64,000 nt of DNA. Source: an uncultured Planctomycetales bacterium (GTDB taxonomy: Bacteria; Omnitrophota; Gorgyraeia; Zapsychrales; JANLHA01). The position numbers were made by a program, and so were the translations under genes. Numbering within the stretch: the first letter of the stretch is position 1; every line of letters begins with the position of its first letter. A model generated the notes under the pieces. That model made no database searches. It worked only from the letters and a program-made list of their open reading frames with translations, and was not told the DNA's origin. The stretch lies in assembly GCA_964474085.1 (NCBI GenBank), contig CAYYRJ010000002.1, positions 70,110-134,109 of the forward strand. Direction: 5' to 3'. This document shows positions 1-64,000 of the stretch, piece after piece.

Positions 1-1072
1 TTAAATTTTGGCGTTTATTATTTTCAATCCCTGCAGAGCGATGCATCCAACAGATCAAGTCGACAACGCGATTAGAATAACCCCACTCGTTGTCATACCA
101 AGATAAAACACGAAAAAACCTTGTTTCATCTTTCAAATTACTTTTAAGCGTTGCCGGCGAATCATAAATAGCTGATCGATCATCATTGATAAAATCGGTC
201 GAAACTAATTCTTCCGGGCAATACCCCAAATATCGGCTAAGATACGTCGCTGAAGCTTTTTTCATTAACGCGTCGATTTCCAAAATTGATGCGTCTCTTT
301 GAGAACGAAAGGTCAAATCGACCAAAGAAACATCGCAGGTCGGGACCCGAAAAGATATTGCGCTAAGCTTGCCCTTTAAACCCGGCATGATCTTTGAAAC
401 GATCTTCGAGGAATTTGTCGTCGACGGAATAATATTAACCGCCCCCGCTCGCCCGCTTCGCCAATCCCTGTTTGAAAAACCGTCCACAATATTCTGACTT
501 GCCGTATAGCTATTGATCACGGTGACGAATCCCGACTCGATGCCGATGCCTTCTTTGATTAAAACATGAGCAAGCATCGCCAAGCAATGCGTCGTACAAC
601 TGGCCGCAGAAATAATGTCCTGTGCTTCTGCCAAATAGTCATTTTCATTGATTCCCATAACAATCGTTTTAATATCATCTTGACCCGGGGCAGTAACAAT
701 CACTTTCTTTGCGCCGGCGACCAAATGTTCACTGGCTGTTTTGCGTTCAGTAAATAAACCCGTAGCTTCAATAACAACATCGACCCCCAAGTCCCCCCAC
801 GGCAAATCACTGATCTTGCTTGGCGCGCTGATACACTTTATGCGATGCCCGTTAACAATCAGCGTTTCCTGTTCAGACGAAAAAACATCATGGGCTGTTT
901 TTCCGTGAACAGAATCGTACTTAAACTGATACGCCAGACAATCCGCATCCGCGTTTATCTCGACGATAGCTATGACATCTATCGTTTTTCCTAAATGACC
1001 CTGATTGCATATTGCACGTAGAACCAAGCGCCCAATACGCCCAAATCCATGAATACCTACCCTTATCGACAT
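1..1072 (-). CDS. gap: glyceraldehyde-3-phosphate dehydrogenase (type I); the 3' end runs past the window start
   Basis: Absent from the ORF track because no stop codon falls inside the window. Reverse-strand translation from the ATG at 1072 gives MSIRVGIHGFGRIGR (NAD-binding N-terminus), ...SAASCTTHCLAML (catalytic Cys motif) and ...WYDNEWGYSNRVVDL (the conserved GAPDH C-terminal region). Confidence 0.85.
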   Translation of the reverse strand, partial: MSIRVGIHGFGRIGRLVLRAICNQGHLGKTIDVIAIVEINADADCLAYQFKYDSVHGKTAHDVFSSEQETLIVNGHRIKCISAPSKISDLPWGDLGVDVVIEATGLFTERKTASEHLVAGAKKVIVTAPGQDDIKTIVMGINENDYLAEAQDIISAASCTTHCLAMLAHVLIKEGIGIESGFVTVINSYTASQNIVDGFSNRDWRSGRAGAVNIIPSTTNSSKIVSKIMPGLKGKLSAISFRVPTCDVSLVDLTFRSQRDASILEIDALMKKASATYLSRYLGYCPEELVSTDFINDDRSAIYDSPATLKSNLKDETRFFRVLSWYDNEWGYSNRVVDLICWMHRSAGIENNKRQNL

Positions 1073-1085
1073 AAATAATTCCCTT

Positions 1086-1697
1086 TCATTTAGAAATCAA
1101 AAAAAGCCCCGTTTGCGAAAAGAAGTTCGGAAAAAAATAAATCTTTTTCTCTTTACCAATAAAAACTTTCTGTTCAATCGTGATCTTTTTATCGCGGCAA
1201 TATTCGACAAAATCTGAAATACTCAAAAAATGAAGATTCGGCGTTGTATACCATTGATACGGCAAAGATGCATTGACCGGCGTTTTTCCAGCGAACAAAA
1301 CCTGTAATCGCGACTGGTAATACGCAAAATTCGGGAACCCGACAATTACTTTTCGTCCGACGCGCAAAGCATCTTCCAAAACTTTATCGACGAGTCGAAC
1401 CTGCTGCAAGCTTTGGTTTAAAATCACATAATCAAAAGACAGATCTTTATAGTCCGACAAACTACTCTCGATATTTCCATGAAGAATATTGATCCCTCGC
1501 TCAACGCATTTATAAATTTCGTCTACACGGATCTCAACGCCATACCCGCAGCAGTCTTTTTTATCAACAAGAAAATTTAACAACTCCCCATTGCCGCATC
1601 CAAGATCAAGGATCGATGTTTTAGGTTCTATCCACTCTAAAATTGCCTGATGATCGGGACGTATTTGCTCAAATTGTGTAGCCATCATCAACCTCAC
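1086..1697 (-). CDS. metW: methionine biosynthesis protein MetW (SAM-methyltransferase-fold)
   Basis: 203 aa with a LDLGCGNGELL glycine-rich methyltransferase motif. It lies immediately downstream of metX and overlaps it, which is the classic metX-metW pairing. Confidence 0.75.
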   Translation of the reverse strand: MRLMMATQFEQIRPDHQAILEWIEPKTSILDLGCGNGELLNFLVDKKDCCGYGVEIRVDEIYKCVERGINILHGNIESSLSDYKDLSFDYVILNQSLQQVRLVDKVLEDALRVGRKVIVGFPNFAYYQSRLQVLFAGKTPVNASLPYQWYTTPNLHFLSISDFVEYCRDKKITIEQKVFIGKEKKIYFFPNFFSQTGLFLISK

Positions 1698-2832
1698 AAT
1701 CGTTCAAAACATTTTCTAAAAAATGTCTAATCAAATGCGATTCTTCTTTAATCTCAACGAGAAAAGCGTCATGCCCATACGTCGATTCAATTTCGCAGTA
1801 ACTGATCTTAAGCCCGGCAAGCTTACAGGCGCGGACGATCTCCTGCGATTGGTACGCCGGATAAAGCCAGTCCGACTTAAACGAAATCACTAAGATTCTC
1901 GCCTTAACGTTGTAAAAAGCTTCCTCTAAAGGCTTTCCGTTAAATCCGTCAAAATGATCCATCGCTTTCGTAATATAAAGATATGAATTCGCGTCGAATC
2001 GTTTTACAAAATTATCTCCCCGGTTACGCAGATATCCCTCGACTTCAAAATCTGCCGTAAATTTTTCCCCTTGCGGCATTCCTTTCTTTTGGCGTCCAAA
2101 CTTTGCTGACATTGAGTGATCACTCATATAAGTTATATGTCCAATCATCCGCGCAACCGAAAGGCCTTTATCCGGCGGTAAAGCCCCATAATAATTCCCT
2201 CCATTCCAATGCGGGTCTGCCATGATCGCTAAGCGTCCGGCTTCATTAAACGCAATCTGCTGCGGAGAATGTTTGGCAGCCGTCGCAATAGGAATAGCGC
2301 TTCGAATGCTCGACGGATATTTCAAAATCCACGAAAGAACCTGCATTCCTCCCATGGAACCACCGGCAACCGTCAACAATTTTTTAATTCCCAAATAATC
2401 GATTAAACGTTTTTGGCAACTGACCATATCTCCAATGGTCAGCAACGGAAAATCTAACGCATAGTGTTTTCCGGTTCTGGGATTAACACTTGACGGTCCG
2501 GTTGAGCCTTTGCATCCGCCTAAGACATTTGAACAGATCACAAAATACTTATTCGTATCAAAGGCTTTCCCCGGGCCTATCATCGTGTCCCACCAGCCGG
2601 GATTCTTTTCACCTTCCTGATAACCGGCGGCATGCGCATCACCGGAAAGAGCATGAAGGATCAAAACTGCATTTTCACGACGATCATCTAATCGACCGTA
2701 GGTTTCAAAAGCAATGACAATCGGCCCAAATCTCTCGCCATTTTCAAGAATCAACTCATCAAACAAAAAATACTTTGTTTGAACGTTGCCCACCGTCCCC
2801 ACGGGGCTACTAATCACGGCGTGTGTTCTCAT
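1669..2832 (-). CDS. metX: homoserine O-acetyltransferase (alpha/beta hydrolase)
   Basis: 387 aa with a GGSMGGMQ nucleophile-elbow motif and MetX-like length. It sits between metY and metW. Confidence 0.85.
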   Translation of the reverse strand: MRTHAVISSPVGTVGNVQTKYFLFDELILENGERFGPIVIAFETYGRLDDRRENAVLILHALSGDAHAAGYQEGEKNPGWWDTMIGPGKAFDTNKYFVICSNVLGGCKGSTGPSSVNPRTGKHYALDFPLLTIGDMVSCQKRLIDYLGIKKLLTVAGGSMGGMQVLSWILKYPSSIRSAIPIATAAKHSPQQIAFNEAGRLAIMADPHWNGGNYYGALPPDKGLSVARMIGHITYMSDHSMSAKFGRQKKGMPQGEKFTADFEVEGYLRNRGDNFVKRFDANSYLYITKAMDHFDGFNGKPLEEAFYNVKARILVISFKSDWLYPAYQSQEIVRACKLAGLKISYCEIESTYGHDAFLVEIKEESHLIRHFLENVLNDCEVDDGYTI

Positions 2833-2871
2833 GCCATTAACCTTATCGATAATTACTTCTTCTATTTCGTA

Positions 2872-4308
<1,437 letters not shown>

Positions 4309-4323
4309 CTAACCGTTCAAACA

Positions 4324-5172
4324 TTAAAATTGATATTGCGAGCTTAAAACAATACCGTCGGCAAACCCTACTTTGGAGCTCGAATTTATGTCTCCGGTAT
4401 TCACATAAGCAGCGATCAAAGAGAGATCCTTGTTTACAAACCAAGCGACGTGTGCATCCCAGTAATCAGCATTTTTAAAAGACTTAAATTCGGCACCCTG
4501 CTTATATTCAAAACCAACCGCCAAGTAGCTCGTTGGAAGAATATCAATATTAAAGAAACCGGTCGTATCTCTTTTTTTGTCGTATCCTAAAACGCCTACG
4601 ACATGCCCTTGGGAAGAAAGCACACCGCCAGACAAAAGGACGGGTTTGGGGGTTTTAGTAATCAGCTTTGTGGCAACCAGATAAATATCCTCACCGCTAT
4701 CTTTTGTACCTGAGCTAAGTTTTTCCGTTTGCTTAAAAATTGTCCCGATAGAAATTGCTGGAAGATATGTCGTATCAAAAGAATTTTCAGGAAGTAATAA
4801 TAACTTGGCGCCGATATTGTTAATATGCTTGGTATCGACTTTTGCGATCGAGACTGTTTCGTGCCCGTAGGAAAGTTCCAATCTCTTAAACAATGTCTCA
4901 GCAACGCCAACCGTCGTCCAATCGATCTTCGCCGCATTTAAATTAACATACCAGCCACCAACCTGAGGTTTGCTAAAAATGCTTTTTAGGGCAAAAGTAT
5001 CGCTCTTTTCTTCTTCTGTCTGATCCCAAGCTTGCCCAGCCGGATAAGCTAAAGGATTAAAGGCAATACCGCCGACGCCTTGCGTATTTGTTAATGGAAC
5101 TCCCGCGTAAGCTAAACTTCCTCCCGAGGTGATGGCTAAAACGATTAAAGCTGCTTTTACGATATTTTTCAT
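4324..5172 (-). CDS. secreted protein, probable outer-membrane beta-barrel (unknown function)
   Basis: Has an N-terminal signal peptide (MKNIVKAALIVLAITSGGSLAYA). The alternating amphipathic composition and C-terminal ...YQF (terminal Phe) are typical of outer-membrane beta-barrel proteins. Confidence 0.5.
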   Translation of the reverse strand: MKNIVKAALIVLAITSGGSLAYAGVPLTNTQGVGGIAFNPLAYPAGQAWDQTEEEKSDTFALKSIFSKPQVGGWYVNLNAAKIDWTTVGVAETLFKRLELSYGHETVSIAKVDTKHINNIGAKLLLLPENSFDTTYLPAISIGTIFKQTEKLSSGTKDSGEDIYLVATKLITKTPKPVLLSGGVLSSQGHVVGVLGYDKKRDTTGFFNIDILPTSYLAVGFEYKQGAEFKSFKNADYWDAHVAWFVNKDLSLIAAYVNTGDINSSSKVGFADGIVLSSQYQF

Positions 5173-5286
5173 GTAAGAATCCTTTCCTTTGTTATATTTT
5201 CTAGCGGTCCAAAAATTATTTTTTACAATATCTGCGCAAATTACCGCATGCTTCTGTCAAACTTATTGTTATTGTTTGAGTAGGGA

Positions 5287-5472
5287 TCATTCACCTCCTT
5301 CACCGCGCCATTGATTGTCAAAGCGCCTTTTTTCTGTAATTTCCAGTTGAATAATTTTTGCGTCATGAACCTTAATGGTCACCGTGCCATATTTTAAAGA
5401 TTCAACAGCAGCTGATATTTCTTTGACAATTTCGTCATTTAAACCATTATTCTGTATTTTCTTTGCGTTCAT
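5287..5472 (-). CDS. small YezD/DUF2292-like protein
   Basis: 61 aa containing YGTVTIKVHDAKIIQLEITEKRRF, which matches the YezD-family core (G-x-V-x-I-x-V-x-D-G-x-V-x-Q-I-E). Confidence 0.55.
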   Translation of the reverse strand: MNAKKIQNNGLNDEIVKEISAAVESLKYGTVTIKVHDAKIIQLEITEKRRFDNQWRGEGGE

Positions 5473-5486
5473 GATGTCTCCCGGTT

Positions 5487-5533
5487 ATAAAACAAAAACC
5501 CACCGCCGTATTCATCGTATCCGTGGCAGTGGG
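5487..5533 (-). terminator. intrinsic terminator-like hairpin plus U-tract about 15-35 nt upstream of the yezD-like start
   Basis: On the minus strand a GC-rich hairpin (cccaccgcc / ggcagtggg, 8 of 9 bp paired) is followed directly by TTTTTGTTTTAT. It lies between a structured ~290-nt leader and the start codon at 5472. Confidence 0.5.
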
Positions 5534-5827
5534 TTGACCCGTCAAGCCTAATTATAAAATGGTATGTTTACTACACTGACGGTCCTCCATCACCGCGAAT
5601 TCGGTGCATCGTCAGGCAACAACACATAATTTTATTTGTAAATTCCGTAATAGTAAGCATTTTAATTCGTCCTAATAACAATTTTAAATCCATGAGAAAA
5701 CCTTAAGCGTCTATCTCTATAATCCCTATCGGATTTGTAGAGAATATAATTAAAAACAAAACTTGTCAAGATTTTTTTTAAAAAATCTTTTTTTTCGAAA
5801 GAGAATACTGCTTTTTAAAGAAGTTGC

Positions 5828-6217
5828 TTAAAAAAGGCGCTTTTTAAAAGCATATCGTATGCAGACAATCATAAACAAAGAACCGCACGCATTAACACAC
5901 ATGTCAGAAAAGGAAAAAGACCGGTTGGGAGTATGCAATTGAACAAATTCATTAAAAATTCCAAAAAAGACAGCGATTAAAAAGGCAGAGACCTGGCAGG
6001 GAAATTCAAAAGAACAAAAAGATAACAGCAAAATAAATGTCAAAACCGCATAAATTGGAAAATGAGCAAAATTCAAAACATTGTCAACCAACACCTGTGC
6101 GGTAGGATCCACTTTCGGGGCCGGCATGGTTGAGGTATACAGAATTGCCGCCATAAACATTCCACTTAAGATGATCCCAAAAGGACGCGGCAATTGAAAA
6201 CGAGATTTAGTTTCCAT
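5828..6217 (-). CDS. VanZ-family membrane protein
   Basis: Hydrophobic protein with a NEFVQLHTPNRSFSFSDMCVNACG segment resembling the VanZ (D/N)E(F/I)xQ...R...D...N..G motif. The internal Met (METKS...) is taken as start to avoid overlap with the upstream cupin gene. Confidence 0.5.
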   Translation of the reverse strand: METKSRFQLPRPFGIILSGMFMAAILYTSTMPAPKVDPTAQVLVDNVLNFAHFPIYAVLTFILLLSFCSFEFPCQVSAFLIAVFFGIFNEFVQLHTPNRSFSFSDMCVNACGSLFMIVCIRYAFKKRLF

Positions 6218-6218
6218 A

Positions 6219-6575
6219 CTACTTTTTTCGATTGTAGTCATCTTCAAGACGAACAATGTCGTCTTCAGCAAGATAATCGCCCGTCGCAACTTCGATGAAA
6301 ATCAACTTTTCCTGACCGGTATTCCCAATCCGATGGACTGCCCCAAGCGGAACGTCTAAAACGCTTCCCGGCATCACCACAATCTCTTTTCCATCGATAA
6401 TAGCCAACCCGCGGCCAGCAACAAAAATCCATTTCTCTGAACGCTTGTTATGTTTTTGCAAACTCAACCGCTCTTTTAAATTGACCTCAACACGCTTTAC
6501 CCAAACACCCTTCTCCTGATAAAGCTTCATATAATTGCCCCACGGGCGCTCGACAAATGTATCGGCGTCTTTCAT
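6219..6575 (-). CDS. cupin-domain protein (mannose-6-phosphate isomerase type-II-like cupin)
   Basis: 118 aa with ERPWGNY...KRVEV...GAVHRIGN, typical of single-domain phosphomannose-isomerase-like cupins. Confidence 0.6.
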   Translation of the reverse strand: MKDADTFVERPWGNYMKLYQEKGVWVKRVEVNLKERLSLQKHNKRSEKWIFVAGRGLAIIDGKEIVVMPGSVLDVPLGAVHRIGNTGQEKLIFIEVATGDYLAEDDIVRLEDDYNRKK

Positions 6576-6586
6576 GAAATTTTCTC

Positions 6587-6982
6587 CTATAACCGTTTTT
6601 GAATCGCCGAAAAGATCATTTCGGATTTTTCTTTATCGCCCAAAAGGCCAACGCGGATTTTGACCGTCGAACTGCGTTCAGTTTTCGCTTCGACATTAAT
6701 ATTAACATCAGTGCCATCGGAAAATTTGGCATTAATTTTTGCAGAAAGCCGATCTCCTTTATCTTCATAGACGGCAAGCCTTAAATCGCGCATCGCTCGG
6801 CTTATCGCCCGATGGAGTTTTTCTGCCGGGACAGCCACGTCATGCACCAATTCGCCTTTGACCCACGCAAAACCGCCAACGCCTGCGGCCGCGCCGATGA
6901 CCAGAGGAACACAACCCGACGATGCTAAAAGCAAAACTGCAACTACCACACTAGGCGCTAGCAACTGCCCTATTTTTTTCAT
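6587..6982 (-). CDS. lipoprotein (unknown function)
   Basis: Signal peptide plus lipobox (LLASSGC). Confidence 0.5.
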   Translation of the reverse strand: MKKIGQLLAPSVVVAVLLLASSGCVPLVIGAAAGVGGFAWVKGELVHDVAVPAEKLHRAISRAMRDLRLAVYEDKGDRLSAKINAKFSDGTDVNINVEAKTERSSTVKIRVGLLGDKEKSEMIFSAIQKRL

Positions 6983-6983
6983 A

Positions 6984-8270
6984 TCACTCCCCTTTTTTAA
7001 AGAAACTTTTAATTGCTGCGCTTAAATCAGCCAAATCTTTTTTGGTGTGCATGCTGCAAATAAAAAACGCTTCCAAATCCGCCGGCGGCATGTAAATCCC
7101 ATTTCCCAACAAATGCCAAAACAGTTTGGCATAAATCTCGTCGCTGGCCGCCTTGCGGGCATCATCATAATTTTTAACCGACTTATCCGAAAACCGGATA
7201 CTTAACATTCCTTTATAATGAGAAAGCCGCACGGCAATATTGTTCTGGGCAAAGAAATTATTAAGGTCTTGGGCAAAATGTTCTGACTTTTCATTTAAGA
7301 CACGATAAAAATCCGCATTAAGCAGTTTCAAGCTCGCCAGCCCAGCACGCATGACAACCGGATTGCCCGCAAATGTTCCAGCCTGATACACACCGCCTAA
7401 AGGCGCTAAACACTGCATAATCTCTTTTTTCCCGCCATAAGCTCCGACGGGAAACCCGCCGCCGATGATTTTGCCCAAACAGGTCAAGTCGGGCACAATA
7501 CCATAATCAGCCTGCGCACATCCTAAACTACTGCGAAAACCGCTCATGATCTCGTCGAAAATCAAAACGATTCCATATTTTGCCGTTATCTGACGCAGGG
7601 TTTTCAAAAAATCTTTGTCGGCTGGAATAACACCCATATTGCCGGCGACCGGCTCGATGATCACACAGGCAATATGCTCTTTATGCCGCTCAATGGTTTC
7701 AAGCAAAACTTGTGTATCATTATAGGGAAGACTTAGAGTGTTTTCGATATGGCTTTTAGGAATGCCTTGGCTGGACGATTGTGCGAGATTAGCAACACCG
7801 GAACCAGCGGTGGTCAATAAATCGTCAAAATGCCCATGATAACAGCCGTCAAATTTAACCACCAAATTTCTTTTTGTAAAGCCGCGGCTTAAACGAATAG
7901 CGCTCATCGTCGCCTCAGTGCCGGAATTGACAAAACGAACCAGTTCGATCGACGGCACAGCACGGGTAATAAATTTGGCCATGTCGATTTCAGCCCGTGT
8001 CGTCGTGCCAAAACTTGTTCCCCTCTCAACAGTCTTTTTGGCGGCAAGAATAGCGTTGCGCGGGCTGTGCCCTAAAATTAGCGCGCCCCACGAAAGACAG
8101 TAATCGCTATAGCCGTTGCCGTCGACGTCAAAAAGTTTTGGCCCCTTGCCGTACTCCATAACCAAGGGACTTCCCGCCACTCCTTTAAACGAACGGACAG
8201 GGCTGTTGACACCGCCGACTAACACTTTTTGCGCGTCTGAAAAATGTTCTAACGATTTTTTGCAAGCCAT
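6984..8270 (-). CDS. hemL: glutamate-1-semialdehyde 2,1-aminomutase
   Basis: 428 aa class-III aminotransferase with a HemL-like N-terminus (...FSDAQKVLVGGVNSPVRSF...). Confidence 0.85.
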   Translation of the reverse strand: MACKKSLEHFSDAQKVLVGGVNSPVRSFKGVAGSPLVMEYGKGPKLFDVDGNGYSDYCLSWGALILGHSPRNAILAAKKTVERGTSFGTTTRAEIDMAKFITRAVPSIELVRFVNSGTEATMSAIRLSRGFTKRNLVVKFDGCYHGHFDDLLTTAGSGVANLAQSSSQGIPKSHIENTLSLPYNDTQVLLETIERHKEHIACVIIEPVAGNMGVIPADKDFLKTLRQITAKYGIVLIFDEIMSGFRSSLGCAQADYGIVPDLTCLGKIIGGGFPVGAYGGKKEIMQCLAPLGGVYQAGTFAGNPVVMRAGLASLKLLNADFYRVLNEKSEHFAQDLNNFFAQNNIAVRLSHYKGMLSIRFSDKSVKNYDDARKAASDEIYAKLFWHLLGNGIYMPPADLEAFFICSMHTKKDLADLSAAIKSFFKKGE

Positions 8271-9217
8271 GGAAGAATCTCTTGGGTATGGTAACTGATA
8301 ATAATGTCCGCGCCGGCGCGTTTGATCGCGGTCAAACTTTCTAAAACAATGTCCTGTTCATTGATCCATTTCTTCTGCGCGGCAGCCTTGACCATCGCAT
8401 ACTCGCCGCTGACATTATAGGCGGCAATGGGAACATCTAAATTTTGACGCAACAAACTGACAACGTCTAAATAAGCCAAAGCCGGCTTGACCATAACGAT
8501 ATCCGCCCCTTCACTTATATCCTGCCGGGCTTCCTTGAGCGCTTCGCGGCTGTTGGCAAAATCCATCTGATACGTTTTGCGATCGCCAAAAGACGGGGTT
8601 GAGTCAGCTGCCTCGCGAAACGGTCCATAATAGGCGGAAGCGTATTTGACCGCGTAAGATAAAATCGCTGTGTCCGCAAAATTATTGTCTTCAAGAGCCT
8701 CCCGGATTGCCGCAACACGAAAATCCATCATGTCCGACGGGGCAACGATGTCCGCGCCAGATGCAGCGTGGGAAATGGCCATCTTAGCCAACAGAGGGAG
8801 TGTTTTGTCATTATCAATCTTTTCCCCATCCAGAATCCCGCAATGGCCATGTTTGGTGTAAGCACATAAACACACGTCCGTAAGAATCAAAAATTGAGGA
8901 AATTCTTTTTTAATTTGGCGAATTGTTTTTTGGACGATACCGTTTTCGCTATAGGCCTGACTGGCCAAAGCGTCTTTTTCTTTTGGCAGGCCAAAAAACA
9001 AGCCAGAGGACCCACCCAATTTGATATATCTTTCGATTTCTTTTAAAAGCAGATCCGCGGTAAACCGGTAAATTCCCGGCATAGAAAAGATCTCTTCCTT
9101 GCGATTGCGTCCTTCGATGACAAAAAAAGGCTGTATCAGCTCGTCGGGATTCAGGCGGGTTTCGCGAACAAGTGATCGGATAGCTTTATTTTTTCGTAGT
9201 ATGCGGTAACGGGACAT
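8249..9217 (-). CDS. hemB: porphobilinogen synthase (delta-aminolevulinate dehydratase)
   Basis: 322 aa with the HemB segments ...AILSYAVKYASAYYGPFREAADS... and MVKPA... Adjacent to hemL. Confidence 0.85.
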   Translation of the reverse strand: MSRYRILRKNKAIRSLVRETRLNPDELIQPFFVIEGRNRKEEIFSMPGIYRFTADLLLKEIERYIKLGGSSGLFFGLPKEKDALASQAYSENGIVQKTIRQIKKEFPQFLILTDVCLCAYTKHGHCGILDGEKIDNDKTLPLLAKMAISHAASGADIVAPSDMMDFRVAAIREALEDNNFADTAILSYAVKYASAYYGPFREAADSTPSFGDRKTYQMDFANSREALKEARQDISEGADIVMVKPALAYLDVVSLLRQNLDVPIAAYNVSGEYAMVKAAAQKKWINEQDIVLESLTAIKRAGADIIISYHTQEILPWLAKNR

Positions 9218-9377
9218 AAATTCAATTTTAGTAGTAGGAAACAGGCATGGCTGTTCTCTACCTTATGATGCACAGGCAAGTATATTATAGCTTTGTATTG
9301 ATAGCAAGAACTTCACTGACAACTTTCCAATTACCTCCCCCAACACCTTGAATAAAAGTAAATACCGTCGATTTCCC

Positions 9378-10904
9378 TTAACGAATATAGCGCTTTTTTA
9401 TGCGGCCGTGATTATCCATAAAAGGACCTGCATTCATACCATAGGTCTGTATAAATGGTTTTACCGCCTGCGGATATTCTTCTTGAGCTTTTTTGTAATC
9501 CGCGCTTAACTTGGTCAGCTCTGACGACAAAACAAGGTGCAGTTTTTCTTCAACAGCAGACTTCTGCGTGATATCTAAAAGTTCAAATTCAAAAAACGGG
9601 CGGGGATTCTTTCCCTCATCTTCCATTAGGGACAAAGCAAACGAATTAATATTCTTAGCTAATAATGGATCAGAATAAACAATACTTTCAATATCCTCTG
9701 GATAAATATTGGCTCCCATAACTGATACAGTGCTGTCTTTTCTACCGTAAATAAACAAAAAAGGCAAATACCACCGCGGATAATTGCATGATCGTTCTAA
9801 TTTTACAATGTCGATATTATGCGCACGTAAAATTTTTGCCATATCATCAAAAGTGATCATCCCACCCTCATCTTTGATGTTGTAGCGAATCCGGGGAGAA
9901 AGCGTCCACGGCTTACTGATTGTGACAATAATTTCGCGATCGACAATTTCAACAAAATGATCCAGCGGATTATATTGAAACAGCATCGGGATCCTGTGAT
10001 CATCGCCAAAAAGTGCTTTTTTAAGGATCGGATCATTTTGACAAAACTTACGAATCATAACTGTTAAAGGATTTTCCCCGCCAATGCCAATCTCCAAATC
10101 CGATGCGCCATAACCGGAAAACACGGTCTTAGCATATTGCAACAAATAATCACGCAAACCCTCAGACATTCCCTCTCCGCCGACAACAGCATGAATTTCG
10201 TAGTCCTTCCACAGGAATCCTTGCTTTTGACCTTCATCAAAAAGATATTTTAAAAACGGCGGATAACCATTAAGAATGTACGGATACTTATTACCAAAAA
10301 ATTGTAAAGTGCGCAGAATTTTGTCAATATCCGGGCCCGTCGATTTGACAACTCCCAGTCCTTGTGCCGCCAAGGCCATATTAAATCCAGTAGCCCATGC
10401 TCCCATACTAAAAGTATTAAGCACAATAAATTTTTTATTACCAAAACAATACCGCAAATACACGCCAATCAAGTTTTTGACGATTTCTCTTTCCTGTTGG
10501 CTTCTGACCCAATTATAGGGAATGCCTGTTGAACCGGATGACTCGTCGATCACAACGCCTTCAAAAAGGAATTCTCCCTGCAAACAGCGCTGCTCGGTTG
10601 AGAATGGAAGAATATAGTTAGCCTTATCCATGACTGGCAAAGTTTTAAATAGTTCATTGGCATTTTTTGTAATAGGTTCCCAATTGCAGCGATCAAGAAA
10701 AGTTTTGTAAGCCGGCACATTGCGATAGGCGATAAGAAATTCTTTAAACGCGCGATAACAACAAGCTTTTGCCCCATATTTTTGTGGGGCATGGCCAACG
10801 ATAAAAGAAAAAATCGGATAATTCTTTAAAATACCCGACTGGACATGATCAATAAGACTAATAAACAAAATACAAAGTCGATCAATAAACCTAATCTTAA
10901 GCAT
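9378..10904 (-). CDS. adenylate-forming enzyme of the phenylacetate-CoA ligase / coenzyme F390 synthetase-like family
   Basis: 508 aa with a SSGSTGIP AMP-binding P-loop-like motif and PaaK-family size. Substrate unknown. Confidence 0.55.
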   Translation of the reverse strand: MLKIRFIDRLCILFISLIDHVQSGILKNYPIFSFIVGHAPQKYGAKACCYRAFKEFLIAYRNVPAYKTFLDRCNWEPITKNANELFKTLPVMDKANYILPFSTEQRCLQGEFLFEGVVIDESSGSTGIPYNWVRSQQEREIVKNLIGVYLRYCFGNKKFIVLNTFSMGAWATGFNMALAAQGLGVVKSTGPDIDKILRTLQFFGNKYPYILNGYPPFLKYLFDEGQKQGFLWKDYEIHAVVGGEGMSEGLRDYLLQYAKTVFSGYGASDLEIGIGGENPLTVMIRKFCQNDPILKKALFGDDHRIPMLFQYNPLDHFVEIVDREIIVTISKPWTLSPRIRYNIKDEGGMITFDDMAKILRAHNIDIVKLERSCNYPRWYLPFLFIYGRKDSTVSVMGANIYPEDIESIVYSDPLLAKNINSFALSLMEDEGKNPRPFFEFELLDITQKSAVEEKLHLVLSSELTKLSADYKKAQEEYPQAVKPFIQTYGMNAGPFMDNHGRIKKRYIR

Positions 10905-10926
10905 TTGTGCCCTCGGTTAAACGCAA

Positions 10927-10978
10927 ATCCCCCAAACCCCTTTACTATTAAAGGGGGTGGCGCAGCCGGGGATTTTTT
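10927..10978 (-). terminator. compound GC-rich hairpin downstream of the TPR-lipoprotein gene (possible terminator)
   Basis: Nested inverted repeats (aaatcccc ... ggggattt enclosing cccttta/taaaggg) followed by a short T-containing tail on the minus strand. Confidence 0.35.
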
Positions 10979-10991
10979 ATAGATCTACCAA

Positions 10992-12326
10992 TTATCGCAA
11001 AGTCCGGACGATGATAAATTTTTTATCTCCCGCCTCAAGATGAATCGTCCCTAAGTTTTTATCACCGGCCGAAATATCATAATCGCCGGGTTGAAGAATC
11101 AAGCGTCCGATGCGAATTTCAGAGGGCAACGTTTGCCAACTACGCAAATCCGCTTGTTCAGAAATCACATTATACAAACTTCCAACGATCCTAAAAATTC
11201 CGGCAACCCCTTCCCCATTTCGGCGTTCAATATTATTTTCCAAAACTCTCTCCCCTAAATATTTGCCCGCAAGCCGGACAATCGCTTTGGCAATCACGCG
11301 GACTTTGCGGTCCTCTAAATTCTTGACGGCAATCGCACAAATATCTTCGCCTAACTGGCTGGTGTTAGAATAGACAACACCACCGTCGAGCGTTGACGCA
11401 GTTATTGTCATAGGCGATGAATCTCTCAAGCGTTTTTCATATCGGGGAAAAGCAATCTGCGAAATATAGCCGTCGGGCAAAGGAATCGGGATCTGGACAG
11501 GAATTTTGACCGGCGAAAGACCTTGATACTCGATAAAATAAATCTCGCCCTTTTTGTTTTTTTCATTCCAGGAAACATACGATACGTCTGAAAAAATATT
11601 GCGGTATTCGTTTAAATCCAAATCGCCAAATTTTTCGACGGCGGCCAGCAAATTTTCTTTAAGAATCCCCGGGACCGGAGTTTGATACTGCTTACGATAA
11701 TCCTGTTCATAGGCTTGCAAACTCAATTTATACGAAATGACAGCGTCATTGAGTTTCCCGGCAGATTCATAGAGAACGCCCATCAGAAGCCTGGCAAAAG
11801 CATCCTGACGATAAACATTTTTTTTATCGACGGGATATTGATCATTGATCGCATTTAACATCGAGTCGACATCACGGGCTTCGACTAAGGCCTCATCTAT
11901 TTTTCCTAAGGCAGCAAAATTAAGCGCCTGAAAAACATTGACCATAACACGTTCAAAATCCTCACCGCGGTACGGCAGAGCATAATCATTCCACAGCCAA
12001 CTGGCCGCATTTTTAGAAATAGACTGCGTGTAAAGCTCATCGTACTTGAGCTTTGCCTGTTCAAAAACGTCAATGCTCTCTTGATAGCGGCCGGCCAAGT
12101 GCAGAACAAGCCCTTTGTCAAACAGGAACAACAACTGATTATTCGTGCCGTATTTGGATGGGTCGTCGAGAATTTGAAGAGCTTGAGGATAGCGACCAGC
12201 AACTGCTAGGCTGTTGACCTGCGGCGAAATCGCATTGACACCCGCACAAGAGCTAAATGTGCACGCAAGCAAAAAGATGCCAAAACAGCTACGGCAAAAA
12301 GATACAAACCCCATGGTGTTTTTCAC
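10992..12326 (-). CDS. TPR-like repeat lipoprotein (COG3014-like), likely partner of the adjacent LpoB-like gene
   Basis: Signal peptide plus lipobox (LLACTFSSCAG), then a helical repeat region. Immediately downstream of the LpoB-like gene. Confidence 0.45.
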   Translation of the reverse strand: MKNTMGFVSFCRSCFGIFLLACTFSSCAGVNAISPQVNSLAVAGRYPQALQILDDPSKYGTNNQLLFLFDKGLVLHLAGRYQESIDVFEQAKLKYDELYTQSISKNAASWLWNDYALPYRGEDFERVMVNVFQALNFAALGKIDEALVEARDVDSMLNAINDQYPVDKKNVYRQDAFARLLMGVLYESAGKLNDAVISYKLSLQAYEQDYRKQYQTPVPGILKENLLAAVEKFGDLDLNEYRNIFSDVSYVSWNEKNKKGEIYFIEYQGLSPVKIPVQIPIPLPDGYISQIAFPRYEKRLRDSSPMTITASTLDGGVVYSNTSQLGEDICAIAVKNLEDRKVRVIAKAIVRLAGKYLGERVLENNIERRNGEGVAGIFRIVGSLYNVISEQADLRSWQTLPSEIRIGRLILQPGDYDISAGDKNLGTIHLEAGDKKFIIVRTLR

Positions 12327-12332
12327 GATGGC

Positions 12333-12944
12333 TTATAAAGAATATTTGCTTTTCTCAACGACTTTTTTTAGTTCATGCTGACCCAGCCAAACCTTTTCGT
12401 TACTCTCAAGGTCGACAAGTTCAAGGTTGACCTGATACATGATCACATAGCGACCTTTAGTCTCATCTTTGATCGAATTGATGCTGCCAATCAAAATAAA
12501 ATCAGCGCCTGTCTCGCGGCCTTTGCGTTTCATCGTTTCCGGCGAGGTCTCCCCTTGCTGCTGATCATCGCGCTCATCGCGGACATCGACACGCTCAGTC
12601 TTGGAGGCGACAAATTTGACTTTTCCGGAATTGATGAAACTGCGCTCAAGGGATTTGGTAAAAATTTCGCTGTTGATATGCTCAGTACTTTGATTTTTGA
12701 TCTGACCAACAATGACAACCGGCGGGCGATTCTTTTGTCCTAAAAACATCGGCTGCCAGCCTTGCGAGGTACAATCTTTAATCATCGCATCGGCGACCAT
12801 TTGGCTGTCAGTGTCATTCCAACGGCCGCTAAAATCCACTTGCTTCTGGACAGGCACCCGCTTAACATTCGACGACGCGCATCCGCCGGATAACAATGCA
12901 AAACTTGCAAGTCCCGCAAAAAGTATTCCCTGATAAAATTTCAT
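12333..12944 (-). CDS. LpoB-like lipoprotein (penicillin-binding protein activator LpoB / COG3417 family)
   Basis: Lipobox (LLSGGCASS). The C-terminal domain has VVIVGQIKNQSTEHINSEIFTKSLERSFINSGKVKFV and GADFILIGSI motifs that are characteristic of LpoB/CsgG-like lipoproteins. Confidence 0.5.
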   Translation of the reverse strand: MKFYQGILFAGLASFALLSGGCASSNVKRVPVQKQVDFSGRWNDTDSQMVADAMIKDCTSQGWQPMFLGQKNRPPVVIVGQIKNQSTEHINSEIFTKSLERSFINSGKVKFVASKTERVDVRDERDDQQQGETSPETMKRKGRETGADFILIGSINSIKDETKGRYVIMYQVNLELVDLESNEKVWLGQHELKKVVEKSKYSL

Positions 12945-12983
12945 ATTCCCTCCTCTGGTTAAGTAATATCGATGTTTTAAATC

Positions 12984-13886
12984 TCACTGTCCTAAAGGCT
13001 CTGAAGGCGGCTGGGGAAAGTGTCCTTCCAAGGCTTGTTCAATAATATCTTTGACCTCGTCGCTAAAATCCTGTTTGAGAATCCACTCCAAATACGGCCG
13101 ATCTGTTTTAGCGATCTCCTGCAAACTTGTTTTGCGCGCGTATTTGCCAAACATCATATACAATTCGCCATTCCACCAGCGCAACTTGCGATCAACGTCA
13201 TAAAATTCAGTTTGTTTGCGATAATTAAAATCTTTGAGCGCTTCAATGGTTTCGTTGCCAGCCCCGTATTTTTGGACTTGCGCACAGAGGACATCCAGCG
13301 TCGCTTGCGTATCCGCTAAAGCTGAATGCGCATCTTTTAATTCTTTGTGGCAATAAAACGCGTATGCCGCCGACAAATCGCGGCGTTCATGCAGATGATA
13401 CACTTTCTGGGCATCATAAATACTGCGCTTGGCCCAATCAAACTTTATGCCGCATTCATTAAATTCGCGCTCCAAAAGCGGCAAGTCAAAACGCTCGACA
13501 TTAAAACCGCCCAAATCCGCATCTTCCAAAAAACGAAAGACCTGTGGGGCAATATCGCGAAACCGCGGCGCATCTTTGACATCCACGTCCTTAATACCGG
13601 TCACTTGCGTCACCTGCGAGGGAATCGGCATCCCGGGATTAACATACGATTCATACGTCGTTCGTGTCCCGTCGGGAAAACAGCGGATCATCGCAATTTC
13701 AATAATCCGGTCTTTTTCGATCCACACTCCGGTTGTCTCCAAATCTAAAATCACAAGCGAGTTCACAAGCTTCATCGCATACTCCACATCTTTTTTATCT
13801 TCCGGCCTTCCATTAAAATCGAGGCTCAACTGCTTTTCCATAATGTTTGCCATTGCCTTCACAAAACAGGATTTAAAAATCGGCAT
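12984..13886 (-). CDS. DnaQ-like 3'-5' exonuclease (DEDDh family)
   Basis: Has the LVILDLETTG Exo I motif and HSALADTQA Exo III motif. Confidence 0.75.
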   Translation of the reverse strand: MPIFKSCFVKAMANIMEKQLSLDFNGRPEDKKDVEYAMKLVNSLVILDLETTGVWIEKDRIIEIAMIRCFPDGTRTTYESYVNPGMPIPSQVTQVTGIKDVDVKDAPRFRDIAPQVFRFLEDADLGGFNVERFDLPLLEREFNECGIKFDWAKRSIYDAQKVYHLHERRDLSAAYAFYCHKELKDAHSALADTQATLDVLCAQVQKYGAGNETIEALKDFNYRKQTEFYDVDRKLRWWNGELYMMFGKYARKTSLQEIAKTDRPYLEWILKQDFSDEVKDIIEQALEGHFPQPPSEPLGQ

Positions 13887-13921
13887 TGATTATACACGAA
13901 AAGATTCCCGAGCTGATAATA

Positions 13922-13940
13922 AATTTATGCCTAATAAATT
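13922..13940. promoter_or_regulatory. perfect 7-5-7 palindrome AATTTAT-gccta-ATAAATT in the divergent promoter upstream of the Rrf2 gene; candidate Rrf2 operator
   Basis: Read directly from the sequence. It lies about 50 nt upstream of the Rrf2 start. Confidence 0.4.
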
Positions 13941-13987
13941 AAAAAACCGCTTGTCACTTTTTTATTTATGGATAAAATAGTCCACAA

Positions 13988-14446
13988 TTGGAGACAAATA
14001 TGTTTAAATTATATTCTCAAAAATGCGCTTATGTCCTTCAGGCTTTATCGTCGATTCCCTTGAAGAAAGCCAACGAAACGTTTACCGCGACATCGCTTTG
14101 CCAGCAGGCAGACGTTCCCGAGTCTATTACCCGAAAAGCCCTGCAAACTCTGTCGCAAGCCGGGTACCTGGAAACCGTCACAGGCCCGACGGGTGGATAC
14201 AAATTTAAAAAAGCGCCAAAAAATATTACGGTCCTCGAAATTATTTCGGTCATTGAAGGAAAAGATTCCTACGACCAATGCATCATGGGTTTGGCCCAAT
14301 GCCATGAACAAAACCCCTGCCCTATGCACACGATGTGGATGCAAATGAAAGGATGCATGTTTAAGACCTTAGAGGGCATGACCCTTGAGCATTTACTTAA
14401 AATCAAAAAAATCCAATTAAAGAAGAAAGGAGTTGTTCATGGTTGA
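13988..14446 (+). CDS. Rrf2-family transcriptional regulator with a three-Cys cluster-binding motif (NsrR/IscR-like)
   Basis: N-terminal Rrf2 wHTH (YVLQALSSIP...TATSLCQQADVPESITRKALQTLSQAGYLETVTGPTGGYKF) and a C-terminal CHEQNPCPMHTMWMQMKGC region. Confidence 0.8.
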   Translation: METNMFKLYSQKCAYVLQALSSIPLKKANETFTATSLCQQADVPESITRKALQTLSQAGYLETVTGPTGGYKFKKAPKNITVLEIISVIEGKDSYDQCIMGLAQCHEQNPCPMHTMWMQMKGCMFKTLEGMTLEHLLKIKKIQLKKKGVVHG

Positions 14447-14987
14447 TACCAATGTTGTACTTACCGGACAGACATTTCTCTATACATTTTACGTTGTGGT
14501 TGTTCTCTTTATTATGGGGTGGTTTAGCTATGCCGTCACCCATGATCAAAAAACAACAGCTGTCCCTGCTGCCTTTTTTTACTCTTTTGCCGCATTTTTA
14601 GTCATCTTAGGCGTCAGCCTTCATATTGTGACGTATCACACAATTCCATGGAAAGAGATGGACCTAAACCGCGCCAAAATCAAGGCCGACAAAATTTTTA
14701 AAATCACGGTCGCAAACCACAAATTTAACCTCCCTTCTGAAAAACTTCTGGCCAAAACCAATGAAAAAGTCCTTTTTGAAGTTACTTCCGCGGATTTGAC
14801 CTATGGATTTGGCCTGTTTCGCGAAGACAACTCTATGGTTTTTCAAATGCAGGTGATGCCCGGGCACATGAACGATATCCTCTGGCAGTTTAGCAAGCCG
14901 GGTGTTTTTTCGATACGCTCGACGGAGTATTCCGGGCCTTCTGGGATTGGCATGATCGAAAAAAATGTCGTTGTCGTAACGGACTAA
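14433..14987 (+). CDS. heme-copper-oxidase subunit-II-like protein (two TM helices plus cupredoxin-like domain, no CuA or heme-c motifs)
   Basis: Two N-terminal TM helices, then a beta-rich periplasmic domain. It has no Cys pair (no CuA H..C.E.C..H.M) and no CXXCH. It overlaps and precedes the subunit-I-like gene. Confidence 0.55.
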   Translation: MFMVDTNVVLTGQTFLYTFYVVVVLFIMGWFSYAVTHDQKTTAVPAAFFYSFAAFLVILGVSLHIVTYHTIPWKEMDLNRAKIKADKIFKITVANHKFNLPSEKLLAKTNEKVLFEVTSADLTYGFGLFREDNSMVFQMQVMPGHMNDILWQFSKPGVFSIRSTEYSGPSGIGMIEKNVVVVTD

Positions 14988-15008
14988 CATAAATTCTTAA
15001 CTTACCCA

Positions 15009-16646
15009 ATGGGAGCGTCTATGAACAATTTTCTAAAAACTCTACTCTCAGGAAACGAAAGTTTGTTTAAACCCGACAGCTTAACGCCAATGCAAAAAAT
15101 GACTTTGCGTTTTGTCGTTATCGGCTTGGTCTATTACGCTTTTGCGGTCATCGAAGGGATGCTCATGCGCATCTATCAAATCACGCCGATCTCAATTATC
15201 CCGCCGGGACAATATTTTGCAATTTTGACCGCGCATCCTTTAGTAGGAATTTTTGGCTCGACGTATTCAATAGTCTTTGGCGCTTTTCTTTTTTTAGTGC
15301 CGCTTTTGATGAATAAGCCGCTGTGGAGCATCAAATTGGGCAACTGGACTTGTGCTCTTCTTGCGATCGGAACCTTTACATTTTGGTCGGCCGGCTTTCT
15401 TACCCATTATGCGCCGCTATATACCTTATATTGGCCACTGCCGGCTGACTTTACCCAATTTAGTGTCGTCGGCGGAATTTTCTTTGTTACCGGGATTGCT
15501 TTGGTCATGGCAGGAACCGTGTGTTTTGTCGTCAATATTTTCAAAACGATCACCTACACGCCGCAAGGCATGGAAAAACAACCGGCGAAAGAGTTGCTCG
15601 CCTCTGCGCTAGGGTTAACCGGACTTATCAATCTTTTTTCAAAAAATAAAAAAGAACATTTGGTCTCTCTCCCCGTTGCGGCTATCGCACGCGGGACAAT
15701 TGACACAGCTCTTAATTCGATTGTCATCCTCTTTGCCGGCGTCTTAATCCTTGTTTATATGTTTGCTGAACTTTTTGGCCACAGCCTAAAACATTCGGCC
15801 GTTGACGCGCTTTTATATAAAAATTTCTTCTGGTGGGGACTTGATTTAGTCGCCGACGGATTGGTCTTAATTTACGTCGCTGGAACATGGTATCTTTTGG
15901 CGATGCTCATCACTGGAAAAAATTTATTTATGCAAAATATCGCCCGCGCGGCTTTATTTGTCGAAATGGTCGTCTCGTGGACTGTTTGGTCGCATCATTT
16001 GATGTCAGACCAAGCACAACCGGGAATTCTCAAAGTTGTTTCCGGCGAGATGGTCACCGCTTTCGAGCTGATTACCCAAGGGCTGGCTTTCTTTATTACC
16101 TTAGCGACTCTTTGGAGCGCAAGACCTTTAAAAATGACCAATCCGCTCAAATTTCTTTTAGGCGGACTTTTGGGCTTTGCGCTGGCGGTCCCGGCTGGAA
16201 TTATTCAAGCGGACTTGGGGCTAAATCGTATCCTTCATAATACTCAGTGGATTGTCGGCCCGCATGTTCACGTCGCTGTTTTGGTCGGATTGACGATGAC
16301 ACTCTACGCGGCGATTTATTATCTGCTGCCAATTTTGACAAATGGCGCAAAACTCTACAGCCAAAAACTGGCCAATTTTCATTTTTGGGCGCATTTGCTC
16401 GGCGGAATCGGGATGGGCGCGTTTATGGGAATGGCCGGCTTGCGAGGAATGCTGCGACGGACAATTTATTTTCAAAATGAGTACCAGCCTTTTATGATCT
16501 TAGCCGGCTTGTCAGGAACATTGCTACTGTTGGCGTTCTTGGCCTTCTTTTATAATATCGTGATGACCGTCGGAGTTAAAGGCGTTATTGGGATCTTTAT
16601 GCCGTCAAAATTAAAGACAAAAGATCTTCTGCCGGCAAAATCGTAA
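15009..16646 (+). CDS. heme-copper oxidase superfamily catalytic subunit I homolog (candidate nitric-oxide reductase)
   Basis: 545 aa and polytopic. All six canonical His ligands are identifiable: helix II LTAHPLVGIFG...FLFLVP (compare HG..M.FF..P), helix VI LFGHSLKH, helix VII WSHHLMSD and helix X GPHVHVAV. The Tyr of the A-type HPEVY motif is missing. Confidence 0.7.
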   Translation: MGASMNNFLKTLLSGNESLFKPDSLTPMQKMTLRFVVIGLVYYAFAVIEGMLMRIYQITPISIIPPGQYFAILTAHPLVGIFGSTYSIVFGAFLFLVPLLMNKPLWSIKLGNWTCALLAIGTFTFWSAGFLTHYAPLYTLYWPLPADFTQFSVVGGIFFVTGIALVMAGTVCFVVNIFKTITYTPQGMEKQPAKELLASALGLTGLINLFSKNKKEHLVSLPVAAIARGTIDTALNSIVILFAGVLILVYMFAELFGHSLKHSAVDALLYKNFFWWGLDLVADGLVLIYVAGTWYLLAMLITGKNLFMQNIARAALFVEMVVSWTVWSHHLMSDQAQPGILKVVSGEMVTAFELITQGLAFFITLATLWSARPLKMTNPLKFLLGGLLGFALAVPAGIIQADLGLNRILHNTQWIVGPHVHVAVLVGLTMTLYAAIYYLLPILTNGAKLYSQKLANFHFWAHLLGGIGMGAFMGMAGLRGMLRRTIYFQNEYQPFMILAGLSGTLLLLAFLAFFYNIVMTVGVKGVIGIFMPSKLKTKDLLPAKS

Positions 16647-16652
16647 AATCGT

Positions 16653-18704
16653 TTACTCTTTAAGTTTTAAACGGTAAACAGAACCAGCATACCGCAGAGC
16701 GTACAAATATTTCCCGTCGGGGCTAAAGGCCATCGCGGCCATCCCAGCCCCGTCGGGAAGATCCGCATTTATCTCTTTAAAATTTTCGCCGGCGTCAGCA
16801 CTTAAATAAATCTTTCCCGCTGCTCCCGCGCCCCACAGAACGCTAGCGACAGCGATTGTTTTTTCGTCCGTCGGGTCAAACGCTAAAGCATCTGCAGCAC
16901 CAGCGGCAACTAAATTCTTTAATTTTTTCCACGTTTCTCCGTGATTAAACGAAACAAAAACAGCCGCGCCCCCCATATCCCCAGCGGCATAAACAACACC
17001 ACTAGGCGTTACCATAAGATCAAAAACCCAAGTCATTTCTTTAAGCGTCAATCGCCATGTTTTGCCACCGTCGGACGAAACATAAACGCCACCACCTTTG
17101 CCGCAAGCGCCCCAAAAAATCCGATGCGAATCGGTCGGGTCAACCGCCAAAGCATTATAAATCCGCAAACTTCCCGGCTGGCCAACCGAACGCGCCCAAT
17201 TGTATCCACCGTCCTGCGAAACAAAAAGTCCGCCGCCATCGTCCCCGTCGACACCTAAATAAATTTTATTGGAATCCTTAGGATCAAACGTCAAGCCCCT
17301 TGGATAACCCTGTCCCCACATCGTGTTTTGCGTTGGACGATTTTGGGGCAAGCCTTGCCTGACAATTTTAAAATTAACTCCGGCATCCTCACTGACAATG
17401 ATTTGATTAACAGCCTGATTCCACGGGGATGAAGTCGCAACGATTCTGTTTTCGGCTGGAACAATCACCCGCCAAACATGACCAGCTTTAGCGGCATCAT
17501 ATCCAATCGACGGAAAAAGCGGCTGATAACTTTTGCCGCCATCGGGACTTTTTAAAAGGCCATTGTCCATCGTTGCGACGAACAACGAATCTTTTGTCAC
17601 GCTGATATCCGAACCAACCGAATTGGGCGCGCCGCGGATTTTTTCATTCCACGTTTTTCCCCCGTCGTCACTACGAAAAACGCCCCACCAATCGCTGCGA
17701 AAAATCACCTGACTATCAAAAGGATCAGATTTAAGTGACGTGATCTTACCGTTTAAATTAGCCCACGCACGGGTTGGATTCGCTTGGCGATCCGGCGTTA
17801 TTTTTTCAACCAGATTTTGCCAAGTCCCACCTTCATCTTCCGAAACAAGAATTTTTCCGTTCCAATCCTGGTTAACGGCCGCAAAAATCTTTTTTCCAGC
17901 AAACGCTAAACGAAATATTTTGCCATCATGTTTTCCTGCGGACTTTTGCCATGACACTCCCGCATTATCAGAAATCCATAGCTCTCCACCGGCTGCCGCA
18001 TAAAAACGGCGTGGGTTATTTGGAGAAACCCAAAAATCCGTCAAATCTTTTAACAAAATATCGACCGATGACCATTTTTGTGCCAAAAAATCATAACTTT
18101 GCAAGCCGGAAGAACCTCCGGCAAATAGCCGATTCTCATCTTCTGCCCAAAAAATGACCGTTAACTTCTGCGCTTGACCAAGCGCCAATGCTTGCCAATG
18201 ATTAGCGCCATCCGAAGAACAAAAAACTTGACCCGCCGCTGTTGCGATACAAACCTTTAAAGGATCTTTGGAAGAAACAGCAATCGGCCGGTAACTTTGC
18301 GGACGTTCAAATTTGATTTGCTTATTCAAATGATTAGCCGCTGACCACGACTGTCCGGCATCGAGAGAGACATAAATTCCCCCCGCTGTCGCAGCGTAAA
18401 GCATATTCGAATCTGATGGAGCAATCGCCAGAGCCGCAACGTTGAGATTTTTCAAACCCCTCGTGACAAAACGCCAATTTTCGCCCTGATCATCACTGCG
18501 CCAAATTCCGGCGACATCAGAGGTCAAATAGACACGGCCTTTGACACTTGGATCAGGCTCTATATTAGGGAAGCACCCCCCCGCTTGCCAACCGACAAAC
18601 TCCCATGACGCAGTTTGCGCGTTGGCAGCAGTAAAGAAAAATCCGGCAAAAAACGAAAAGGAAAGAAAAAAAATCCGCAGCACAAAAAATTTCATAATTG
18701 GCAT
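16653..18704 (-). CDS. secreted BNR/Asp-box repeat protein (Ycf48/sortilin-like beta-propeller)
   Basis: At least 12 S-x-D-x-G-x-(T/S)-(W/F) motifs (SDDQGENW, SLDAGQSW, SSDGANHW, SDNAGVSW, SEDEGGTW, SDDGGKTW, SQDGGYNW, SSDGGKTW...). Signal peptide begins at MPIMKFFVLRIFF. Confidence 0.75.
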   Translation of the reverse strand: MPIMKFFVLRIFFLSFSFFAGFFFTAANAQTASWEFVGWQAGGCFPNIEPDPSVKGRVYLTSDVAGIWRSDDQGENWRFVTRGLKNLNVAALAIAPSDSNMLYAATAGGIYVSLDAGQSWSAANHLNKQIKFERPQSYRPIAVSSKDPLKVCIATAAGQVFCSSDGANHWQALALGQAQKLTVIFWAEDENRLFAGGSSGLQSYDFLAQKWSSVDILLKDLTDFWVSPNNPRRFYAAAGGELWISDNAGVSWQKSAGKHDGKIFRLAFAGKKIFAAVNQDWNGKILVSEDEGGTWQNLVEKITPDRQANPTRAWANLNGKITSLKSDPFDSQVIFRSDWWGVFRSDDGGKTWNEKIRGAPNSVGSDISVTKDSLFVATMDNGLLKSPDGGKSYQPLFPSIGYDAAKAGHVWRVIVPAENRIVATSSPWNQAVNQIIVSEDAGVNFKIVRQGLPQNRPTQNTMWGQGYPRGLTFDPKDSNKIYLGVDGDDGGGLFVSQDGGYNWARSVGQPGSLRIYNALAVDPTDSHRIFWGACGKGGGVYVSSDGGKTWRLTLKEMTWVFDLMVTPSGVVYAAGDMGGAAVFVSFNHGETWKKLKNLVAAGAADALAFDPTDEKTIAVASVLWGAGAAGKIYLSADAGENFKEINADLPDGAGMAAMAFSPDGKYLYALRYAGSVYRLKLKE

Positions 18705-18852
18705 TTTAACACAAAATATTTTCGAGACTAAAATTGAAACGGATATTATCACCAATCAAAAATATTTCATTGACTTTTAGCCGCTTAACTTTATATTGAC
18801 GTTACATTGTCCAAAGATTTGGATATTCAACAAAATGTTTACGGAGAAACTT

Positions 18853-19425
18853 ATGAAAAGAATCCTTCTCCTGGCCTTTGGCGCTGTATTAATTCTTGGT
18901 TCCAAAGCCAGCGCACTCGACGATAGAACCGCCTACATGGTTCGCGAAAACAACAGTTCCACCTTAAGTTTGGATGAAAACCAGAATTATAGCTATAATT
19001 CTGGCGAAACGCCTTGGGTTTACGTTAAATTCAGTTTTCCGCATATTTCTCAAACAAGACCGCTCTACCTAAAGTGGACTTGGACTTCTCTTGATAATTC
19101 TATAAGCATTGAAACTCCAAAAGAAAAAATACCAATGACCGGCTCTGATTTTCAAATCGGCAAAGGCGTCTGGAACTCGCCGCCAGAATCCTGGTGGAAC
19201 GATAACGGTGGCCCCGGGCAATGGCATGTCGATTTGACGTGGTTTAATGATCCGACCCCCAATATTGTAACCTCAGCGGATTTTACAGTTTGCCGTCAAG
19301 GCGGAATTATCATGCGTCAGGCAAGTTGCGGACCGATCGTCACTCCCGAACCATTAAGTACGACACTTTTTTTGCTCGGCGGCGTGCCAATACTTGCCGG
19401 CCTAAGAAAAAAACGTGTCCGATAA
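18853..19425 (+). CDS. PEP-CTERM-anchored secreted protein (exosortase substrate)
   Basis: Signal peptide (MKRILLLAFGAVLILGSKASA). The C-terminus ...VTPEPLSTTLFLLGGVPILAGLRKKRVR has a PEP motif, a hydrophobic helix and a basic tail. Confidence 0.8.
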   Translation: MKRILLLAFGAVLILGSKASALDDRTAYMVRENNSSTLSLDENQNYSYNSGETPWVYVKFSFPHISQTRPLYLKWTWTSLDNSISIETPKEKIPMTGSDFQIGKGVWNSPPESWWNDNGGPGQWHVDLTWFNDPTPNIVTSADFTVCRQGGIIMRQASCGPIVTPEPLSTTLFLLGGVPILAGLRKKRVR

Positions 19426-19451
19426 AACCGCAATCCGATCATTTCACAAAT

Positions 19452-20294
19452 ATGCCCAGCGGAAAATACTTTAAATATCTTCCCGCGACTCTGCCGTGGA
19501 TACTCTTAGGCGTTCTTTACGCTCCGGTCTTCTACATTCTTTATAAAGAACGCTGGGAAATGATCGATTACGGCCATGCGCCTTTTATTTTGCCGATTGC
19601 CATTTTTATCGTCTGGCTTAAACGAAAATCATTACTGAGTGTCGCAAAAAATTCCCAATCCACATTTTATTTTCCCGGTTTTATTCTGATTCTCGCCGGC
19701 GCTTTTCTATTTGCGTTTGGCTGGCGCTGGGACTATCTTTTGATCCAAGTGCTTTCCATTTTTCCACTTTTGCTGGGAATGTTACTCTTTTTTTACGGGT
19801 CCCAAATGATACGGCAGCTCATTTTTCCGATTCTCTATCTTTTTCTTTTGGTCCCCCCTCCTCTAGGAATTTTAGACAGCATCACTTTGCCAATGCGGCA
19901 TTTAGCGTCCGCATCCGCAGGATTTATCCTTAAAACATTTCATTATCCCGTATCAAGATCCGGACTGCTTTTGTATTTGGGAGATCACGAAATATTTTTA
20001 GGCGCCCCTTGCAGCGGATTTCGGTCGCTGATTACCATGTTTTCGCTGGGACTGATTTATGTTTACTTTAACAAGGGAAAATTTTCCAAAAACCTGATCC
20101 TCGTGCTCTGCATTGTACCTTTAGCCTTATTCGGAAACATGCTCCGCGTCGTTGCGATCTGCCTGTTAACGTTTTATTTTGGTGAAAAAGTCGGCCAGGG
20201 ATTTTTGCATGAATTTAGCGGAGTTGTCGTCTTTTTGATCATGTTGGCCGGACTTATGGGGCTGGAACGACTTTTAAGAGAACCCAAAAAATGA
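19452..20294 (+). CDS. exosortase (EpsH/XrtA-like)
   Basis: Polytopic membrane protein of about 280 aa directly after the PEP-CTERM gene and before EpsI. The start is moved to the ATG at 19452 because the track ORF overlaps the upstream gene. Confidence 0.75.
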   Translation: MPSGKYFKYLPATLPWILLGVLYAPVFYILYKERWEMIDYGHAPFILPIAIFIVWLKRKSLLSVAKNSQSTFYFPGFILILAGAFLFAFGWRWDYLLIQVLSIFPLLLGMLLFFYGSQMIRQLIFPILYLFLLVPPPLGILDSITLPMRHLASASAGFILKTFHYPVSRSGLLLYLGDHEIFLGAPCSGFRSLITMFSLGLIYVYFNKGKFSKNLILVLCIVPLALFGNMLRVVAICLLTFYFGEKVGQGFLHEFSGVVVFLIMLAGLMGLERLLREPKK

Positions 20295-20941
20295 AAAACC
20301 TGAAATTTTATATCACATCATTGATTCTGGTCATAACAATCTTGATTTCTTTTGCACTCCCACGGCAAAAATATCAGGGAACATCTATTTTGCAGAATAT
20401 TAATATACCTCTGACCCTTAGTGACCAATGGCAAAGCGTTGACTATTCGATGAATTTGTCGACGACAAAAGATGACCGGTTTAATTTTTTAAGCGGCGCC
20501 TTTGCCCGTATTTACGGCACACGTGAAGGCCGCAGTCTTTTGCTTTTGATTTTGGACGCAGGGAATTTTCATCATCCACAGCTCTGTTATGGAAGTTCAG
20601 GTTTTAAAATCAAGGAATTAGACGAAACGCTCCTGCAAACGCAAAACAAAACGCTAAAGGTCAAAACGTTCGTAGCACAAAAAAATGCGCAAAATGGCGA
20701 GGCAATTGTCGTCATGTTTTGGATGGTCATCAATAAAGAAAAAGTCGATTGGACTGAACAAAAACTTACGCAATTATGGCATTCATTATTTAACAAAAAG
20801 CAAGTTGGCCTGATGACCCGTCTGGATATCCCGGCTTCGGACGGTCAAATTGACCAAGCGATCGAGTACGGGCAAAGATTCATTCGCGACTTAGGCGGCG
20901 CAATGCCGACTGAAAAGCAAGAATGGATATTTGGCAAATAA
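20291..20941 (+). CDS. exosortase-associated EpsI-family protein
   Basis: 216 aa with one N-terminal TM helix. There is an ATGA overlap with the exosortase gene. Size and placement match EpsI. Confidence 0.65.
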   Translation: MKNLKFYITSLILVITILISFALPRQKYQGTSILQNINIPLTLSDQWQSVDYSMNLSTTKDDRFNFLSGAFARIYGTREGRSLLLLILDAGNFHHPQLCYGSSGFKIKELDETLLQTQNKTLKVKTFVAQKNAQNGEAIVVMFWMVINKEKVDWTEQKLTQLWHSLFNKKQVGLMTRLDIPASDGQIDQAIEYGQRFIRDLGGAMPTEKQEWIFGK

Positions 20942-21055
20942 CGCAAAATCTTTCTGTTTGACATTTTCCCTACCTTAACTTATTATCCAATCATCCCCAG
21001 CTATTACCCCAATGGCTATTTAAAAATATTGTTTAACCTTCCGATCGAGGTGCCA

Positions 21056-24000
21056 ATGTCTAAATTTTTTAGTTTTACAACAAAATTCTTCCTGACACTT
21101 TTTTTTGTTTGCACGCTCACCCTTTTTTCTCCCCAACTACAAGCAACTGCCGTTCTTCCGGCGCCGACACTTAAAAGCGCAATTGGCGGGATTGGAAAAG
21201 TTACCCTCGCCTGGGACAAAGTCCCTGACGCGACAAGCTACACTATCAAATACGGCACGACATCCAACATGATTGATTCGACGGTTACCGGGGATGTCAA
21301 TACGTTTGCTGTCAGCGGCTTGGCTAACAGCACGATATATTATTTTGTAGTAGTGGCCAAGAATGCGACCAGCACAAGCGCCTACTCGCGCCAGATGAGT
21401 GCTAGAACGCAACTTCCGCCGCCTTTTTTAAGCGGTGCCAGCGGGGGAATTGGAAAAGTTGTCCTGACTTGGGAAAAGGTTCCCGGCGCAACAAGCTATA
21501 TCGTTAAATACGGCACGACATCGCTAAATTATCCAACCGTCCTTAGCGTCGCGGATGTCAATACATTTACGGTCACCGGCTTGGCCAATGATACGAGCTA
21601 TTATTTTGTTGTTGCCGCAAAGAATTCTTTAAGTACAAGCATTAACTCGCGGCAGATGACCGGCAAAACGTGGGGACCGACAGCTGCATTACCCAAACCG
21701 ACGGTAAACTTTTCGGCTAATCCGACGGCAATCAAAAGCGGCGAATCGACCAAGCTCACATGGACGTCAACGAATGCGACTTCTCTATATATTGATAATG
21801 CCATAGGTGCCGCTTCGGATCACGGGACGCTTAGTGTTTTCCCTAAAGTCACAACGACCTATACAATTACCGCAACCGGCGCTTTAGGTTCTGCCAATGC
21901 CAAAGTAACGGTTTATGTGACGGCAACGCCAACGGCACAACCGCAGGGGACCTTTGGCTCACAGTACAAAGACATCATCCCTCAAGATGCGACGGTCAAA
22001 GAATACGCGGTCAAACGCTTTGCTATTATTCGCGGAGAAGTCAAAGACAAAAATAATCTGCCGCTCTCCCAAGTTAGCGTTTTTATCGACGGACACCCTG
22101 AGTATGGGACGACCAAGACCGACACAAGCGGCCAATTTTCTTTACCCGTTGACTTAAACGGGACACTTAATATCAGTTTTGAAAAACAAGGCTTTATTCC
22201 AAGCCACCGGCAAATTTATGTCGCGCCCAACGATGTAGCGATTGTCGAAACGCTCACCTTGCTTAGCGAAGACACCAAAGCCACCGAAGTTGCCCTCAAC
22301 GGCGATGCAAAAAATATCGTTGTCCATCAAAGCACGCCGGTGAGTGATGTTTCCGGCACACGCAGCGCGAATGTCGTTATTACCGGCGACAATAAGGCGT
22401 ACGCTGTTGATGAACACGGCAAAGACATGTTTGAGCTGTCAAAATTAAATGTGCGCGCCACCGAGTTTGCAACACCTGCGTCTATGCCGGCCGCCCTGCC
22501 GCCGACGTCCGCCTTTACGTATTGCGTGGAGCTTAAAGCAGACGGTGTTGATCGGGTCAGGTTTAAAGATCCGGTTGTCGTGTATGTCGACAATTTCTTA
22601 GGGTTTAATGTCGGCGAAATTGTGCCTGTCGGTTATTACGACCGCGACCGAGGGGTGTGGGTGGCTTCTGAGAATGGACGGGTTGTCAAGCTTTTGGATA
22701 CAAATGGGGACACAAAAGTTGATGCCTTAGACAGTACCGGCGACGGTGTCGCGGATGACCTTAACAAAAATGGAGATTATTCGGATGAAGTCAAAGGCCT
22801 AAATGATCCGGCCAAGTATACGCCCGGCAAAACTTTTTGGCGGGTGAGCCTGACACATTTTACTCCGTGGGATTTTAATTGGCCGTTTTGGCCTGAAAAA
22901 AGCGCAATTGGACCCAATGCAAAAGGGAAACCCAATGCAGATCAACAAAAAAATGAAGGTGATGATTGTGACAAGGCAACAAATTCTTTTGTCAATTGCC
23001 GCAGTCGTATTTATCACGAAGACATTGATATCCCGGGCACAGATTTAACATTGCATTATGCCAGCAACCGTGTGCCGGCTTACAAGACCGTGATCACAGT
23101 TCCAGCTAGCGGGGACACGGTTCCCTCTTCGCTTCAAAAAATCGTCGTGAGATTAGATATCGCCGGCCGGACATTTGAACAGACATTGCCGACTTTAGCT
23201 AATCAAACAGCAGAATTTCGTTGGGACGGCCTAGATTATTTCGGTCATAGAGTGGACTCTACCACTGCACATATCACGACAGAATTTGTATATAAAGCAT
23301 TCTATGTGGGGTTTGGAGCAACAGGCGAGCGGGCCCCTGCATTCGGCGAGCCCGGAGTTACGACAACAACCGTTCGCGCTCGGGAAGAATTTATATTTTC
23401 CACAGAACGAAGTATTTTAGTACACAATCAAGCGGAAACACGCGAAAGGTTAGCGCAAGGCTGGACATTATCCAATCACCATTTTATGAGTGCGAGGGAT
23501 GTAAGTACTCTTTATAAAGGAAATGGCGATGTTGTGAGCAATGATGGCTTAAACATAATTACAACTATTGCGGGAACAGGTGAGGCAGGATATAGCGGAG
23601 ATGGCGGTCCGGCAACTGAGGCGAAGTTATATTCTCCCGTTGATGTAGCGGTTGATCAGAGTGGGAATATTTATATTGCGGATTACGTTAATCACCGTAT
23701 TCGCAAAATTGATTTAAACGGTATCATCACGACGATTGCTGGAACAGGTGTGGAAGGATACAGCGGAGATGGTGGCCCGGCAACCGCAGCGGGTATGTAC
23801 CCTTCAGGTTTGGCGGTTGATCTTAACGGGAATGTTTACATTACAGATAATCAGCGAATTCGAAAAATTGATACAAACGGGATAATAACAACTATCGCGG
23901 GGACAGGCGTTTATGGATTCAGCGGAGATGGCGGCCCGGCAACTTTAGCTACATTCAAGAGTCCGACCGGGATAACAGTGGATGCGATTGGGAATATCTA

Positions 24001-27000
24001 TATATCGGATACGAGAAATCAACGTGTTCGCAAAATCAATACCGACGGAATTATTTCAACCATAGCTACGACTCCTAGCAAATATAATAAATCTTATCCG
24101 ACGATGATTACGAGTGATCAAAAAGGCAATATTTATTTTACAGTTTATGGATCTACTGTTTTGGGTATCCCTGTGTACTGTGAAATCTATAAAATTGATA
24201 TAAATGGGGTCAATACTTTAGTAGCTGGGGATTATGTGTCTGGATTTAGTGGCGATGGAGGCCCAGCTAAAAGTGCGCTGCTGCAAAACCCTAACGGAAT
24301 TGCAGTTGATAAGTTTGGTAATATTTATTTCGCCGATACTGGGAATTTACGAACTCGCAAAATTGACATCGATGGCATTATTACGACAGTCGCGGGAACA
24401 GGTGAGCGTGGATACAGCGGAGATGGCGGCTCGGCCACTGCGGCGAAGATAAATCGTCCCTATGGTGTTGCGGTTGATCAGGGCGGAAATATTTATATTG
24501 CGGATTCGGGTAACAACCGTATTCGTAAAATTACTTTGGCAACAGCCTTTGCTCCCGCCGACCCGGGCGATATGACCTTTGCCGAAGAAGGCTTTGGCTA
24601 TACGTTTTCACTCGACGGCAAGCACAAACAAACCGTTGACCTTGATACAAAAAAAATCCTTGAACAATTTGGTTATGATCCGTCAGGGCGGTTGATTTCA
24701 TCAACGGATTCTTTTGATAATAAAGTCACGATTGAGCGTAATGCCTCTGGTGTGCCGACGGCAATCGTCTCCCCCGATGGCGTGCGGACAAACCTGACCA
24801 TCGATGCCAAAAACCATTTAACACAAATCACCTATCCCGACGGTAAATCCTACAATTTTGAGTACACGCCCGGCGGCCTTTTGACCAAGGAAACGGAGCC
24901 TAAGGGAAACTTTTTTACGCACACCTTTGACGCAAACGGTCGGATTACCGATGTCCTCGACCAAGAAGGCGGGCACGAAAAGTTTGGCCGAAAGGTTGAT
25001 GTCAATACCGGGGACGTCACAACAACTGTGACCAGTGGAGAAGGCGATGTTGTGACGTACGTGGACCAAACAGCATCGACCGGCGCTTTGACTTCGACAA
25101 GCTCGGTGTCCGGTGTGACAAAGCCGACAACCTTTTCGCGCAGCAGCGATGAGCTGACTTCCAAAATCACCTCTCCGGACTTGACTGTCAGTGACCTAAG
25201 CTTTGATCTTGACCCGGAGTATAAATTTAAATATCTTAAGTCACAAACCATCACAACACCCTCGGGACTCAAAGCGCAGGCCACTTTTGCCCGCACCTAC
25301 ATCGACACTAATAGCGACGGCAAAAAAGATCTCATCACCCGCAGCGCGTCGTTAAACAGTAAGTCAACGACACTCACCCATGATGTTTTGACGTCGACTT
25401 TTAAAGCAACGTCCCCGCTTGGCCGGAGTATGACAACCGTTTATGACCCCACGACACTGTTGACCTCTAAGGTGAGCGTCCCTGAGCTGTTTGATACAAC
25501 CTATACGTATGATTTAAAAGGGCGTGTCAAAACTGTGCAGACCTCGACACGGACAATGTCTTTGGACTACGATCTTAATGGCAATGTCGAGTCGATAACA
25601 GATCCGCGAGGCAATCGTACTAGTTACACTTACGATGCCGTCGGCCGGACAACAAAAGTTCATCGGCCCGACTCAACTGAGGTTCATTTTGAGTACGATG
25701 CTAATGGCAATATGACGGTGCTGACTAATCCGTCGAGCCAGAACCACGGTTATATTTACAATGCCGTCAATCTGCCGACGAGTTATGCCCCGCCGATCTC
25801 TCCGGCAACGCAGTATGTTTACGACAAAGAGCGGCGTCTTAAAGAAATCGACTTTCCGTCAGGCAAAAAGATCAAAAATGTTTATACCGGTGTGCTCTTA
25901 ACTCAGACCCAAACGCCTGAGGGAAATGTCGATTATACCTATCTGCCTTCGGGACAATTGGCCAAAGTCACAAAGGGTTCCGAGTCTCTTAACCTTTCGT
26001 ATGACGGCAGTCTTTTAAAGACTGTAACTTCTGCCGGGACACTCGGTCAGACGCTTTCATTAACCTATAACACGGACTTTAAAGTCACCGGTTTGACGTA
26101 TGCCGGGGCGATAAACAGTTTTGGGTACGATAATGACGGACTTTTGACCTCATCGGGTAGATTTACGATTGGCCGCAATGCCCAAAACGGTTTACCGACG
26201 GCTGTTGCTGGTGGAGTTTTAAATTTAACCCGGACGTTTAACGGTTTTGCAGAGCTGTCGACCCAAACGCAAACTGTTAACGGTTCTGCGGCTGCCCTTT
26301 TTGGCTTGACTTACAATCCAAATGGTCAAATCGCAACCAAGAGCGAAACCGTCGCTGGGGTCACATCGAACTACGCCTACACCTACGACGCATTGGGACG
26401 TCTGACAAAGGTCGAAAAAGACGGCGTTCTCGTCGAAGAGTACGGCTACGCCGGCGCTGATCCACTGGGCACGCGCACTTATGAAATGAACACCTTGCGC
26501 GGGATTGCCGGACGCTCTTTGACATACAATGCCGAAGATCAGCTTCTTAGTGTCGGGAGTGCGACGTATCAATATGATACGGACGGATTTTTGTCCAAAA
26601 AGACTGACGGCGCTGCTATAACAACGTACAATTATTCTTCCGCCGGCGAATTATTAAGCGCCTCTTTGCCCGACGGACGGACACTCGAGTATGTCTATGA
26701 CCCGCAAGGTCGACGGATAGCCAAAAAAATTAACGGCGTACTCGTCGAAAAGTATCTCTGGGCGGGATTGACACAGCTCTTGGCTGTCTACGACGGGGCT
26801 GATAGTCTTGTGATGCGTTTCGAATACTCTGATGCGCGCGTACCCAACGCAATGGTCAAGAGTGGCACGACGTATTATTTAAGCTATGACCAAGTCGGGT
26901 CATTGCGTGCCGTGTATGATGCGACAGGTGCTCTGGTTAAACGCATCGATTATGATTCGTTTGGAAATATCCTCGTCGACACAAATCCGGCGTTCTCTCT

Positions 27001-27652
27001 TCCCTTTGGTTTTGCCGGAGGGTTAGATGATCGCGACACCAATTTAGTCCACTTTGGATTCCGCGACTACGATCCCTTAACCGGCCGCTGGACGGCGAAA
27101 GATCCGATTGGGTTCGGCGGGGGTGATGTCGATCTATACGGTTATGTCGAAAGCGATCCGATCAATTTTGTTGATCCTTATGGATTGTATTGGTTAAAAG
27201 ATTGGTCTGATTTCTTTGGAGGATTTGGCGATTTTATTACTTTTGGTGGAACTGGATGGTTGCGAGACCAGTGGGGGTATGGCGGTTTCGTTGATCCATG
27301 CTCGGGTTGGTATACCGGCGGAGAAATTGCTGGATTTGGGGCATCTGTCGCTTTGGGCGCTGCTTGGGGTTTAGAAGCGGCAGGAACGAAAGGAGCGGGT
27401 AAAGAGTTCTCTCATTGGATTCCAAAAAGACTTGGGGGTCCAAATTCACTATTGAATGGGAACTATGTCTCGAAGAGTACCCATGCGTTATCTGATCCAT
27501 ATCGGTATAGGTTTATGTCTAAGGCTTGGAAAGCAAGTAACCCAATTTATAACCCACTACAAAGACAATGGATTCGGTTGCCTAATTGGATTAAAGGTGC
27601 AGGTGCTGGTGCTGGATATGGGACTGGATCTAATGCAATAAGGGAGAAGTGA
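21056..27652 (+). CDS. giant secreted teneurin-like YD-repeat / RHS polymorphic toxin (2,198 aa from ATG): signal peptide, 2 FN3-like, Ig-like, transthyretin/CarbopepD_reg-like, Ca-binding Asp-rich, NHL repeats, YD repeats, RHS core, variable C-terminal toxin
   Basis: FN3-like repeats (GKVTLAWDKVPDATSYTIKYGTTS, twice). CarbopepD_reg-like segment (IRGEVKDKNNLPLSQVSVFIDG...TDTSGQFSL). Six or more NHL repeats (e.g. YSPVDVAVDQSGNIYIADYVNHRIRKID). Many YD repeats (YTYDAVGRTT, YEYDANGNMT...). RHS core ends ...DPxGL at 27188, followed by a Gly-rich unique tail. The ATG at 21056 with GAGGTG upstream is preferred over the track TTG at 21029. Confidence 0.9.
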   Translation: MSKFFSFTTKFFLTLFFVCTLTLFSPQLQATAVLPAPTLKSAIGGIGKVTLAWDKVPDATSYTIKYGTTSNMIDSTVTGDVNTFAVSGLANSTIYYFVVVAKNATSTSAYSRQMSARTQLPPPFLSGASGGIGKVVLTWEKVPGATSYIVKYGTTSLNYPTVLSVADVNTFTVTGLANDTSYYFVVAAKNSLSTSINSRQMTGKTWGPTAALPKPTVNFSANPTAIKSGESTKLTWTSTNATSLYIDNAIGAASDHGTLSVFPKVTTTYTITATGALGSANAKVTVYVTATPTAQPQGTFGSQYKDIIPQDATVKEYAVKRFAIIRGEVKDKNNLPLSQVSVFIDGHPEYGTTKTDTSGQFSLPVDLNGTLNISFEKQGFIPSHRQIYVAPNDVAIVETLTLLSEDTKATEVALNGDAKNIVVHQSTPVSDVSGTRSANVVITGDNKAYAVDEHGKDMFELSKLNVRATEFATPASMPAALPPTSAFTYCVELKADGVDRVRFKDPVVVYVDNFLGFNVGEIVPVGYYDRDRGVWVASENGRVVKLLDTNGDTKVDALDSTGDGVADDLNKNGDYSDEVKGLNDPAKYTPGKTFWRVSLTHFTPWDFNWPFWPEKSAIGPNAKGKPNADQQKNEGDDCDKATNSFVNCRSRIYHEDIDIPGTDLTLHYASNRVPAYKTVITVPASGDTVPSSLQKIVVRLDIAGRTFEQTLPTLANQTAEFRWDGLDYFGHRVDSTTAHITTEFVYKAFYVGFGATGERAPAFGEPGVTTTTVRAREEFIFSTERSILVHNQAETRERLAQGWTLSNHHFMSARDVSTLYKGNGDVVSNDGLNIITTIAGTGEAGYSGDGGPATEAKLYSPVDVAVDQSGNIYIADYVNHRIRKIDLNGIITTIAGTGVEGYSGDGGPATAAGMYPSGLAVDLNGNVYITDNQRIRKIDTNGIITTIAGTGVYGFSGDGGPATLATFKSPTGITVDAIGNIYISDTRNQRVRKINTDGIISTIATTPSKYNKSYPTMITSDQKGNIYFTVYGSTVLGIPVYCEIYKIDINGVNTLVAGDYVSGFSGDGGPAKSALLQNPNGIAVDKFGNIYFADTGNLRTRKIDIDGIITTVAGTGERGYSGDGGSATAAKINRPYGVAVDQGGNIYIADSGNNRIRKITLATAFAPADPGDMTFAEEGFGYTFSLDGKHKQTVDLDTKKILEQFGYDPSGRLISSTDSFDNKVTIERNASGVPTAIVSPDGVRTNLTIDAKNHLTQITYPDGKSYNFEYTPGGLLTKETEPKGNFFTHTFDANGRITDVLDQEGGHEKFGRKVDVNTGDVTTTVTSGEGDVVTYVDQTASTGALTSTSSVSGVTKPTTFSRSSDELTSKITSPDLTVSDLSFDLDPEYKFKYLKSQTITTPSGLKAQATFARTYIDTNSDGKKDLITRSASLNSKSTTLTHDVLTSTFKATSPLGRSMTTVYDPTTLLTSKVSVPELFDTTYTYDLKGRVKTVQTSTRTMSLDYDLNGNVESITDPRGNRTSYTYDAVGRTTKVHRPDSTEVHFEYDANGNMTVLTNPSSQNHGYIYNAVNLPTSYAPPISPATQYVYDKERRLKEIDFPSGKKIKNVYTGVLLTQTQTPEGNVDYTYLPSGQLAKVTKGSESLNLSYDGSLLKTVTSAGTLGQTLSLTYNTDFKVTGLTYAGAINSFGYDNDGLLTSSGRFTIGRNAQNGLPTAVAGGVLNLTRTFNGFAELSTQTQTVNGSAAALFGLTYNPNGQIATKSETVAGVTSNYAYTYDALGRLTKVEKDGVLVEEYGYAGADPLGTRTYEMNTLRGIAGRSLTYNAEDQLLSVGSATYQYDTDGFLSKKTDGAAITTYNYSSAGELLSASLPDGRTLEYVYDPQGRRIAKKINGVLVEKYLWAGLTQLLAVYDGADSLVMRFEYSDARVPNAMVKSGTTYYLSYDQVGSLRAVYDATGALVKRIDYDSFGNILVDTNPAFSLPFGFAGGLDDRDTNLVHFGFRDYDPLTGRWTAKDPIGFGGGDVDLYGYVESDPINFVDPYGLYWLKDWSDFFGGFGDFITFGGTGWLRDQWGYGGFVDPCSGWYTGGEIAGFGASVALGAAWGLEAAGTKGAGKEFSHWIPKRLGGPNSLLNGNYVSKSTHALSDPYRYRFMSKAWKASNPIYNPLQRQWIRLPNWIKGAGAGAGYGTGSNAIREK

Positions 27653-27655
27653 GAG

Positions 27656-28474
27656 ATGTTAGGTAAAATACTATCTTCAATTATTCCAAAGTTTAAACCT
27701 CTTGAAGAGGCGCTAATTAAAGAATTATTGGATAATGTTTTAATTACAGACACAAAAGCAAAGTTAAAATCTCAAATAGAAGGAATTAATCATGTGCAAA
27801 GACTTTCTGATGGAAAGGAAGTTGATTTGTATTGTATGAGAGGCGGGAAACCATATCGCGATGATAGTCAGAGAGTAGTTGCCCCAACGGTTGAATTTAA
27901 ATTTGCTAGTATCTCTTTTAAGCCGAGTAATACAAATGAAAAATTAAAAGTAGATTTTTGGTTAGTAGAAGGGATGTTGTTTTCATTAACTTTTAGTAAA
28001 TCACCTAAACCTTATTTAAGTAATGCAGTTATTTTTGTAGAGGAAGTTAAGTTTTATAATCGAGATAATAATATAAGGATGGGGGATGTTAATTTTTTAG
28101 GAATACTAAAGGAGTGGAGTAATAAGTATAATGTTCGGGGTATTAAACCTCCCCTGACGGAATCTTCTATAAAAAGTTTTGTTTTTAATCAAGCGATTAA
28201 TTTTCCCGCAGGTTATTTAGATTTAATAGGAAAAACTGATGGTTGTGATGTTAATGCTTGGCATGTTTTAGGATTAATGGAAATAAGACAAATAGTTTTA
28301 GAGGACAAAAACTATTGGATTATTGCGGAGGCCGATAATATTGGAGTTTTGGCCATTATTGATAGCAAACAAAGCGATAATATTTATTTTCTAGATTTTG
28401 ATGGTTCGGAGCCGCAAGATATGGGGAGAAATTTTGAGGATGTGATGGAAGAAATAATTAAGAAGAATAAGTAG
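27656..28474 (+). CDS. putative cognate immunity protein for toxin 1 (hypothetical, AT-rich)
   Basis: Starts 4 nt after the toxin stop. Composition shifts to AT-rich. No recognisable domain. Confidence 0.5.
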   Translation: MLGKILSSIIPKFKPLEEALIKELLDNVLITDTKAKLKSQIEGINHVQRLSDGKEVDLYCMRGGKPYRDDSQRVVAPTVEFKFASISFKPSNTNEKLKVDFWLVEGMLFSLTFSKSPKPYLSNAVIFVEEVKFYNRDNNIRMGDVNFLGILKEWSNKYNVRGIKPPLTESSIKSFVFNQAINFPAGYLDLIGKTDGCDVNAWHVLGLMEIRQIVLEDKNYWIIAEADNIGVLAIIDSKQSDNIYFLDFDGSEPQDMGRNFEDVMEEIIKKNK

Positions 28475-28592
28475 AGGGAAATATGTGCGTAAAGGGGTCA
28501 CCGAATTAAATTAAAGTTTTAAGTTCTTTGATATTCTTTATTTTCCATCGACGGAGATTGCCGCGTCGCTTCGCTCTTCCTAAGGACGGCGT

Positions 28593-29678
28593 TTGCGCGG
28601 GATTGCCGGACGCTCTTTGACATACAATGCCGAAGATCAGCTTCTTAGTGTCGGGACTGCGACGTATCAATATGACACGGACGGATTTTTGTCCAAAAAG
28701 ACCGACGGCGCTGCTATAACAACGTACAATTATTCTTCGGCCGGCGAATTATTAAGCGCCTCTTTGCCCGACGGACGGACACTCGAGTATATCTATGACC
28801 CGCAAGGTCGACGGATAACCAAAAAGGTTAACAGCCTTGTCGTCGAAAAGTATCTCTGGGCAGGATTGACACAGCTCTTGGCTGTCTACGACGGAGCTGA
28901 TAGTCTTGTGATGCGTTTCGAATACTCGGATGCGCGTGTTCCCAACGCAATGGTCAAGAGTGGCACGACGTATTATTTAAGCTATGACCAAGTCGGGTCG
29001 CTTCGTGCCGTGTATGATGCAACAGGTGCGCTGGTCAAACGCATCGATTATGATTCGTTTGGGAATATCTTAGTCGACACAAATCCGGCGTTCTCTCTTC
29101 CGTTTGGTTTTGCCGGAGGGTTGGATGATCGCGACACCAATTTAGTTCACTTTGGATTCCGCGACTACGATCCCGCAATCGGTCGCTGGACGGCGAAAGA
29201 TCCGATTGGCTTTAACGGCGGGGATGTGGACCTTTACGGTTATGTCCTCAACGATCCGGTGAATTTGGTGGATCCGACGGGTTTGATTATCCCAGGAGAT
29301 CCCGATCCATCGGATGAAATTTTAATTTTCTTAGCTTTGCAAAAGTTTATTGCACAGAATGGGCCTAGGATATCGCAATATTTAGGACAACAAGGAGAGC
29401 GAATAGCAAATATTGCAAAAAATTCTCAAAAAATTCTTATTGAAGGTCGCAATCGGATACCAGATGTTTTAAATAAAACGGAAAAAATAATTGGGGAAGT
29501 AAAAAATGTATGTAGATTGCCTAATACTAAGCAATTGCAGGATTTCTTAACTTATGCCGAGGAAAAAGGATATGATTTTTATTTAAAGGTAAGAGAGAAT
29601 ACTCAATTATCAGCGCCACTTCAAAAGTTAGTGGATGAAGGTAGAATAATTTTAGAAAGAATACTTCCTAAACAGTAA
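28593..29678 (+). CDS. orphan RHS C-terminal cassette (RHS core remnant plus alternative toxin tip with a PD-(D/E)xK nuclease-like motif). It lacks an ATG start.
   Basis: The first ~230 aa are nearly identical to residues ~1820-2050 of toxin 1 (RGIAGRSLTYNAEDQLLSVG...DPIGF). It diverges after DPTGL (29286). The tail has RIPDVLNKTEKIIGEVKNV (PD...E-x-K). The frame opens at a TAA at 28581 with only a TTG at 28593. Confidence 0.75.
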   Translation: MRGIAGRSLTYNAEDQLLSVGTATYQYDTDGFLSKKTDGAAITTYNYSSAGELLSASLPDGRTLEYIYDPQGRRITKKVNSLVVEKYLWAGLTQLLAVYDGADSLVMRFEYSDARVPNAMVKSGTTYYLSYDQVGSLRAVYDATGALVKRIDYDSFGNILVDTNPAFSLPFGFAGGLDDRDTNLVHFGFRDYDPAIGRWTAKDPIGFNGGDVDLYGYVLNDPVNLVDPTGLIIPGDPDPSDEILIFLALQKFIAQNGPRISQYLGQQGERIANIAKNSQKILIEGRNRIPDVLNKTEKIIGEVKNVCRLPNTKQLQDFLTYAEEKGYDFYLKVRENTQLSAPLQKLVDEGRIILERILPKQ

Positions 29679-29724
29679 GATGAGCTATTTTAATATGACA
29701 AACCTCGAGGAGCGGAGTGCATAA

Positions 29725-30480
29725 ATGCAAGAGAACAATAAAAAGGAAGCTCCTCTCAGCAGGAAAGAAATCATGCAGTTTGTGCATTTTCAGCACTATA
29801 TTCTCCCAAGAGAAGAAAAAGATCCGATAAGAAAAGCACGTATTGAAAAGCACAAAAGCGATGCAGCTCCAGTTATTAAAGATTTGAAAGAACTAGGGTT
29901 TACAATTTATGATTCAATGTCGGATATCTTTAGATATAAGTTTAATCATAAAATATATAAAAGAGCAATCCCAGTATTAATAAAATGGTTGTCTAAAATT
30001 GAAAACCTAGAGGTAAAAGATGAAATTATATCTTGTCTGCGTGATAAAAACGGTAGGGACCCTGCGATAGTCCCAATTTTAATTAAAGAATTTTATTTAG
30101 CTGATGAGCTCGCTGCAAAAAATCAATATTGCCATGATTATAAGGCAAATTTAGGTGATGCAATAGGCAATTCGATGAATGACGACTATTTTGATCAGAT
30201 CATTTCAATTGTTCAAAATAAGAAACATGGGGATGCTCGTATAATGTTAGTTTTGGGATTAGCTAAATTGAAAAATCCCAAAGTAGTTGATATATTAATC
30301 GATCTGCTCAAAGATGAGGATGTTCAAGGTCATGCGGTTACAGTATTACGAAAATTAAAGGCTAAAAAAGCAGCGCCTTATGTTGAGCCTTTATTGAATC
30401 ACCCTATCACTTGGATTCGCAACGAAGCAAAGAAATATTTTCTAATTATAGGTAATTCCGGTGACACCTATAAGGAATAA
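29725..30480 (+). CDS. putative immunity protein for orphan cassette 2 (alpha-helical, HEAT/ARM-like repeats)
   Basis: 251 aa, AT-rich, with repeated helical hairpin pattern (..LIDLLKDEDVQGHAVTVLRKLKAKKAAPYVEPLLNHP..). Located directly after the orphan toxin. Confidence 0.45.
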   Translation: MQENNKKEAPLSRKEIMQFVHFQHYILPREEKDPIRKARIEKHKSDAAPVIKDLKELGFTIYDSMSDIFRYKFNHKIYKRAIPVLIKWLSKIENLEVKDEIISCLRDKNGRDPAIVPILIKEFYLADELAAKNQYCHDYKANLGDAIGNSMNDDYFDQIISIVQNKKHGDARIMLVLGLAKLKNPKVVDILIDLLKDEDVQGHAVTVLRKLKAKKAAPYVEPLLNHPITWIRNEAKKYFLIIGNSGDTYKE

Positions 30481-30587
30481 TTCCGGGGACACAAGACTTA
30501 ATTGTTAGTTTGATTTATACAGTTCTTTGACATTTTCTTTGTTAGCTTGACGCAGATTGCTTCGTCGCTCATGCGGAGCTCCTCGCA

Positions 30588-30875
30588 ATGACAGCGTTGC
30601 GCGGGATTGCCGGACGCTCTTTGACATACAATGCCGAAGATCAGCTTCTTAGTGTCGGGAGTGCGACGTATCAATATGATACGGACGGATTTTTGTCCAA
30701 AAAGACTGACGGCGCTTTAGTCACAACGTACAATTATTCTTCCGCCGGCGAATTATTAAGCGCCTCTTTGCCCGACGGACGGACACTCGAGTATGTGTAT
30801 GACCCGCAAGGTCGACGGATAGCCAAAAAAATGGATAAGTCGGACCGTTTCTCATTAACGCATTGTGGCTGTTGA
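30588..30875 (+). pseudogene. third orphan RHS fragment, truncated after about 85 aa by the IS200-like insertion
   Basis: MTALRGIAGRSLTYNAEDQLLSVGSATYQYDTDGFLSKK...YDPQGRRIAKK matches toxin 1. It then diverges into ...MDKSDRFSLTHCGC-stop, where the conserved element-end sequence begins (30840). Confidence 0.7.
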
Positions 30876-31480
30876 GTTTGCGGCAGAAGTGTCCCCCGTC
30901 ACTAAATTACCCCAACTAAATCTTTATGGAGGTAATTTATGGGACGTATAAAACGAATACATTATGGATCAGCTTGTTATCATGTTTGTGCGCGAGGCAA
31001 TAACCGTCGATACATTTTGGAAAAGAGCGAGGCCAAAGATTATTTTTTGGGAGTAGTTGAGCGATATCAAAAACGGATGAAATTTAAAATTTATGCATTT
31101 GTTATTATATTATGGGAAACCATTTTCATTTATTGCTAGAGGTTGACGAACGTTTTGGGATTTCGAAAGTTATGCAAGGGATATTGCTGTCATTTAGTAT
31201 TTGGTATCGACGACGTGAAAAATATGTTGGGCATGTTTGGCAAGGCAGGTTTACAAGTCGATTGGTGGAAAACGAAATTCAATTAGCTGAAAATATTCGA
31301 TATATTCATGCCAACCCGGTTCGGGCGGGAATGGTTAAAGAGGAGATTGATTACAAATGGAGTTCAGCGCTGTGTTGGGGGGACTATAAAGGAGCAGATA
31401 ATAAAATTTTGGGTTTGGAGATTACGCGCGGGGACATTTCTGACGGAAACATAATAATTGCAACGTGTTGAGAAGAAACG
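30840..31480 (+). mobile_element. IS200/IS605-family (Y1 HuH / RAYT-like) insertion carrying a frameshifted transposase
   Basis: Bounded on the left by TCGGACCGTTTCTCAT...GCAGAAGTGTCCCCC, which is also found at 43198-43260. The transposase has HuH (NHFHLLLEV) and catalytic-Tyr region (RYIHANPVRAG) motifs. Confidence 0.6.
30939..31471 (+). pseudogene. IS200-like Y1 transposase split by a +1/-1 frameshift near 31112-31139
   Basis: ORF 30939-31139 (MGRIKRIHYGSACYHVCARGNNRRYIL...KIYAFVI) and ORF 31112-31471 (MGNHFHLLLEV...YIHANPVRAG) join to give the canonical ...YAFVIMGNHFHLL... HuH neighbourhood. The shift lies at the ttatattatggg run. Confidence 0.65.
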
Positions 31481-31493
31481 GTCCCTACTACCT

Positions 31494-31787
31494 ATGACTA
31501 TTTTACGAGAATTTCAAAAGTGGTATCACAGTTATTGTGATGGTGTATGGGAACATCAGCATGGAATAAGAATTGGCACGATTGACAATCCTGGGTGGAG
31601 TATAGAAATTAATTTAATTGGCACTAAAAATGAAAATGTTGAGCTTGAAAGAATTGAAATTGAAAGAAACGATAATGACTGGATTCATGCTTGGGTTGAA
31701 AATAAAGTTTTTAATGCCGCATGCGGGTCATTAAACTTGGAAGAAGTTTTAGAAATATTTTTGAAATGGGCACCAAGCAAAAAATAA
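31494..31787 (+). CDS. small hypothetical protein (possible orphan immunity protein)
   Basis: About 97 aa from the internal Met (MTILREFQKWYHSYCDGVWEHQHG...). AT-rich and located within the toxin/immunity cassette array. Confidence 0.35.
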   Translation: MTILREFQKWYHSYCDGVWEHQHGIRIGTIDNPGWSIEINLIGTKNENVELERIEIERNDNDWIHAWVENKVFNAACGSLNLEEVLEIFLKWAPSKK

Positions 31788-31890
31788 GCAGAACTAAGCC
31801 GGAGGCGTCTAAATAAAAATATATAAAAATAGTATAAAAATAGAGTAAAAATAGGGACAGTGGACTTCCCCCCTACAGAAACTCATACAC

Positions 31891-33660
31891 ATGACAAAAC
31901 TATCTAAAAATATTACAATCCAAATTCTTTTCCATTTAAGCTTTTTTACTATTGGAGGAGCGATTGCATCCGCCGAGATGTTTAAACTCAAATCAGGAAT
32001 TATGTTTGAAGGCAAAGTTATTGAACGTACAAAGGAATATCTAAAAATCGATCGAGGCCTTGGTGTTAATGCGACCTATTATTTAGATGAAATTGAATCT
32101 GAAGGGCCCTCCTCCGAAAGCTCAGTTGTTAGTTCAAGTTTAAATAACCCTCAACGAAAACGTTTGTCCCCTGATGAATACTTTGGATTACGTCAATTAT
32201 TCGAAAACCGTCAGTTTGAGGAACTTGACAAATCCTTTAATTCGTTTCAAAAAGAGTTTGAAGCCGATCACCTCAAGGAAGACAAAATTTCTGACGCGTT
32301 AAGCATATTTTCATCAACACAAGAGACCGATAAAATCTTATTTGATGAGTGGCAAAAACAATTTCCAAACAGCTTTGCGCCGTATCTGGCACGAGCAAAG
32401 TATTACAGGAATCTTGGCTGGGAAGCCCGAGGTGGCAGATGGGCCACAGAAACAACAAATGCGCAATTTGAAATGATGCATTCTTATTTTGAAGTAGCTC
32501 TGCGCGAATGCAAAAAAGCCTTAGAAATAAATCCGCAATTATTACCTGCTTATCGAACGATAATCGATGTGTACAATGTAGAGAGCAATGACAAAATTGA
32601 AGATGTCATAAACGATGCTTTAAAAATTTCACCAGAATCATACCTTATTCGCTCTTTAATCATGATTGGATTTACTCCTCGATGGGGTGGGAGCTATGAA
32701 AAAATGGAAGAATTTGCAAAAGATTCTGATCAATATCTAGATAAAAATCCCTATTTGAAAGTTCTTCGGGGATTTATATACGAGGATCAAGGTGATATTT
32801 TAGAAAATAGACACGAATCTAACAATAAACGGATTAATACAGTTTTTAAAAATGCCTTCCCCCTACTGACTCCAATGATTGATACTCTTGAAAAAGCTGC
32901 CGAAACTCACCATGAATATACGGATGAAGAAAAAATGAAAGTTAGACAAGCAATCGAATTATATAGCCGTGCTATATCTTTCGGGGAGAATGCAGGTTTT
33001 TATAAAGATCGTGCTGATGCTTACATGATTTTAGAAGATACCCCAGCCGCTTTAAAAGATTTAAAACGAGCTATCGAATTAAGCCCACTAAACTCGGATT
33101 TTTATGAAAGTTGTGCACGAATTTATTATGATAACGGTGATTATAAGTCTGCTCTTAAATTTGCTAATCTGGCAGATCGTTTAGGATTTAGCCCGGAGAG
33201 ATTAGTGTCTTGGAAAAAATGGGCGTCAGAATATCTTGTTGTTTTAGGTTATCAAGCTTATCAAGCTAATAATTATCCTGGAGCTATTGAAAAGTTAACG
33301 GATGCTTTAAAATTTAACCCGTCCAACGAACAAAGTTATTATTGGCGAGGCCGTGTAAAATTGATGCAAAACAATTATGACCTTGCTTTAGAAGATTTTA
33401 AACAAGCTACTAAAATTAATCCCCAATATTTTGAGCCTTATCAAAACATTGGATATATTTATGCAAAACAAAGAAGATTGCAGGAAAGCTTGGAGTATCT
33501 AAACAAGGCTCTTGAGATTAAGCCCAATGATGCAAGGACTTTATACGATCGCGCTCATGCGTACCATCTTTTGGGTGAGGATAAAAAAGCGGATATCGAC
33601 ATAAAAAAATCTTGTGATCTTGGCGAAAAAGAAGCTTGTCGAATCAGCGCATCTAAGTAG
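31891..33660 (+). CDS. secreted TPR-repeat protein
   Basis: Signal peptide (MTKLSKNITIQILFHLSFFTIGGAIASA). Multiple TPR-like units in the C-terminal half (AYQANNYPGAIEKLTDALKFNPSNEQSYYWRGRV..., ...YQNIGYIYAKQRRLQESLEYLNKALEIKPNDARTLYDRAHAY...). Confidence 0.6.
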   Translation: MTKLSKNITIQILFHLSFFTIGGAIASAEMFKLKSGIMFEGKVIERTKEYLKIDRGLGVNATYYLDEIESEGPSSESSVVSSSLNNPQRKRLSPDEYFGLRQLFENRQFEELDKSFNSFQKEFEADHLKEDKISDALSIFSSTQETDKILFDEWQKQFPNSFAPYLARAKYYRNLGWEARGGRWATETTNAQFEMMHSYFEVALRECKKALEINPQLLPAYRTIIDVYNVESNDKIEDVINDALKISPESYLIRSLIMIGFTPRWGGSYEKMEEFAKDSDQYLDKNPYLKVLRGFIYEDQGDILENRHESNNKRINTVFKNAFPLLTPMIDTLEKAAETHHEYTDEEKMKVRQAIELYSRAISFGENAGFYKDRADAYMILEDTPAALKDLKRAIELSPLNSDFYESCARIYYDNGDYKSALKFANLADRLGFSPERLVSWKKWASEYLVVLGYQAYQANNYPGAIEKLTDALKFNPSNEQSYYWRGRVKLMQNNYDLALEDFKQATKINPQYFEPYQNIGYIYAKQRRLQESLEYLNKALEIKPNDARTLYDRAHAYHLLGEDKKADIDIKKSCDLGEKEACRISASK

Positions 33661-33864
33661 TTATTATACCCACCCTATAGAAGTAGAGTAATCGGGACCG
33701 TGGTAGACTCTAAATTAACTGAACCGTCTTTTCATAAGAATTGGCTCCTTTTGTTTGAGCTCAATTCTACACAATTTGGTCAATTTTGTTAACTGGGGTC
33801 AGTATACAGCTATTACCCCAATGGCTATTTAAAAATATTGTTTAACCTTCCGCTCGAGGTGCCA

Positions 33865-36800
33865 ATGTCTAGATTTTTTAGTTTTACAACAAAATTCTTC
33901 CTGACAACATTTTTTGTTTCTGCTGTTGTGTGTTTTTCGTCAAAACTCGAAGCCGTTGTCCCTGCATTGTCATCACCGACTTTATCGACCGTCACCGCTG
34001 GCGACGCGCAGGTTATCCTTAAGTGGACCTCTGTTACAGATGCGACCAATTATATCGTCCGCTATGGGACGGCTTCAGGTGTTTTTACAAAAGCCGTTAA
34101 TGCCGGCAATGTCACGACCTTTACGGTCAGCGGATTAGCGAATGGGACGGCGTATTATTTTGTTGTCGCCGCAAGCAATGCCTCCGGTAAAAGTGCCAAC
34201 TCTTCTCAAAAAAGCGCCCGACCACAAATTTCGGCGCCGGTTTTAAATTCAGCGATGGGCGGCGTTGGTCAGGTTGTTTTAAATTGGAACAGTGTCCCGA
34301 CGGCAACGAATTATTCGGTCAAATACGGGACCGCCTGGGGAAAATACACAAAAGTTGTGGACGTCGGCGATGTCACGACATTTACTTTGAGTGGTTTATC
34401 CAATGGCACAATGTACTTTTTTGTTGTTTCGGCAAACAATGCCGCTAGCAGCAGTTCAAACTCGGCCCAAAAAATTGCGACACCCCGACTGCCCACCCCC
34501 ACTCTTGTCAGCGTAACCCCTGGGAATATGAAAGCGACTTTGACATGGAGCGGTGTTGTTGGTGCCGAAAGTTATCTGGTCAAATGGAAAACTCCGTCAG
34601 ACCAGTATGCAAAAGCGATGAATATCGGGAATGTGAATTCCTATACGATCAAAGGGTTAAGCAATGGGACGACGTATTATTTTACGGTTGCCGCCGCCGT
34701 TGGAACATTAAGCGTCAGTCTCGATGCGCCGGGCATCAATGCGACACCGAGAATATCTACAGCGACCGCACCTGCGGCGCCGACTTTAAATTCTCCGACG
34801 GTTGGTAATGCCCAAGTGACATTAAACTGGAATGTCCCCAACAATAATGGTTCACCGATTACAGGGTACGATATTCAATACGGGACTCTAGAGAGCGGTT
34901 TGTTTAACAATATCTGGAATGATGACAATGTCCCCGGCGCTGTCATTGGAGGATTGACGAATGGGACCAATTATCAGTTTAGGGTCATTGCCCGCAATGC
35001 GATGGGTAGCAGTTTACCTTCTTCTGCTGTTAGCGCTCAACCTTTGATCTTAGGAACGCCAGCCCAAATGCAATATCCCTCTTTCGGCGCAACAATTTAT
35101 CTTCCTAGCGTCAATTTTTCATGGAACGCTGGTATCGGAGCCGATGCCTACAAAGTTATCGTCGGAACAAGCGTTGGAGCAAATAATTTGGCAGACAGCG
35201 GCGAACTAACCGATTTAAATTACACTGTTTTTAATGTTCCTCTTACCGGCGTCCCCATTTATGTGCGCCTCTCAAGTTTGATTAACGGACTATGGGTTTC
35301 ACAAGAATATCAATATTTAACTTCCGCCAATCGCGTCATTAAGTTTCAAGGGTCAGGTTCAGGCGTCAAAGAATATTATGACCCTTCGGGCTGGTGGCAA
35401 AAGGTGACGTTTAATCTCACCACGGATTTTGATGTTGTTGCACAAAATCCGCGGCTTAACGCCGACGGGATTCATGTCGACCATGATTTGGTGCGAAAAA
35501 CAGGGACACTTCATTTTTGGGGAACCGCCCAGGATTACTTTAACGGCGCATTAAACGAATTCAGTTTTGACCGTTCGCAAAACATCGATATCCAAACCTT
35601 GCAAGGGATTTTTTCATACTCTAAAACACGAATGGATGACGTTTATATTTCGTTTGACGTCTCCCCTTCCTCAACCCTGCCTTATGTCGTAAATCTCCAA
35701 TATGCGGCATTTATCCCGATTGTCCGAGCCAGCATGGTTATGCCTTACCCATGGAATTTAGGATACATCGACAATGCCACGTACGATATTCCTGCAACCG
35801 ACGATTTTCAAAGGCCCTGCGATATTTCAATCGATCTACAAAAGGGTGATCTCGTACCCGGAGACACGGTATCCGTCTATGCTTCAACCTTGGTCAACCC
35901 TTCAGATTCTTTACAATGGCAAATCCTGCCTGGCAAAGACAGCGACGCGCGCGCGAATATCAGCCCATCGGGCGCTAACGCCCAAATGGCGACCATCAGT
36001 GATATCCGAGGAAAAGGAGAACTGGTTTTAAAAATTTCAAACCCCTCGATTGCCGGCTGTCAAAAAGAAATTCCCTTAAATGTCGGTTGCGGCTGTGCCA
36101 GCAGTGAAAACATGTGCACCTTAGACGGGAAATATAATTTGTCGAGCATAGACGTTACCCTCGATCTAGGCCGGACTAAACGAGGAAAATCCGCTGGAAG
36201 CCTTCAGTTAAAGACGGACAAAATTTCGGCCGATAATTCGACGCCTAAAAAACTTAAAGTTTTTGCCGTTGAGAGCACAACAGAAACGCTCTACAGCAGC
36301 AACAATATTTTACGGCAAGTTGTAACGCCGGAAATTTTTGTAGATATTACCCCTGTCGATGCCTACCGCTACGACATCAAATACTATGCTCTAACCGACA
36401 AAGGTACTAAGGTCGGCGGCTTTTATCAAATCGGCGGCGCGGCCATACCTCTAAAAACTTGGCGAATCGAAAACCCTGACCTTTCCTCGACGATTTATAA
36501 TCGTTTAAAAATCACCGAAACCCAAAATGCAATTGTCAAAACGTATGAATACATTTGGAACCAAAACTTAGGCCAATGGCAGCTTAAAACCGGCGATGGT
36601 CTACAAAATGAAAACCTCGTTGAACAAACCATCAACGGCAATCGTGTTGTGACGCGGACATTGAGTGATAGCGCCGGAGTCGTTGCGTCCAAAACCCAGA
36701 CGACATTTAAAGACATTGCCGGGCCCGATGGGATTTCGCAAAATATTATTAAAACAATCGAAGACCCTGCCGGGATCGCCTTAACGACGAACAGCACGTG

Positions 36801-39800
36801 GGACGATGGCGGCAGCGGGCGTTTGTTGTCACAAGTTTTTCCTGACGGCTCTTGGGTCCGATACGAATACGATGCGACTGGCCGAACGACCATGGAAGTC
36901 ACATCGTGGCTGGATTCCCCCGTTGGGACACCTGCAAATTTAGCACGGGCGATTTATTATGATTATTCTCTACAGGATGCTTCGGACGCAAATTTGCCGC
37001 AAGACATTCGCAAACCGCGGCTGATCACCGAAAAGATTCTTGACAAAGTTGTTTCTAAAACGTTTTATGTCTATCAAAAATCCGCCGACAATTATTTGAC
37101 GAACATTATCGAGCGCGCATCGACTCCCGGCGCTGCCTATGGCGCCGCCGCAAATCAGCGGACAAAAACTGTCATGTTTCCTTATGTTTTTGGGTCCGTT
37201 GAAGCATGGCGAGTCCAGAGCGTCACGACTCCCGACGGAAAAATGGACACCTACACCTACAGTTTGGGAACATATACGCCCAACAGCAACCCCAAACTTC
37301 CCGGGACATTTACCGCAGGAGCAGGAACTGATGAACGGACCTCGATTATTCACGGGCTTGCTTCCTCTGCCTTTGGTATTGCCAATAAATCGACGGCAGA
37401 ACAGCACATCAGCAATTTTAAAGGAGAAAAATTATTAGAACTGCGCTACGTCTATAACGGCACAAGCCCGCAATTAGTCGCAACCACCCATTGGCGCTAT
37501 GATGAGTACGGCCATGTCACCAATGTTTATAACTCTGACGGGACAGAAAGCGTAAGCCTGTGGGGATGCTGTAACGCAAAATCCGAAACCGATGTCAACG
37601 GTATCGCGCGTCAATATGTCTATGATGCGCTTGACCGCATTCAAACCGAAATCAAGCTCGCCAGCCCCCACGATATCACAACCAGCTACACCTACGACGG
37701 GGCCGGCCGCCAAAAAACACAAACGATCAGCTCTAACGGTTTGAGCCTTTTGACAAACACGACGTATGACGCCGCCGGACGGCTTAAGACCCAAACCAAT
37801 CAGGCCGGCCATATCAGCACACAAAGCTACAGCACGGACAATCGCACGACAACACTCACACGTCCCGGGGGCGCAACCGAAATTACCACCCAATACATCG
37901 ACGGACAAACCAAAAACATAACCGGCACGGGGAATCTCGCGCAGTTCTATACTTATGGGGTCAACCCAGACGGCTCACGCTGGACGCAGATTAATTTTGC
38001 CAGCGAGACTTCGCCTAACTGGGAAAAGACGACCGTTGACCTTTTGGGCCGCACGATTAAAGTTGAAAAACCAGGATATAATTTATCGACGCTGGTAAGT
38101 GAATATTTTTATAATAATCTCGGACAATTGGTCCGCACAAAAACTCCCGGGCAAGCGGACACTTTATATGAATACGATGCCGTAGGCCAGCTTACCCGAA
38201 GCGGTCTTGACCGCAATGCCAATGGACTTTTGGATTTAAGTTCGATTGATCGGATTACTGATACTGACACTTCTTTTGCATTAATTGGTGGTAACTGGTG
38301 GCAGCAAACTTTACAAAAAGTTTATGCCGCCGACTTTAATACAACAGCGACAACGACGGATACCCAACGCACTCGCCTTAACGGATTGGGAACCGCAAAC
38401 TTAACAGAGGAGTCTGTCACAATCGATATTCATGGGAATCAAACGATTTCGCAAACTTATATTGATCGATTGGCCAAAACCACAACGCGCGTCGTTGATG
38501 ACCCGGATTCAAACATCAACCAAAGCACCGTGACGACCAACGGACTTTTGACGTCCTCCAAAAGTAAAACAGGCACAACCGTTTCGTATGGCTATGACAG
38601 CCTCGAACGCCAAACCGCTGTGACAGACCCTCGGACCGGGACGACAATAACCCAATACAATCCTACAACCGGTCAAGTTGATTGGGTCGAAGACCCCGAA
38701 GGCCGACGGACAAGTTTTTCTTATGACCCGCTTTCGGGACAAAAAATAAGCGAAACAAACGCATTAGGTAAAGTGACCCGTTTTGCTTACAGCACCCGCA
38801 ACGAGCTGACCCACATTTGGGGCGATGTTCCCTACCCTGTGCGCTACCTCTTTGATAATTATGGACGGCTATCGCAGATGCATACTTGGCGCAGTGGAAC
38901 ATCGTGGAATGCGGCGGCTTTTCCAGTAAGTATGGACAGCCAAAAAGATGTCACGACGTGGAACTATCAGGAAGCAACCGGCCTTCTGACCAGCAAAACA
39001 GACGCCGCCGGTCAAAGCACTTCCTATACGTACACGCCCGAAGGCAAACTCAAAACACGCACATGGGCTCGGCTTAACAGCGGAAGTCCAACGGTGACAA
39101 CCTACAACTATACGACCGATACCGGGGAGTTAACCGGCATTGATTACTCGAATTTGACGCCTGATGTGACTTTTGCCTATGATCGCTTGGGTCGGCAAAA
39201 GACTATCACCGACGCTTTAGGTAATCGCACTTTTGGCTACAATACAAAACTCCAACCCGAAACCGAAAACATTACCGGCTTGTATAACAAACTGCTGACC
39301 CGAAGTTACGCGGCCAGCGGTGTTTTGGGACGCTTAAACGGATTTAATACAGGCGCCGGCTACAGCGTTACTTACGGCTATGATGCCGTCGGGCGTTTCA
39401 ATTCTGTCGGCTGGAATGTCAGCGGACAAACGGGCAGCGGCACATATAATTTTGTCCCTAACTCCGACTTATTGCAAAGTTTGACAACCCCGTCGGGGTT
39501 AACGACAAGCTTAAGCTATGAACCTCACCGCGACTTAAAGACGCAGGTCAAAAACCAGTTTGGCGCGGCGACGGTTTCGCAGTACGATTACACTTATGAT
39601 GCGCTGGGCCAAAGAACGTCGGTCAAAAACAGCGGGACGGCTTTCAGCAGTCCGGCGTTTAATAAATTTGCTTATAACTTTCGCAATGAATTAAGCGAAT
39701 CCTCGCGGTATCTGGGCGCGGACGTTTCTCTGCTGACAAGTCCTGTCTTGGGAGAATACCGGCATTTTGATTATGACCCCATCGGCAATCGCGGCAATAT

Positions 39801-41085
39801 CACCGCCGCGGGCAATGCCGGAAGCTACACGACCAACAATCGCAATCAATATCTGATCGCCGCTCTTCCTACCGGCGGGACCAATACATTCACGCATGAC
39901 TCCGACGGGAATCTAACCGAAATTACAGGCGCACAAAACATCGTTTACGCCTACGATGCCGAAAACCGGCTGGTCAGCGCAACTCCCAAAACGCCGGCGG
40001 TCAATGACAAAAAAATCGAGCTTTCCTACGACTATCAAGGCCGGCGGGTGCGAAAGGTTGTTTCGCAGTACAATGGCAGTGCCTGGATAATAGCGGCAGA
40101 CAAGCGTTTTGTTTATGACGGCTGGAACATGATCGAAGAGCAAACCGTTACGCCGGCCTCTTCACGGTTTTATGTTTGGGGATTGGATCTTTCGCAGTCT
40201 TTGCAGGGCGCAGGCGGCATCGGTGGCTTGTTGGCCACAGTCAATGGGACAGCGACGGATCATTTCCTATACGATGGCAACGGAAACGTCGGACAGTTGA
40301 TTAATTCCGTTGGCGGATCACTTGACGCGCAGTATGAATACGACCCGTACGGAAATTTAGTTGCCTCAAACGGATCACTTAGCGCAAGCAATCCATTTCG
40401 TTTTAGCACAAAGTATCTAGATACCGAAACCGGCCTCTACTACTATGGCTATCGCTACTACGATCCCAAAGACGGCAGATGGACGAGTAGAGATCCGATT
40501 GAGGAGGATGGTGGATTAAATCTTTATGCGTTTGTCCATAATGATGCTGTTGATTCTTTTGATTTATATGGACTTTATCGCGATTGGTTGCCTATCTTGG
40601 CTGACCGCGGACGGAAAGTTCACGCGAAATTAAAAGAATACGGTGACACATATCGAAAAGACCTTAGATGGGACATGTCTTTAAAAGAACTAGGCATCAT
40701 TGATGCGCTTGATAAACCTGATATCTTAGATACCGATGACCGTCTTATTTGGGAACTTAAGCCCGGTTCTCATCGAGCTCCAATTTTTTATAAAAGAGAT
40801 GATGCTCAAATGCAAAGATATATGGACAAAACCTGTTATCGATTAGGTGATCCCAATTTAATATTTTCACAAAAAACTTATATCGGAGATGTCAGTGATA
40901 CTTGGGGGACATGGAATATTTATGTTTCTCCCGGACGGCTTGGCTTTCTCTATTATGATGTAACACGCAAACAACAAAAAAGGCGAGCAGGCAACTCTGA
41001 CTGGAGCGGCAACCCAACAGAGAATTTTATGCCACCGATAATGAACCCTGTGTTACCCTTGGGCCCAACTCCAATAATATTCTAA
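33865..41085 (+). CDS. second giant secreted YD-repeat / RHS polymorphic toxin (2,406 aa from ATG): signal peptide, about 5 FN3-like, unassigned beta-rich region, YD repeats, RHS core, PD-ExK-like C-terminal tip
   Basis: The N-terminus and about 60 nt of upstream leader are almost identical to toxin 1 (MSRFFSFTTKFFLT...). Repeated W..V.DATNY.V.YGT FN3-like units. YD repeats (YEYDATGRTT, YTYDGAGRQKT, YDAAGRLKT...). RHS core ...YYDPKDGRWTSRDPI...DLYGL (ends 40575). The tail has KPDILDTDDRLIWELKPG. Confidence 0.9.
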   Translation: MSRFFSFTTKFFLTTFFVSAVVCFSSKLEAVVPALSSPTLSTVTAGDAQVILKWTSVTDATNYIVRYGTASGVFTKAVNAGNVTTFTVSGLANGTAYYFVVAASNASGKSANSSQKSARPQISAPVLNSAMGGVGQVVLNWNSVPTATNYSVKYGTAWGKYTKVVDVGDVTTFTLSGLSNGTMYFFVVSANNAASSSSNSAQKIATPRLPTPTLVSVTPGNMKATLTWSGVVGAESYLVKWKTPSDQYAKAMNIGNVNSYTIKGLSNGTTYYFTVAAAVGTLSVSLDAPGINATPRISTATAPAAPTLNSPTVGNAQVTLNWNVPNNNGSPITGYDIQYGTLESGLFNNIWNDDNVPGAVIGGLTNGTNYQFRVIARNAMGSSLPSSAVSAQPLILGTPAQMQYPSFGATIYLPSVNFSWNAGIGADAYKVIVGTSVGANNLADSGELTDLNYTVFNVPLTGVPIYVRLSSLINGLWVSQEYQYLTSANRVIKFQGSGSGVKEYYDPSGWWQKVTFNLTTDFDVVAQNPRLNADGIHVDHDLVRKTGTLHFWGTAQDYFNGALNEFSFDRSQNIDIQTLQGIFSYSKTRMDDVYISFDVSPSSTLPYVVNLQYAAFIPIVRASMVMPYPWNLGYIDNATYDIPATDDFQRPCDISIDLQKGDLVPGDTVSVYASTLVNPSDSLQWQILPGKDSDARANISPSGANAQMATISDIRGKGELVLKISNPSIAGCQKEIPLNVGCGCASSENMCTLDGKYNLSSIDVTLDLGRTKRGKSAGSLQLKTDKISADNSTPKKLKVFAVESTTETLYSSNNILRQVVTPEIFVDITPVDAYRYDIKYYALTDKGTKVGGFYQIGGAAIPLKTWRIENPDLSSTIYNRLKITETQNAIVKTYEYIWNQNLGQWQLKTGDGLQNENLVEQTINGNRVVTRTLSDSAGVVASKTQTTFKDIAGPDGISQNIIKTIEDPAGIALTTNSTWDDGGSGRLLSQVFPDGSWVRYEYDATGRTTMEVTSWLDSPVGTPANLARAIYYDYSLQDASDANLPQDIRKPRLITEKILDKVVSKTFYVYQKSADNYLTNIIERASTPGAAYGAAANQRTKTVMFPYVFGSVEAWRVQSVTTPDGKMDTYTYSLGTYTPNSNPKLPGTFTAGAGTDERTSIIHGLASSAFGIANKSTAEQHISNFKGEKLLELRYVYNGTSPQLVATTHWRYDEYGHVTNVYNSDGTESVSLWGCCNAKSETDVNGIARQYVYDALDRIQTEIKLASPHDITTSYTYDGAGRQKTQTISSNGLSLLTNTTYDAAGRLKTQTNQAGHISTQSYSTDNRTTTLTRPGGATEITTQYIDGQTKNITGTGNLAQFYTYGVNPDGSRWTQINFASETSPNWEKTTVDLLGRTIKVEKPGYNLSTLVSEYFYNNLGQLVRTKTPGQADTLYEYDAVGQLTRSGLDRNANGLLDLSSIDRITDTDTSFALIGGNWWQQTLQKVYAADFNTTATTTDTQRTRLNGLGTANLTEESVTIDIHGNQTISQTYIDRLAKTTTRVVDDPDSNINQSTVTTNGLLTSSKSKTGTTVSYGYDSLERQTAVTDPRTGTTITQYNPTTGQVDWVEDPEGRRTSFSYDPLSGQKISETNALGKVTRFAYSTRNELTHIWGDVPYPVRYLFDNYGRLSQMHTWRSGTSWNAAAFPVSMDSQKDVTTWNYQEATGLLTSKTDAAGQSTSYTYTPEGKLKTRTWARLNSGSPTVTTYNYTTDTGELTGIDYSNLTPDVTFAYDRLGRQKTITDALGNRTFGYNTKLQPETENITGLYNKLLTRSYAASGVLGRLNGFNTGAGYSVTYGYDAVGRFNSVGWNVSGQTGSGTYNFVPNSDLLQSLTTPSGLTTSLSYEPHRDLKTQVKNQFGAATVSQYDYTYDALGQRTSVKNSGTAFSSPAFNKFAYNFRNELSESSRYLGADVSLLTSPVLGEYRHFDYDPIGNRGNITAAGNAGSYTTNNRNQYLIAALPTGGTNTFTHDSDGNLTEITGAQNIVYAYDAENRLVSATPKTPAVNDKKIELSYDYQGRRVRKVVSQYNGSAWIIAADKRFVYDGWNMIEEQTVTPASSRFYVWGLDLSQSLQGAGGIGGLLATVNGTATDHFLYDGNGNVGQLINSVGGSLDAQYEYDPYGNLVASNGSLSASNPFRFSTKYLDTETGLYYYGYRYYDPKDGRWTSRDPIEEDGGLNLYAFVHNDAVDSFDLYGLYRDWLPILADRGRKVHAKLKEYGDTYRKDLRWDMSLKELGIIDALDKPDILDTDDRLIWELKPGSHRAPIFYKRDDAQMQRYMDKTCYRLGDPNLIFSQKTYIGDVSDTWGTWNIYVSPGRLGFLYYDVTRKQQKRRAGNSDWSGNPTENFMPPIMNPVLPLGPTPIIF

Positions 41086-41103
41086 ATTAACAGGCAGTTC
41101 TAT

Positions 41104-41805
41104 ATGATCAACCGCGAAATATTATACAAAAAGATGGAATTCTTGGTCGACGACTTATTAAAAGAAAATCCTCCTTTTGATAAAGCTTCACAAAATCCTA
41201 CACTTTTGAATTTTTACTCTACATACATTAACTATTACAGCCAATTAACTGAAAATCAACGAAAGGACATTATCAAAGCACAGAGATGTAGCGCAAAATG
41301 GCATATCCATAATTTTCTTTTTGGATTCAAAAGGGATCAACCATATCCCTACCCAGAATTAAAAAAAATTATTACTGATTTTAGAATTTGGTATCAAACA
41401 AAAGAAAGTATAATCCCGGGGTCTGTAACAACTACAGAAAAGTTTGATGCTTTAAATATCTTAAAGGAAAAGATGGCAAAGCATTTTCCTCAATTCTCTA
41501 TGAGCAAAACATTAAAAATACCGGGGTTTTATGTATTCTCATTTAATGTCTTTGAAGATACGGATTTGATTATTGCTTTTGATCGAGGAAAATACGGAGG
41601 CTCTCTGAGTATATATATTAGTTTAAATAAACCAGAAATGTTTCTTAATATATCCAATTTTTACGGATACGGTTGTTGTTGTTTCTCTTATAACACAAAA
41701 AAAGAATTTCTCCGCCGTTTAGATTTAACATTCGAAGTTCTTGACTTTTTTTATCCGAAGTTTCATAAAGCAATTAAAGAAGCTTACGAAGAGTCGGATA
41801 AATAG
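41104..41805 (+). CDS. putative cognate immunity protein for toxin 2 (hypothetical)
   Basis: Starts 19 nt after the toxin stop. AT-rich. No recognisable domain. Confidence 0.45.
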   Translation: MINREILYKKMEFLVDDLLKENPPFDKASQNPTLLNFYSTYINYYSQLTENQRKDIIKAQRCSAKWHIHNFLFGFKRDQPYPYPELKKIITDFRIWYQTKESIIPGSVTTTEKFDALNILKEKMAKHFPQFSMSKTLKIPGFYVFSFNVFEDTDLIIAFDRGKYGGSLSIYISLNKPEMFLNISNFYGYGCCCFSYNTKKEFLRRLDLTFEVLDFFYPKFHKAIKEAYEESDK

Positions 41806-42079
41806 GGCGAAAAACGAAACACTTCCAAACGTACCGGGTTCAGAATAAGTTTTAAAGAAAATGGCGTTGCTAGTAAAAAACGGAATACTTCCAAACGTGC
41901 CGTATTCAGAATATGACACTCGCGAGACGGAGCTCAATTAGTTTCGGTGTTGATCACCAAATGCGTCAACAAGGCTATCGTGCATTTTTAGGAGTTAAAG
42001 AACCGTATAGGCAAATTGTTGATGAGGCGTTGCTAAAACAAAGTTAGACCCGGCACGTTCAGAAATGTTCCGGTTTCCT

Positions 42080-42255
42080 TAAAAGCCTCCGTTCTGGAGG
42101 ATTTAGATTGTAAATCCCCCAAACCTGCCTTTGGCAGGCAAGCCCCCTTTCTTGCAGACTGGGCCAGATGAAGTGGCAATCTGAAAAGTGGATTCCCGCT
42201 TTCGCGGGAATGACAAAAAAGACAATGTCATCCCTGCGAAAGCAGGGATCCAAGG
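42080..42255 (+). repeat. hairpin-dense repeat, copy A (about 176 bp)
   Basis: About 98% identical to the core of copy B. Contains cctccgttctggagg, ggaggatttagattgtaaatccccc, cctgcctttggcagg, attcccgctttcgcgggaat and tccctgcgaaagcaggga stem-loops, including GAAA/TTTC tetraloops. Confidence 0.85.
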
Positions 42256-42525
42256 TCTACGTGATGTATGATTTAAAAATTTTATGTTCTGGGCTTTTAG
42301 CTAAAAGACGTTTTATCAAAATTAAGCATAGCTATAATTTATAAAAATATTCCAGGAATCCTGGGAATACTTTTGCATGTTAAAAGATATGATTGGGTTG
42401 CATAAAACGTCTTATTCAATTCGCATAATAGCAACTGAAGGCGGAGTTCTTGTCGGCAAAAATACCCCTGCCGACCTAAAAGACAAAACCTTAATATTTG
42501 AAACAATCGAGAGGAGAATGCCTTA

Positions 42526-43185
42526 ATGAGGGAAGTCACTCGGCTAAGCAATCAATTCCTTCTCGAAATTGCAAAACATGTCGGCAAATATGATTTTTCA
42601 AATAAAATCAAAGAGCAATCTTTCGAGAAAAAAACAGATTTTGGTAAAGTGTGCATGCACTTTTCCTTTATTAAATTTTCTGAATATTTTGGCATAACTC
42701 TCGATGTTGGAATACGATTTGACGATTTAGAAAATCTTATCCATGAAACAAATAATCTTATTCCCCAAAGAAGAAAAAAAGAAACATATTCTATGGGTTG
42801 TGAATTAGGAAATCTATCTCAAGGAAAACCTAAATGCTGGGCAATCGAAAAAGATGATGACATTATTCCAGTTGTTTTAGAAATTATTTCTTTTTTTGAA
42901 AGAGTAGGAATACCTTATCTAGAAAAATACTCTGATATGCGCAATGCAAAAGAAGCTTTGTCAGGTGATGGCCCCTCTGCATGGCTTTATAGTGCAATTG
43001 ATAATGAACGAGCAAAAAGAGCCGTTGGCTTGACTTTTTTGTTAGATAATATGGACGCAGTATTGGCTTTAGCAAAAATCAAAGAGCAATATTTAAAAGA
43101 AAGAAATGATTTTGGGTTAGCTTCTTTTCAATCCTTTGTGAAGTTTTTAATAGAAAAAGACAAGCAGGATAAACAACAAGGTTAA
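42526..43185 (+). CDS. hypothetical protein (219 aa) carried between repeat copies A and B
   Basis: AT-rich ORF with no recognisable motif. Confidence 0.4.
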   Translation: MREVTRLSNQFLLEIAKHVGKYDFSNKIKEQSFEKKTDFGKVCMHFSFIKFSEYFGITLDVGIRFDDLENLIHETNNLIPQRRKKETYSMGCELGNLSQGKPKCWAIEKDDDIIPVVLEIISFFERVGIPYLEKYSDMRNAKEALSGDGPSAWLYSAIDNERAKRAVGLTFLLDNMDAVLALAKIKEQYLKERNDFGLASFQSFVKFLIEKDKQDKQQG

Positions 43186-43296
43186 TTCGAGATTAATTCG
43201 GACCGTTTTTACATAACCTGTTGATTTTAGCTTAAAGTCCAGCAGAAGTGTCCCCGAAATCGTTTTTAGTTCTTTGAAAAAGTAAAAAGTATTTTC

Positions 43297-43510
43297 AAAA
43301 GCCTCCGCTCTGGAGGATTTAGATTGTAAATCCCCCAAACCTGCCTTTGGCAGGCGAGCCCCCTTTCTTGCAGACTGGGCCAGATGAAGTGGCAATCTGA
43401 AAAGTGGATTCCCGCTTTCGCGGGAATGACAAAATTTTCGCGGGAATGACAGAAATATGAGGGAATGACAAAAGAGGTAGTGTCATCCCTGCGAAAGCAG
43501 GGATCCAAGG
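43297..43510 (+). repeat. hairpin-dense repeat, copy B (about 214 bp, with internal triplication of a (c)gggaatgaca unit)
   Basis: Direct-orientation copy of A. Preceded at 43198-43277 by the junction motifs TCGGACCGTTTTT, AGCAGAAGTGTCCCCGAAA and AGTTCTTTGA. Confidence 0.85.
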
Positions 43511-43652
43511 CTTAAAAATTGCTAAAACATTTCCGGAAGTGTCGGGTTCAAGCTGAAGGTGGCTTTTTCATAGATGTTCCGATGAGCAGTTCTGATGAGC
43601 AGCGCAAATGCCTGCCGAAAAGCAAACGTGGATGTTTGGGAAGTAAATTGAA

Positions 43653-44456
43653 TTAATACACGGCTTCTATATTTTGTCGAATAATCCTTGAATCAAAAAG
43701 GTTTAACTCACTCTTATCTTCTAAAAACCTCTCGACATCTTTTTTAACCTTCTCAAAATCAATTCGCTCAATATTCTCAAGTAAATACGTCTTTAGATTG
43801 TCTTGATTAATACCCAAATCAACTCCCTGCGTTTGCTTAATTGCATTATTAAGCAACACAAAATTCGGTTTTACTTTCTTAGTTAAATACCAGACAAAAT
43901 CGTAATAATCACGGCCTTTGATAAACTTACGGTAAAAACAGGCATGTAGTTTTCCGGCATATAATGACGGGAGATCATAATGAGTAACCGTAAAATTAAA
44001 AAACTTGCCCACAAAAGTATTTGCCAAATTCCAGCCTAAAGGGGGATTCGTGTCAATTTCAAATTTGATCGAAAACTTCTGACTTTGCATCGGAGATAAC
44101 CCAAGAGCTTTCAGTAAACCCGTAAAACCCATCATCATACTATGAACGTTAGTTTCAGTTCTTGGTTTAGCTTCAAACGGCAGATTATATAGCGCAAACG
44201 ACCTCGAAAGTTCTTCATAAATTTCAGAAAAATTGTATTTCCTTTTATCACTCAAAGAAAAATCTAAATCTTCCGAAAACCTTTTGATGTTATATAAAAT
44301 CCTCAAAGATGTTCCACCCCAAAAAGCAACCTGATCAAAGAATTTCTTTTCATCCATAATTTTCAAACACAAAATTTGTAAAAACTCACGGATTACATTG
44401 AGTTTTTGATCATTAGACATCCCCTCTTTAAACTGTTGCTTAATCACATCAATCAT
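43653..44456 (-). CDS. AbiEii/AbiGii-family nucleotidyltransferase toxin (type IV TA / abortive infection)
   Basis: DUF1814-type N-terminus ...VIREFLQILCLKIM...FWGGTSLRILYNIKRFSEDLDFSL. Confidence 0.75.
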   Translation of the reverse strand: MIDVIKQQFKEGMSNDQKLNVIREFLQILCLKIMDEKKFFDQVAFWGGTSLRILYNIKRFSEDLDFSLSDKRKYNFSEIYEELSRSFALYNLPFEAKPRTETNVHSMMMGFTGLLKALGLSPMQSQKFSIKFEIDTNPPLGWNLANTFVGKFFNFTVTHYDLPSLYAGKLHACFYRKFIKGRDYYDFVWYLTKKVKPNFVLLNNAIKQTQGVDLGINQDNLKTYLLENIERIDFEKVKKDVERFLEDKSELNLFDSRIIRQNIEAVY

Positions 44457-45088
44457 AATCTCAACTCCTTAACCCAATCGATAAGGTCTTTAAGAACCTT
44501 CATAAGTTTTTTATTATTAAATAATTTACCAAGTTCTAATAATTTTTTTGTATCAATATCTTCAATATTCTGGAACCGATAAGACTGCTCCAAAACTTCT
44601 CTAACATTATTGTTAAATTGCGCCAAATTAAAATATAAAAAATCAACGATCGCCTTTTCTGGTTCGGCGATAAAAAATGAAACCTTATTATCAGCAACCC
44701 TCCTAAAACCCCTAAAAGCTCCAGGCTTAACATGCTGATATGAAAAGACTCCCAATGATGTACTAAAAGACATTGTTTTTCGAGTCGTCACGGAGGTCTT
44801 ATCTGCGACAGCTTCAGGAATAAATCCATAATACCCTAGGGCATATTCCAAACTCAAATAAGACGGCTCATAAAGCATCCCCGCAATGGTGCTTGGATCC
44901 ACATCAACTTTGCGATCATTAGTATTAAGAATATAAAATCCCTTGCGCAAGCTAATAAGCAGACCTTTTTTTTGCCACCGATGCATTTGATTGCGCATAA
45001 CTTGCGGATCTGCAATAGTGCGAATAACATCCTTGCTCTTAATAAGCGGACGATTTTGAAACTGAGCTTTAAATTCTAAAAAATTCAT
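44453..45088 (-). CDS. AbiEi-family antitoxin / transcriptional regulator
   Basis: Overlaps the toxin gene by 4 nt. The N-terminal domain (...VMRNQMHRWQKKGLLISLRKGFYIL) is typical of AbiEi_4. Confidence 0.65.
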   Translation of the reverse strand: MNFLEFKAQFQNRPLIKSKDVIRTIADPQVMRNQMHRWQKKGLLISLRKGFYILNTNDRKVDVDPSTIAGMLYEPSYLSLEYALGYYGFIPEAVADKTSVTTRKTMSFSTSLGVFSYQHVKPGAFRGFRRVADNKVSFFIAEPEKAIVDFLYFNLAQFNNNVREVLEQSYRFQNIEDIDTKKLLELGKLFNNKKLMKVLKDLIDWVKELRL

Positions 45089-45100
45089 ATATTTCCATTT

Positions 45101-45118
45101 ATAATCATTAATGATTAT
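45101..45118. promoter_or_regulatory. perfect 18-bp palindrome ATAATCATTAATGATTAT 13 nt upstream of the AbiEi start; candidate autoregulatory operator
   Basis: Read directly from the sequence. Confidence 0.45.
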
Positions 45119-45330
45119 TTGTAGAAATAATATACAATATAGAAAGGAAAAGCAAAAGAATTTTTACAAATTAGCGCGGGGGATGGATTTTTTGCTGAAT
45201 TTTTGCTTTAAGATTAGAGGAAAGAATTGCATATCATCAATTAAGTAGCGGCGCCATAAACGTCCCAAGAAAGCTACAGCTACAGACAAATAAGTTCACA
45301 TATATGATAAATAAATGCAACAGATGAGAA

Positions 45331-46065
45331 TTATTTTGAAATCAATCGCGATTTAATAGCCATAAAAACCAGATAAAACATAAAGCCAAACCCGTCAATA
45401 ATATACCTTCGAAACATACGCTTAGGGTCGATAAATATCCGCCAGAACCACTCTAAATAAAGCATCTGAAAAATCTTTGGCGCCCGAATTTTGTGCCCAG
45501 AAAGATAATCCAGCAAAGCCCCGACGCCTAAACAAAGCTTAGGATCAAGCTGTTGACGGTTATGCGCAATCCATTTTTCTTGTTTGGGCGCGCCAAAAGC
45601 GACAAACAAAATTTGCGCCCCCGACGCATTGATCTGCCGAATAACTTCCCCGTCATCTTCAAAATATCCGCTATGCGTTCCGACAATCTTAATCCCGGGA
45701 AATGACTTGGCCACATTTTGGGCCGCCGCTTTTGCCACCCCCTCTTTGCCGCCTAAGAAAAAAATCGTCCAACCTTGCGCTGCTGCAACTTTCATCAATT
45801 GTGGCGAAAAGTCGGTCCCGTTACAATTTTCGACCATCCGTCCGCCAAACAGCCAAGTAGCAACTTTCAAACCAATTCCATCCGGCAACACAAGGGCAGT
45901 ATCCGAAAGAATCGCCAAATATTCTTTATCTTTAACGGCCTTTGATAAACAATCCGAATTCAAAAAAAAGATATTGGATTTACGCTCTTGCCCCATAAGA
46001 CGCACGGCGCTGGCAAGGGCCGCTTTAAAACTCACATTATAATATTTAACTTTTAGGATTTCCAT
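45331..46065 (-). CDS. WecB/TagA/CpsF-family glycosyltransferase (GT26)
   Basis: ILKVKYYNVSF...LPDGIGLKVATWLFGG...IFFLGGKEGVAKAA matches the GT26 family. The internal Met (MEILKVKY) is chosen as start. Confidence 0.75.
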   Translation of the reverse strand: MEILKVKYYNVSFKAALASAVRLMGQERKSNIFFLNSDCLSKAVKDKEYLAILSDTALVLPDGIGLKVATWLFGGRMVENCNGTDFSPQLMKVAAAQGWTIFFLGGKEGVAKAAAQNVAKSFPGIKIVGTHSGYFEDDGEVIRQINASGAQILFVAFGAPKQEKWIAHNRQQLDPKLCLGVGALLDYLSGHKIRAPKIFQMLYLEWFWRIFIDPKRMFRRYIIDGFGFMFYLVFMAIKSRLISK

Positions 46066-46951
46066 CTGACTCGATAAACCCATTGATAAACCCGGTTGAC
46101 CACCATATAAATCCGACGACAAAAACAGGACTTGATTTTAAGAAAGAGCGTAAATGCGAAGGTCCAGCTGTGGCGACACGGGCGACAATACGCAAAAACT
46201 TTATCGTTAAAAAAGCCGGTGAAAGCAGAATCGCAGCGATGCCCTTATAAATAATACTTTTGTAGTACTGCCGTCGGTAGATACTGACATATTTTCCTAA
46301 AAGAAACTGGTTGCGCAAAAACCCCTCCCACCCTTCCCTAAAAATATGCCGGCACTTTGCCTGGGGGATAAAGTAAACTGGAGCTTTGTTTTGCAACTGC
46401 AAAAAAAACAGCGTGTCTTCTGAAGCCCGAATGTCCGGAAATCCGCCGACCTGTTCAAAAAGTTTTCGTTCGCAAAACATATTGCATGAAGGGACAAAAA
46501 GTTTTTGGACTCCCCTGCTTTCTGTCAAATACTCGTTAAACTGCAAATACAATTGCGCTAGCGCTGTGGTGTTATTCTTTTGAAAATCCGGAATCCCGAT
46601 TGCTCCCCCGCCGGCACGGCAACCCTGAGTGTAAGCAGCTATGATTTCCTTTAGCCAGTCGTCAGCCAAGATCACATCGCTGTCAATAAAGCACAGCAGC
46701 TCCCCTTTGGCCGCCCGTGCGCCGATGTTGCGGCTCTGGGCGGGAATCGTTTTCTGCTCCAAGACAATGACTTTAATCTGATCCGACACTAACGTACTCA
46801 AATACTTTTTTGCCATTTCATCGTCGGAAGAATCCACAACGACAATTTCAAATGGACCTGCTGCCTGCTGTGCGAGAATACTTTCGATCGTCTTAGGCAG
46901 AGTCTTAAGCGAATTGTAGGATGGGATGATAAAGGACGTCGCGACGCTCAT
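46046..46951 (-). CDS. glycosyltransferase family 2
   Basis: SFIIPSYNSLKTLPKTIESILAQ...VVDSSDD matches the GT2 N-terminal DXD region. Confidence 0.8.
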   Translation of the reverse strand: MSVATSFIIPSYNSLKTLPKTIESILAQQAAGPFEIVVVDSSDDEMAKKYLSTLVSDQIKVIVLEQKTIPAQSRNIGARAAKGELLCFIDSDVILADDWLKEIIAAYTQGCRAGGGAIGIPDFQKNNTTALAQLYLQFNEYLTESRGVQKLFVPSCNMFCERKLFEQVGGFPDIRASEDTLFFLQLQNKAPVYFIPQAKCRHIFREGWEGFLRNQFLLGKYVSIYRRQYYKSIIYKGIAAILLSPAFLTIKFLRIVARVATAGPSHLRSFLKSSPVFVVGFIWWSTGFINGFIESDGNPKS

Positions 46952-48075
46952 ACTTCTTTTTTTCCAACAAGTAGCCGATAAACATCCATTGTTTTTTGTG
47001 CAATATTATCCCAATTATACCGCCCCAAAATCATCGAAAACTGCCCCTGGCGCTGAATATCCGTCAAAGGCCCACGATCCATAAATTCTTTTAGTTTTTG
47101 CGCAATTTCCAAAACATCACCCGCTTTAAAATAACGCTCCGCATCTAAACCAACTTCGCTGTTGGCCGCAATATCCGATAAAATACACGACAATCCATAA
47201 CTCATCGCTTCTAAAAGTACAATCGGCAAACCTTCATGATACGATGGCAAAACGAACAAACCGCTATGTGCAAAAAGTTCCCTCAGACGCTCGCCTTTTT
47301 GAAATCCAGTTAAAACAATATTTTTATTTTGCGCAGCATCTTCTTTAAGTTCACGGCTGTACTTGTCATCGTGATCTGCGCTACCGACAAGAACTAATTT
47401 CCAATCCGTATTAAGCTTTCCAAAAGCCTTAAGAAGATCATGAAAACCTTTTTCAGGGACAAAACGTCCGACGGAAAGAATGTATTTTGATTTTTTCAAA
47501 CCAAACTGATGCAAAGCAACATCAGTGCAAACAGGCAACGGAATATGTACACCATTGGGAATAATGACGGCTGATGTTTTGTAATTTCTTTTAAGATTAT
47601 CCGCAATCGTCGCTGAAATCGAGATAACCTTATTTGCCCAAATGCTCCCAATCTTTTCGGAAAACTTTAAAAAAATTTTTGCCCCCATCCCCCACTTGAG
47701 CCGCTCATAATCCGGACCATGATTGGTCATAACCACCTTAAGTCCCAAAACCCGTGCCAAAGGAACAAAGAATGCCGGCCCGATCGCATGAATGTGCACA
47801 AGATCACATCCAGCTGCCCGAGCTGCAAAAACACCTCGAAAAGTATGCACAAACGCTTCCAAGAATTTGTGCCGGGGGCACTTTAAAGAAATCAAGCGCA
47901 CACCATTAAACTCATGGATGTCAGAGCTGACATAAACAGGACGTGTAAAAACAGTGACGTCGCAACCCAGCTGAACTAAGCGTGGATATAAATTCTCACA
48001 ATGCGTCTCCACCCCGCCTTGAACATTTGGAAAACCACGCGTCCCTAAGACACAAATTTTAATTTTGGATGTCAT
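46948..48075 (-). CDS. glycosyltransferase family 4 (GT-B)
   Basis: C-terminal ...FVLPSYHEGLPIVLLEAMSYGLSCI matches the GT4 E-x7-E region. Confidence 0.8.
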   Translation of the reverse strand: MTSKIKICVLGTRGFPNVQGGVETHCENLYPRLVQLGCDVTVFTRPVYVSSDIHEFNGVRLISLKCPRHKFLEAFVHTFRGVFAARAAGCDLVHIHAIGPAFFVPLARVLGLKVVMTNHGPDYERLKWGMGAKIFLKFSEKIGSIWANKVISISATIADNLKRNYKTSAVIIPNGVHIPLPVCTDVALHQFGLKKSKYILSVGRFVPEKGFHDLLKAFGKLNTDWKLVLVGSADHDDKYSRELKEDAAQNKNIVLTGFQKGERLRELFAHSGLFVLPSYHEGLPIVLLEAMSYGLSCILSDIAANSEVGLDAERYFKAGDVLEIAQKLKEFMDRGPLTDIQRQGQFSMILGRYNWDNIAQKTMDVYRLLVGKKEV

Positions 48076-48076
48076 T

Positions 48077-49270
48077 TTATTTTTGGTTTAGAACTTCGAC
48101 GATCATCCCTGCGGCACAACGGGCAACGGCATCCCACGTATGATCTTGGGCGATCCTGATGCGCCGCTGTCGATCTTCTGGCGCATCATCGCACAGCGCC
48201 TTGGTTAACAAATTTGAAAATTGTTCGTAGTTTTTGGCAATATAAACGCTGTCGCTAAACTCCCGTATCTGCATGATATCGACACAAACAACGGGCTTGC
48301 CGCTCGCAAAATATTCCATCAACTTTTTGGGATTGCGGTAATTATTGAAGGTGTCAAAGACATTGTAATATAAACAACAACAGTCAAAGCTCTGCATATA
48401 CTCCGGCAACTGCGCGTAAAGTTTTTTGCCAAGGAAATAAACATTGCTCGGCAGATTAAGCTCCTTTAACTGAGCATAAATATCACCAATAAAAACAAAA
48501 GATACCCCCGCATGTTTTTGCGCCAGGTAACGCACCAATTCGAAATCAAGCGGCTTGATCTCTCCGACATAACCGACAATGGGACGCTGTAATTTTTTGA
48601 TATCTTCAGGCATTGGCAAACCGTTCTCCTGCGCCATTGCAAAATGCGCGTAATCGACGCCATGGCTTAAAATACGAATATTTTTTCCAAACTTATTTCT
48701 TTCCTGCGCAAGTTTACTGCTAACAAATAAAGAAAGATCTGCTGCCGCCTGTATATCACGCTCCAAGCCAAGAATATATTCCTGATCGACCCCCGGAAAA
48801 TGGGAAAGATTATCACAACAATAATAGACAAGGCCCAGACCAATCTTTTTCTTTAAATACAAAGCGACATCCCGCGCCACGGGCGATGTCACCCAAATCA
48901 GCGGGCGGTCAAATCTTAAAATCACAAGAACGCATCGCAGCTGAACAATAAGCAAAAACTTATTTATCCGCGCGACGAGCTTTTCACGCCCCTTAATTAG
49001 AGGAAACGCAATCGGCGTTAAAACCCAAATATTATTTTCGGCTTTTTTCAAATATCGCAAAAGACTCGCCAATTTATTGCGGACCCGTTTCCAAAAAAAA
49101 CCACCGGTTTTTAACTCAGGCATCTTGATCCCCGTCGAGTTAACAAACAGAACACGGTTATCTTTGGCAAATTCCTTCATGATATGAAAGTTTGAATGAG
49201 GATTATGAAACCACCAATCCTCACCGGCAAAGCAGATGATCGTTTGCTCTTTGAAATCTTTTAGATTCAT
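48077..49270 (-). CDS. glycosyltransferase (GT1/GT4-like)
   Basis: 397 aa GT-B-like protein inside the polysaccharide cluster. Weak motif support only. Confidence 0.5.
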   Translation of the reverse strand: MNLKDFKEQTIICFAGEDWWFHNPHSNFHIMKEFAKDNRVLFVNSTGIKMPELKTGGFFWKRVRNKLASLLRYLKKAENNIWVLTPIAFPLIKGREKLVARINKFLLIVQLRCVLVILRFDRPLIWVTSPVARDVALYLKKKIGLGLVYYCCDNLSHFPGVDQEYILGLERDIQAAADLSLFVSSKLAQERNKFGKNIRILSHGVDYAHFAMAQENGLPMPEDIKKLQRPIVGYVGEIKPLDFELVRYLAQKHAGVSFVFIGDIYAQLKELNLPSNVYFLGKKLYAQLPEYMQSFDCCCLYYNVFDTFNNYRNPKKLMEYFASGKPVVCVDIMQIREFSDSVYIAKNYEQFSNLLTKALCDDAPEDRQRRIRIAQDHTWDAVARCAAGMIVEVLNQK

Positions 49271-50640
49271 GGCAGCAGGATATTTTCTTTCTGTGCAAAC
49301 TTATCAGCGTTTGCAAACATGACACCAATAAAAAACCACGTATACCAATTTGAAACCAAATAATAATTCATATTATCCGCACTGCAAACGACTGCATAGC
49401 TAATAACATATCCTAAAGTCAGGACGTATTCGCCACGTAAACTGCCTGTTAAAGATTTTAAACTCCTAGAAAAAGACCGTGCCAAACTCACCCAAATTCC
49501 GCAAAAAGCAGATAAACCCAAAAGGCCGGTTTCAAACATGATTTCGAGATACGTATTGTGCGCGCCGACTCCTTTATTGTCTGCAAAAGCAGAAAATGTC
49601 TGCGACATAGGGACAAAAGAAGCTAATCCATGCCCTTGAATAAGCTGCTTGGCAATGACCGGCAAACTGTCCATCCATAAACGCCACCGCCACGCAAAAG
49701 AATTAAGCCCGGTTGTTTGTGTCGTATCATTTCCGCTAAATAAATCGATCACCCGCGCTTGCATCGATGGAATCAATAGAGCTGCAAACGGCAAAACCAG
49801 GGTCATCATAAAAACTTTGCGGTCGACCAATAAGCCATAAATAAAAAAAATCAGCCAACAGGCGATCCACGCATTGCGCGTTTTTGTCAATAAAAGCATA
49901 AAAAAGAGATTAAACAAATATATTTTAAGGACATTCTTCCAAGAAGAAGAGACCGCAGCGTTATCTAAACGGACAAGAATAAATGCAATAACAATCATCA
50001 AAACCAAAAAAAAAGCAAAAATATTTGGATGCTGAAAACTGCCAAAAATCCGCTGAGCATTTCCACCGGAAACAATAAACTGATAATATCCCAACAATAC
50101 CGGAATAACAGACGCCGCCAACAAGCATTTAAGCCAATAGTAGCGATCTTGCAGTTTATGAATAAGCATAAACCCAAACAGCGCCATCGAAAAATAGGTC
50201 ACAAAATTCATAAAAAGACGAAACGCACGAAAAGGCTGTGGAGAATAAAAAATTGCACAAAAACAGATAAACAGAAACAGCAGCCAATAAAAAAGGAAGT
50301 TTGCGCCCCTCAAGGAAGACTTAGAGCTCACAAACATAAAACAGGCTAAAAGGATAACGACCATATTGATCCCCGCGCCTAAGCCCATTTGCTGATCGCC
50401 GCCTCGGGTCATTTCGATTAAAGGGTCAATGCTGGCACGAAATAATAAAATCAACATCAAAGCAATTTGCGGGCGAATAACCAACAGCAAAAAAAAGAAA
50501 CCTGTCATTGGCAATAAAAATAAAGCAACGAGCCCGCGATCAAAAACCAACGGAATAAAAGCAATGAGCAAAACTCCAAAAAGATAACTGATAACAAGAG
50601 TCGCAATAATCCTCAAATCAATGGCGCGAAACAACGTCAT
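49267..50640 (-). CDS. O-antigen ligase / Wzy-like polysaccharide polymerase (polytopic membrane protein)
   Basis: More than 10 predicted TM helices and a large periplasmic loop. The start is moved to an internal Met (MTLFRAIDLRII) because the track N-terminus overlaps the upstream GT4 by 235 nt and is not hydrophobic. Confidence 0.6.
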   Translation of the reverse strand: MTLFRAIDLRIIATLVISYLFGVLLIAFIPLVFDRGLVALFLLPMTGFFFLLLVIRPQIALMLILLFRASIDPLIEMTRGGDQQMGLGAGINMVVILLACFMFVSSKSSLRGANFLFYWLLFLFICFCAIFYSPQPFRAFRLFMNFVTYFSMALFGFMLIHKLQDRYYWLKCLLAASVIPVLLGYYQFIVSGGNAQRIFGSFQHPNIFAFFLVLMIVIAFILVRLDNAAVSSSWKNVLKIYLFNLFFMLLLTKTRNAWIACWLIFFIYGLLVDRKVFMMTLVLPFAALLIPSMQARVIDLFSGNDTTQTTGLNSFAWRWRLWMDSLPVIAKQLIQGHGLASFVPMSQTFSAFADNKGVGAHNTYLEIMFETGLLGLSAFCGIWVSLARSFSRSLKSLTGSLRGEYVLTLGYVISYAVVCSADNMNYYLVSNWYTWFFIGVMFANADKFAQKENILLP

Positions 50641-51772
50641 AAAGAGCCTCAAGGTCCTTGACTGTTTTGATAATATCAAACTTCTCCACGCACGTCTGAT
50701 GCCCTGCTTGACCGACGGACTGCCGCAAAATTTTATCCTGCAAAAGCTGATTGATCGCTTCTGTCCAGCCTGTCTCGACAAACGGGTCACGCAACATCCC
50801 GTTTTGACCATCTGCGATAAACTCGCTGTTGCACCCGACATCCTGCGAAACAACGACGGGGACTTTCATACTCATCGCCTCTAAGATTGCAATCGAATGC
50901 AACTCCAAAAACGACGGCAAAAGCATAATGTCGCTAACAGCCAATAACTGGCGGACGTCCGCATAAAACCCGATAAACTTGATATATTCTCCAAAATGTT
51001 TTGACTCCACAAAATCCTTATACTCCTTAAACAAAGGGCCATCGCCGGCGATGACAAAAATGGCGTTTGGATTAACTTTCTTGACAGACGAAGCGATTCG
51101 CAAAATCAAATCCACGTTTTTTTCGGGAGCGACTCGCACCGGCGTCAAAATAATCTGTGAGTCGCTGCGAATCCCCAACCGGGCGGTAATCGTGATCCGC
51201 TCATCGGGGCTGACCGTAAAGGGGGTCATCGGGATTCCGTTTTGTTGTTCAATGACACGATCGGCAGAGTACAACTTATGGGTAATCAAAAAGTCCCTGT
51301 TCTGCTTGGTCAGAACAATGACCCGATCAGAAATGTTTTTAAAAAACCGGATGAATTTATACTGATTATTAACCCCTCGCCGACGAGCAAAATCAGCGGG
51401 ATCACAATAACGAAAGTCATGAACGTGCTCAATAATCTTTTTGCCAGCAAGCTTTGCGGCAAGCGCACCCCAAATATGCCCGCTAAAATTGTGCGTATGC
51501 ACAACGTCAATCTTCTGGGACAAAAGGTACCACCAAATACGAAACACGATCAAAAACGAAGCGCCACTTTGAACGCGGTGCGGATTGCTAGCATATTTAA
51601 AAAGTTTAGCACCAGCTTTAACAAAATCGCGCTCAATCTCACCGCCGAATGAATAACCGACGTGCATTTGATATTTTTCTTTGTCTGCGGCGTTAATCAG
51701 GTTAAGCAAATTCGTCTCCGCCCCGCCGAGATTAAGGGTCTTGATGATATGGAGAACTTTTATTTTTGGCAT
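50618..51772 (-). CDS. glycosyltransferase family 4
   Basis: N-terminus ...HIIKTLNLGGAETNLLNL and C-terminus ...LLPSFLELHSIAILEAMSMKVPVVVS. Confidence 0.8.
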   Translation of the reverse strand: MPKIKVLHIIKTLNLGGAETNLLNLINAADKEKYQMHVGYSFGGEIERDFVKAGAKLFKYASNPHRVQSGASFLIVFRIWWYLLSQKIDVVHTHNFSGHIWGALAAKLAGKKIIEHVHDFRYCDPADFARRRGVNNQYKFIRFFKNISDRVIVLTKQNRDFLITHKLYSADRVIEQQNGIPMTPFTVSPDERITITARLGIRSDSQIILTPVRVAPEKNVDLILRIASSVKKVNPNAIFVIAGDGPLFKEYKDFVESKHFGEYIKFIGFYADVRQLLAVSDIMLLPSFLELHSIAILEAMSMKVPVVVSQDVGCNSEFIADGQNGMLRDPFVETGWTEAINQLLQDKILRQSVGQAGHQTCVEKFDIIKTVKDLEALYDVVSRH

Positions 51773-51815
51773 TAGCCCCTTCTCCCATTTTGATCACTTT
51801 GGCTAGAATATATTA

Positions 51816-52778
51816 TTAAATGAATTGATATTTTGTTAATGCCTTATCGCCTGTCTTTTTTAAGAGCTTGACTTTAACACCCTCTGCCAAATCACGACTT
51901 GCGGTAGGATTTGAAATCCCCGCGTTAGCCTGCAAATAATCACTTCGACTAAAAACAGCTTTTTTAAATCTAGCTTTTGCGTTCTGCAAGCGTGTCGCTG
52001 CAGATGGCACAACAGGATGAAATTCTTTGATAAAATTAACCACAGCTTCGTAAATAGCCTCAAGCATAAAATTGATAAATTCTGTCGCTGTTCCATTTTG
52101 GTCTGACTTTTGTAAAGCTTGGTAATATTGCGCCTGACGTTGACGGACTACAGACTCAATCGGAATATATTCAAAAATACCGCGATAGTTGTAAAGAATA
52201 ACCGATTGCCATAAACGACCAAGACGCCCGTTGCCGTCCATAAAGGGGTGAATACATTCGAATTCATAATGAAACACGCTAGACTTTATCAGTGGATGCA
52301 AATCTTTTTCCTCTCGTAAAAAAAGGAAAAGCTCGTTGACTAGCGTCGGGACTTGATCATGCGGGGGAGCCATATGAACAATCTTCTCGCCTGCCTTAAC
52401 GCCGACATTCTTAGTGCGCAGCTTTCCTGCCTGCGTCAGTAAATCAGTCATTAAGATATTGTGTGCTTCAAGCAAAGATTTTAGACTCATCGCATCATAT
52501 TGCGTGAGTTTTTCGTAAGCTTTGATCGTATTCTTTACTTCGAGGATATCTTTTGCGGGGCCCAAAACCTTTTTATTATTTATAATGTCTGTAACCTGCT
52601 CAATGGTCAAAGTATTGCCTTCGATGGCGAGACTAGATTGGATTGTGCGGATACGGTTATGCTTTCGCAATTCTGGTTGCGGAATCGGCTGTTGAAGCCC
52701 TTCGATCTTTCCTAATAATAACGTGATCTCGGCACAAAGATTTAAAATCGCACTTGTAATCTGAAATGGTGGTTTCAT
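51816..52778 (-). CDS. Fic/DOC-family protein (AMPylator-type fold)
   Basis: Fic motif HPFMDGNGRLGRL. Confidence 0.8.
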   Translation of the reverse strand: MKPPFQITSAILNLCAEITLLLGKIEGLQQPIPQPELRKHNRIRTIQSSLAIEGNTLTIEQVTDIINNKKVLGPAKDILEVKNTIKAYEKLTQYDAMSLKSLLEAHNILMTDLLTQAGKLRTKNVGVKAGEKIVHMAPPHDQVPTLVNELFLFLREEKDLHPLIKSSVFHYEFECIHPFMDGNGRLGRLWQSVILYNYRGIFEYIPIESVVRQRQAQYYQALQKSDQNGTATEFINFMLEAIYEAVVNFIKEFHPVVPSAATRLQNAKARFKKAVFSRSDYLQANAGISNPTASRDLAEGVKVKLLKKTGDKALTKYQFI

Positions 52779-52848
52779 ACAACGACCTCCCCTTGTAGCA
52801 CTACAATGATAGTATCATATGATAGTATCACTTGCAAATTCGCCTCGT

Positions 52849-52865
52849 ATCTTAATCACTTTTGC
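52849..52865. repeat. 17-bp direct repeat ATCTTAATCACTTTTGC (copy 1; copy 2 at 54874-54890)
   Basis: Exact 17-mer shared by two intergenic sites bracketing the small ORF and the second AbiE pair. Confidence 0.7.
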
Positions 52866-52901
52866 TTAGGATACCAGCGCTATTAAATTTCTTGAATAAG
52901 C

Positions 52902-53225
52902 TTACTTACCTGCTTTGGCATCCGGATCCCACATATCCCGATAGTCGCGCACATACTCTACGGCAGCATTTTGATCAATGTCATAATAATATCTGCAGAG
53001 TTTTCTATACAGCGCAAGCATACTCTGATCGCAACAAAAACCAAGCATCAAATCAAGGGTGTTTTCTATCCGGCGTTTGTCTCGACAACGGGAACTGACA
53101 ATTTCATCAACCTCACCTTCATATATAATCACAGCTTTTTTAATCAAAGCCTGAAAACTCTTTGCTAATTGCACTATTCCCTGATTTTTATTGCGTTTTA
53201 TATTCTTATTCTCTAAATTTTTCAT
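52902..53225 (-). CDS. hypothetical protein (107 aa)
   Basis: ORF only, basic N-terminus. No recognisable motif. Confidence 0.3.
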   Translation of the reverse strand: MKNLENKNIKRNKNQGIVQLAKSFQALIKKAVIIYEGEVDEIVSSRCRDKRRIENTLDLMLGFCCDQSMLALYRKLCRYYYDIDQNAAVEYVRDYRDMWDPDAKAGK

Positions 53226-53272
53226 CGGCTTATTGTTCCGTTTAAGTACGGAATTGAGATTGAAATTCTACA

Positions 53273-54162
53273 TTAGATACTGTTGATGTGCTCTTCAATG
53301 ACCCGCAATTCTTCTATGACGCGTTCAAACGTTGGAGACTCTTCAAAAAACATTTGTTGCATCTGACGATAATCTTTTTTTAATTGGCTTATTTGATCAT
53401 CGCGAGGCAATAGCCGTAAAGTTCCCGGCTTTGCAGTGTCATAATGCGCCCAGTTCGCTTTAAAAAATAAAGTTTTATGCTCCGCAACAGACTTAAGCAA
53501 TGGGATGCTTTTCAAAGCGCGTTTATAAATAGGCGAATCCGTCATCGCGTATATATCGTAATAATGCCGGGACATCCGTAGTGGTACATTTTTCTCAGAC
53601 GGATAATGATATATCATGTGCAAAATCGTCGCTTTCTCCCAAAAAGTCCGCTCTGCGGCTAAAACTCGCACGCAAGCCCCTTTGATGACCATCTGCTTTG
53701 AAACATTCGCGATATACGGAAAAATGGTTGCGGTTTCGACCGGCCAATGATCTGATCGCGCACCAAATTCAATTTTGACTGATGAGCGTACATAGCTCTG
53801 CACATTACTTGTCAGGGCATATTGCTTTCTTCTTTATTCGGCTCAATCTCTTTGGAATTCAACAAAAAAGGCCGCTCTATTGAAATGTCAATGTCCTCCG
53901 AAAAACGTTTGATCACGTTATAACACTTTGAGAGGGACGTCCCTCCTTTAAAGGTTAAATGCTCGCCTATTTGCGATAATGAAAAAAGAATTTTGAGTAT
54001 CCAGCAAATCCAAAAATCCTTTTCAACCAATTGCGGCAAGATACCAAGTTTACTGGCCATCGTATCGAAATAAGGAATTTTCTCTGAGACAGGCAAGACT
54101 GCAAATCGATCCATTATTCCACCATTCTTTTGAATATTGCGCCGATCCAGGCCGGAGCGCAT
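53273..54162 (-). pseudogene. second AbiEii/AbiGii-family nucleotidyltransferase, split into two frames at about 53803-53812
   Basis: The N-terminal ORF (53812-54162) contains [26 protein letters not shown]. The C-terminal ORF (53273-53803) continues the family in another frame. Confidence 0.6.
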
Positions 54163-54737
54163 GTAATATCCTTAAGAAGTTGTTTTTTGTCGGCATCACT
54201 CAACCGCGCTTTAAGCTTATCGACGATATCATCATCCACATTAACTTTTCCTAAATGGCGCAAAGCCTGAATGACTAAACCACTAATACGGCCCGCGGCC
54301 GCCATATTCTTGGGGGTCGTTCTTTTAAAGATGATGCGCTGGTTATATATAGTCAACTTCCGATTAGAACCATCCGTCAAAAAAATAATCTTGGCGGGAA
54401 CCTGATCGGTCAAACCTAGAAGATTGGCGGCATAAGCACCCGAGGGCTGAAGCCTTAACTTATGTTGTCCGGCAAACGCCTTACCAATTTGCTCATAATT
54501 TGGTACCAGATCTCCAAGCGTAGGATGGCGCTTAGGGTAGTCATAAAGTCCCAGAGAAAGCCGACGGATAGTCCCCTGCTTTGTTAACCTCTCAAGGGCT
54601 TTCCTCACGGCAGAATGACTCCCAAGGTCAAAAAATTGGTTTGGCGTAAATACCCAACCCCTCCCATGACCGTATATTCTACTAACAACAATATCATCAG
54701 TATGTTGCATACGATAGCCTCTACTATCCTGTCGCAA
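54114..54737 (-). CDS. AbiEi-family antitoxin (second copy)
   Basis: ...[40 protein letters not shown] is the typical AbiEi N-terminal domain. Confidence 0.6.
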
Positions 54738-54873
54738 AAAGAATACATTATTTGCGACTATAAGTCAAGCTAATCAAACGACGGAAAGCTAACGGTTTAG
54801 CCTTATGTCAATATATGCCTAATAAATTTAGCTATATAGCGCCGTTATATCATTAAGATTTGCCCTATCCCGC

Positions 54874-54890
54874 ATCTTAATCACTTTTGC
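54874..54890. repeat. 17-bp direct repeat ATCTTAATCACTTTTGC (copy 2)
   Basis: See copy 1. Confidence 0.7.
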
Positions 54891-54919
54891 CGGGACGCCG
54901 CCGCAGATCGAATTTGGCT

Positions 54920-55828
54920 TTAATATCCGTAATCCTTTGTGATGTTACGCTTTATACACTTACCAATGAATCGTGGCCCAGAAAGCAATAATGTCAAACT
55001 TTTTAATCTATACGAATTTAATAATATAACGCTAATTACTTTCCCCAAGTCACCAGTTAGGACAAAAATATTTAACATCGATTCAACATGCTGCAATTGA
55101 TAGGCCCTTGGTAAATTTTGTATTTCTTTATAATATTTTTTTTCAATAGCTTCATGCCCAATGAGAATTGACCGCCTATTATTTGAAATGCGATTTGGGT
55201 CTTTTTTTCCTAAGTAATAATTAACTAACATCTCATCAACAAAGCCGAATTGGCAAATCTGGCTTAACCGAATATATAAATCCCAATCTTGACAGCTTTT
55301 TAACTTTTCATCCATGAATCCAACTTGAGAAATATTTTTAAATCGTACAATAACAGCAGATAATGAACCGACATAATTCTTTACCAACATCTTGTAAAAA
55401 ATATCTTCTCTAAGCTGGTTGAAAAATTCAAAAACTCGGCCATTATTTTCGTTAAAACACTTCTGCCCACAATACACTAGCCCGACACGAGGATCATTAA
55501 AGCGTAGCATTTGTTTTTCAAATTTGGTTGGCAACCATTCATCATCACTATCTAAAAAGGCAACAAATTCACCATTCGCAGCCTTTATTCCAGTATTACG
55601 CGCCGCGTTGCCTCCCTTATTGGTTTCGTGACGGATATAACGAATCCGCGGGTCGTTAAAATTCTTAACAACCTCCTGCGTATTATCCTTTGAGCAATCA
55701 TCAATAATAATGATTTCAAAGTCCTGATATGTTTGTGCGAGCACACTCTTGACCGCTCGCGGCAAAACATTGGCGCGGTTATAGGAAGGGACGATAACGC
55801 TGACTAACATATTCAACCTACCCTCCAA
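54920..55828 (-). CDS. glycosyltransferase family 2
   Basis: VSVIVPSYNRANVLPRAVKSVLAQTYQDFEIIIIDDCSKD. Confidence 0.85.
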   Translation of the reverse strand: MEGRLNMLVSVIVPSYNRANVLPRAVKSVLAQTYQDFEIIIIDDCSKDNTQEVVKNFNDPRIRYIRHETNKGGNAARNTGIKAANGEFVAFLDSDDEWLPTKFEKQMLRFNDPRVGLVYCGQKCFNENNGRVFEFFNQLREDIFYKMLVKNYVGSLSAVIVRFKNISQVGFMDEKLKSCQDWDLYIRLSQICQFGFVDEMLVNYYLGKKDPNRISNNRRSILIGHEAIEKKYYKEIQNLPRAYQLQHVESMLNIFVLTGDLGKVISVILLNSYRLKSLTLLLSGPRFIGKCIKRNITKDYGY

Positions 55829-56976
55829 ACATTTATAAGCTTCTTAACTTCAATTGATAAATTAAAATCTCGGAACACTTTTCGGTAAGCATGCTCACAA
55901 AATTCCTTACAACTCGAATCATTCTTCAAAATCTTTTCAATCTTTTCAACAAGCGCGTATACATCATCAACTTCAAACAAGAATCCGCTCACACCATCCT
56001 CTACTAACTCTGGAATTCCCGTAATGCGCGTAGCAATTACCGGGGTCCGAACCGCCATGGCTTCCATCAATGAAACAGGAATCCCCTCTGAACGACTCGT
56101 AAGGACCATAACTGAACTTTGCTTTAACAAACTGAATATCTCATCACTGGTCCTATATCCTAAAAACATGACTTTATCCGTTAATGAATTCTTGGTAATT
56201 AAATCAGCTAACCTCGCTCTCAATGAACCGTCGCCGACGATAATACATTTAAAATCAACTCGCTTACTTAATACAGCGCAAGCCTCTATAAGTTTATCCA
56301 AACCTTTTTCTGGCTCTAGTCGAGCAATACAGATAATTTGGTTTTTTACTTTTGGGACTTCTAAATTTGTTATTCTTGAAAAATTAATGCCACAGTGAAT
56401 AATATCGATCGTCTGTGGATCAACACCAAAATTTCTGACTAAGTAATCCTTGTTATACTGCGAAATCGTAATGTGTTTTATAGCCCTGCTGGATTTCAAA
56501 GCATAATTCGCAGGAGGTTGATCAAAAATATCAAAGCGATGCGTTGTAAATGTGTAGGGAATATCCGTTAACAGGTTAACCAACATCGCCATATCAGAAG
56601 GTTTAACACCAAAATGGGCATGTAAAACATCCGGCGAATCTTTAACTATCGCCCTAACATTATGCAAATTAAAAAAGAATAGCCCAGATATCCCATTTTT
56701 TCGATTTAACGCAACTGATAGTGTTTTGAAATATCGGACTGGCTGGTTAAAAATCCAAAATAGATGATCTGCTACAATACCCAATGATTTTTTTTCAGGA
56801 GAAAAATATTTTATCCTTTCCACACTCTTAATTTGCGAATGAGAAAAAACCTCGATTGATGGGGAAAACGCAAAAACTTGAACATCGATACCATTATTTT
56901 GTACTTCAATAATTTCATTGAGAATAAAAGTTTCAGAAATCTTTGGAAAAGTATTAAGAATATAGGTGGCTTTCAT
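55813..56976 (-). CDS. glycosyltransferase family 4
   Basis: ...LTSRSEGIPVSLMEAMAVRTPVIATRITGIPELV. Confidence 0.8.
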   Translation of the reverse strand: MKATYILNTFPKISETFILNEIIEVQNNGIDVQVFAFSPSIEVFSHSQIKSVERIKYFSPEKKSLGIVADHLFWIFNQPVRYFKTLSVALNRKNGISGLFFFNLHNVRAIVKDSPDVLHAHFGVKPSDMAMLVNLLTDIPYTFTTHRFDIFDQPPANYALKSSRAIKHITISQYNKDYLVRNFGVDPQTIDIIHCGINFSRITNLEVPKVKNQIICIARLEPEKGLDKLIEACAVLSKRVDFKCIIVGDGSLRARLADLITKNSLTDKVMFLGYRTSDEIFSLLKQSSVMVLTSRSEGIPVSLMEAMAVRTPVIATRITGIPELVEDGVSGFLFEVDDVYALVEKIEKILKNDSSCKEFCEHAYRKVFRDFNLSIEVKKLINVWRVG

Positions 56977-58241
56977 GCACTCACCATCATCACATCTCTT
57001 ATCATCTTTTCATTCAAAGATTCTTTCACTTTCAATGTATCGACACCCCGCTTCACCAAAGCTCGATATTTTTCAAGATTATTAGTGACCTCATTAAATC
57101 TTTCAATAAGGGCCTCCACCGAAAGTTGATCATAATTAATAACCAGCTGTTCTAAGCCCATCGGCCGCATTAACCCTATAGATTTTTTCTCATATCCAAT
57201 GGGGATAGCTACTGTTTCCGCAAGCATCGCTAAAATGCAGGAATGCATTCGCGTTCCCACGTGAAGACTTACTTTTCCATAAATTTTAGCAAGTTCTGCG
57301 GGTCTATATTCATTCGTAAAGATAAAGATATTTTCTTTTTTATAAACTTTCTCTTTTAGACAAAAGCCTTGGATACGATCATCCATGTGGTAACCGCCGA
57401 ATCCCGTACACGTTGAACATAAAATAATCTTTGCATTCTTCTTTTCAATCAACCAATTGACAAATGCGGTGAAAATCTCGAGATACTTTTCATTTTTTAA
57501 TTTACCTAAGGGCCAATCTCGAAGAGAAATGCTGACCGTTAATCCCTCGCTACCAAAAGGATCTCCTTCAGCAGCGATCTTCTGCTGTAAAACTAACCGT
57601 TCACGCTCATTCAAATCCAAACTCATTGCAAATGCAGCATCGGCGGTGACCACAATGGAAGGCTTGACGACTCCCAGCTCGGTCAAAACTCTTTTAGAGT
57701 CCTCATCACGAACAGAAATACTATCCAAACGGTTAAAAACAGCTTTAGCTAAGAATCTATTTCGTGCATGCTTAAATGGCCCTAAAGACTGCGCATAAAG
57801 AACGACCTTTTTCCCAAGAACTTTCGCTAACCATAAACCAAAGAGCCTGCCACGAAGATGCACTTCATAGTTATCGTTTAAATGGGCGCCGCCGACAGAA
57901 ATGACCAAATCTGCCTCAAAATAGAGTTTAAATTGATTTTGCTTATATCTACTTGAAATCCATTTGATAATTCTCCCCAAAATACTTAATCTCTTTGAAA
58001 GAATCAATACCATAAGAAAAAGGAATTTCTTCGAAAATAAAGGCATGCCCTCAAGAAAAACCTTTTCAGAAGGCAAACTATTTATGACTTTAACTGTTTG
58101 TGGTAAATAAGCTAAAACTGTTATTTTTGCCTCTGGGAAAACAGTCCTAAAGGTATTACGCATCCCGTCTAGGATAGCGGCATCACCTCTATTCGAAGAC
58201 GCATAAAAATCAACTATTAAAATATTCATATGGCGCATCAC
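56973..58241 (-). CDS. polysaccharide pyruvyl transferase (CsaB/WcaK-like)
   Basis: N-terminus NILIVDFYASSNRGDAAILDGM and GT-B-like length, typical of PS_pyruv_trans. Confidence 0.7.
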   Translation of the reverse strand: MMRHMNILIVDFYASSNRGDAAILDGMRNTFRTVFPEAKITVLAYLPQTVKVINSLPSEKVFLEGMPLFSKKFLFLMVLILSKRLSILGRIIKWISSRYKQNQFKLYFEADLVISVGGAHLNDNYEVHLRGRLFGLWLAKVLGKKVVLYAQSLGPFKHARNRFLAKAVFNRLDSISVRDEDSKRVLTELGVVKPSIVVTADAAFAMSLDLNERERLVLQQKIAAEGDPFGSEGLTVSISLRDWPLGKLKNEKYLEIFTAFVNWLIEKKNAKIILCSTCTGFGGYHMDDRIQGFCLKEKVYKKENIFIFTNEYRPAELAKIYGKVSLHVGTRMHSCILAMLAETVAIPIGYEKKSIGLMRPMGLEQLVINYDQLSVEALIERFNEVTNNLEKYRALVKRGVDTLKVKESLNEKMIRDVMMVSA

Positions 58242-59668
58242 ATCCTGAACTTCAAGTCCTTAAAATTTAAAATCTTAAGATAAAAAACGATAAGAATATA
58301 AACTGCCAACCCCACCGCGGTTTTGACGATAAGGTTCAAAACAAAAACGCTGCTAGAAAAGTTTATTAAATTCACAAATGACATCACGAAAATAAGAACG
58401 ATTGAAATTTTGATACTTTCTTGCAATGAGCTTAAGAATTCACGCATCCGCAACAATAGTAGGCGATTAGCAATCACATGTGAAACGCCCGTCACGAGAA
58501 TCGTGCGGATCGTATATGCCACCGCCACTCCCACAATGCCGTTTTTCAATCCAATAAGAATAGCAAGGACCGCCGAAGGCAAAGAAACAAATAATGTAAA
58601 TTTAAACTGAATATCGGCTCTTCCCAACGACTGATAAATGATGCCAACTGTGGTTCCTATTGATTGCACCATGCCGCAAAAAACTAAAATCTGAATCAAG
58701 GCAATTGTTGGTTCCCACTGAGAGCCATAAATGGCAAATATCAAATCTTTCGCCACAAAAAATAAAACCATCATTAACGGAACTGTAACAATTGCAATAT
58801 ATTTGATCATTTTTAAATAATTGACCTGAAGTTTTACAACATCATCCTGGATTGAAGCAAAGGCCGGAAACATAACCCTGGATATCGTCCACGATATATT
58901 CTGGAGCGGTAACAACATTAATTTATAAGCCAGCGAATAATAGCCCAAGGCCTGAGAACCTAAAAACTTACCAATTAACAATTGATCTACATTTCGAGCA
59001 AAATAATTCACCACCTGAAAGCCTGTCATATGGGCACTGTAGTTAAAAATCTCTTTAATCGCCTGACGAGAAAAAAGAAATTTGGGTCGCCACGAAGACA
59101 ACATCCACAAAAATACGCCATTTACAATGCTGAATACCAAAGATTGCGTCACTAAACTCCAGATACCCCAGCCCTGGCAAGCCATAGCAATACCGACGAT
59201 GCCCGCAACAACCACTGCAACAATATCTCTTATCATCAATGATTTAAAATTCATCTCCCGCGTCAAGATAGTCTGTTGAATAATTATAAAAGAGGAAAAG
59301 ATAAAATTGAAAGAGAGTATCTGCAGGACTGCGGTGAGTTCTGGCTTTTTATAAAATATCGATACGAGCGGAGCAGCCAGAATAAATAGCATTGTGAGAA
59401 TACCACCCACTAAGATATTTATCCAAAAAGCAGAAGACCAATGCTCTTCCCTTACATCTCGCTTTTGAATGAGTGCGCTACTAATGCCGAGATCGCCAAA
59501 AATCATTGCAAATCCTGTGAAAACCGTAGCCATAGTCACAACACCGAAATCTTCAGGAGATAAAAGCCTCGCCAGTATCGCAGTGATGACAAACTGGCTC
59601 ACCTGCTTTCCCCCCTGGGAGATGCCAGACCAAATTAATCCCAAAATTGTTTTATTTCGCAAATTCAT
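58238..59668 (-). CDS. Wzx-type polysaccharide flippase (MOP superfamily)
   Basis: About 475 aa with 12-14 TM helices, placed inside the polysaccharide cluster. The start is set at the internal Met (MNLRNKTILG) to avoid a 30-nt overlap. Confidence 0.7.
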   Translation of the reverse strand: MNLRNKTILGLIWSGISQGGKQVSQFVITAILARLLSPEDFGVVTMATVFTGFAMIFGDLGISSALIQKRDVREEHWSSAFWINILVGGILTMLFILAAPLVSIFYKKPELTAVLQILSFNFIFSSFIIIQQTILTREMNFKSLMIRDIVAVVVAGIVGIAMACQGWGIWSLVTQSLVFSIVNGVFLWMLSSWRPKFLFSRQAIKEIFNYSAHMTGFQVVNYFARNVDQLLIGKFLGSQALGYYSLAYKLMLLPLQNISWTISRVMFPAFASIQDDVVKLQVNYLKMIKYIAIVTVPLMMVLFFVAKDLIFAIYGSQWEPTIALIQILVFCGMVQSIGTTVGIIYQSLGRADIQFKFTLFVSLPSAVLAILIGLKNGIVGVAVAYTIRTILVTGVSHVIANRLLLLRMREFLSSLQESIKISIVLIFVMSFVNLINFSSSVFVLNLIVKTAVGLAVYILIVFYLKILNFKDLKFRM

Positions 59669-60783
59669 ATCTTGGAAACAACGGTCTTTCCCCACGCAAT
59701 GCCTAGTTGTTCAACAAATTTATAAAAAAACCACGAAATTAAATATGTCGGAACGATTGTTATACAAAATAATATCAAGAATCTCGATGCTCCATGTGCC
59801 TGTAAATAAGACTCGTTACGGATGAGCCATGCGGCCAAAGGGAGGACGACCAAAAGGTGCAATAGATACACCGAATAAGAGACATTCGCCATAAACGTCG
59901 CAATCCTACTGCCGAGAATAGCTTTTAAAAAATTCAAGGGACGAGAAAGACCCACTCGATAATTTTGCTCATCATAAAATAGAATTCCAAACATCACGCA
60001 GGCGACCAGCAAAATTATCTTTTCTTGTAAAAAACCTGAGATGACTATTGCGAATAATGCCAAAATCTTTGCTTTAGAATGCTGTTTAGAAATGTAATCA
60101 GCGTGGGCTGTGGCTAGCAAAATTCCAATAAAAAATAAATGAACCTTTAAAGGTAAAAAAGAAGGCATCGGGAATGCATATTTTAAAAAGAACTTGCTCA
60201 CAACGAAGCACAACAATGATATCAAGATTGTTGGTAAAATGTATGCATGCTTTCTTAAAAATAACATCAAAAATGGAAAAATAAAATAAAATTGCATTTC
60301 AAGACCAATACTCCAGTCAGGGAGCGGGGTCGTAAAAGCGAAATTTGGTAAAAATCCAAAAATAAATGTTACGTGCGTAAATATGTTCGCGAAACTGTGA
60401 TCTATATAACGATCCACGGGCGTATGGGACCCTGGGAATACTCCAGCAATCGATTGACGACATTCTCCCAGGAAGCTACCAAACAACAAAGCAATCGTAA
60501 AAAGAACGTAATATAACGGCGCAATACGAAAAAACCGACGAATATAAAACTTAAACCAGGTCCGAGAATGCGCCCACGGCTCTGTAGCCTCACGTTTAAA
60601 ATAATGAAAAACCATCAGAAACCCTGACATAACCATAAAGATGTCGACGGCAACTTTTCCTTTTGACAAAATGGGTAACGAATACCCAGACAAAATAAGA
60701 CAATGACTTGCCAACACCCATAAAGCTGCAAATCCACGAAAACCATCTAAAAAAAGTAAGTGATTTTTATCGCCCATATTCAT
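59665..60783 (-). CDS. acyltransferase family 3 (OafA-like membrane O-acyltransferase)
   Basis: ...HLLFLDGFRGFAALWVLASHC..., a polytopic membrane protein. Confidence 0.75.
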   Translation of the reverse strand: MNMGDKNHLLFLDGFRGFAALWVLASHCLILSGYSLPILSKGKVAVDIFMVMSGFLMVFHYFKREATEPWAHSRTWFKFYIRRFFRIAPLYYVLFTIALLFGSFLGECRQSIAGVFPGSHTPVDRYIDHSFANIFTHVTFIFGFLPNFAFTTPLPDWSIGLEMQFYFIFPFLMLFLRKHAYILPTILISLLCFVVSKFFLKYAFPMPSFLPLKVHLFFIGILLATAHADYISKQHSKAKILALFAIVISGFLQEKIILLVACVMFGILFYDEQNYRVGLSRPLNFLKAILGSRIATFMANVSYSVYLLHLLVVLPLAAWLIRNESYLQAHGASRFLILFCITIVPTYLISWFFYKFVEQLGIAWGKTVVSKI

Positions 60784-60790
60784 TAAATTA

Positions 60791-61315
60791 TTATTTTCGA
60801 AGGCGCATGACTCTCGCCGGATTGCCACCGACGATAGCATATTCTGGAACATCTTTTGTTACGACAGCACCTGCGGCTAAAATAGCCCCTTTCCCAACGC
60901 TAACTCCAGGCAAGATTATAACGCGGGCCCCAATCCAAACATCATCACTGATACTAACAGGTTTTTCATTTTGAAATCCCTGCTGGCACATCGGGATATC
61001 GATACGATCAAAACGATGATTTTTAGTAATAATAATCACCTCTTCCCCCATCATAACCGATTTGCCAATAGTAATTTTTCCTAGCAAACGTGAGCGCTCC
61101 CCGATGGATGAATCATCCCCAATACTAATACTCCGGCCAGAATGAAAAAACGCACACGGTTCGACTCGAACATTATTACCGCAGTAACCAAATAAGGGCT
61201 TGCAAATGATTGAACGGACTTTCCCAAAGACAGCACACCCGCGCAAATACGACGATGGAAAATATTGGGCCAAGCCGTAGTATAAAAATAAGCAAATGAG
61301 ACGGATAAGTAGCAT
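60791..61315 (-). CDS. hexapeptide-repeat (LbH) sugar O-acetyltransferase, WcaF/MAT-like
   Basis: ...[49 protein letters not shown]. Confidence 0.8.
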
Positions 61316-61336
61316 ATGATTTTTTAACTCCCCCTC

Positions 61337-61380
61337 GCCCCCTCTTTATGGTTATAAATAACCACAAGAAAAAGAGGGGG
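61337..61380. terminator. strong GC hairpin (ccccctcttt ... aaagaggggg with palindromic loop) between MmpB and the acetyltransferase
   Basis: 10-bp perfect stem read directly. No clean U-tract on the minus strand, so its role is uncertain. Confidence 0.35.
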
Positions 61381-61404
61381 AAATACACACTTTTTATTTT
61401 AATT

Positions 61405-62001
61405 TTAGGGCCTTGAATGGCGTACAAATTCCAATAACTTTAAATAGTCCCCTTTGTCAGCCTCTCTAAGTGCAGTCAGATAAAGATTTCTAACGTGATT
61501 TTTGTCCACGATGCTCTCAATATCCCAACTTAATGGTTCTTTTTTTAATAAATCTTGCAAAATGATATCTGTCATCAATCGCGCATGCCGGCCATTACCG
61601 TTGGCAAATAAATGGATCGAAACCAATCGATGATGAAAACGCACCGCGATCTCATCCGCAGAGTAGGTATTGTTTTCGATCCAATACTGAGTATCTTTTA
61701 ATAATGTATGCAATTGGACTGAGATTTGCAGTGAATCGGCGCCGATATTTTTATTAGAGCGCCTTAACGATCCGGCCCAACGCCACACGTTACCAAACAT
61801 TCTTTGATGCAAGTCTTTAATAAATTTTTCAGTTAAAATATCTTTTTTTCGACTGGTGCTAAACCATTGGATCGCTTGACTGATATTGTCTTGCTCAAAA
61901 CGATTGAGTTCTGCTCGAGTGCTGATGTGTTTAAGTTTAAGGCCTTCCATTTCATCTGGATCCAATGGGGTTGCGCCTTCTGGATCTTTAAAATCTTTCA
62001 T
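61405..62001 (-). CDS. Fic-family protein of the 'mobile mystery protein B' type
   Basis: Fic motif HLFANGNGRHARL, about 200 aa. Immediately downstream of an XRE-HTH partner. Confidence 0.7.
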   Translation of the reverse strand: MKDFKDPEGATPLDPDEMEGLKLKHISTRAELNRFEQDNISQAIQWFSTSRKKDILTEKFIKDLHQRMFGNVWRWAGSLRRSNKNIGADSLQISVQLHTLLKDTQYWIENNTYSADEIAVRFHHRLVSIHLFANGNGRHARLMTDIILQDLLKKEPLSWDIESIVDKNHVRNLYLTALREADKGDYLKLLEFVRHSRP

Positions 62002-62005
62002 GGCT

Positions 62006-62473
62006 TTAATCCCAGAGCTCTTTGGGCTGTTCAATTAATATCCTTTGTGTCATATCGTCGAGCGCTTTTTTTTGCTCATTTTCTGAAAGTCGTTGTTGTT
62101 CCAAATTCATCGTATTATTAAGCCGCTTAAGCCGCTTTAAGGCAAGCTGTCTAGCCTGCTTTGTGACGATCTCTTCTAATGTGTCACCATCAATGGGGAC
62201 AAAACCATAAACAAAATGCATGTTCAAACTTTTGGCGATCTTTTGCAAAGACGATAGTTTTAAGTTTCCATCTTTTTCGGCGTTTTCTAATCGCGAAATT
62301 CTTGACTGATCAATTCCAACTTTTTTTCCTAGTTGACTCGCAGATAATCCTAAAGCTTCGCGGATTATTTTGATCCACCCTTGCTCTGGAATCCCAGAAG
62401 ATAATAGGCCTTTTAAAAATACTAACTTTTTATCTAGTTGATCGCGAATGACTTTCTTATCCCAATGATTCAA
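62006..62473 (-). CDS. HTH (XRE-type) protein of the 'mobile mystery protein A' type
   Basis: ...LGLSASQLGKKVGIDQSRISRLENAEKDGNLKLSSLQKIAKSL... Confidence 0.65.
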   Translation of the reverse strand: MNHWDKKVIRDQLDKKLVFLKGLLSSGIPEQGWIKIIREALGLSASQLGKKVGIDQSRISRLENAEKDGNLKLSSLQKIAKSLNMHFVYGFVPIDGDTLEEIVTKQARQLALKRLKRLNNTMNLEQQRLSENEQKKALDDMTQRILIEQPKELWD

Positions 62474-62609
62474 TTTTATGCTCCTTATAGCATTAACATT
62501 GACTTACAATATGCTAAATATATCATTTATGGTTAGTTTGTCAATAGTAATTTATAAGATACCACCTCGCGTAAAAAGAGAGGAAAAACAAAAGACGTGT
62601 CCATCACCT

Positions 62610-63641
62610 TTAGTTATACTCCATCAAAACCGCAAGGCCCTCATCAAGCAGGCGTTGGTTGAGATATTCACCTCTCTGGGCGACGATTGCGGCATCCACG
62701 TCTTTGGATCCGGTAAAAACATCCGCCAAATAACGACCATATTTTTCTTGTTTATATGTCTTAATAACAACCGTCGGATTGGTGTCGACGATCTGTTGCA
62801 CAAAATTCTTGGCTTTGCGACCCAAGGCGCAAGTGATCTCCGGGGCGTCGATGCCGCGCAAACGCATCACATGGGTGATATATGTCCTAAAGCCCATATT
62901 GACGATCGCCTCTAATGTATCACCGTCGATGACGCGAGTGACTTTGGCTTTATAAGTATAGAGCCGGTCTGTTTCGTAGGGAGAAATCTTAGCGGTGTAG
63001 TCCTCGCCCTCTTTGACGGCCCTAACCATGCGGCCTGCTCTCAAACTCTCTGTGTCGGGTAAACGCACGTCACGGTCAATGCCAAATCCAAGATCCAACA
63101 GTAATCGCTTTTTTTCGAGCTGTTCGGGCGTAGCCTGCTTGACCCGATAATGATAAAGTTGGCCCCGGACCATATGCAGGATACCGTTTTGTGCGATAGG
63201 TTGGACCGGTGTCAGTGTGCCGCGGGCTTCACGCGCGATAATACGAAAATCTTTGTTGCTGATGCTTTCTTTGACGGCTTTCTGCTCAAGTTGACGACGA
63301 GTCACAGAATCGTCTATCCGCAGGAGGTCTTGATAATGCGACCAGCTTAAACCCGTCTTGGGAAAGACCGGATAAAAACGGTAGAGTTTGATCGTGCTGT
63401 AAAAAAACGTTTGTGGTCGGCCAAACTGCCGTGCCAAATCCGCGACAATACGGGCATTGCGCGAGCTGATGCCCTGATCAAGGTCAACGGTCTCAACGAT
63501 CGCGCGGCCGATGTTCCATGCCGTTCGCAAGACTTCAGTTTTGAAGGCTTGCTGGGCGCGCTGCGTCCCCTGCTGGATCTGTCGGGCGACGGCAGTAAAA
63601 AGTTTTTTGGTTTCAGTTGCGTTTATGATATCCATGGTCAT
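62610..63641 (-). CDS. fusion protein: N-terminal DUF1016/YhcG-like region plus C-terminal staphylococcal-nuclease (SNase/thermonuclease) domain
   Basis: C-terminus ...VIDGDTLEAIV...MRLRGIDAPE...KYGRYLADV carries the SNase motifs. The N-terminal 200 aa are helical with no confident assignment. Confidence 0.55.
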   Translation of the reverse strand: MTMDIINATETKKLFTAVARQIQQGTQRAQQAFKTEVLRTAWNIGRAIVETVDLDQGISSRNARIVADLARQFGRPQTFFYSTIKLYRFYPVFPKTGLSWSHYQDLLRIDDSVTRRQLEQKAVKESISNKDFRIIAREARGTLTPVQPIAQNGILHMVRGQLYHYRVKQATPEQLEKKRLLLDLGFGIDRDVRLPDTESLRAGRMVRAVKEGEDYTAKISPYETDRLYTYKAKVTRVIDGDTLEAIVNMGFRTYITHVMRLRGIDAPEITCALGRKAKNFVQQIVDTNPTVVIKTYKQEKYGRYLADVFTGSKDVDAAIVAQRGEYLNQRLLDEGLAVLMEYN

Positions 63642-63663
63642 ATAAAAATTTTTGTTATTCTGT

Positions 63664-64000
63664 TTATTTACGCATTTTGATCACTCTTGCCGGATTGCCG
63701 CCGACGATTGCATATTCGCAAACGTCTTTTGTTACGACAGCACCTGCGGCGATGATTGCACCCTTTCCAACGGTAACACCCGGCAGGATGATTGCCCGCA
63801 CACCGATCCAAACATCATCACAAATTGTAACGGGTTGTTCGTCCTTAAAACCCTGTTCAAGCATCGGAATATCCAGCCGGTCAAATTTATGGTTCTGTGT
63901 CAAAATAACAACATCCGGCCCCATCATCACATTATTCCCGATAATAACTCTGCCGGACAAAAAAGCATTGATGCCTATCCCCGAATTGTCCCCGATAGTT
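63664..64000 (-). CDS. second hexapeptide-repeat sugar O-acetyltransferase (paralog of 60791-61315); N-terminus lies beyond the window end
   Basis: ...[49 protein letters not shown]. The ORF continues to the window edge. Confidence 0.75.

Follow-up and report, generated by a model that had tools for sequence, protein, structure and literature searches.

A gNOR-type heme-copper enzyme probably encoded in one operon with its own Rrf2-family regulator in an uncultured Planctomycetales bacterium

Gene organization of the locus

The window analyzed here is a 64,000-nucleotide stretch of DNA from an uncultured Planctomycetales bacterium (GCA_964474085.1 CAYYRJ010000002.1:70110-134109). Three co-directional open reading frames were claimed for this locus in a preliminary description, and all three are present:

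14000-14446, plus strand: rrf2, encoding a 148-aa Rrf2-family winged-helix regulator
14439-14987, plus strand: subunit II gene, encoding 182 aa with two transmembrane helices and a cupredoxin domain in which the CuA site is absent
15021-16646, plus strand: subunit I gene, encoding the 541-aa gNOR-type catalytic subunit of the heme-copper superfamily

The start codon of each gene was corrected. The regulator gene begins at ATG 14000, with GGAG at 13990-13993, and subunit II begins at ATG 14439, with AAGGAG on its 5' side and an 8-nt overlap with the rrf2 stop. Subunit I begins at ATG 15021, with GGAG at 15012-15015, and the resulting length of 541 aa matches the database calls. Judged by this layout, rrf2, subunit II, and subunit I are translationally coupled. 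A terminator scan 3' of subunit I gave nothing convincing. The end of a convergent gene lies only 6 nt from the end of subunit I.

Fold and active site of subunit I

Subunit I is recognized by the Pfam COX1 model (4.9e-53, 181 bits against a cut-off of 34.8). An AF2 model (pLDDT 80, pTM 0.83) predicts a helix-rich fold, and Foldseek matched this model to solved subunit I structures in the PDB with TM-scores of 0.7-0.76. The top Foldseek matches were all A-family subunit I chains with similar TM-scores, so Foldseek is unable to tell the A family from the B family here. Sequence searches of solved structures, queried with the protein alone or with its family profile, gave weak, partial matches to cbb3 CcoN and yeast COX1; the top matches were to CcoN and were limited to helices IX-XII. 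These searches were uninformative for family placement and were set aside for that purpose. It was the yeast COX1 alignment that exposed the register of the helix-VI motif. The homologue search with subunit I returned more than 3000 sequences. Conservation was read from an alignment of 238 sequences, comprising the 120 closest homologues and 118 sister-clade sequences, in the numbering of the 541-aa protein. The relevant positions are as follows:

15234-15236, plus strand: H72 (helix II), second ligand of the low-spin heme
15780-15794, plus strand: HSLKH, helix-VI ligand of the preliminary description; variable and not a ligand
15831-15857, plus strand: helix-VI motif W271-x3-D275-x3-D279 (FWWGLDLVAD), which stands for the canonical W-x3-H-x3-Y
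15993-15998, plus strand: H325-H326 (helix VII), the two His that remain as ligands of the non-heme metal
16263-16271, plus strand: helix-X residues H415 (axial ligand of the high-spin heme) and H417 (axial ligand of the low-spin heme)

The helix-VI motif of the family reads FWWGLDxxADG, and W271, D275, and D279 are invariant (238/238). Its register is ungapped against LFWFFGHPEVY of yeast COX1 and was also obtained with MAFFT against LWFFGHPVVY of B-like sequences. D275 stands four residues past the conserved W271, at the position of the His in the A, B, and related families, while D279 aligns with the Tyr of GHPxVY. Read in this register, an invariant Asp275 is in the CuB-His position and an invariant Asp279 is in the position of the cross-linked Tyr. 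An alternative hhalign alignment of helix VI places a 6-residue insertion beside a 5-residue deletion, and again offers neither His nor Tyr; it was judged less plausible than the MAFFT register, which has a one-residue gap. A replacement Tyr was looked for in helices VI and VII of the alignments and none was seen.

The preliminary description reported all six His ligands. Those of helices II, VII, and X hold: H72, H325, H326, H415, and H417 are each invariant (238/238), the HH pair aligns with that of all A- and B-like comparison sequences, and the H-x-H of helix X aligns with COX1 and CcoN. Alignment thus puts five His at ligand positions, three for the hemes (H72, H415, and H417) and two for the non-heme metal (H325 and H326), while the sixth position, in helix VI, is an Asp. 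The His of LFGHSLKH (H254) varies among V/T/H/Y/I/S in the 120 closest homologues, being His in 24/120 of these and in 0/118 of the sister clade, and H258 is His in 103/120 of the closest homologues, a position at which 114/118 sister-clade sequences have Pro. These family alignments rule out HSLKH as the helix-VI ligand, and its register was a misalignment. The Tyr of helix VI is indeed replaced, as had been proposed, but the residue concerned is D279. Sister-clade sequences often carry a Glu immediately after H417. Of the residues considered for quinol binding, E45 and R50 in helix I are invariant, and Q64 is kept in clade 1 only and is mostly His in clade 2.

Subunit II

Subunit II begins with two hydrophobic helices, is cupredoxin-like at its C-terminus, and contains no Cys, which bears out the earlier statement that the partner lacks CuA and CXXCH. 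Its best solved relatives, found with the family profile, are subunit II of Thermus thermophilus ba3 and the CuA domain of that subunit (E 5e-6 to 3e-4). The CuA ligands H/C/C/H/M of ba3 align with Y/S/S/G/M. By this alignment, subunit II is a ba3-type cupredoxin which, of the five CuA ligands, has lost four and kept the Met. The segments DLTYGFGLFR and IRSTEYSG are invariant in the subunit II family, and the gene lies upstream of subunit I in 77/80 loci.

Placement in the gNOR family

The affinity of subunit I is to the B family (hhalign probability 100%, E 8e-59, 469 columns), and the nearest full-length relatives outside its own family carry the B-like GHPVVY. In a neighbor-joining tree, in which the comparison sequences were assigned by motif only, the family is monophyletic with 100% bootstrap and falls on the A/B side. 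In a library clustered at 50% identity, only two full-length clusters carry the W-x3-D-x3-D motif, and identity drops to 25-31% for the relatives that come next.

The enzyme was compared with gNOR, a proposed family that is reportedly also described by Sievert et al. 2008 and Hemp & Gennis. Like the enzyme at this locus, gNOR has an Asp for one active-site His and an Asp at the Tyr position, keeps the five other His, is paired with a CuA-less cupredoxin subunit II, has B-family enzymes as its nearest relatives, and occurs in both Bacteria and Archaea, with many sources anoxic or sulfidic. In the published definition, gNOR is set apart by Asp for a CuB His, Asp for Tyr, a cupredoxin subunit without CuA, and B-family affinity (PMC11214002; PMC8756737), and the Asp is given as an 'active-site residue' (PMC8756737 appendix table). 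The family is biochemically uncharacterized, and its predicted activity is quinol-dependent NO reduction (Murali et al. 2024, PMC11214002); a synthetic mimic of its site reduced NO (PMC11214002). The enzyme has the published gNOR features, and is therefore a new member of the proposed family and not a new family. The match to gNOR is by published description, not by clustering with the sequences of the Sulfurimonas denitrificans gNOR or DAMO_1118-1119. The preliminary description, which had gNOR among its own comparators, correctly pointed to a branch of the superfamily that does not reduce oxygen. Its "candidate new NO-reductase family" does not stand, because the features in question were already published for gNOR (PMC11214002; PMC8756737). 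By analogy with its family, the enzyme may reduce NO.

Other NO reductases of the superfamily share fewer of these features. The bNOR (qCuANOR, Bacillus azotoformans) and sNOR enzymes are likewise B-family-derived, with a cupredoxin subunit II and without the active-site Tyr. However, they keep three His, have an Asn at the Tyr position, and retain CuA (PMC8756737 table), whereas here His and Tyr are both changed to Asp and CuA is absent. With cNOR and qNOR, the enzyme would share the conversion of 2 NO to N2O at a heme and a non-heme metal with a carboxylate ligand and, with qNOR, quinol as the presumed donor. In contrast, these two belong to the C-family branch, bind FeB by three His and a Glu, and are paired with the cytochrome c subunit NorC or fused to a remnant of it, while the enzyme here is on the A/B side with a cupredoxin subunit. 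Among the solved structures matched by sequence, none was a cNOR or qNOR chain. A cNOR-related 'N2O reductase' family was considered because it has a Bacteroidota host and was discarded on account of the cupredoxin subunit II without CXXCH and the position on the A/B side. Escherichia coli bo3 (CyoA/CyoB) also has a cupredoxin subunit II without CuA ligands, offers a precedent for direct quinol oxidation by subunit I, and is among the fold matches of the subunit I model (TM 0.71-0.74), but it is an A-family O2 reductase in which the His3-CuB site and the His-Tyr cofactor are intact.

The Rrf2 regulator

The rrf2 product is assigned to its family by Pfam Rrf2 (6.8e-28) and by NCBIfam rrf2_super (94.6 bits, cut-off 73.3). 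It falls under the cut-off of every Rrf2 equivalog model, including NsrR NF008240 (30.3 bits against 182) and the IscR models TIGR02010 (54.3 against 207.55 bits) and NF008110 (38.3 against 275). Its nearest solved structures are RsrR, CymR, and IscR. Cluster ligands are predicted at one site:

14279-14329, plus strand: putative Fe-S ligands C94-x6-C101-x5-C107-x2-H110 of the regulator

This C-x6-C-x5-C-x2-H motif is kept in 50/50 aligned Rrf2 proteins linked to the cassette. The Cys3-His ligands are patterned as in IscR. Neither isc nor suf genes adjoin rrf2. In 54/80 loci, from several phyla, the gene immediately upstream of subunit II encodes an Rrf2 protein, and this synteny confirms that the regulator belongs with the oxidase pair. 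The regulator shares with NsrR and IscR the Rrf2 winged-helix domain, the C-terminal three-Cys cluster motif, and a candidate operator that overlaps the promoter, as expected of a repressor; as is often the case for NsrR, its gene adjoins a predicted NO-detoxifying gene. It differs in being far under both equivalog cut-offs and, from NsrR, in having Cys3-His ligands spaced C-x6-C and an 8-N8-8 candidate operator, the NsrR motif being gATGyAT-N5-ATrCATc (PMC1274295). NO-responsive control by this Rrf2 protein is plausible. Since it scores far below the NsrR cut-off and has IscR-like ligands, the signal could also be O2, ROS, or Fe-S status.

Promoter and candidate operators

Three sequence elements precede rrf2:

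13922-13940, no strand: AATTTAT-GCCTA-ATAAATT, palindrome of the preliminary description, probably not an operator
13951-13978, plus strand: sigma-70-like promoter, with -35 TTGTCA at 13951-13956, a 16-nt spacer, and -10 TAAAAT at 13973-13978
13965-13988, no strand: candidate Rrf2 operator, an 8-N8-8 inverted repeat TTTATGGA-TAAAATAG-TCCACAAT overlapping the -10 box

The promoter is the best promoter-like match in 13800-16800 (10/12). It is kept in the related loci L001 and L002, and in L003 the -35 reads TTGACA. The 24-nt block TTATGGATAAAATAGTCCA(C/T)AATT at 13966-13989 is invariant in the window and in L001, L002, and L003, and the L003 version of the candidate operator is a perfect ATTATGGA-N8-TCCATAAT. 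The 8-N8-8 layout also occurs beside the rrf2 start in some Bacteroidales loci, one of which (L072) has AATTGCTA-N8-TAGCAATT.

The preliminary description placed a perfect palindrome in the rrf2 promoter. The repeat is exact at 13922-13940, but the closest relatives have not kept it, whereas the 8-N8-8 repeat is conserved. Synteny with L001 begins at 13929, so that the left arm is missing there; in L002 the right arm is mutated, and in L003 the site is absent. As a string, AATTTAT-N5-ATAAATT exceeds chance, with two matches seen and 0/100 shuffles giving them. Its 7-N5-7 geometry is of the NsrR type, but the repeat is AT-only, unconserved, and duplicated elsewhere: its 15-mer core TATGCCTAATAAATT recurs at 54814-54828, ahead of an unrelated gene. 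The repeat at 13922-13940 is probably not the operator, and 13965-13988 is the better candidate for predicted Rrf2 binding. A CRP/FNR-type box was found in 18/50 loci, in most of these 72-81 nt upstream of rrf2. Such an arrangement resembles that of hcp promoters, in which an FNR site is followed by an NsrR site (PMC1274295).

Distribution and genomic neighborhood

The cassette occurs in at least six phyla, including Planctomycetota, Bacteroidota, Ignavibacteriota, and Spirochaetota, with 75-98% identity in subunit I. The locus L003 shares with the window only 13966-16637, and its DNA homology starts at 13966. These comparisons suggest that the three genes are transferred horizontally as one cassette. 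Identity of this degree over at least six phyla suggests that selection is strong and that horizontal spread, among anaerobes outside the classical denitrifiers, has been recent. When the 46%-identical protein P0123 served as the query of a second homologue search, the sister clade was recovered in Archaea, Chloroflexota, and Actinobacteria. TusA and hemerythrin were observed near one sister-clade gene. In the gNOR literature examined, no description of the tight Rrf2 linkage or of the cassette-like spread was found, and a paper on respiration in Melioribacter roseus makes no mention of a gNOR-type enzyme.

No nir, nos, hcp, or nrf genes were found in the window, and none were recurrent in the flanks of the 80 loci. 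Genes encoding DUF438/hemerythrin/PAS_10 or DUF1858+DUF2249 (DrpB-like) proteins, both related to N-oxides (PMC6282519, PMC11218638), are neighbors in 14/80 loci. Sulfur-transfer genes of the yeeE/rhodanese type lie beside the cassette in about 15 Bacteroidales loci, and in about 12 a co-directional yeeE-yeeE-rhodanese set is directly downstream. This neighborhood hints at a sulfur link beyond the NO model.

Proposed mechanism and alternative explanations

The explanation that we favor, and hold as a whole to be probable, is that 13951-16646 is a single operon, rrf2-gnorII-gnorI, which encodes a gNOR-family enzyme together with its own regulator. The carboxylate-rich 2-His/Asp site would bind iron and not copper, and electrons would come from menaquinol and not from cytochrome c. 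The reaction would be 2 NO + 2e- + 2H+ -> N2O + H2O, and its main role in these mostly non-denitrifying anaerobes would be NO detoxification. The Rrf2 protein would carry an Fe-S cluster on C94/C101/C107/H110, bind at 13965-13988, where the 8-N8-8 palindrome overlaps the -10 box, and repress its own operon, until damage to the cluster by NO or another oxidant frees it from the operator.

The same gNOR-type architecture could instead act on a substrate other than NO. Anaerobes of sulfidic habitats would then use the enzyme for the quinol-dependent reduction of some other small oxidant, with O2 (two-electron), H2O2, N2O, a sulfur or nitrogen oxyanion, or a persulfide-related species as candidates, and the Rrf2 protein would sense general oxidative or Fe-S stress. 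This agrees with the biochemically uncharacterized status of gNOR (PMC11214002), the downstream sulfur-transfer genes, the TusA and hemerythrin of the sister clade, the lack of denitrification genes nearby, and a regulator that fails the NsrR model and has an IscR-like Cys3-His motif. However, a heme with a carboxylate-bearing non-heme metal is the solution used by cNOR and qNOR, and it is NO that the gNOR-site mimic reduced (PMC11214002). The DrpB-like and hemerythrin/PAS neighbors point to N-oxide or O2 sensing (PMC6282519, PMC11218638), and the sulfur genes are confined to related Bacteroidales genomes and are thus not independent observations. We regard a non-NO substrate as unlikely.

A truly new heme-copper family, distinct from published gNOR and with a convergent Asp-containing site, is quite improbable. 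Such a family would be compatible with a comparison made by description and not by reference sequence. The hosts here (Planctomycetota, Bacteroidales, Ignavibacteriota, Spirochaetota, Chloroflexota, and Thermoprotei) are unlike those originally named for gNOR, and Sulfurimonas, Sulfurovum, Persephonella, and NC10 are absent among the matches listed. One preprint reports a heme-ligand His-to-Glu change in gNOR (10.1101/592808), which is not seen here, the three heme His being invariant. Nevertheless, every published defining feature of gNOR is present, as is the occurrence in Bacteria and Archaea stated for that family (10.1101/2021.10.15.464467). With two full-length 50%-identity clusters carrying the motif and the next relatives at 25-31%, there is scant room for a second Asp-type family close by, and absence of hosts from the best 80-120 matches listed carries little weight.

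An ordinary O2-reducing B-type quinol oxidase, with which anaerobes would scavenge trace O2, would suit the B-like GHPVVY relatives, the ba3-like subunit II, and the generic source annotation (cytochrome c oxidase subunit I), but is highly improbable, as invariant Asp takes the places of the cross-linked Tyr and of its partner His, with no Tyr seen in helix VI or VII, the CuA center is gone with four of five ligands lost, and the His-Tyr cofactor is held necessary for four-electron O2 reduction in the superfamily (PMC11214002).

Implications

The public-record label of subunit I, 'cbb3-type cytochrome c oxidase subunit I', is misleading. The active-site residues for mutation are now pinpointed (D275, D279, H325, and H326), and a dedicated, putatively Fe-S-containing Rrf2 protein with a conserved candidate operator makes the signal, whether NO, O2, or Fe-S stress, directly testable. 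More broadly, several NO reductases have been proposed that would widen the set of N2O-producing organisms, and gNOR is among them.

A bolder and distinctly speculative reading, to which we assign a low likelihood, is that rrf2-II-I is a self-contained, horizontally mobile detoxification cassette among strict anaerobes across phyla, which makes many of them hidden N2O producers or acts on a non-NO substrate, and that its Rrf2 protein belongs to a new subclass of sensors that has an 8-N8-8 operator of its own. In some Bacteroidales, yeeE/rhodanese genes fused to the operon hint at the non-NO substrate. If this is true, many non-denitrifying fermenters and bacteria of sulfidic habitats would be hidden sources of N2O, or the 2-His/2-Asp site would take another substrate.

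Structure of the operon and its surroundings

The cassette lies within three co-directional open reading frames (13988-16646), flanked by unrelated genes that run in the opposite direction.

Genes of the cassette and its flanks (start codons of the three cassette genes corrected)
12984-13886, minus: DnaQ-like exonuclease, upstream flank
14000-14446, plus: rrf2, 148 aa; GGAG seven bases 5' of the ATG
14439-14987, plus: subunit II, 182 aa; AAGGAG 5' of the start
15021-16646, plus: subunit I, 541 aa; GGAG at 15012-15015
16653-18755, minus: BNR/sortilin-repeat protein, downstream flank

There is an 8-nt overlap between the ATG of the subunit II gene and the rrf2 stop, and the cassette is an operon with translational coupling. 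With its corrected start, subunit I has the length found in database gene calls. Pfam assigns the rrf2 product to Rrf2 (6.8e-28) and subunit I to COX1 (4.9e-53); the Pfam search returned no domain for subunit II, which has a weak CoxB match in NCBIfam (4e-7).

No nitrogen-cycle genes were found in the 64-kb window, which elsewhere carries hemL, hemB, exosortase, polysaccharide and toxin-antitoxin genes as well as RHS/YD-toxin fragments. The two heme biosynthesis genes are found upstream of the heme enzyme at a distance of 5-7 kb, a proximity that is probably coincidental. The giant open reading frames and the RHS/YD fragment downstream of the exosortase pair are probably parts of one polymorphic-toxin locus.

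Other features of the window
6984-9217, minus: hemL (Aminotran_3) and hemB (ALAD)
19290-20941: exosortase/DUF3485 pair
21029-27652, 28593-29678 and 33838-41085, plus: giant ORFs of 2207 aa and 2415 aa, plus an RHS/YD-shell fragment that carries a nuclease toxin domain (Tox-REase-7)
43653-44456, 51816-52778, 54114-54737 and 61405-62034, minus: one AbiEii toxin, two Fic/DOC and one DUF6088 gene, dispersed within a glycosyltransferase/Wzy polysaccharide cluster

Active site of subunit I and the cupredoxin-like subunit II

The preliminary description credited subunit I with all six His ligands of heme-copper oxidoreductases (HCO superfamily) and read HSLKH as the helix-VI ligand motif, neither of which holds across homologues. 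The best 120 subunit I homologues are at least 80% identical, and in an alignment of 18 close homologues the His of LFGHSLKH already occupies a variable position. A family alignment was built from 238 full-length members, 120 of the window's clade and 118 of a sister clade (about 43% identity) that takes in Thermoprotei, Methanomethylicia, Chloroflexota, and Actinobacteria. Here, H254 is His in 24/120 and 0/118 sequences, respectively, and the H258 position is Pro in 114 of the 118 sister-clade sequences. The helix-VI signature proper is LYKNxFWWGLDxxADG. Its register is anchored by the conserved W271, both in an ungapped comparison with yeast COX1 (LYEHLFWFFGHPEVY) and in a MAFFT alignment with the nearest non-family sequences (LWFFGHPVVY), and matches D275 to the CuB histidine and D279 to the tyrosine of the cross-link. 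W271, D275, D279, H72, H325, H326, H415, and H417 are invariant (238/238). An alternative hhalign alignment introduces an insertion/deletion pair into this stretch, and in it, too, the ligand positions are occupied by neither His nor Tyr. Five of the six canonical histidines are therefore kept, with Asp in place of the sixth and of the Tyr. Judged from the alignments, the heme ligands are retained and the predicted non-heme site consists of two His plus Asp (and Asp). T346, E349, and T352 on helix VIII are also invariant in the family.

In a neighbor-joining tree, the family's nearest outgroup is P0223, a 462-aa homologue from a Logan assembly whose helix VI reads ALRFYLQ and whose helix VII reads HWQHLL. 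Of the three non-heme-metal ligands, this HCO relative is missing two, as well as the Tyr, so its site is still more reduced.

A profile of 16 subunit II orthologues, searched against solved structures, found subunit II of Thermus thermophilus ba3 and its isolated CuA domain as best relatives. The ba3 CuA ligands H114, C149, C153, H157, and M160 have Y, S, S, G, and M as their aligned counterparts, and the subunit II of the window contains no cysteine. The preliminary description of this protein was correct, and by alignment subunit II is devoid of CuA.

Probable placement in the gNOR family

The proposed gNOR family is a relative of the B family and the sole HCO family with an active-site His replaced, namely by Asp; the CuA residues are missing from its cupredoxin subunit, and it may depend on quinol (Murali et al., PMC11214002). 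At the position of the Tyr, gNOR has D, sNOR and CuANOR have N, eNOR has Q, and cNOR and qNOR have E (PMC8756737, from Hemp and Gennis). All of the defining sequence features listed for gNOR in these two papers are present in the window enzyme. Independent lines of comparison agree with this. A library clustered at 50% identity holds just two full-length clusters of the Asp/Asp family (75% and 46% identity), and the next full-length relatives (25-31% identity) have GHPVVY-type motifs. Compared profile to profile, the family matches these relatives at E 8e-59 (469 columns). In a bootstrapped neighbor-joining tree, the Asp/Asp family is monophyletic (100%) and falls among A- and B-like sequences, apart from C-like ones. 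The AF2 model of subunit I is confident (pLDDT 80, pTM 0.83), and Foldseek confirmed the fold without separating A from B.

A preprint (10.1101/592808) also mentions a heme-ligand His-to-Glu change for gNOR. This change was not seen in the family alignment, where every heme His is invariant (238/238). A Glu immediately follows H417 in 42 of the 118 sister-clade sequences, and this may be what was meant.

Judged on the published defining features, on which this confidence rests, the window enzyme is very likely a gNOR. The locus, put forward as a candidate new NO-reductase family, would accordingly be a new member of one already proposed. The earlier observations are confirmed for subunit II, for five of the six histidines and for the existence of a palindrome, not for the sixth histidine or HSLKH, and the interpretation is partly supported.

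Distribution and neighboring genes

Among the matches listed, subunit I is 75-98% identical across MAGs of several phyla, labeled Planctomycetales, Ignavibacteriales, Melioribacteraceae, Spirochaetota, Smithella, Chloroflexia, Elusimicrobia, and, in many cases, Bacteroidales. Draconibacterium and Tangfeifania also occur among the MAG names. Planctomycetales is the lineage of the window itself, and its loci L001 and L002 are syntenic with the window well past the cassette. Homology to L003 is limited to 13966-16637, and that to L084 to subunits II and I. Such confinement is as expected of a transferable cassette.

Two sets of genes recur beside the cassette. About 12 Bacteroidales loci carry a co-directional yeeE-yeeE-rhodanese-rhodanese series downstream, and these YeeE/YedE sulfur-transport and rhodanese-like neighbors suggest that the enzyme is functionally linked to the trafficking of sulfur in sulfidic habitats. 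The other recurrent order is cupin, then DUF438/hemerythrin/PAS_10, then DUF1858+DUF2249; the second and/or third of these occur in 14 loci. DUF1858+DUF2249 is the architecture of Thermus DrpB, from nitrate-respiration clusters, and Haloferax DUF2249 genes are induced under denitrification (PMC6282519, PMC11218638). One sister-clade locus has hemerythrin and TusA genes. None of nir, nor, nos, nrf, or hcp is recurrent among the neighbors.

Recurrent neighbors of the cassette in homologous loci
YeeE/YedE and rhodanese: L014, L020, L026, L027, L030, L043, L044, L048, L053, L061, L074; about 7650-10700 (locus coordinates)
Cupin/DUF438/DUF1858+DUF2249, downstream of subunit I: L038, L041, L045, L070, L078
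Cupin/DUF438/DUF1858+DUF2249, upstream: L081/L082; 7019-8781 in L081

Rrf2 regulator and candidate operator

Among the matches listed, 54 of 80 loci from species-representative genomes have an rrf2 gene directly upstream of subunit II. The window protein is an Rrf2-superfamily member (94.6 bits, cut-off 73.3) and scores below all equivalog models, including NsrR (30 vs 182) and IscR (54 vs 208); among solved structures, RsrR, CymR, and IscR are its best relatives. It is distant from the Bacteroidales proteins (E about 1e-15), and nonetheless a C-x6-C-x5-C-x2-H motif is common to all 50 aligned sequences, giving a linked regulator with a conserved Cys3-His motif. Among L084/L085 and the remaining 26 of the 80 loci, some close relatives (e.g., 93% identity in L084) have both subunits and no rrf2 gene, and sister-clade loci have other regulators nearby (HTH_10, ArsR, Crp/Fnr); the regulator therefore appears to be exchangeable.

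The palindrome at 13922-13940, first singled out as the regulatory site, exists and is a poor operator candidate, as it is not conserved. L001 (98% protein identity) lacks its left arm because synteny with the window starts only at 13929, the right arm is altered at two positions in L002, and in L003 it is wholly absent. Also against it, its 15-mer core TATGCCTAATAAATT (13926-13940) has a second identical copy at 54814-54828, in an unrelated intergenic region upstream of the DUF6088 gene (54114-54737). The breakpoint of L001 synteny is within the copy at 13926-13940. The 15-mer may represent a small element that is repeated or prone to recombination, or a site shared by another factor.

The block TTATGGATAAAATAGTCCA(C/T)AATT at 13966-13989 is invariant in 4/4 loci (window, L001, L002, L003), and is still kept in L003 with a cassette DNA identity of just 71%. 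The resulting 8-N8-8 inverted repeat is perfect in L003 and shares bases with the -10 hexamer of TTGTCA-16-TAAAAT, the best match to a promoter. This conserved palindrome over the predicted -10 box is the better operator candidate, at which a signal-responsive Rrf2 would bind. A palindrome of the same layout, AAwTGCTA-N8-TAGCAwTT, lies between promoter and rrf2 start in some Bacteroidales loci. A CRP/FNR-type box (TGTGA-N6-T(C/A)ACA) was found in 18 of 50 loci (e.g., L023, L025, L033, L037, L040, L055, and L077), mostly at a fixed 72-81 nt before the rrf2 start codon; the promoter in the window has no such box. The order of this box and the 8-N8-8 repeat recalls enterobacterial hcp promoters, where an FNR site is followed by an NsrR site (PMC1274295).

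Proposed function

By analogy with known NO reductases, the enzyme would reduce NO to N2O and serve anaerobes mainly in detoxification. Its carboxylate-rich non-heme site would bind Fe, like FeB of cNOR/qNOR, and menaquinol would be the electron donor, since the enzyme has neither CuA nor heme c as a point of entry; T346, E349, and T352 may flank a route for protons from the cytoplasm. Holo-Rrf2 would repress the operon, and cluster modification would lead to derepression. The main alternative is a substrate or signal different from NO, for which the sulfur-transfer neighbors and the IscR-like ligands of Rrf2 leave room.

With NO reduction as the proposed activity, the analysis adds to the gNOR family a corrected active-site assignment, a conserved Rrf2-gNOR cassette that occurs in several phyla, an improved candidate for the operator, and specific residues and sites at which experiments can be aimed.

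Follow-up and report, generated by a model that had tools for sequence, protein, structure and literature searches.

The toxin-1 main RHS gene of the window (the whole 64-kb stretch of DNA that was analysed) is followed by two fragments of its own core, each preceded by a leader, and by three immunity genes and a mobile unit, as listed here with one related feature located further downstream.

21029–27652, + strand: toxin-1 main RHS gene, the delivery gene carrying tip A
26495–27177, + strand: reference core copy, 683 nt at the 3′ end of the toxin-1 RHS core, up to PxxxxDPYGL (DPYGL, 27173–27187)
27178–27652, + strand: tip A, toxin domain fused to the main gene; main-gene homology of L003 ends at 27177
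27656–28474, + strand: putative tip A immunity gene (272 aa; 31.5% GC), assigned by position only
28475–28592, + strand: leader 1, with a degenerate GGGGTCAC at ~28492, the 13-nt GTTCTTTGATATT at 28523–28535 and a REP-like unit starting AGATTGCCGCGTCGCT at 28555
28593–29275, + strand: core fragment of orphan 1 (228 codons), matching 26495–27177 at 92.7% identity
29276–29678, + strand: orphan 1 junction and tip B (DPTGL, 29271–29285; Tox-REase-7 PD-ExK domain, 29385–29621)
29725–30480, + strand: putative immunity gene of tip B, Imm-HEAT type, 251 aa, with a HEAT_2 match
30481–30586, + strand: leader 2, with AATTCCGGGGACAC at 30479–30492, GTTCTTTGACATT at 30522–30534 and a REP-like GATTGCTTCGTCGCTCATGCGGAGCTCCTCGCAATGACA from 30555
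30587–30833, + strand: orphan 2 remnant, 82 codons from the start of the core segment (96.8% identity with the main gene), with an ATG at 30588
30834–31490, + strand: REP-RAYT unit, 657 nt, a Y1 transposase pseudogene between inverted 55-nt arms
30842–30896: left arm, 55 nt, inverted repeat I1
30939–31471, + strand: Y1 transposase pseudogene, with a Y1_Tnp match
31430–31484, inverted orientation: right arm, 55 nt, inverted repeat I1
31494–31787, + strand: Imm53 orphan immunity gene, intact and without a cognate toxin, starting 3 nt past the mobile unit
43200–43256, + strand: solo third arm copy (nhmmer, E 6e-17), 15 nt past the stop of ORF 42526–43185 in the toxin-2 array

From its domain matches, the main-gene product is a teneurin-like protein of the TTR/NHL/YD-shell type with fn3 domains, and its RHS/YD character is evident from matches to RHS_repeat (five stretches), TEN_YD-shell and YD_repeat_2x. 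The Rhs_assc_core model (TIGR03696; cut-off, 32.5) scored 71 bits in the main gene and 78 bits in orphan 1, and the PxxxxDPxGL junction reads SDPINFVDPYGL in the former and NDPVNLVDPTGL in the latter. Tip A had no sequence match in Pfam, NCBIfam or PDB, and a search for a family match to its putative immunity gene found none; the junction at that gene (27656–28474) is reproduced in contig L081. GC content is 31–34% in the cassettes and 49% in the core, a contrast that horizontal acquisition of the tips would predict. All three immunity ORFs (27656–28474, 29725–30480 and Imm53) are intact, and no genes for a T6SS, PAAR or VgrG were seen in the annotated parts of the window.

Two extra copies of the toxin-1 core, which an earlier note on this DNA had pointed out, were recovered by blastn, and the same three-copy family was returned by a repeat finder. 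The segment 26495–27177 aligns to 28593–29275 over 683 nt without gaps at 92.7% identity (633/683), and main-gene positions 26485–26730 align to 30587–30832 over ~246 nt at 96.8% (226/232 ungapped), such that the description of the copies as near-identical suits the third and overstates the second a little. Orphan 1 differs from the main core at 50 positions and orphan 2 at 6–8, with longest runs of perfect identity of 64 nt and 116 nt, respectively, an adequate substrate for homologous recombination. Homology sets in at 26495 of the main gene for orphan 1 and at 26485 for orphan 2, with an unrelated leader upstream; both orphans lack the N-terminal and shell region, have the 3′ core in common with the main gene and retain one YD repeat unit each. 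Between the cores of orphan 1 and the main gene there are 30 synonymous and 17 non-synonymous codon differences, a low dN/dS that may predate displacement, from the time of a working gene, and is therefore no proof of selection on the orphan. The leader is common to both orphans and absent from the main gene, with a near-copy of AATTCCGGGGACAC at 30454, and a conserved leader precedes orphans in two genomes. The shared leader and the identical start of both orphans within the core are not predicted by simple serial C-terminal displacement.

Orphan 1 is an uninterrupted 361-codon ORF that runs from the Rhs core through DPTGL into a Tox-REase-7 tip, a predicted DNase. The tip had been described as PD-(D/E)xK-like from its letters, and the profile search proposed as a check bore this out, with tip B matching the full length of Pfam Tox-REase-7 (PF15649; model 1–84 of 84) at E 1.8e-18 and 67 bits (cut-off, 25). 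All four motifs of the family, as listed in PMC3482391 (GxxxE, IxD, ExK and Q), occur in tip B as GQQGE, IPD, EVK and KQLQ. The helical-repeat immunity gene proposed to follow it is likewise present, the product of 29725–30480 matching HEAT_2 at 47 bits (cut-off, 27.7). Tox-REase-7 has been paired with Imm-HEAT by Zhang et al. 2012 (PMC3482391), and a homologous pair is found in the unrelated contig L089, where the neighbour of the Tox-REase-7 homologue is 35% identical to the 29725–30480 product (E 6e-17). These matches support the assignment of tip B and the HEAT gene to the published toxin/immunity pairing, which is also co-inherited in L089. A word-indexed search of 5.8 billion proteins returned two relatives of tip B, and none of the relatives found carries it on a full-length RHS protein. 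The frame of orphan 1 is opened by the TAA at 28581–28583 and has no ATG near its 5′ end, both as previously noted, but a TTG at 28593 is a start candidate, 6 nt past a Shine-Dalgarno-like AAGGA (28582–28586).

Orphan 2 is cut at 30833/30834, exactly the left end of the 657-nt mobile unit, which agrees with the truncation by a mobile element described earlier, though after 82 codons instead of ~85. Its ATG at 30588 lies 10 nt past a Shine-Dalgarno-like GGAG. Downstream of the unit, the Imm53 gene (PF15580; 107 bits; cut-off, 25; model 2–91 of 92) has no Shine-Dalgarno sequence of its own in the sequence upstream; the partners of the family are Ntox24 and Ntox10 according to Zhang 2012 (PMC3482391). 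As Imm53 is intact whereas neither the remaining orphan 2 core nor any of the toxin tip is left, a deletion is needed besides the insertion, and the core remainder and toxin were probably lost when the REP-RAYT unit landed and an accompanying deletion left Imm53 as the sole survivor.

The insertion had been called IS200-like, which is accurate for the superfamily (Y1_Tnp) and inaccurate for the family. The transposase gene is frameshifted by a 5-nt tandem duplication (ATTAT) at 31104–31113, and the frame-corrected protein passes the NCBIfam model NF047646 REP_Tyr_transpos (88.6 bits; cut-off, 80). An IS200 identity was rejected with 21 bits against a cut-off of 55 for the IS200 model NF033573, and an IS200/IS605 end structure was rejected as the ends of the unit are 55-nt inverted repeats of each other. 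Judged from its sequence, the mobile unit is a RAYT between inverted arms and not an IS200. One full copy exists within the 64-kb window, and an arm-gene-arm unit with ends matching 30833/30834 to 31490 of the window recurs in L086, L087 and L088. As single-stranded DNA, the arm hairpins are predicted to fold no more stably than shuffled sequence (z = 0.52, 0.08 and −0.06).

The stretch 28475–31787 is very probably the variable 3′ portion of a polymorphic toxin locus of the rhs type with displaced or acquired orphan modules, and both domains and repeats bear out the earlier view of it as an orphan RHS C-terminus/immunity array. Tips are polymorphic, as the close relative L003 (94% nucleotide identity) bears a different one from the same junction (27177 of the window), giving, with those of the main gene and orphan 1, three unrelated tips behind one junction. 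The L003 core is a block mosaic of the main-gene and orphan-1 alleles of the window (17 runs at 55 informative sites; permutation p = 0.0013). Several core fragments spaced 1–4 kb apart occur in 32 of 78 related loci, and the main-plus-orphan architecture is common in relatives, complete genomes included; the array of the relative L004 is likewise broken up, by a DDE transposase present in two identical copies. The earlier proposal that tips are exchanged into the main gene by homologous recombination thus gains indirect support from the runs of identity, the L003 tip and the L003 mosaic. Recombinants with tip B on the main gene were searched for and none was found, nor did evidence of an alternative arrangement turn up at the level of reads or long reads.

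Under such exchange, new tips would be acquired horizontally and recombine in through the conserved core, and the 683 nt of 93% homology would let RecA-dependent recombination fuse tip B to the full-length delivery gene, a fusion that would be safest after duplication of the locus. In Salmonella Typhimurium, 522 bp are shared at 95% identity (683 bp at 92.7% here), and duplication with recombination activates the orphan (PMC3967940). If the parallel with Salmonella rhs holds, the immunity genes would protect against relatives deploying the matching tips. From such parallels we infer the toxicity of the tips, the specificity of immunity, the expression state of the orphans and present-day switching in this organism.

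It is extremely improbable that the repeats are a product of mixed strains or of the collapsing or duplication of contigs, assembly artefacts being the one outcome named at the outset as able to overturn the array. The underlying short-read contigs have ~3–4x coverage according to their names and break at repeats, and L082, the sole contig entering the orphan-1 core, is a mosaic of SNPs, some of them absent from all three copies, and could be an assembler chimera. Against this, the copies differ at 50/683 and 6/232 positions, each has unique sequence on either flank, contigs of other assemblies from two sequencing runs contain all of the unique junctions at 100% identity, and the architecture recurs in relatives, as described above. 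The contigs matching at 100% (ENA ERZ4216102; Logan SRR12487046 and SRR12487035) span 27082–28622, 29247–30549, 29281–30626, 30740–33612, 30965–33758 and 31211–32705, a coverage that leaves out the interiors of the orphan cores (~28622–29247 and 30626–30740). A genuine array could still be a functionless graveyard of displaced modules that persists because it is recent, with orphan 1 merely not yet disabled, and the stub of orphan 2, the frameshifted RAYT, an Imm53 gene stripped of its toxin and upstream region, and the similarly broken array of L004 would all fit. General decay is nevertheless unlikely, given that the three immunity ORFs and orphan 1 are intact with every Tox-REase-7 motif kept, that the deletion ended 3 nt short of the Imm53 start codon, and that the L003 mosaic includes orphan-type alleles, indicating that such sequences re-enter working genes.

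Compatible with recombination, and possible though doubtful, is a role of the orphans as internally expressed toxin-antitoxin modules, that is, short cytoplasmic core-plus-toxin proteins restrained by their immunity proteins, which would set them apart from the silent displaced tips proposed earlier. A start codon with a Shine-Dalgarno-like sequence stands at the 5′ edge of both orphans (TTG, 28593; ATG, 30588), comparable sequences precede about one-third of the confident window genes checked, the leader is conserved before orphans in two genomes and orphan 1 is an unbroken 361-codon ORF; Salmonella provides a precedent in its rhs main and orphan tips, the orphans being expressed from internal starts (PMC7043789). 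Those starts lie 89 nt upstream of PxxxxDPxGL, however, as opposed to ~680 nt here, such short start signals could arise by chance, and a promoter scan gave no excess over shuffled sequence and no match in either leader. Very unlikely, in turn, is a shuffling of toxin-immunity cassettes by GGGGACAC-type sites and the Y1 HUH enzyme, as a single-strand analogue of an integron. REP-like motifs do occur after the HEAT gene (30479), after ORF 42526–43185 (43200) and on the flanks of the RAYT, in L041 and L049 the inverted repeats that flank RAYT genes downstream of RHS genes match the 14-mer AATTCCGGGGACAC exactly, RAYT-type genes lie downstream of RHS cores (13 matches in nine loci) and never upstream (0), the nearest RAYT homologue is also behind an RHS gene, and GGGG[AT]CA is found ≤200 nt upstream of 6 of 61 orphans (background, 2.4%). 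Yet the same motif is absent from most orphans, other homologues reside in housekeeping neighbourhoods (one with synteny conserved across samples), the arms fold no better than shuffled sequence, the RAYT gene here is a pseudogene, any dispensable and often transferred region gathers mobile elements, and a literature search for a link between RAYTs and polymorphic toxins found none. It would be a long shot that GGGGACAC-type sites and RAYT-family Y1 enzymes mark RHS-array cassettes, or help to move or recombine them, across phyla; if true, this would explain the shared leader and same 5′ boundary of both orphans, the identical 14-mer bounding RAYT genes behind RHS in Desulfobacterales and the restriction of RAYT-type genes to the downstream side of RHS cores.

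As an array of main gene and orphans, the locus has a textbook rhs architecture, familiar from Salmonella and E. coli, and is a further case of it, in an uncultured Omnitrophota-like bacterium. Displacement arrays of rhs C-termini in Enterobacteria, reportedly described by Jackson et al. in 2009, share with it the tandem cassettes downstream and a piece of the conserved region in each, as do the orphan cdiA-CT/cdiI arrays (Poole et al. 2011, PMC3150448), with AT-rich tips relative to the core and insertion sequences often present; in contrast to the former, the common core start and leader here are more like cassette duplication or replacement, and in contrast to the latter, the family is RHS and not CdiA. 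The closest parallel in layout is rhs-main/rhs-CT-orphan of Salmonella Typhimurium (Koskiniemi et al. 2014, PMC3967940; Starsta et al. 2020, PMC7043789), in which a full-length rhs and its immunity gene are likewise followed by a headless fragment with a new tip after PxxxxDPxGL and its own immunity gene. Differences from Salmonella are the two orphan modules and solitary immunity gene, one module being destroyed by a mobile unit, the teneurin-like (TTR/NHL/YD) delivery gene with no T6SS context seen in the annotated window, the conserved non-coding leader common to the orphans and the uncultured Omnitrophota-like host; activation by recombination, demonstrated there, would be expected here. 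Tip B and its neighbour resemble the catalogued Tox-REase-7/Imm-HEAT pair (Zhang et al. 2012, PMC3482391) in family, the four motifs, RHS fusion, HEAT neighbour and occurrence in PVC-group phyla, whereas tip B is highly divergent (two detectable relatives in the word-indexed search).

The understanding of rhs loci is unchanged by this result, which extends the classical main-plus-orphan architecture, and evidence that recombination turns it over, to an Omnitrophota-like bacterium with a teneurin-like RHS toxin. To our knowledge, contact-dependent antagonism is essentially unstudied in this lineage. The locus also supplies a divergent Tox-REase-7/Imm-HEAT pair with clear limits and a RAYT-plus-arms unit whose ends are precisely placed, and any wider potential would lie only in the recurring proximity of RAYT/REP to RHS cassette boundaries, at present a weak statistical hint.

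REP-RAYT systems, with their REP-associated tyrosine transposases, were reportedly described by Nunvar in 2010 and by Bertels & Rainey in 2011. Genomes with such systems hold many dispersed extragenic REP/REPIN copies, and the REP units are imperfect hairpin palindromes. IS200/IS605 elements lack terminal inverted repeats, carry distinct subterminal hairpins at their two ends and occur as several identical copies in a genome. The unit here is like IS200/IS605 in its Y1_Tnp superfamily, small size and disruption of a gene, and unlike them in its inverted-repeat ends in place of distinct left and right hairpins and in the lack of a second full copy in the 64 kb. With REP-RAYT systems (summarised in bioRxiv 10.1101/2024.07.17.603846) it shares a Y1 HUH protein passing the RAYT equivalog, inverted flanking repeats and solo repeat copies elsewhere, but its arms are 55 nt long with no unusually stable hairpins predicted, it sits inside a gene fragment and not at a conserved extragenic site, and its RAYT is frameshifted. 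Motifs for the HUH and the catalytic Tyr (NHFHLL and RYIHANP) are present, homologue clusters were seen on just 1–3 contigs each, and intact 175-aa homologues read ...YAFVIMGNHFH... The termini of the arms are partly complementary, and additional arm copies were found in L087 (seven) and L088 (one).

Downstream of the toxin-1 RHS gene lies a textbook rhs orphan array whose host is unusual, and the earlier note was correct both in observing an array of orphan RHS C-terminus/immunity modules and in its main interpretation. The array and the gene that it follows (the main gene) comprise these features, in window positions:

21029-27652 (+): main gene, the toxin-1 RHS gene, 2207 codons in the ORF list of the window, ending in tip A (27178-27652)
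27656-28474: imm1, presumed immunity gene of tip A
28517-28592: leader of orphan 1
28593-29275: second, headless core copy (orphan 1), continuing into tip B (to 29678)
29725-30480: HEAT-repeat gene
30514-30587: leader of orphan 2
30587-30833: third core copy (orphan 2)
30842-30896 and 31430-31484: 55-nt arms in inverted orientation, flanking a Y1 transposase gene
31494-31787: Imm53 gene

The main gene encodes a teneurin-like RHS protein with fn3 and TTR-like domains, an NHL propeller, a YD shell and RHS repeats. It is directly preceded by exosortase EpsH and EpsI-family genes (19290-20941), and its 5' region (20998-21110) matches that of a second RHS gene at 33838 (33807-33919) over 113 nt with 96% identity.

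The C-terminus of the toxin-1 core recurs twice downstream, as had been proposed from the sequence, forming a family of three direct repeats for which the repeat finder placed anchors at 26495, 28593 and 30597. In pairwise blastn, 28593-29275 aligns with 26495-27177 of the main gene over 683 ungapped nt (633/683, 92.7% identity) and 30587-30832 aligns with 26485-26730 at 96.8% identity (226/232 in the ungapped portion). The longest runs of perfect identity with the main gene, 64 nt in orphan 1 and 116 nt in orphan 2, are well above the roughly 25-30 nt of identity that RecA-dependent exchange usually needs. In both the main C-terminus and orphan 1, the repeated segment includes a YD repeat together with the RHS repeat-associated core domain (TIGR03696; 71 and 78 bits, respectively; cut-off 32.5). 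This domain terminates in SDPINFVDPYGL in the main gene and in NDPVNLVDPTGL in orphan 1. As in the first reading, a TAA at 28581-28583 opens the frame of the second copy, and the third copy is indeed cut early by a mobile element: it diverges from the main gene past ...CCAAAAAAAT at 30833, having run for 82 codons (about 85 in the earlier note).

Both orphans begin at one common core position. Across 61 orphan fragments from 78 related loci, the 5' starts are spread over core residues about 420-800 of an 832-residue query, and a universal start at the ...TYEMNxLRG... motif was rejected as a rule given this spread; there is a mild cluster at 590-608, around a conserved ...TYEMNxLRGIAGRSL... motif, where the orphans of the window also start. 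In both orphan 2 and an Omnitrophota relative (L004), the ORF of the orphan has the conserved Met codon as its first ATG.

Orphan 1 continues through DPTGL (29271-29285) into a Tox-REase-7 domain, tip B, that matches the entire Pfam model (E 1.8e-18, positions 1-84 of 84) and contains four of the four published motifs (GxxxE as GQQGE, IxD as IPD, ExK as EVK, and Q). With a HEAT-repeat protein encoded directly after it, the suggested PD-(D/E)xK tip with a helical-repeat immunity gene was borne out. In the catalogue of Zhang et al. 2012 (PMC3482391), Imm-HEAT is given as an immunity partner for Tox-REase-7, a family recorded as fused to RHS and as present in planctomycetes and verrucomicrobia. 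Only two relatives of tip B were detectable; one of them, 49% identical and located in an unrelated contig, likewise precedes a gene whose product is homologous to the HEAT protein (35% identity, E 6e-17), and this co-inheritance supports tip B and the HEAT protein as a predicted cognate toxin/immunity pair. Tip A and imm1 have no family match in Pfam or NCBIfam, and neither tip A nor tip B has a significant match among PDB sequences; tip A and its presumed immunity protein may constitute an undescribed toxin/immunity family. The cassettes are AT-rich (GC of 32.6% for tip B, 33.5% for the HEAT gene, 31.5% for imm1 and 33% for Imm53) compared to the core (49%; window, 42.7%), the classical composition contrast of rhs loci.

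The element that cuts orphan 2 contains two ORFs (30939-31139 and 31112-31471) that are a single Y1 transposase gene, separated by a frameshift due to a 5-nt tandem duplication within GTT ATTAT ATTAT GGG. Deleting one ATTAT copy yields ...KIYAFVIMGNHFHLLL... and a 175-aa protein, and intact homologues of exactly 175 aa (87% identity) have ...YAFVIMGNHFHLLL... at the frameshift point; the frameshift is also present in two independent contigs. Of the IS200-like insertion described in the earlier note, the interruption by a mobile element stands, while the IS200 identity was rejected: the corrected transposase fails the IS200 model (21 bits, cut-off 55) and passes the NCBIfam equivalog for REP-associated tyrosine transposases (RAYTs; 88.6 bits, cut-off 80). 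The arms share a consensus of GGGACCGTTTCT, about 30 nt, and CAGAAGTGTCCCC; a solo third arm (43200-43256) is located 15 nt past the ORF at 42526-43185, in the toxin-2 array. The same arm-gene-arm arrangement surrounds homologues in three metagenome contigs (L086, L087 and L088), with seven further arm copies in L087 and one in L088. At the nucleotide level, these contigs match the window from 30833/30834 to 31490, therefore delimiting the unit as 30834-31490; its left end falls on the exact base at which RHS homology stops. When folded as single strands, the arms and the leaders were no more stable than shuffled sequence, and the arms resemble classical REPs in architecture, not in structure. 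Based on the model scores and arms, the interrupting element is a predicted RAYT with REP-like arms.

An intact Imm53 gene (107 bits), for which no Shine-Dalgarno sequence of its own was found, begins 3 nt past the RAYT unit, and between the orphan 2 stub and this gene there is no remaining core and no toxin tip. The event was therefore not a simple insertion; it was either an insertion accompanied by a deletion that spared the Imm53 gene or a rearrangement between two elements. The published partners of Imm53 are Ntox24 and Ntox10 (Zhang et al. 2012, PMC3482391) and, because of this pairing, the lost tip of orphan 2 was plausibly one of the two. In L004 (11750-19860), two orphans have identical ends, each followed by an identical 542-aa DDE transposase, with truncated tips thereafter, one DUF2380-like and one Ntox8 next to a DUF2750 gene. 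Orphan arrays are therefore repeatedly damaged by insertion sequences.

The possibility raised at the outset, that the repeated segments are assembly artefacts, did not hold, because the copies differ, their junctions are reproduced in other assemblies, and relatives carry similar arrays. The core copies are mutually different, with unique sequence flanking each one on either side. An ENA assembly and two Logan run assemblies (SRR12487046 and SRR12487035) contain contigs that match at 100% over 27082-28622, 29247-30549, 29281-30626, 30740-33612, 30965-33758 and 31211-32705, spanning every unique junction and breaking within the repeats, as is typical of short-read assemblies. When the exact proteins of imm1, the HEAT gene and Imm53 were looked up, the only matches were contigs of 1.3-2.9 kb from the same study, which confirm the junctions, not the long-range order. 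Relatives, complete genomes among them, commonly carry multi-copy arrays of this core. In one ENA contig (L082, corresponding to 27441-28963), leader 1 is followed by SNPs of the orphan-2 type, next by SNPs of the orphan-1 type and finally by variants present in none of the three core copies; it is a chimera created by the assembler at about 4x coverage, or else a strain or recombinant variant.

Evidence of exchange comes from the closest relative, a MAG labelled Planctomycetales (L003); the next relatives are Candidatus Omnitrophota. The L003 main gene is 94% identical at the nucleotide level, with homology ending at window position 27177 and a third, unrelated tip beyond. At the 55 informative of 60 sites that differ between the main and orphan-1 cores of the window, the L003 alleles alternate in blocks that make up 17 runs (permutation p = 0.0013), among them one of 12 main-type sites and two of 9 and 8 orphan-type sites. 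This mosaic indicates that the sequence now in the orphan position has undergone exchange with working genes in this lineage. Several core fragments 1-4 kb apart occur in 32 of the 78 related loci. Tip B was not found on a full-length RHS protein in a 5.8-billion protein index (two relatives, both short) and a metagenome scan returned only partial, weak matches; an alternative arrangement was therefore not directly demonstrable.

The two orphans share a leader of about 76 nt (about 76% identity) that is not present in the main gene, and this shared leader and the common core start do not follow from a simple model. Within the leaders, the 13-nt motif GTTCTTTGAYATT (28523-28535 and 30522-30534; L004, 11573-11585) is confined to sites upstream of orphans across 1.1 Mb of related sequence, with two occurrences in the window and one in L004 (about 0.07 expected by chance); the RHS cores of these two genomes are about 76% identical. 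A REP-like unit of the GATTGC...GCAATGA type, dispersed in L004, lies 3' of the motif, and AGTTCTTTGA is also present after the solo arm, at 43268. As guesses, the motif may be a cassette junction or an extended -10 element. A scan for promoters and terminators (27400-32000) gave no excess over shuffled sequence and no match in the leaders, and an Rfam scan (27500-33900, E<=1) gave no matches. A 10-mer, TCTTTGACAT, that is found both in leader 2 and in the core immediately past the start of the orphan was set aside as probable chance. Each orphan has a start codon at its edge, accompanied by a Shine-Dalgarno-like sequence, and, as rhs tips in Salmonella are reported to be internally expressed with toxin-antitoxin-like action (PMC7043789), the description of the orphans as 'silent' is unproven.

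A specific link between RAYT/REP-type sequences and RHS toxin cassettes is improbable, despite several associations. The 14-mer AATTCCGGGGACAC, which spans the stop codon of the HEAT gene (30479-30492; near-copy, 30454-30467) and shares the core CGGGGACA(C/T)TTCTG with the window's own arms, is identical to the inverted repeats that flank RAYT genes behind RHS genes in two Desulfobacterales MAGs (L041, at 11271, 12001, 17593 and 18323; L049, at 11895). RAYT-type genes gave 13 matches in nine of the 78 loci (L009, L012, L013, L020, L026, L041, L043, L045 and L049), all in the 349 kb downstream of the RHS cores (12 of 13 co-oriented with the RHS gene, and at least one match <=1.4 kb from the core in seven of the nine loci) and none in 234 kb of upstream flank. 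Mobile DNA, however, gathers in any dispensable, frequently transferred region, and the RAYT gene in the window is dead (frameshifted). The closest homologue of this RAYT, in L087, is 3.8 kb behind a 2496-aa RHS-repeat protein, but three further homologues occur among housekeeping or unrelated genes, one with synteny conserved across samples, and a RAYT lineage tied specifically to RHS loci was downgraded on this basis. A GGGG[AT]CA motif precedes six of 61 orphans (2.4% background), though it is absent upstream of most, and a literature search found no paper linking RAYTs to polymorphic toxins.

In the toxin-2 array, the two copies of a 138-nt direct repeat (42081-42218 and 43297-43434; 99% identical), built from REP-like units of the GGAATGACA type, enclose the ORF at 42526-43185 and the solo arm, and an AbiEii-type nucleotidyltransferase toxin gene (43653-44456, minus strand) is located just past the array.

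Follow-up and report, generated by a model that had tools for sequence, protein, structure and literature searches.

Short repeats at the boundaries of RHS toxin-immunity cassettes in Candidatus Omnitrophota: a RAYT-associated element and a conserved spacer

What are the short motifs that recur between the toxin-immunity cassettes of an uncultured member of Candidatus Omnitrophota, and do they move the cassettes? The first-pass annotation of the window, i.e. the whole stretch of 64,000 nt analysed here, had described three motif families at module boundaries and read them as a common signature of cassette mobilisation, perhaps linked to a Y1 transposase. All of the listed strings were found, within 0-3 nt of where they had been placed, and the motifs do recur at module boundaries.

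A 53-nt element and its copies

Motifs (iii) and (i) do not form separate families: they are, respectively, the 5' and the 3' end of a single 53-nt element, GGACCGTTTYT-N32/33-AGAARTGTCC(CC), whose ends are conserved and imperfectly inverted (GGACCGTTTCT ... AGAAGTGTCCCC) around a centre of variable sequence and fixed length. This composite matched the window three times, at 30842-30894 (+), 31432-31484 (-) and 43200-43253 (+), against 0.00 expected from 100 shuffles; two of the copies are inverted around a transposase gene and the third is solo. The solo copy (43192..43255, + strand) comprises the element at 43200-43253 with an N33 centre and a 5' extension, GATTAATTC, and has an orthologue in L031, where 7347-7472 aligns with window positions 43291-43167 at 87% (blastn). 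Motif (ii), AGTTCTTTGA, matches exactly three times, in each case at a junction and on the + strand, with 0.17 expected and no shuffle reaching three; both the composite and AGTTCTTTGA are hence non-random under shuffling. A 13-mer, ATTCCGGKGACAC, which joins the element's final 8 nt to CGGAAT and occurs in either orientation, matches exactly at 30455 and 30480, 25 nt apart, and with one mismatch at 43248, and is only mildly enriched at up to two mismatches (five matches vs 1.78 expected).

Several minor likenesses dissolved. GGGACMGTGG (31854, 33694), which had been related to motif (iii), is part of an unrelated direct repeat of ~30 nt that flanks the TPR gene on the + strand, upstream at 31832..31863 (TATARAARTAGAGT..AATMGGGACMGTGG, including GGGACAGTGG) and downstream at 33675..33703 (including GGGACCGTGG). 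The two repeats align locally with a score of 27, vs 15.7 +/- 2.5 for shuffles (1/500 shuffles reached it), and the likeness of GGGACMGTGG to the 53-nt element was rejected as no better than that of shuffles. The proposed match of motif (iii) at 33718 is likewise unsupported: GAACCGTCTTTTCAT at 33721 scored <8 bits on an external position weight matrix, which has an exact-match design and penalises diverged copies, and the region after the TPR gene aligned with the arm of L002 with no advantage over shuffled sequence (103 and 91 of 300 shuffles). Chance similarity in AT-rich intergenic DNA accounts for these two cases and for the weak enrichment of the 13-mer at up to two mismatches. As a reading of the main motifs it is refuted by the counts above and by the same sequences standing in the same order in independent MAGs, and as a general explanation we consider it extremely improbable.

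A scan of genome contigs for the element returned 37 loci, ~30 of them from Candidatus Omnitrophota MAGs, nearly all with a length of 53 nt. Strict copies number at most eight per MAG among the contigs scanned. The majority of loci lack a RAYT gene, copies being mostly solo, and 32/37 fall in no open frame of 120 codons or longer. Around 20 solo loci have no RHS sequence within the fetched stretch (at most 8 kb), and a dispersed, mostly solo and extragenic element of this kind speaks against a signature of cassette mobilisation.

The RAYT unit

The two inverted copies enclose a frameshifted gene of a RAYT-family Y1 (HUH) transposase (30939..31471, + strand; ORFs 30939-31139 and 31112-31471). 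Its frame breaks near 31101-31114, and removal of 5 nt restores in translation a protein of 175 aa in which both the HUH motif (HFH) and the catalytic Tyr (YIHANP) are present and which scores 95 bits on the NCBIfam model REP_Tyr_transpos (cutoff 80) and 26.6 bits on the NCBIfam IS200 model, below its cutoff of 55. Its Pfam match is Y1_Tnp and its sole PDB match E. coli TnpA-REP (4ER8). Intact 175-aa homologues exist at 87% identity, and an independent Logan assembly (L003) carries the identical frameshift.

The left arm of the unit (30834..30896, + strand) consists of GATAAGTC, the element (30842-30894) and CC, as delimited by a repeat search (55-nt inverted repeat I1), alignments A2 and A3 and the pattern match. 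The right arm (31430..31492, - strand) consists of the element (31432-31484) with a short terminal extension, covers the final ~14 RAYT codons and stops 1-2 nt ahead of the Imm53 ATG (31494). The whole unit, ~660 nt long, adjoins orphan RHS cassette 3, whose core it cuts short at 236 nt: the homology of this cassette to the main RHS gene and to junction 2 of the syntenic MAG locus L036 ends at 30830-30832, directly ahead of GATAAGTCGGACCG, and the left arm starts 1-2 nt past the end (30832) of the homology to the main gene. The unit thereby occupies the toxin-encoding place of the cassette, of which the Imm53 gene remains.

The same arms flank RAYT homologues at 87%, 69%, 50-51% and 47% identity (L001, L002, L167, L161, L162 and L029), all six with equivalent right arms, and the left end GATAAG[TA][GC]GGACCG is common to L002 and L167. 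The suspected link to the Y1 transposase consequently holds for motifs (i) and (iii), which form the inverted arms also of diverged homologues; motif (ii) belongs to the spacer described below.

This arrangement resembles the REP/REPIN-RAYT systems of E. coli (TnpA-REP, PDB 4ER8) and Pseudomonas fluorescens (PMC3116915, PMC3337134, PMC5581495) in that the gene of a Y1/HUH transposase passing the RAYT model lies between two inverted copies of a short repeat. This repeat is also dispersed, mostly solo and extragenic, with conserved inverted ends on both sides of a non-conserved spacer and one dominant spacing; moreover, repeat and RAYT remain associated across diverged homologues, some of which show housekeeping synteny. 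However, the ends of the 53-nt element measure 11-12 nt and are not palindromic themselves, no GTAG/CGTC tag was seen in it, the centre has a fixed length (32 nt), and strict copy number is low. Among 29 distinct copies, we found no convincing hairpin, folding being no better than that of shuffled sequence (mean z-score 0.11), and no covariation in the centre, and the element thus departs from classical REP/REPIN. A further difference is that one subclade here is multicopy or nested (L002) and lies inside RHS toxin arrays. Omnitrophota and RAYT or REP occurred together in no paper of the searched library.

Could the unit instead be an IS-like, autonomous transposon bounded by terminal inverted repeats of ~60 nt, with the solo 53-nt copies as its MITE-like derivatives, and no domesticated RAYT/REP system be involved? 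L002 contains at least five nested or tandem 5'-truncated copies besides an intact one, 87%-identical copies occupy unrelated contexts (L001, beside integrases and a primase; L002; the window), the element has no stable hairpin, and decay to a pseudogene, as in the window, is common among IS elements. In addition, the unit shares catalytic fold and motifs with IS200/IS605 (Pfam Y1_Tnp), is small and shows no evident target-site duplication. Yet the protein passes the RAYT equivalog model and fails that of IS200, long inverted arms take the place of separate subterminal hairpins on the left and right of the unit, and tnpB is absent from it. Each arm, furthermore, is a complete 53-nt element, whereas a MITE is built from two IS ends, and homologues at greater distance that carry the same arms occur as single genes within a conserved dnaE-RAYT-HU synteny, as is typical of vertically inherited RAYTs (PMC5581495). 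We therefore regard an IS-like transposon as unlikely.

A conserved spacer between cassettes

Motif (ii), the 13-mer and a ~90-nt block are parts of a conserved spacer of ~110-180 nt ahead of each orphan cassette, composed of the 13-mer, AGTTCTTTGA(Y)AT and a palindromic repeat, GATTGC...GCAATGAC, which adjoins the RHS core at TTGCGCGG. This palindromic repeat is a separate dispersed repeat, present also in L028, where RHS is absent. Immunity gene 1 and orphan cassette 2 are separated by spacer J2 (28475..28592, + strand), in which GGGGTCACCGAAT (28494-28506) and AGTTCTTTGA (28522-28531) are followed by a degenerate block of the palindromic repeat that starts with GATTGCCGCGTCGCT (28556-28570); J2 ends where RHS core homology begins, at TTGCGCGG (28593). 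The string GGGGTCACCGAAT, which had been counted as motif (i), is present; it needs an indel to fit the 13-mer and scores <8 bits on the external matrix, and is best read as a putative decayed copy resembling the 3' end. Spacer J3 (30455..30596, + strand) contains ATTCCGGTGACAC (30455-30467), within the final codons of the HEAT immunity ORF, ATTCCGGGGACAC (30480-30492), AGTTCTTTGA (30521-30530) and the palindromic repeat GATTGCTTCGTCGCT...CTCCTCGCAATGAC (30555-30592), with core homology from 30597. The upstream block shared by orphans 2 and 3, as the first-pass annotation had recognised, begins exactly at AGTTCTTTGA (28522/30521) and extends into the RHS core at 89.8% identity. Behind the solo element, a junction tail (43256..43296, + strand), CGAAATCGTTTTT-AGTTCTTTGA(43268-43277)-AAAAG, is conserved in L031 and at junction 1 of L036, and is followed by repeat copy B (43297-43510).

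Elsewhere the junction architecture occurs at three junctions of L036, with the same motif order behind different immunity genes, and at one of L031. Immunity genes that are unrelated to each other (HEAT in the window, Imm53 in L036) have ATTCCGGKGACAC directly past their stop codons. Homology alone does not account for the exact 13-mer standing at the 3' boundaries of cassettes, nor for its being identical to the 3' end of the repeat. Like enterobacterial BIMEs, these intergenic mosaics combine other short conserved motifs with REP-type repeats that alternate in orientation; unlike BIMEs, they are bound to cassette junctions and spread together with the cassettes, and their components are unrelated in sequence to those of BIMEs.

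In alignment A4 (seven junctions, three genomes), GTTCTTTGA is invariant throughout amid varying surroundings. Since orphan immunity genes require expression, the spacer, especially AGTTCTTTGAYAT with its TTGACA/TTGATA-like hexamer, might be a selected regulatory element, such as a promoter or RNA element, instead of homology for recombination. A sigma-70 scan, however, gave no promoter-like site at AGTTCTTTGAYAT, because a -10 partner is lacking, no Rfam match was found in the window, and the motif recurs at 43268 with no gene downstream on that strand, so that regulation appears distinctly unlikely as the explanation.

Possible exchange of RHS cassettes

Orphan cassette 2 starts with an RHS core fragment (28593..29275, + strand) that is 92.7% identical, over 683 ungapped nt, to main gene positions 26495-27177; a Tox-REase-7 toxin domain lies behind the core and a HEAT-repeat immunity gene (29725-30480) downstream. 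Orphan cassette 3 retains a truncated core (30597..30832, + strand; ~96% to the main gene, with 246 nt aligning at 95.9%), cut by the RAYT unit, and its Imm53 gene (31494..31787, + strand; Pfam Imm53 3e-31) follows directly behind the right arm with no toxin partner. The equivalent L036 cassette continues with ~850 nt more of RHS-CT/toxin before its Imm53 gene, and Imm53 homologues in L036 each have an RHS-CT ahead. Likewise, in the RHS orphan arrays of other bacteria (Salmonella rhs main/orphan, PMC3967940; Rhs/CDI orphans, PMC3150448), a main gene is followed by 5'-truncated cores fused to different C-terminal toxins and immunity genes. What differs here is that the orphans of two genomes all share one 5' breakpoint (TTGCGCGG) and the same non-RHS spacer of dispersed repeats ahead of them, and that one toxin is replaced by a RAYT unit.

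Each variable toxin-immunity part has RHS core homology on its left and the conserved spacer on its right, and because homology brackets it on both sides, ordinary homologous recombination is sufficient; the preference for mobilisation over simple RHS recombination is not supported. Core identities of 93-96% over hundreds of nt are enough for it: in Salmonella, where homologous recombination of rhs orphans was shown experimentally, the main/orphan recombination that was observed has been proposed to use 522 bp at 95% as its substrate (PMC3967940).

A rival reading, the idea behind the first-pass annotation, is RAYT-driven cassette capture, in which boundary 13-mers would be RAYT cleavage and joining sites and whole cassettes would be excised and inserted as ssDNA, building an integron-like array. 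In its favour, ATTCCGGKGACAC is the reverse complement of the element's last 8 nt plus CGGAAT, directly past immunity stop codons, the spacer is better conserved than adjoining housekeeping genes, and RAYT adjoins RHS fragments in 4/11 independent loci (window, L002, L029, L167), twice directly abutting a truncated core (window, L167). As in attC arrays, variable promoter-less cargo ends in short, imperfectly conserved sites. The left, core/toxin boundary, by contrast, lies inside coding sequence with zero motif-scan matches, and the 13-mer does not keep one orientation with respect to AGTTCTTTGA, being direct at 28494 and 43248 but inverted at 30455 and 30480. In the window the RAYT gene is a pseudogene, solo elements elsewhere have no RHS link, and other homologues with the same arms adjoin dnaE or HU. 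No excision products or empty sites were found, and no integrase in or beside the array, nor R''/R' core sites. Cassette capture is accordingly very improbable, and the 4/11 adjacency is a suggestive hint, short of showing RAYT-driven mobilisation. Such adjacency is more frequent than expected of a passive coloniser, unless arrays are highly permissive or cassettes carry the element along with them.

Both motif layers are real and recur in related genomes; cassette movement by them is not supported. We favour, with a probability of roughly 0.7, a RAYT-repeat system with atypical, non-hairpin repeats that has colonised an RHS orphan array, whose cassettes would recombine via flanking homology. 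The 53-nt element would be the cognate repeat of a RAYT-family HUH/Y1 transposase of Candidatus Omnitrophota, which, by analogy with E. coli TnpA-REP and IS200/IS605 enzymes, would cut and rejoin ssDNA at the element ends. The spacer is probably a mosaic in which dispersed repeats, now decayed, were copied together with the cassettes; its role in recombination is suggested by the architecture and by the contrast between J3 spacer plus core fragment, 92% identical to L036 junction 2, and the adjoining glycosyltransferase genes, only 80%. Together with a core fragment of 240-680 nt, it would provide homology on both sides of each toxin-immunity pair, so that cassettes may be gained, lost and swapped by RecA-type recombination, while the RAYT elements would be secondary colonisers or hitch-hikers of these recombination-prone arrays.

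RAYT pseudogene and its cognate 53-nt repeat

The two overlapping Y1 transposase ORFs of the window (30939-31139 and 31112-31471) are a single gene whose frame is broken near 31101-31114, and removal of 5 nt yields a 175-aa protein carrying the HUH motif (HFH) and the catalytic tyrosine (YIHANP). This frame-corrected protein scores 95 bits against REP_Tyr_transpos (NCBIfam NF047646; cutoff 80), but 26.6 bits against the IS200 equivalog model (NF033573; cutoff 55), and the IS200/IS605 identity suggested by the first-pass annotation was rejected on this score; in the PDB, it matches E. coli TnpA-REP (4ER8) alone. The transposase belongs to the RAYT family. Its window copy lacks an intact reading frame and is a pseudogene, while intact 175-aa homologues with 87% identity exist elsewhere; the same frame break is repeated in an independent Logan assembly of this sequence (contig L003).

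The gene is flanked by inverted copies of a cognate repeat, with arms at 30842-30894 (+) and 31432-31484 (-). Both match the pattern GGACCGTTTYT-N32/33-AGAARTGTCC, which has a third match at 43200-43253 (+), none being expected; the first two correspond to the 55-nt inverted repeat I1 of the repeat search. The first-pass annotation had described three motif families at module boundaries, and all its strings are indeed present, within 0-3 nt of where it placed them. However, its motifs (iii) and (i) are always paired at a fixed distance, and this constant pairing and spacing (alignment A2) makes them the two ends of one 53-nt element, so that the strings are real and recurrent while two of the families merge into one.

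The suspected link to the Y1 transposase held up, as the same type of arm surrounds diverged homologues at further loci: 87% identity in L001 and L002, 69% in L167, 50-51% in L161 and L162-164, and 47% in L029. Around a 38% homologue, the flanking repeats differ from the window arms. In L001 and L002, the left arm reads GATAAGTGGGACCGTTTCT...CAGAAGTGTCCCC, while the right arm repeats it in inverted form and extends over the final codons of the RAYT gene.

Two further strings had been counted with motif (iii), as a member or as a relative, and neither could be retained as a relic of the 53-nt element. GAACCGTCTTTTCAT (33721) falls below threshold with a position weight matrix built from external copies, and GGGACMGTGG, without significant similarity to the RAYT arm in alignment to that of L002, belongs to another repeat. 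Its two instances, GGGACAGTGG (31854) and GGGACCGTGG (33694), lie inside a direct repeat of ~30 nt (31832-31863 and 33675-33703) flanking the TPR/DUF4034 gene (31891-33660), with a score reached by 1 of 500 shuffles. This repeat may be the footprint of an insertion of the TPR/DUF4034 gene between the two RHS arrays. The only contig found with an identical TPR gene was a 2.8-kb Logan contig (SRR12487046).

RAYTs are typically single-copy genes that are vertically inherited. Among the fetched loci, the dnaE synteny of L015 and L162-164 fits this habit, whereas L002 has several nested copies and the window copy lies in an RHS array. In other Omnitrophota (L015, 781-4831; L162, 1-2469), a RAYT with 53-nt arms is located directly downstream of dnaE, encoding DNA polymerase III alpha, and in L162-164 it also lies upstream of an HU gene; the dnaE-linked site looks like a conserved housekeeping position. 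L002 (6600-7620 and 9650-10545) instead contains at least five nested or tandem 5'-truncated RAYT units, followed by one intact copy. Every truncated unit restarts at GATAAG[TA]GGGACCGTTTCT, the preceding copy being broken off at a different point each time. An active element may thus have inserted repeatedly in one orientation, or undergone one-ended events.

Dispersal of the element and comparison with REP sequences

A scan with the strict pattern, using one genome per species, returned 37 loci, ~30 of which belong to Candidatus Omnitrophota MAGs or to Planctomycetales-labelled MAGs syntenic with the window. MAGs REEB252 and MAG_AAO_H125.54 had the highest numbers, with eight strict copies each; these copy numbers are lower bounds because exact ends alone were searched. 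The element measures exactly 53 nt in nearly all loci, with near-invariant ends enclosing a variable 32-nt centre. It is both dispersed and extragenic: 32 of 37 Omnitrophota copies lie in no open frame of 120 codons or more, and four of five chance matches in other phyla lie inside long ORFs. A RAYT is present in few of the scanned loci, and ~20 loci are solo copies with no RHS sequence in the fetched stretch (up to 8 kb). The combination of a RAYT and a dispersed extragenic repeat is the known signature of a RAYT with its cognate repeat (PMC3116915, PMC3337134, PMC5581495).

Five loci (L006, L010, L026, L032, L038) carry a 56-nt variant in which the 3'-end motif is tandemly repeated inside the element, GGACCGTTTCTCAAC-CCAATCGGAGAACGGCCCC-AAAC-CCAATCGGAGAAGTGTCCCC. 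A metagenome scan with TCAAAGAACYN{4,30}WTYCGGKGAC gave at least 120 loci; all the matches listed were due to chance and lacked an associated 53-nt element, and this pattern is too permissive.

Although the 53-nt element resembles REP/REPIN sequences in the way it works, it departs from them in two respects. First, its consensus provides merely a ~9-bp imperfect terminal stem instead of a stable hairpin; 29 distinct copies have a mean folding z of 0.11, or of 0.37 when just the centre is considered, and no covarying pairs occur in the centre, so that REPIN-like folding was rejected. Second, one end of a REP is marked by a conserved tetranucleotide, GTAG or CGTC (PMC3733652), whereas neither is conserved in 36 aligned copies of the element, whose consensus ends are ..GGACCGTTTCT and AGAAGTGTCCCC.

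RHS array, truncated third cassette and inter-cassette spacers

The array is bordered by exosortase genes upstream and by an AbiEii module and glycosyltransferase genes downstream. It begins with the main RHS gene (21029-27652), encoding a 2207-aa teneurin-like RHS/YD protein, and an immunity-type ORF (27656-28474), followed by orphan cassette 2, comprising an RHS core fragment with a Tox-REase-7 toxin (28593-29678) and a HEAT-repeat immunity gene (29725-30480). Then come a 95-aa RHS fragment (30588-30875), the transposase gene, the Imm53 gene (31494-31787) and the TPR/DUF4034 gene, and finally a second RHS gene (33838-41085) with two small ORFs behind it (41104-41805 and 42526-43185). Pfam domains of the array are RHS_repeat/YD-shell, Tox-REase-7, HEAT and Imm53. 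The ORFs scanned within the array and next to it (19.3-48 kb) contain no integrase domain, and scans of the window gave no Rfam match and no tRNA.

As in known RHS orphan arrays, 5'-truncated core fragments of the full-length RHS gene are each accompanied by a distinct toxin and immunity gene. The fragments (direct repeats D1 and D9) share 683 nt at 92.7% and 246 nt at 95.9% identity with the main gene. While typical in this core homology, the array is unusual in its uniform 5' breakpoint and shared repeat-derived spacer. The two full-length RHS genes also have in common a 113-nt repeat of 96% identity (20998-21110 and 33807-33919), covering the upstream region and first codons, as well as further fn3-repeat homology in their N-terminal parts (families D2, D4, D8). 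At the downstream edge, an AbiEii-type toxin gene and its upstream 211-aa partner (43653-45088, - strand) are replaced in the syntenic loci L031 and L036 by a putative HTH-type gene and a following ORF; thus, this edge is variable too.

Orphan cassette 3 is truncated. It follows the main RHS gene at ~96% identity from TTGCGCGG (30597) to 30832, where GATAAGTCGGACCG takes over as the left end of the RAYT unit. In L036, from another MAG, the stretch 2422-2776 matches window 30476-30830 with 92% identity over spacer and core fragment, and continues with ~850 nt of RHS-CT/toxin sequence and then an Imm53 gene. The comparison places the ~660-nt RAYT unit where the toxin-encoding part of cassette 3 would be, its right arm ending 1-2 nt short of the Imm53 ATG. 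Imm53 of the window is an orphan immunity gene whose toxin is replaced by a transposase pseudogene, and should be annotated accordingly.

The cassettes are separated by a spacer of conserved architecture. AGTTCTTTGA occurs exactly three times in the 64 kb, on the + strand only and each time at a junction (0.17 expected), and the homology between orphans 2 and 3 begins exactly there (28522/30521). The three junctions of L036 have a constant order of parts: the immunity stop codon, AATAATTCCGGTGACAC once or twice, ~35 nt, AGTTCTTTGACAT, ~20 nt, the block GATTGC...CGTCGCT...CTCCTCGCAAT, and TTGCGCGG with the RHS core. Across seven junctions in three genomes, GTTCTTTGA is invariant (alignment A4). 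The 13-mer GTGTCCCCGGAAT, of motif (i) type, consists of the final 8 nt of the 53-nt element together with CGGAAT; it appears in reverse complement at 30455 and 30480, and as a decayed direct copy, GGGGTCACCGAAT, at 28494. Furthermore, in junction 1 of L036 a full 53-nt element separates the 13-mer from the AGTTCTTTGA-type motif (there GGTTCTTTGA); it reads ...CAGAAGTGTCCCCGGAATCGTTTTTGGTTCTTTGACAT, and its tail is common to the solo copy of the window (43200) and to its L031 orthologue. A target-site reading, with clean insertion of the element into this spacer, was abandoned, since the flanks are too unlike those of junctions 2 and 3 for an empty-site comparison.

The ~90-nt block upstream of the orphans holds a separate palindromic repeat, GATTGCTTCGTCGCT..CTCCTCGCAATGAC. 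In an Omnitrophota locus free of RHS sequence (L028, 6955-7120), the palindrome GATTGCTTCGTCGC[TC]..CTCCTCGCAATGAC occurs twice together with a hairpin of the type GATTCCCG...CGGGAATGAC, ~330 nt from a solo 53-nt element, which marks the block as a dispersed repeat family of its own. Judging from these components, the spacer is a mosaic, made of dispersed repeats in decay and carried along in the copying of each cassette. AGTTCTTTGAYAT was dropped as a candidate sigma-70 promoter, none being predicted at this site.

Other repeats accompany the array. Direct repeats A (42081-42255) and B (43297-43510), sharing 138 nt at 99% and 50 nt at 92%, are built from the perfect small hairpins GGATTCCCGCTTTCGCGGGAATGAC and GTCATCCCTGCGAAAGCAGGGATCC, with extra 20-nt TTTCGCGGGAATGACA units in B, and bracket ORF 42526-43185 and the solo element. 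A further family, AAAACG(R)AAYACTTCCAAACGTRCCGKRTTCAGAATA, follows immunity genes (window 41810-41847, 41876-41913, 42048-42076 in inverted orientation and 43525-43550; L036 2395-2410), and two of its copies, inverted relative to each other, delimit the A...B segment.

Proposed cassette turnover and RAYT units beside RHS sequences

How, then, would cassettes be exchanged? The recurring motifs had been proposed as a mobilisation signature for cargo cassettes, a reading that was not supported. Three observations argue against a site-specific mechanism: the boundary between core and toxin falls within a coding region and has no match in the motif scans, the 13-mer has no consistent orientation, and the local transposase gene is dead. 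Nor does the array qualify as an integron-like cassette system, which has an adjacent recombinase and a site at both cassette ends; the only recombinase-type gene in the scanned ORFs is the RAYT pseudogene. Instead, turnover would proceed by homologous recombination, with RHS core fragments as the left and the conserved spacer as the right substrate. In Salmonella, 522 bp at 95% identity was the proposed substrate of an observed recombination between main and orphan rhs (PMC3967940). Spacer and core fragment are 92% identical between window and L036, compared with 80% for the flanking glycosyltransferase genes, a contrast suggesting that entire cassette junctions are exchanged horizontally or evolve in concert.

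By analogy with TnpA-REP and IS200/IS605, the RAYT itself would act on single-stranded DNA at the element ends. In 4 of the 11 independent loci examined (window, L002, L029, L167), a RAYT unit adjoins RHS sequence, an enrichment that exceeds what passive colonisation predicts, although common ancestry may link some of the four. In L002, the RAYT units, with their nested copies, lie downstream of an RHS-like giant gene, and in L029 the RAYT is at the end of three RHS-CT cassettes. L167 (1-2776) contains tRNA-Ser(tga) at 1506-1593, a left arm, the intact RAYT, a right arm and, starting ~12 nt past it, an RHS core fragment. Other homologues with window-type arms have the housekeeping synteny dnaE-RAYT-HU. 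L167 also carries two partial right-arm copies (1-110) and a short variant, GGACCGTTTTTCAATAACACCGAAAAATTCGGTGGACAC (716-754), joining a 5' end to a 13-mer-like motif.

The enrichment keeps alive, at low probability, the idea of a RAYT subclade generating or moving truncated RHS modules. In its full form, with a subclade tied to RHS arrays that cuts the spacer 13-mers, truncates RHS genes at the 5' or 3' side and moves or deletes cassettes as single-stranded DNA, we consider this idea highly improbable; if true, it would amount to an HUH-transposase-driven counterpart of the integron for polymorphic toxins. The literature searched gave no co-mention of Omnitrophota with RAYT or REP, and the matches listed no link between RAYT and RHS arrays.

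RAYT-repeat systems now extend to Candidatus Omnitrophota, with a cognate repeat of conserved 11-12-nt ends and fixed 53-nt span that forms no hairpin and therefore bears on RAYT substrate recognition. In addition, a conserved spacer derived from repeats can organise an RHS orphan array. The four RHS-adjacent loci offer a concrete starting point for testing whether HUH transposases contribute to the formation of orphan toxin modules.
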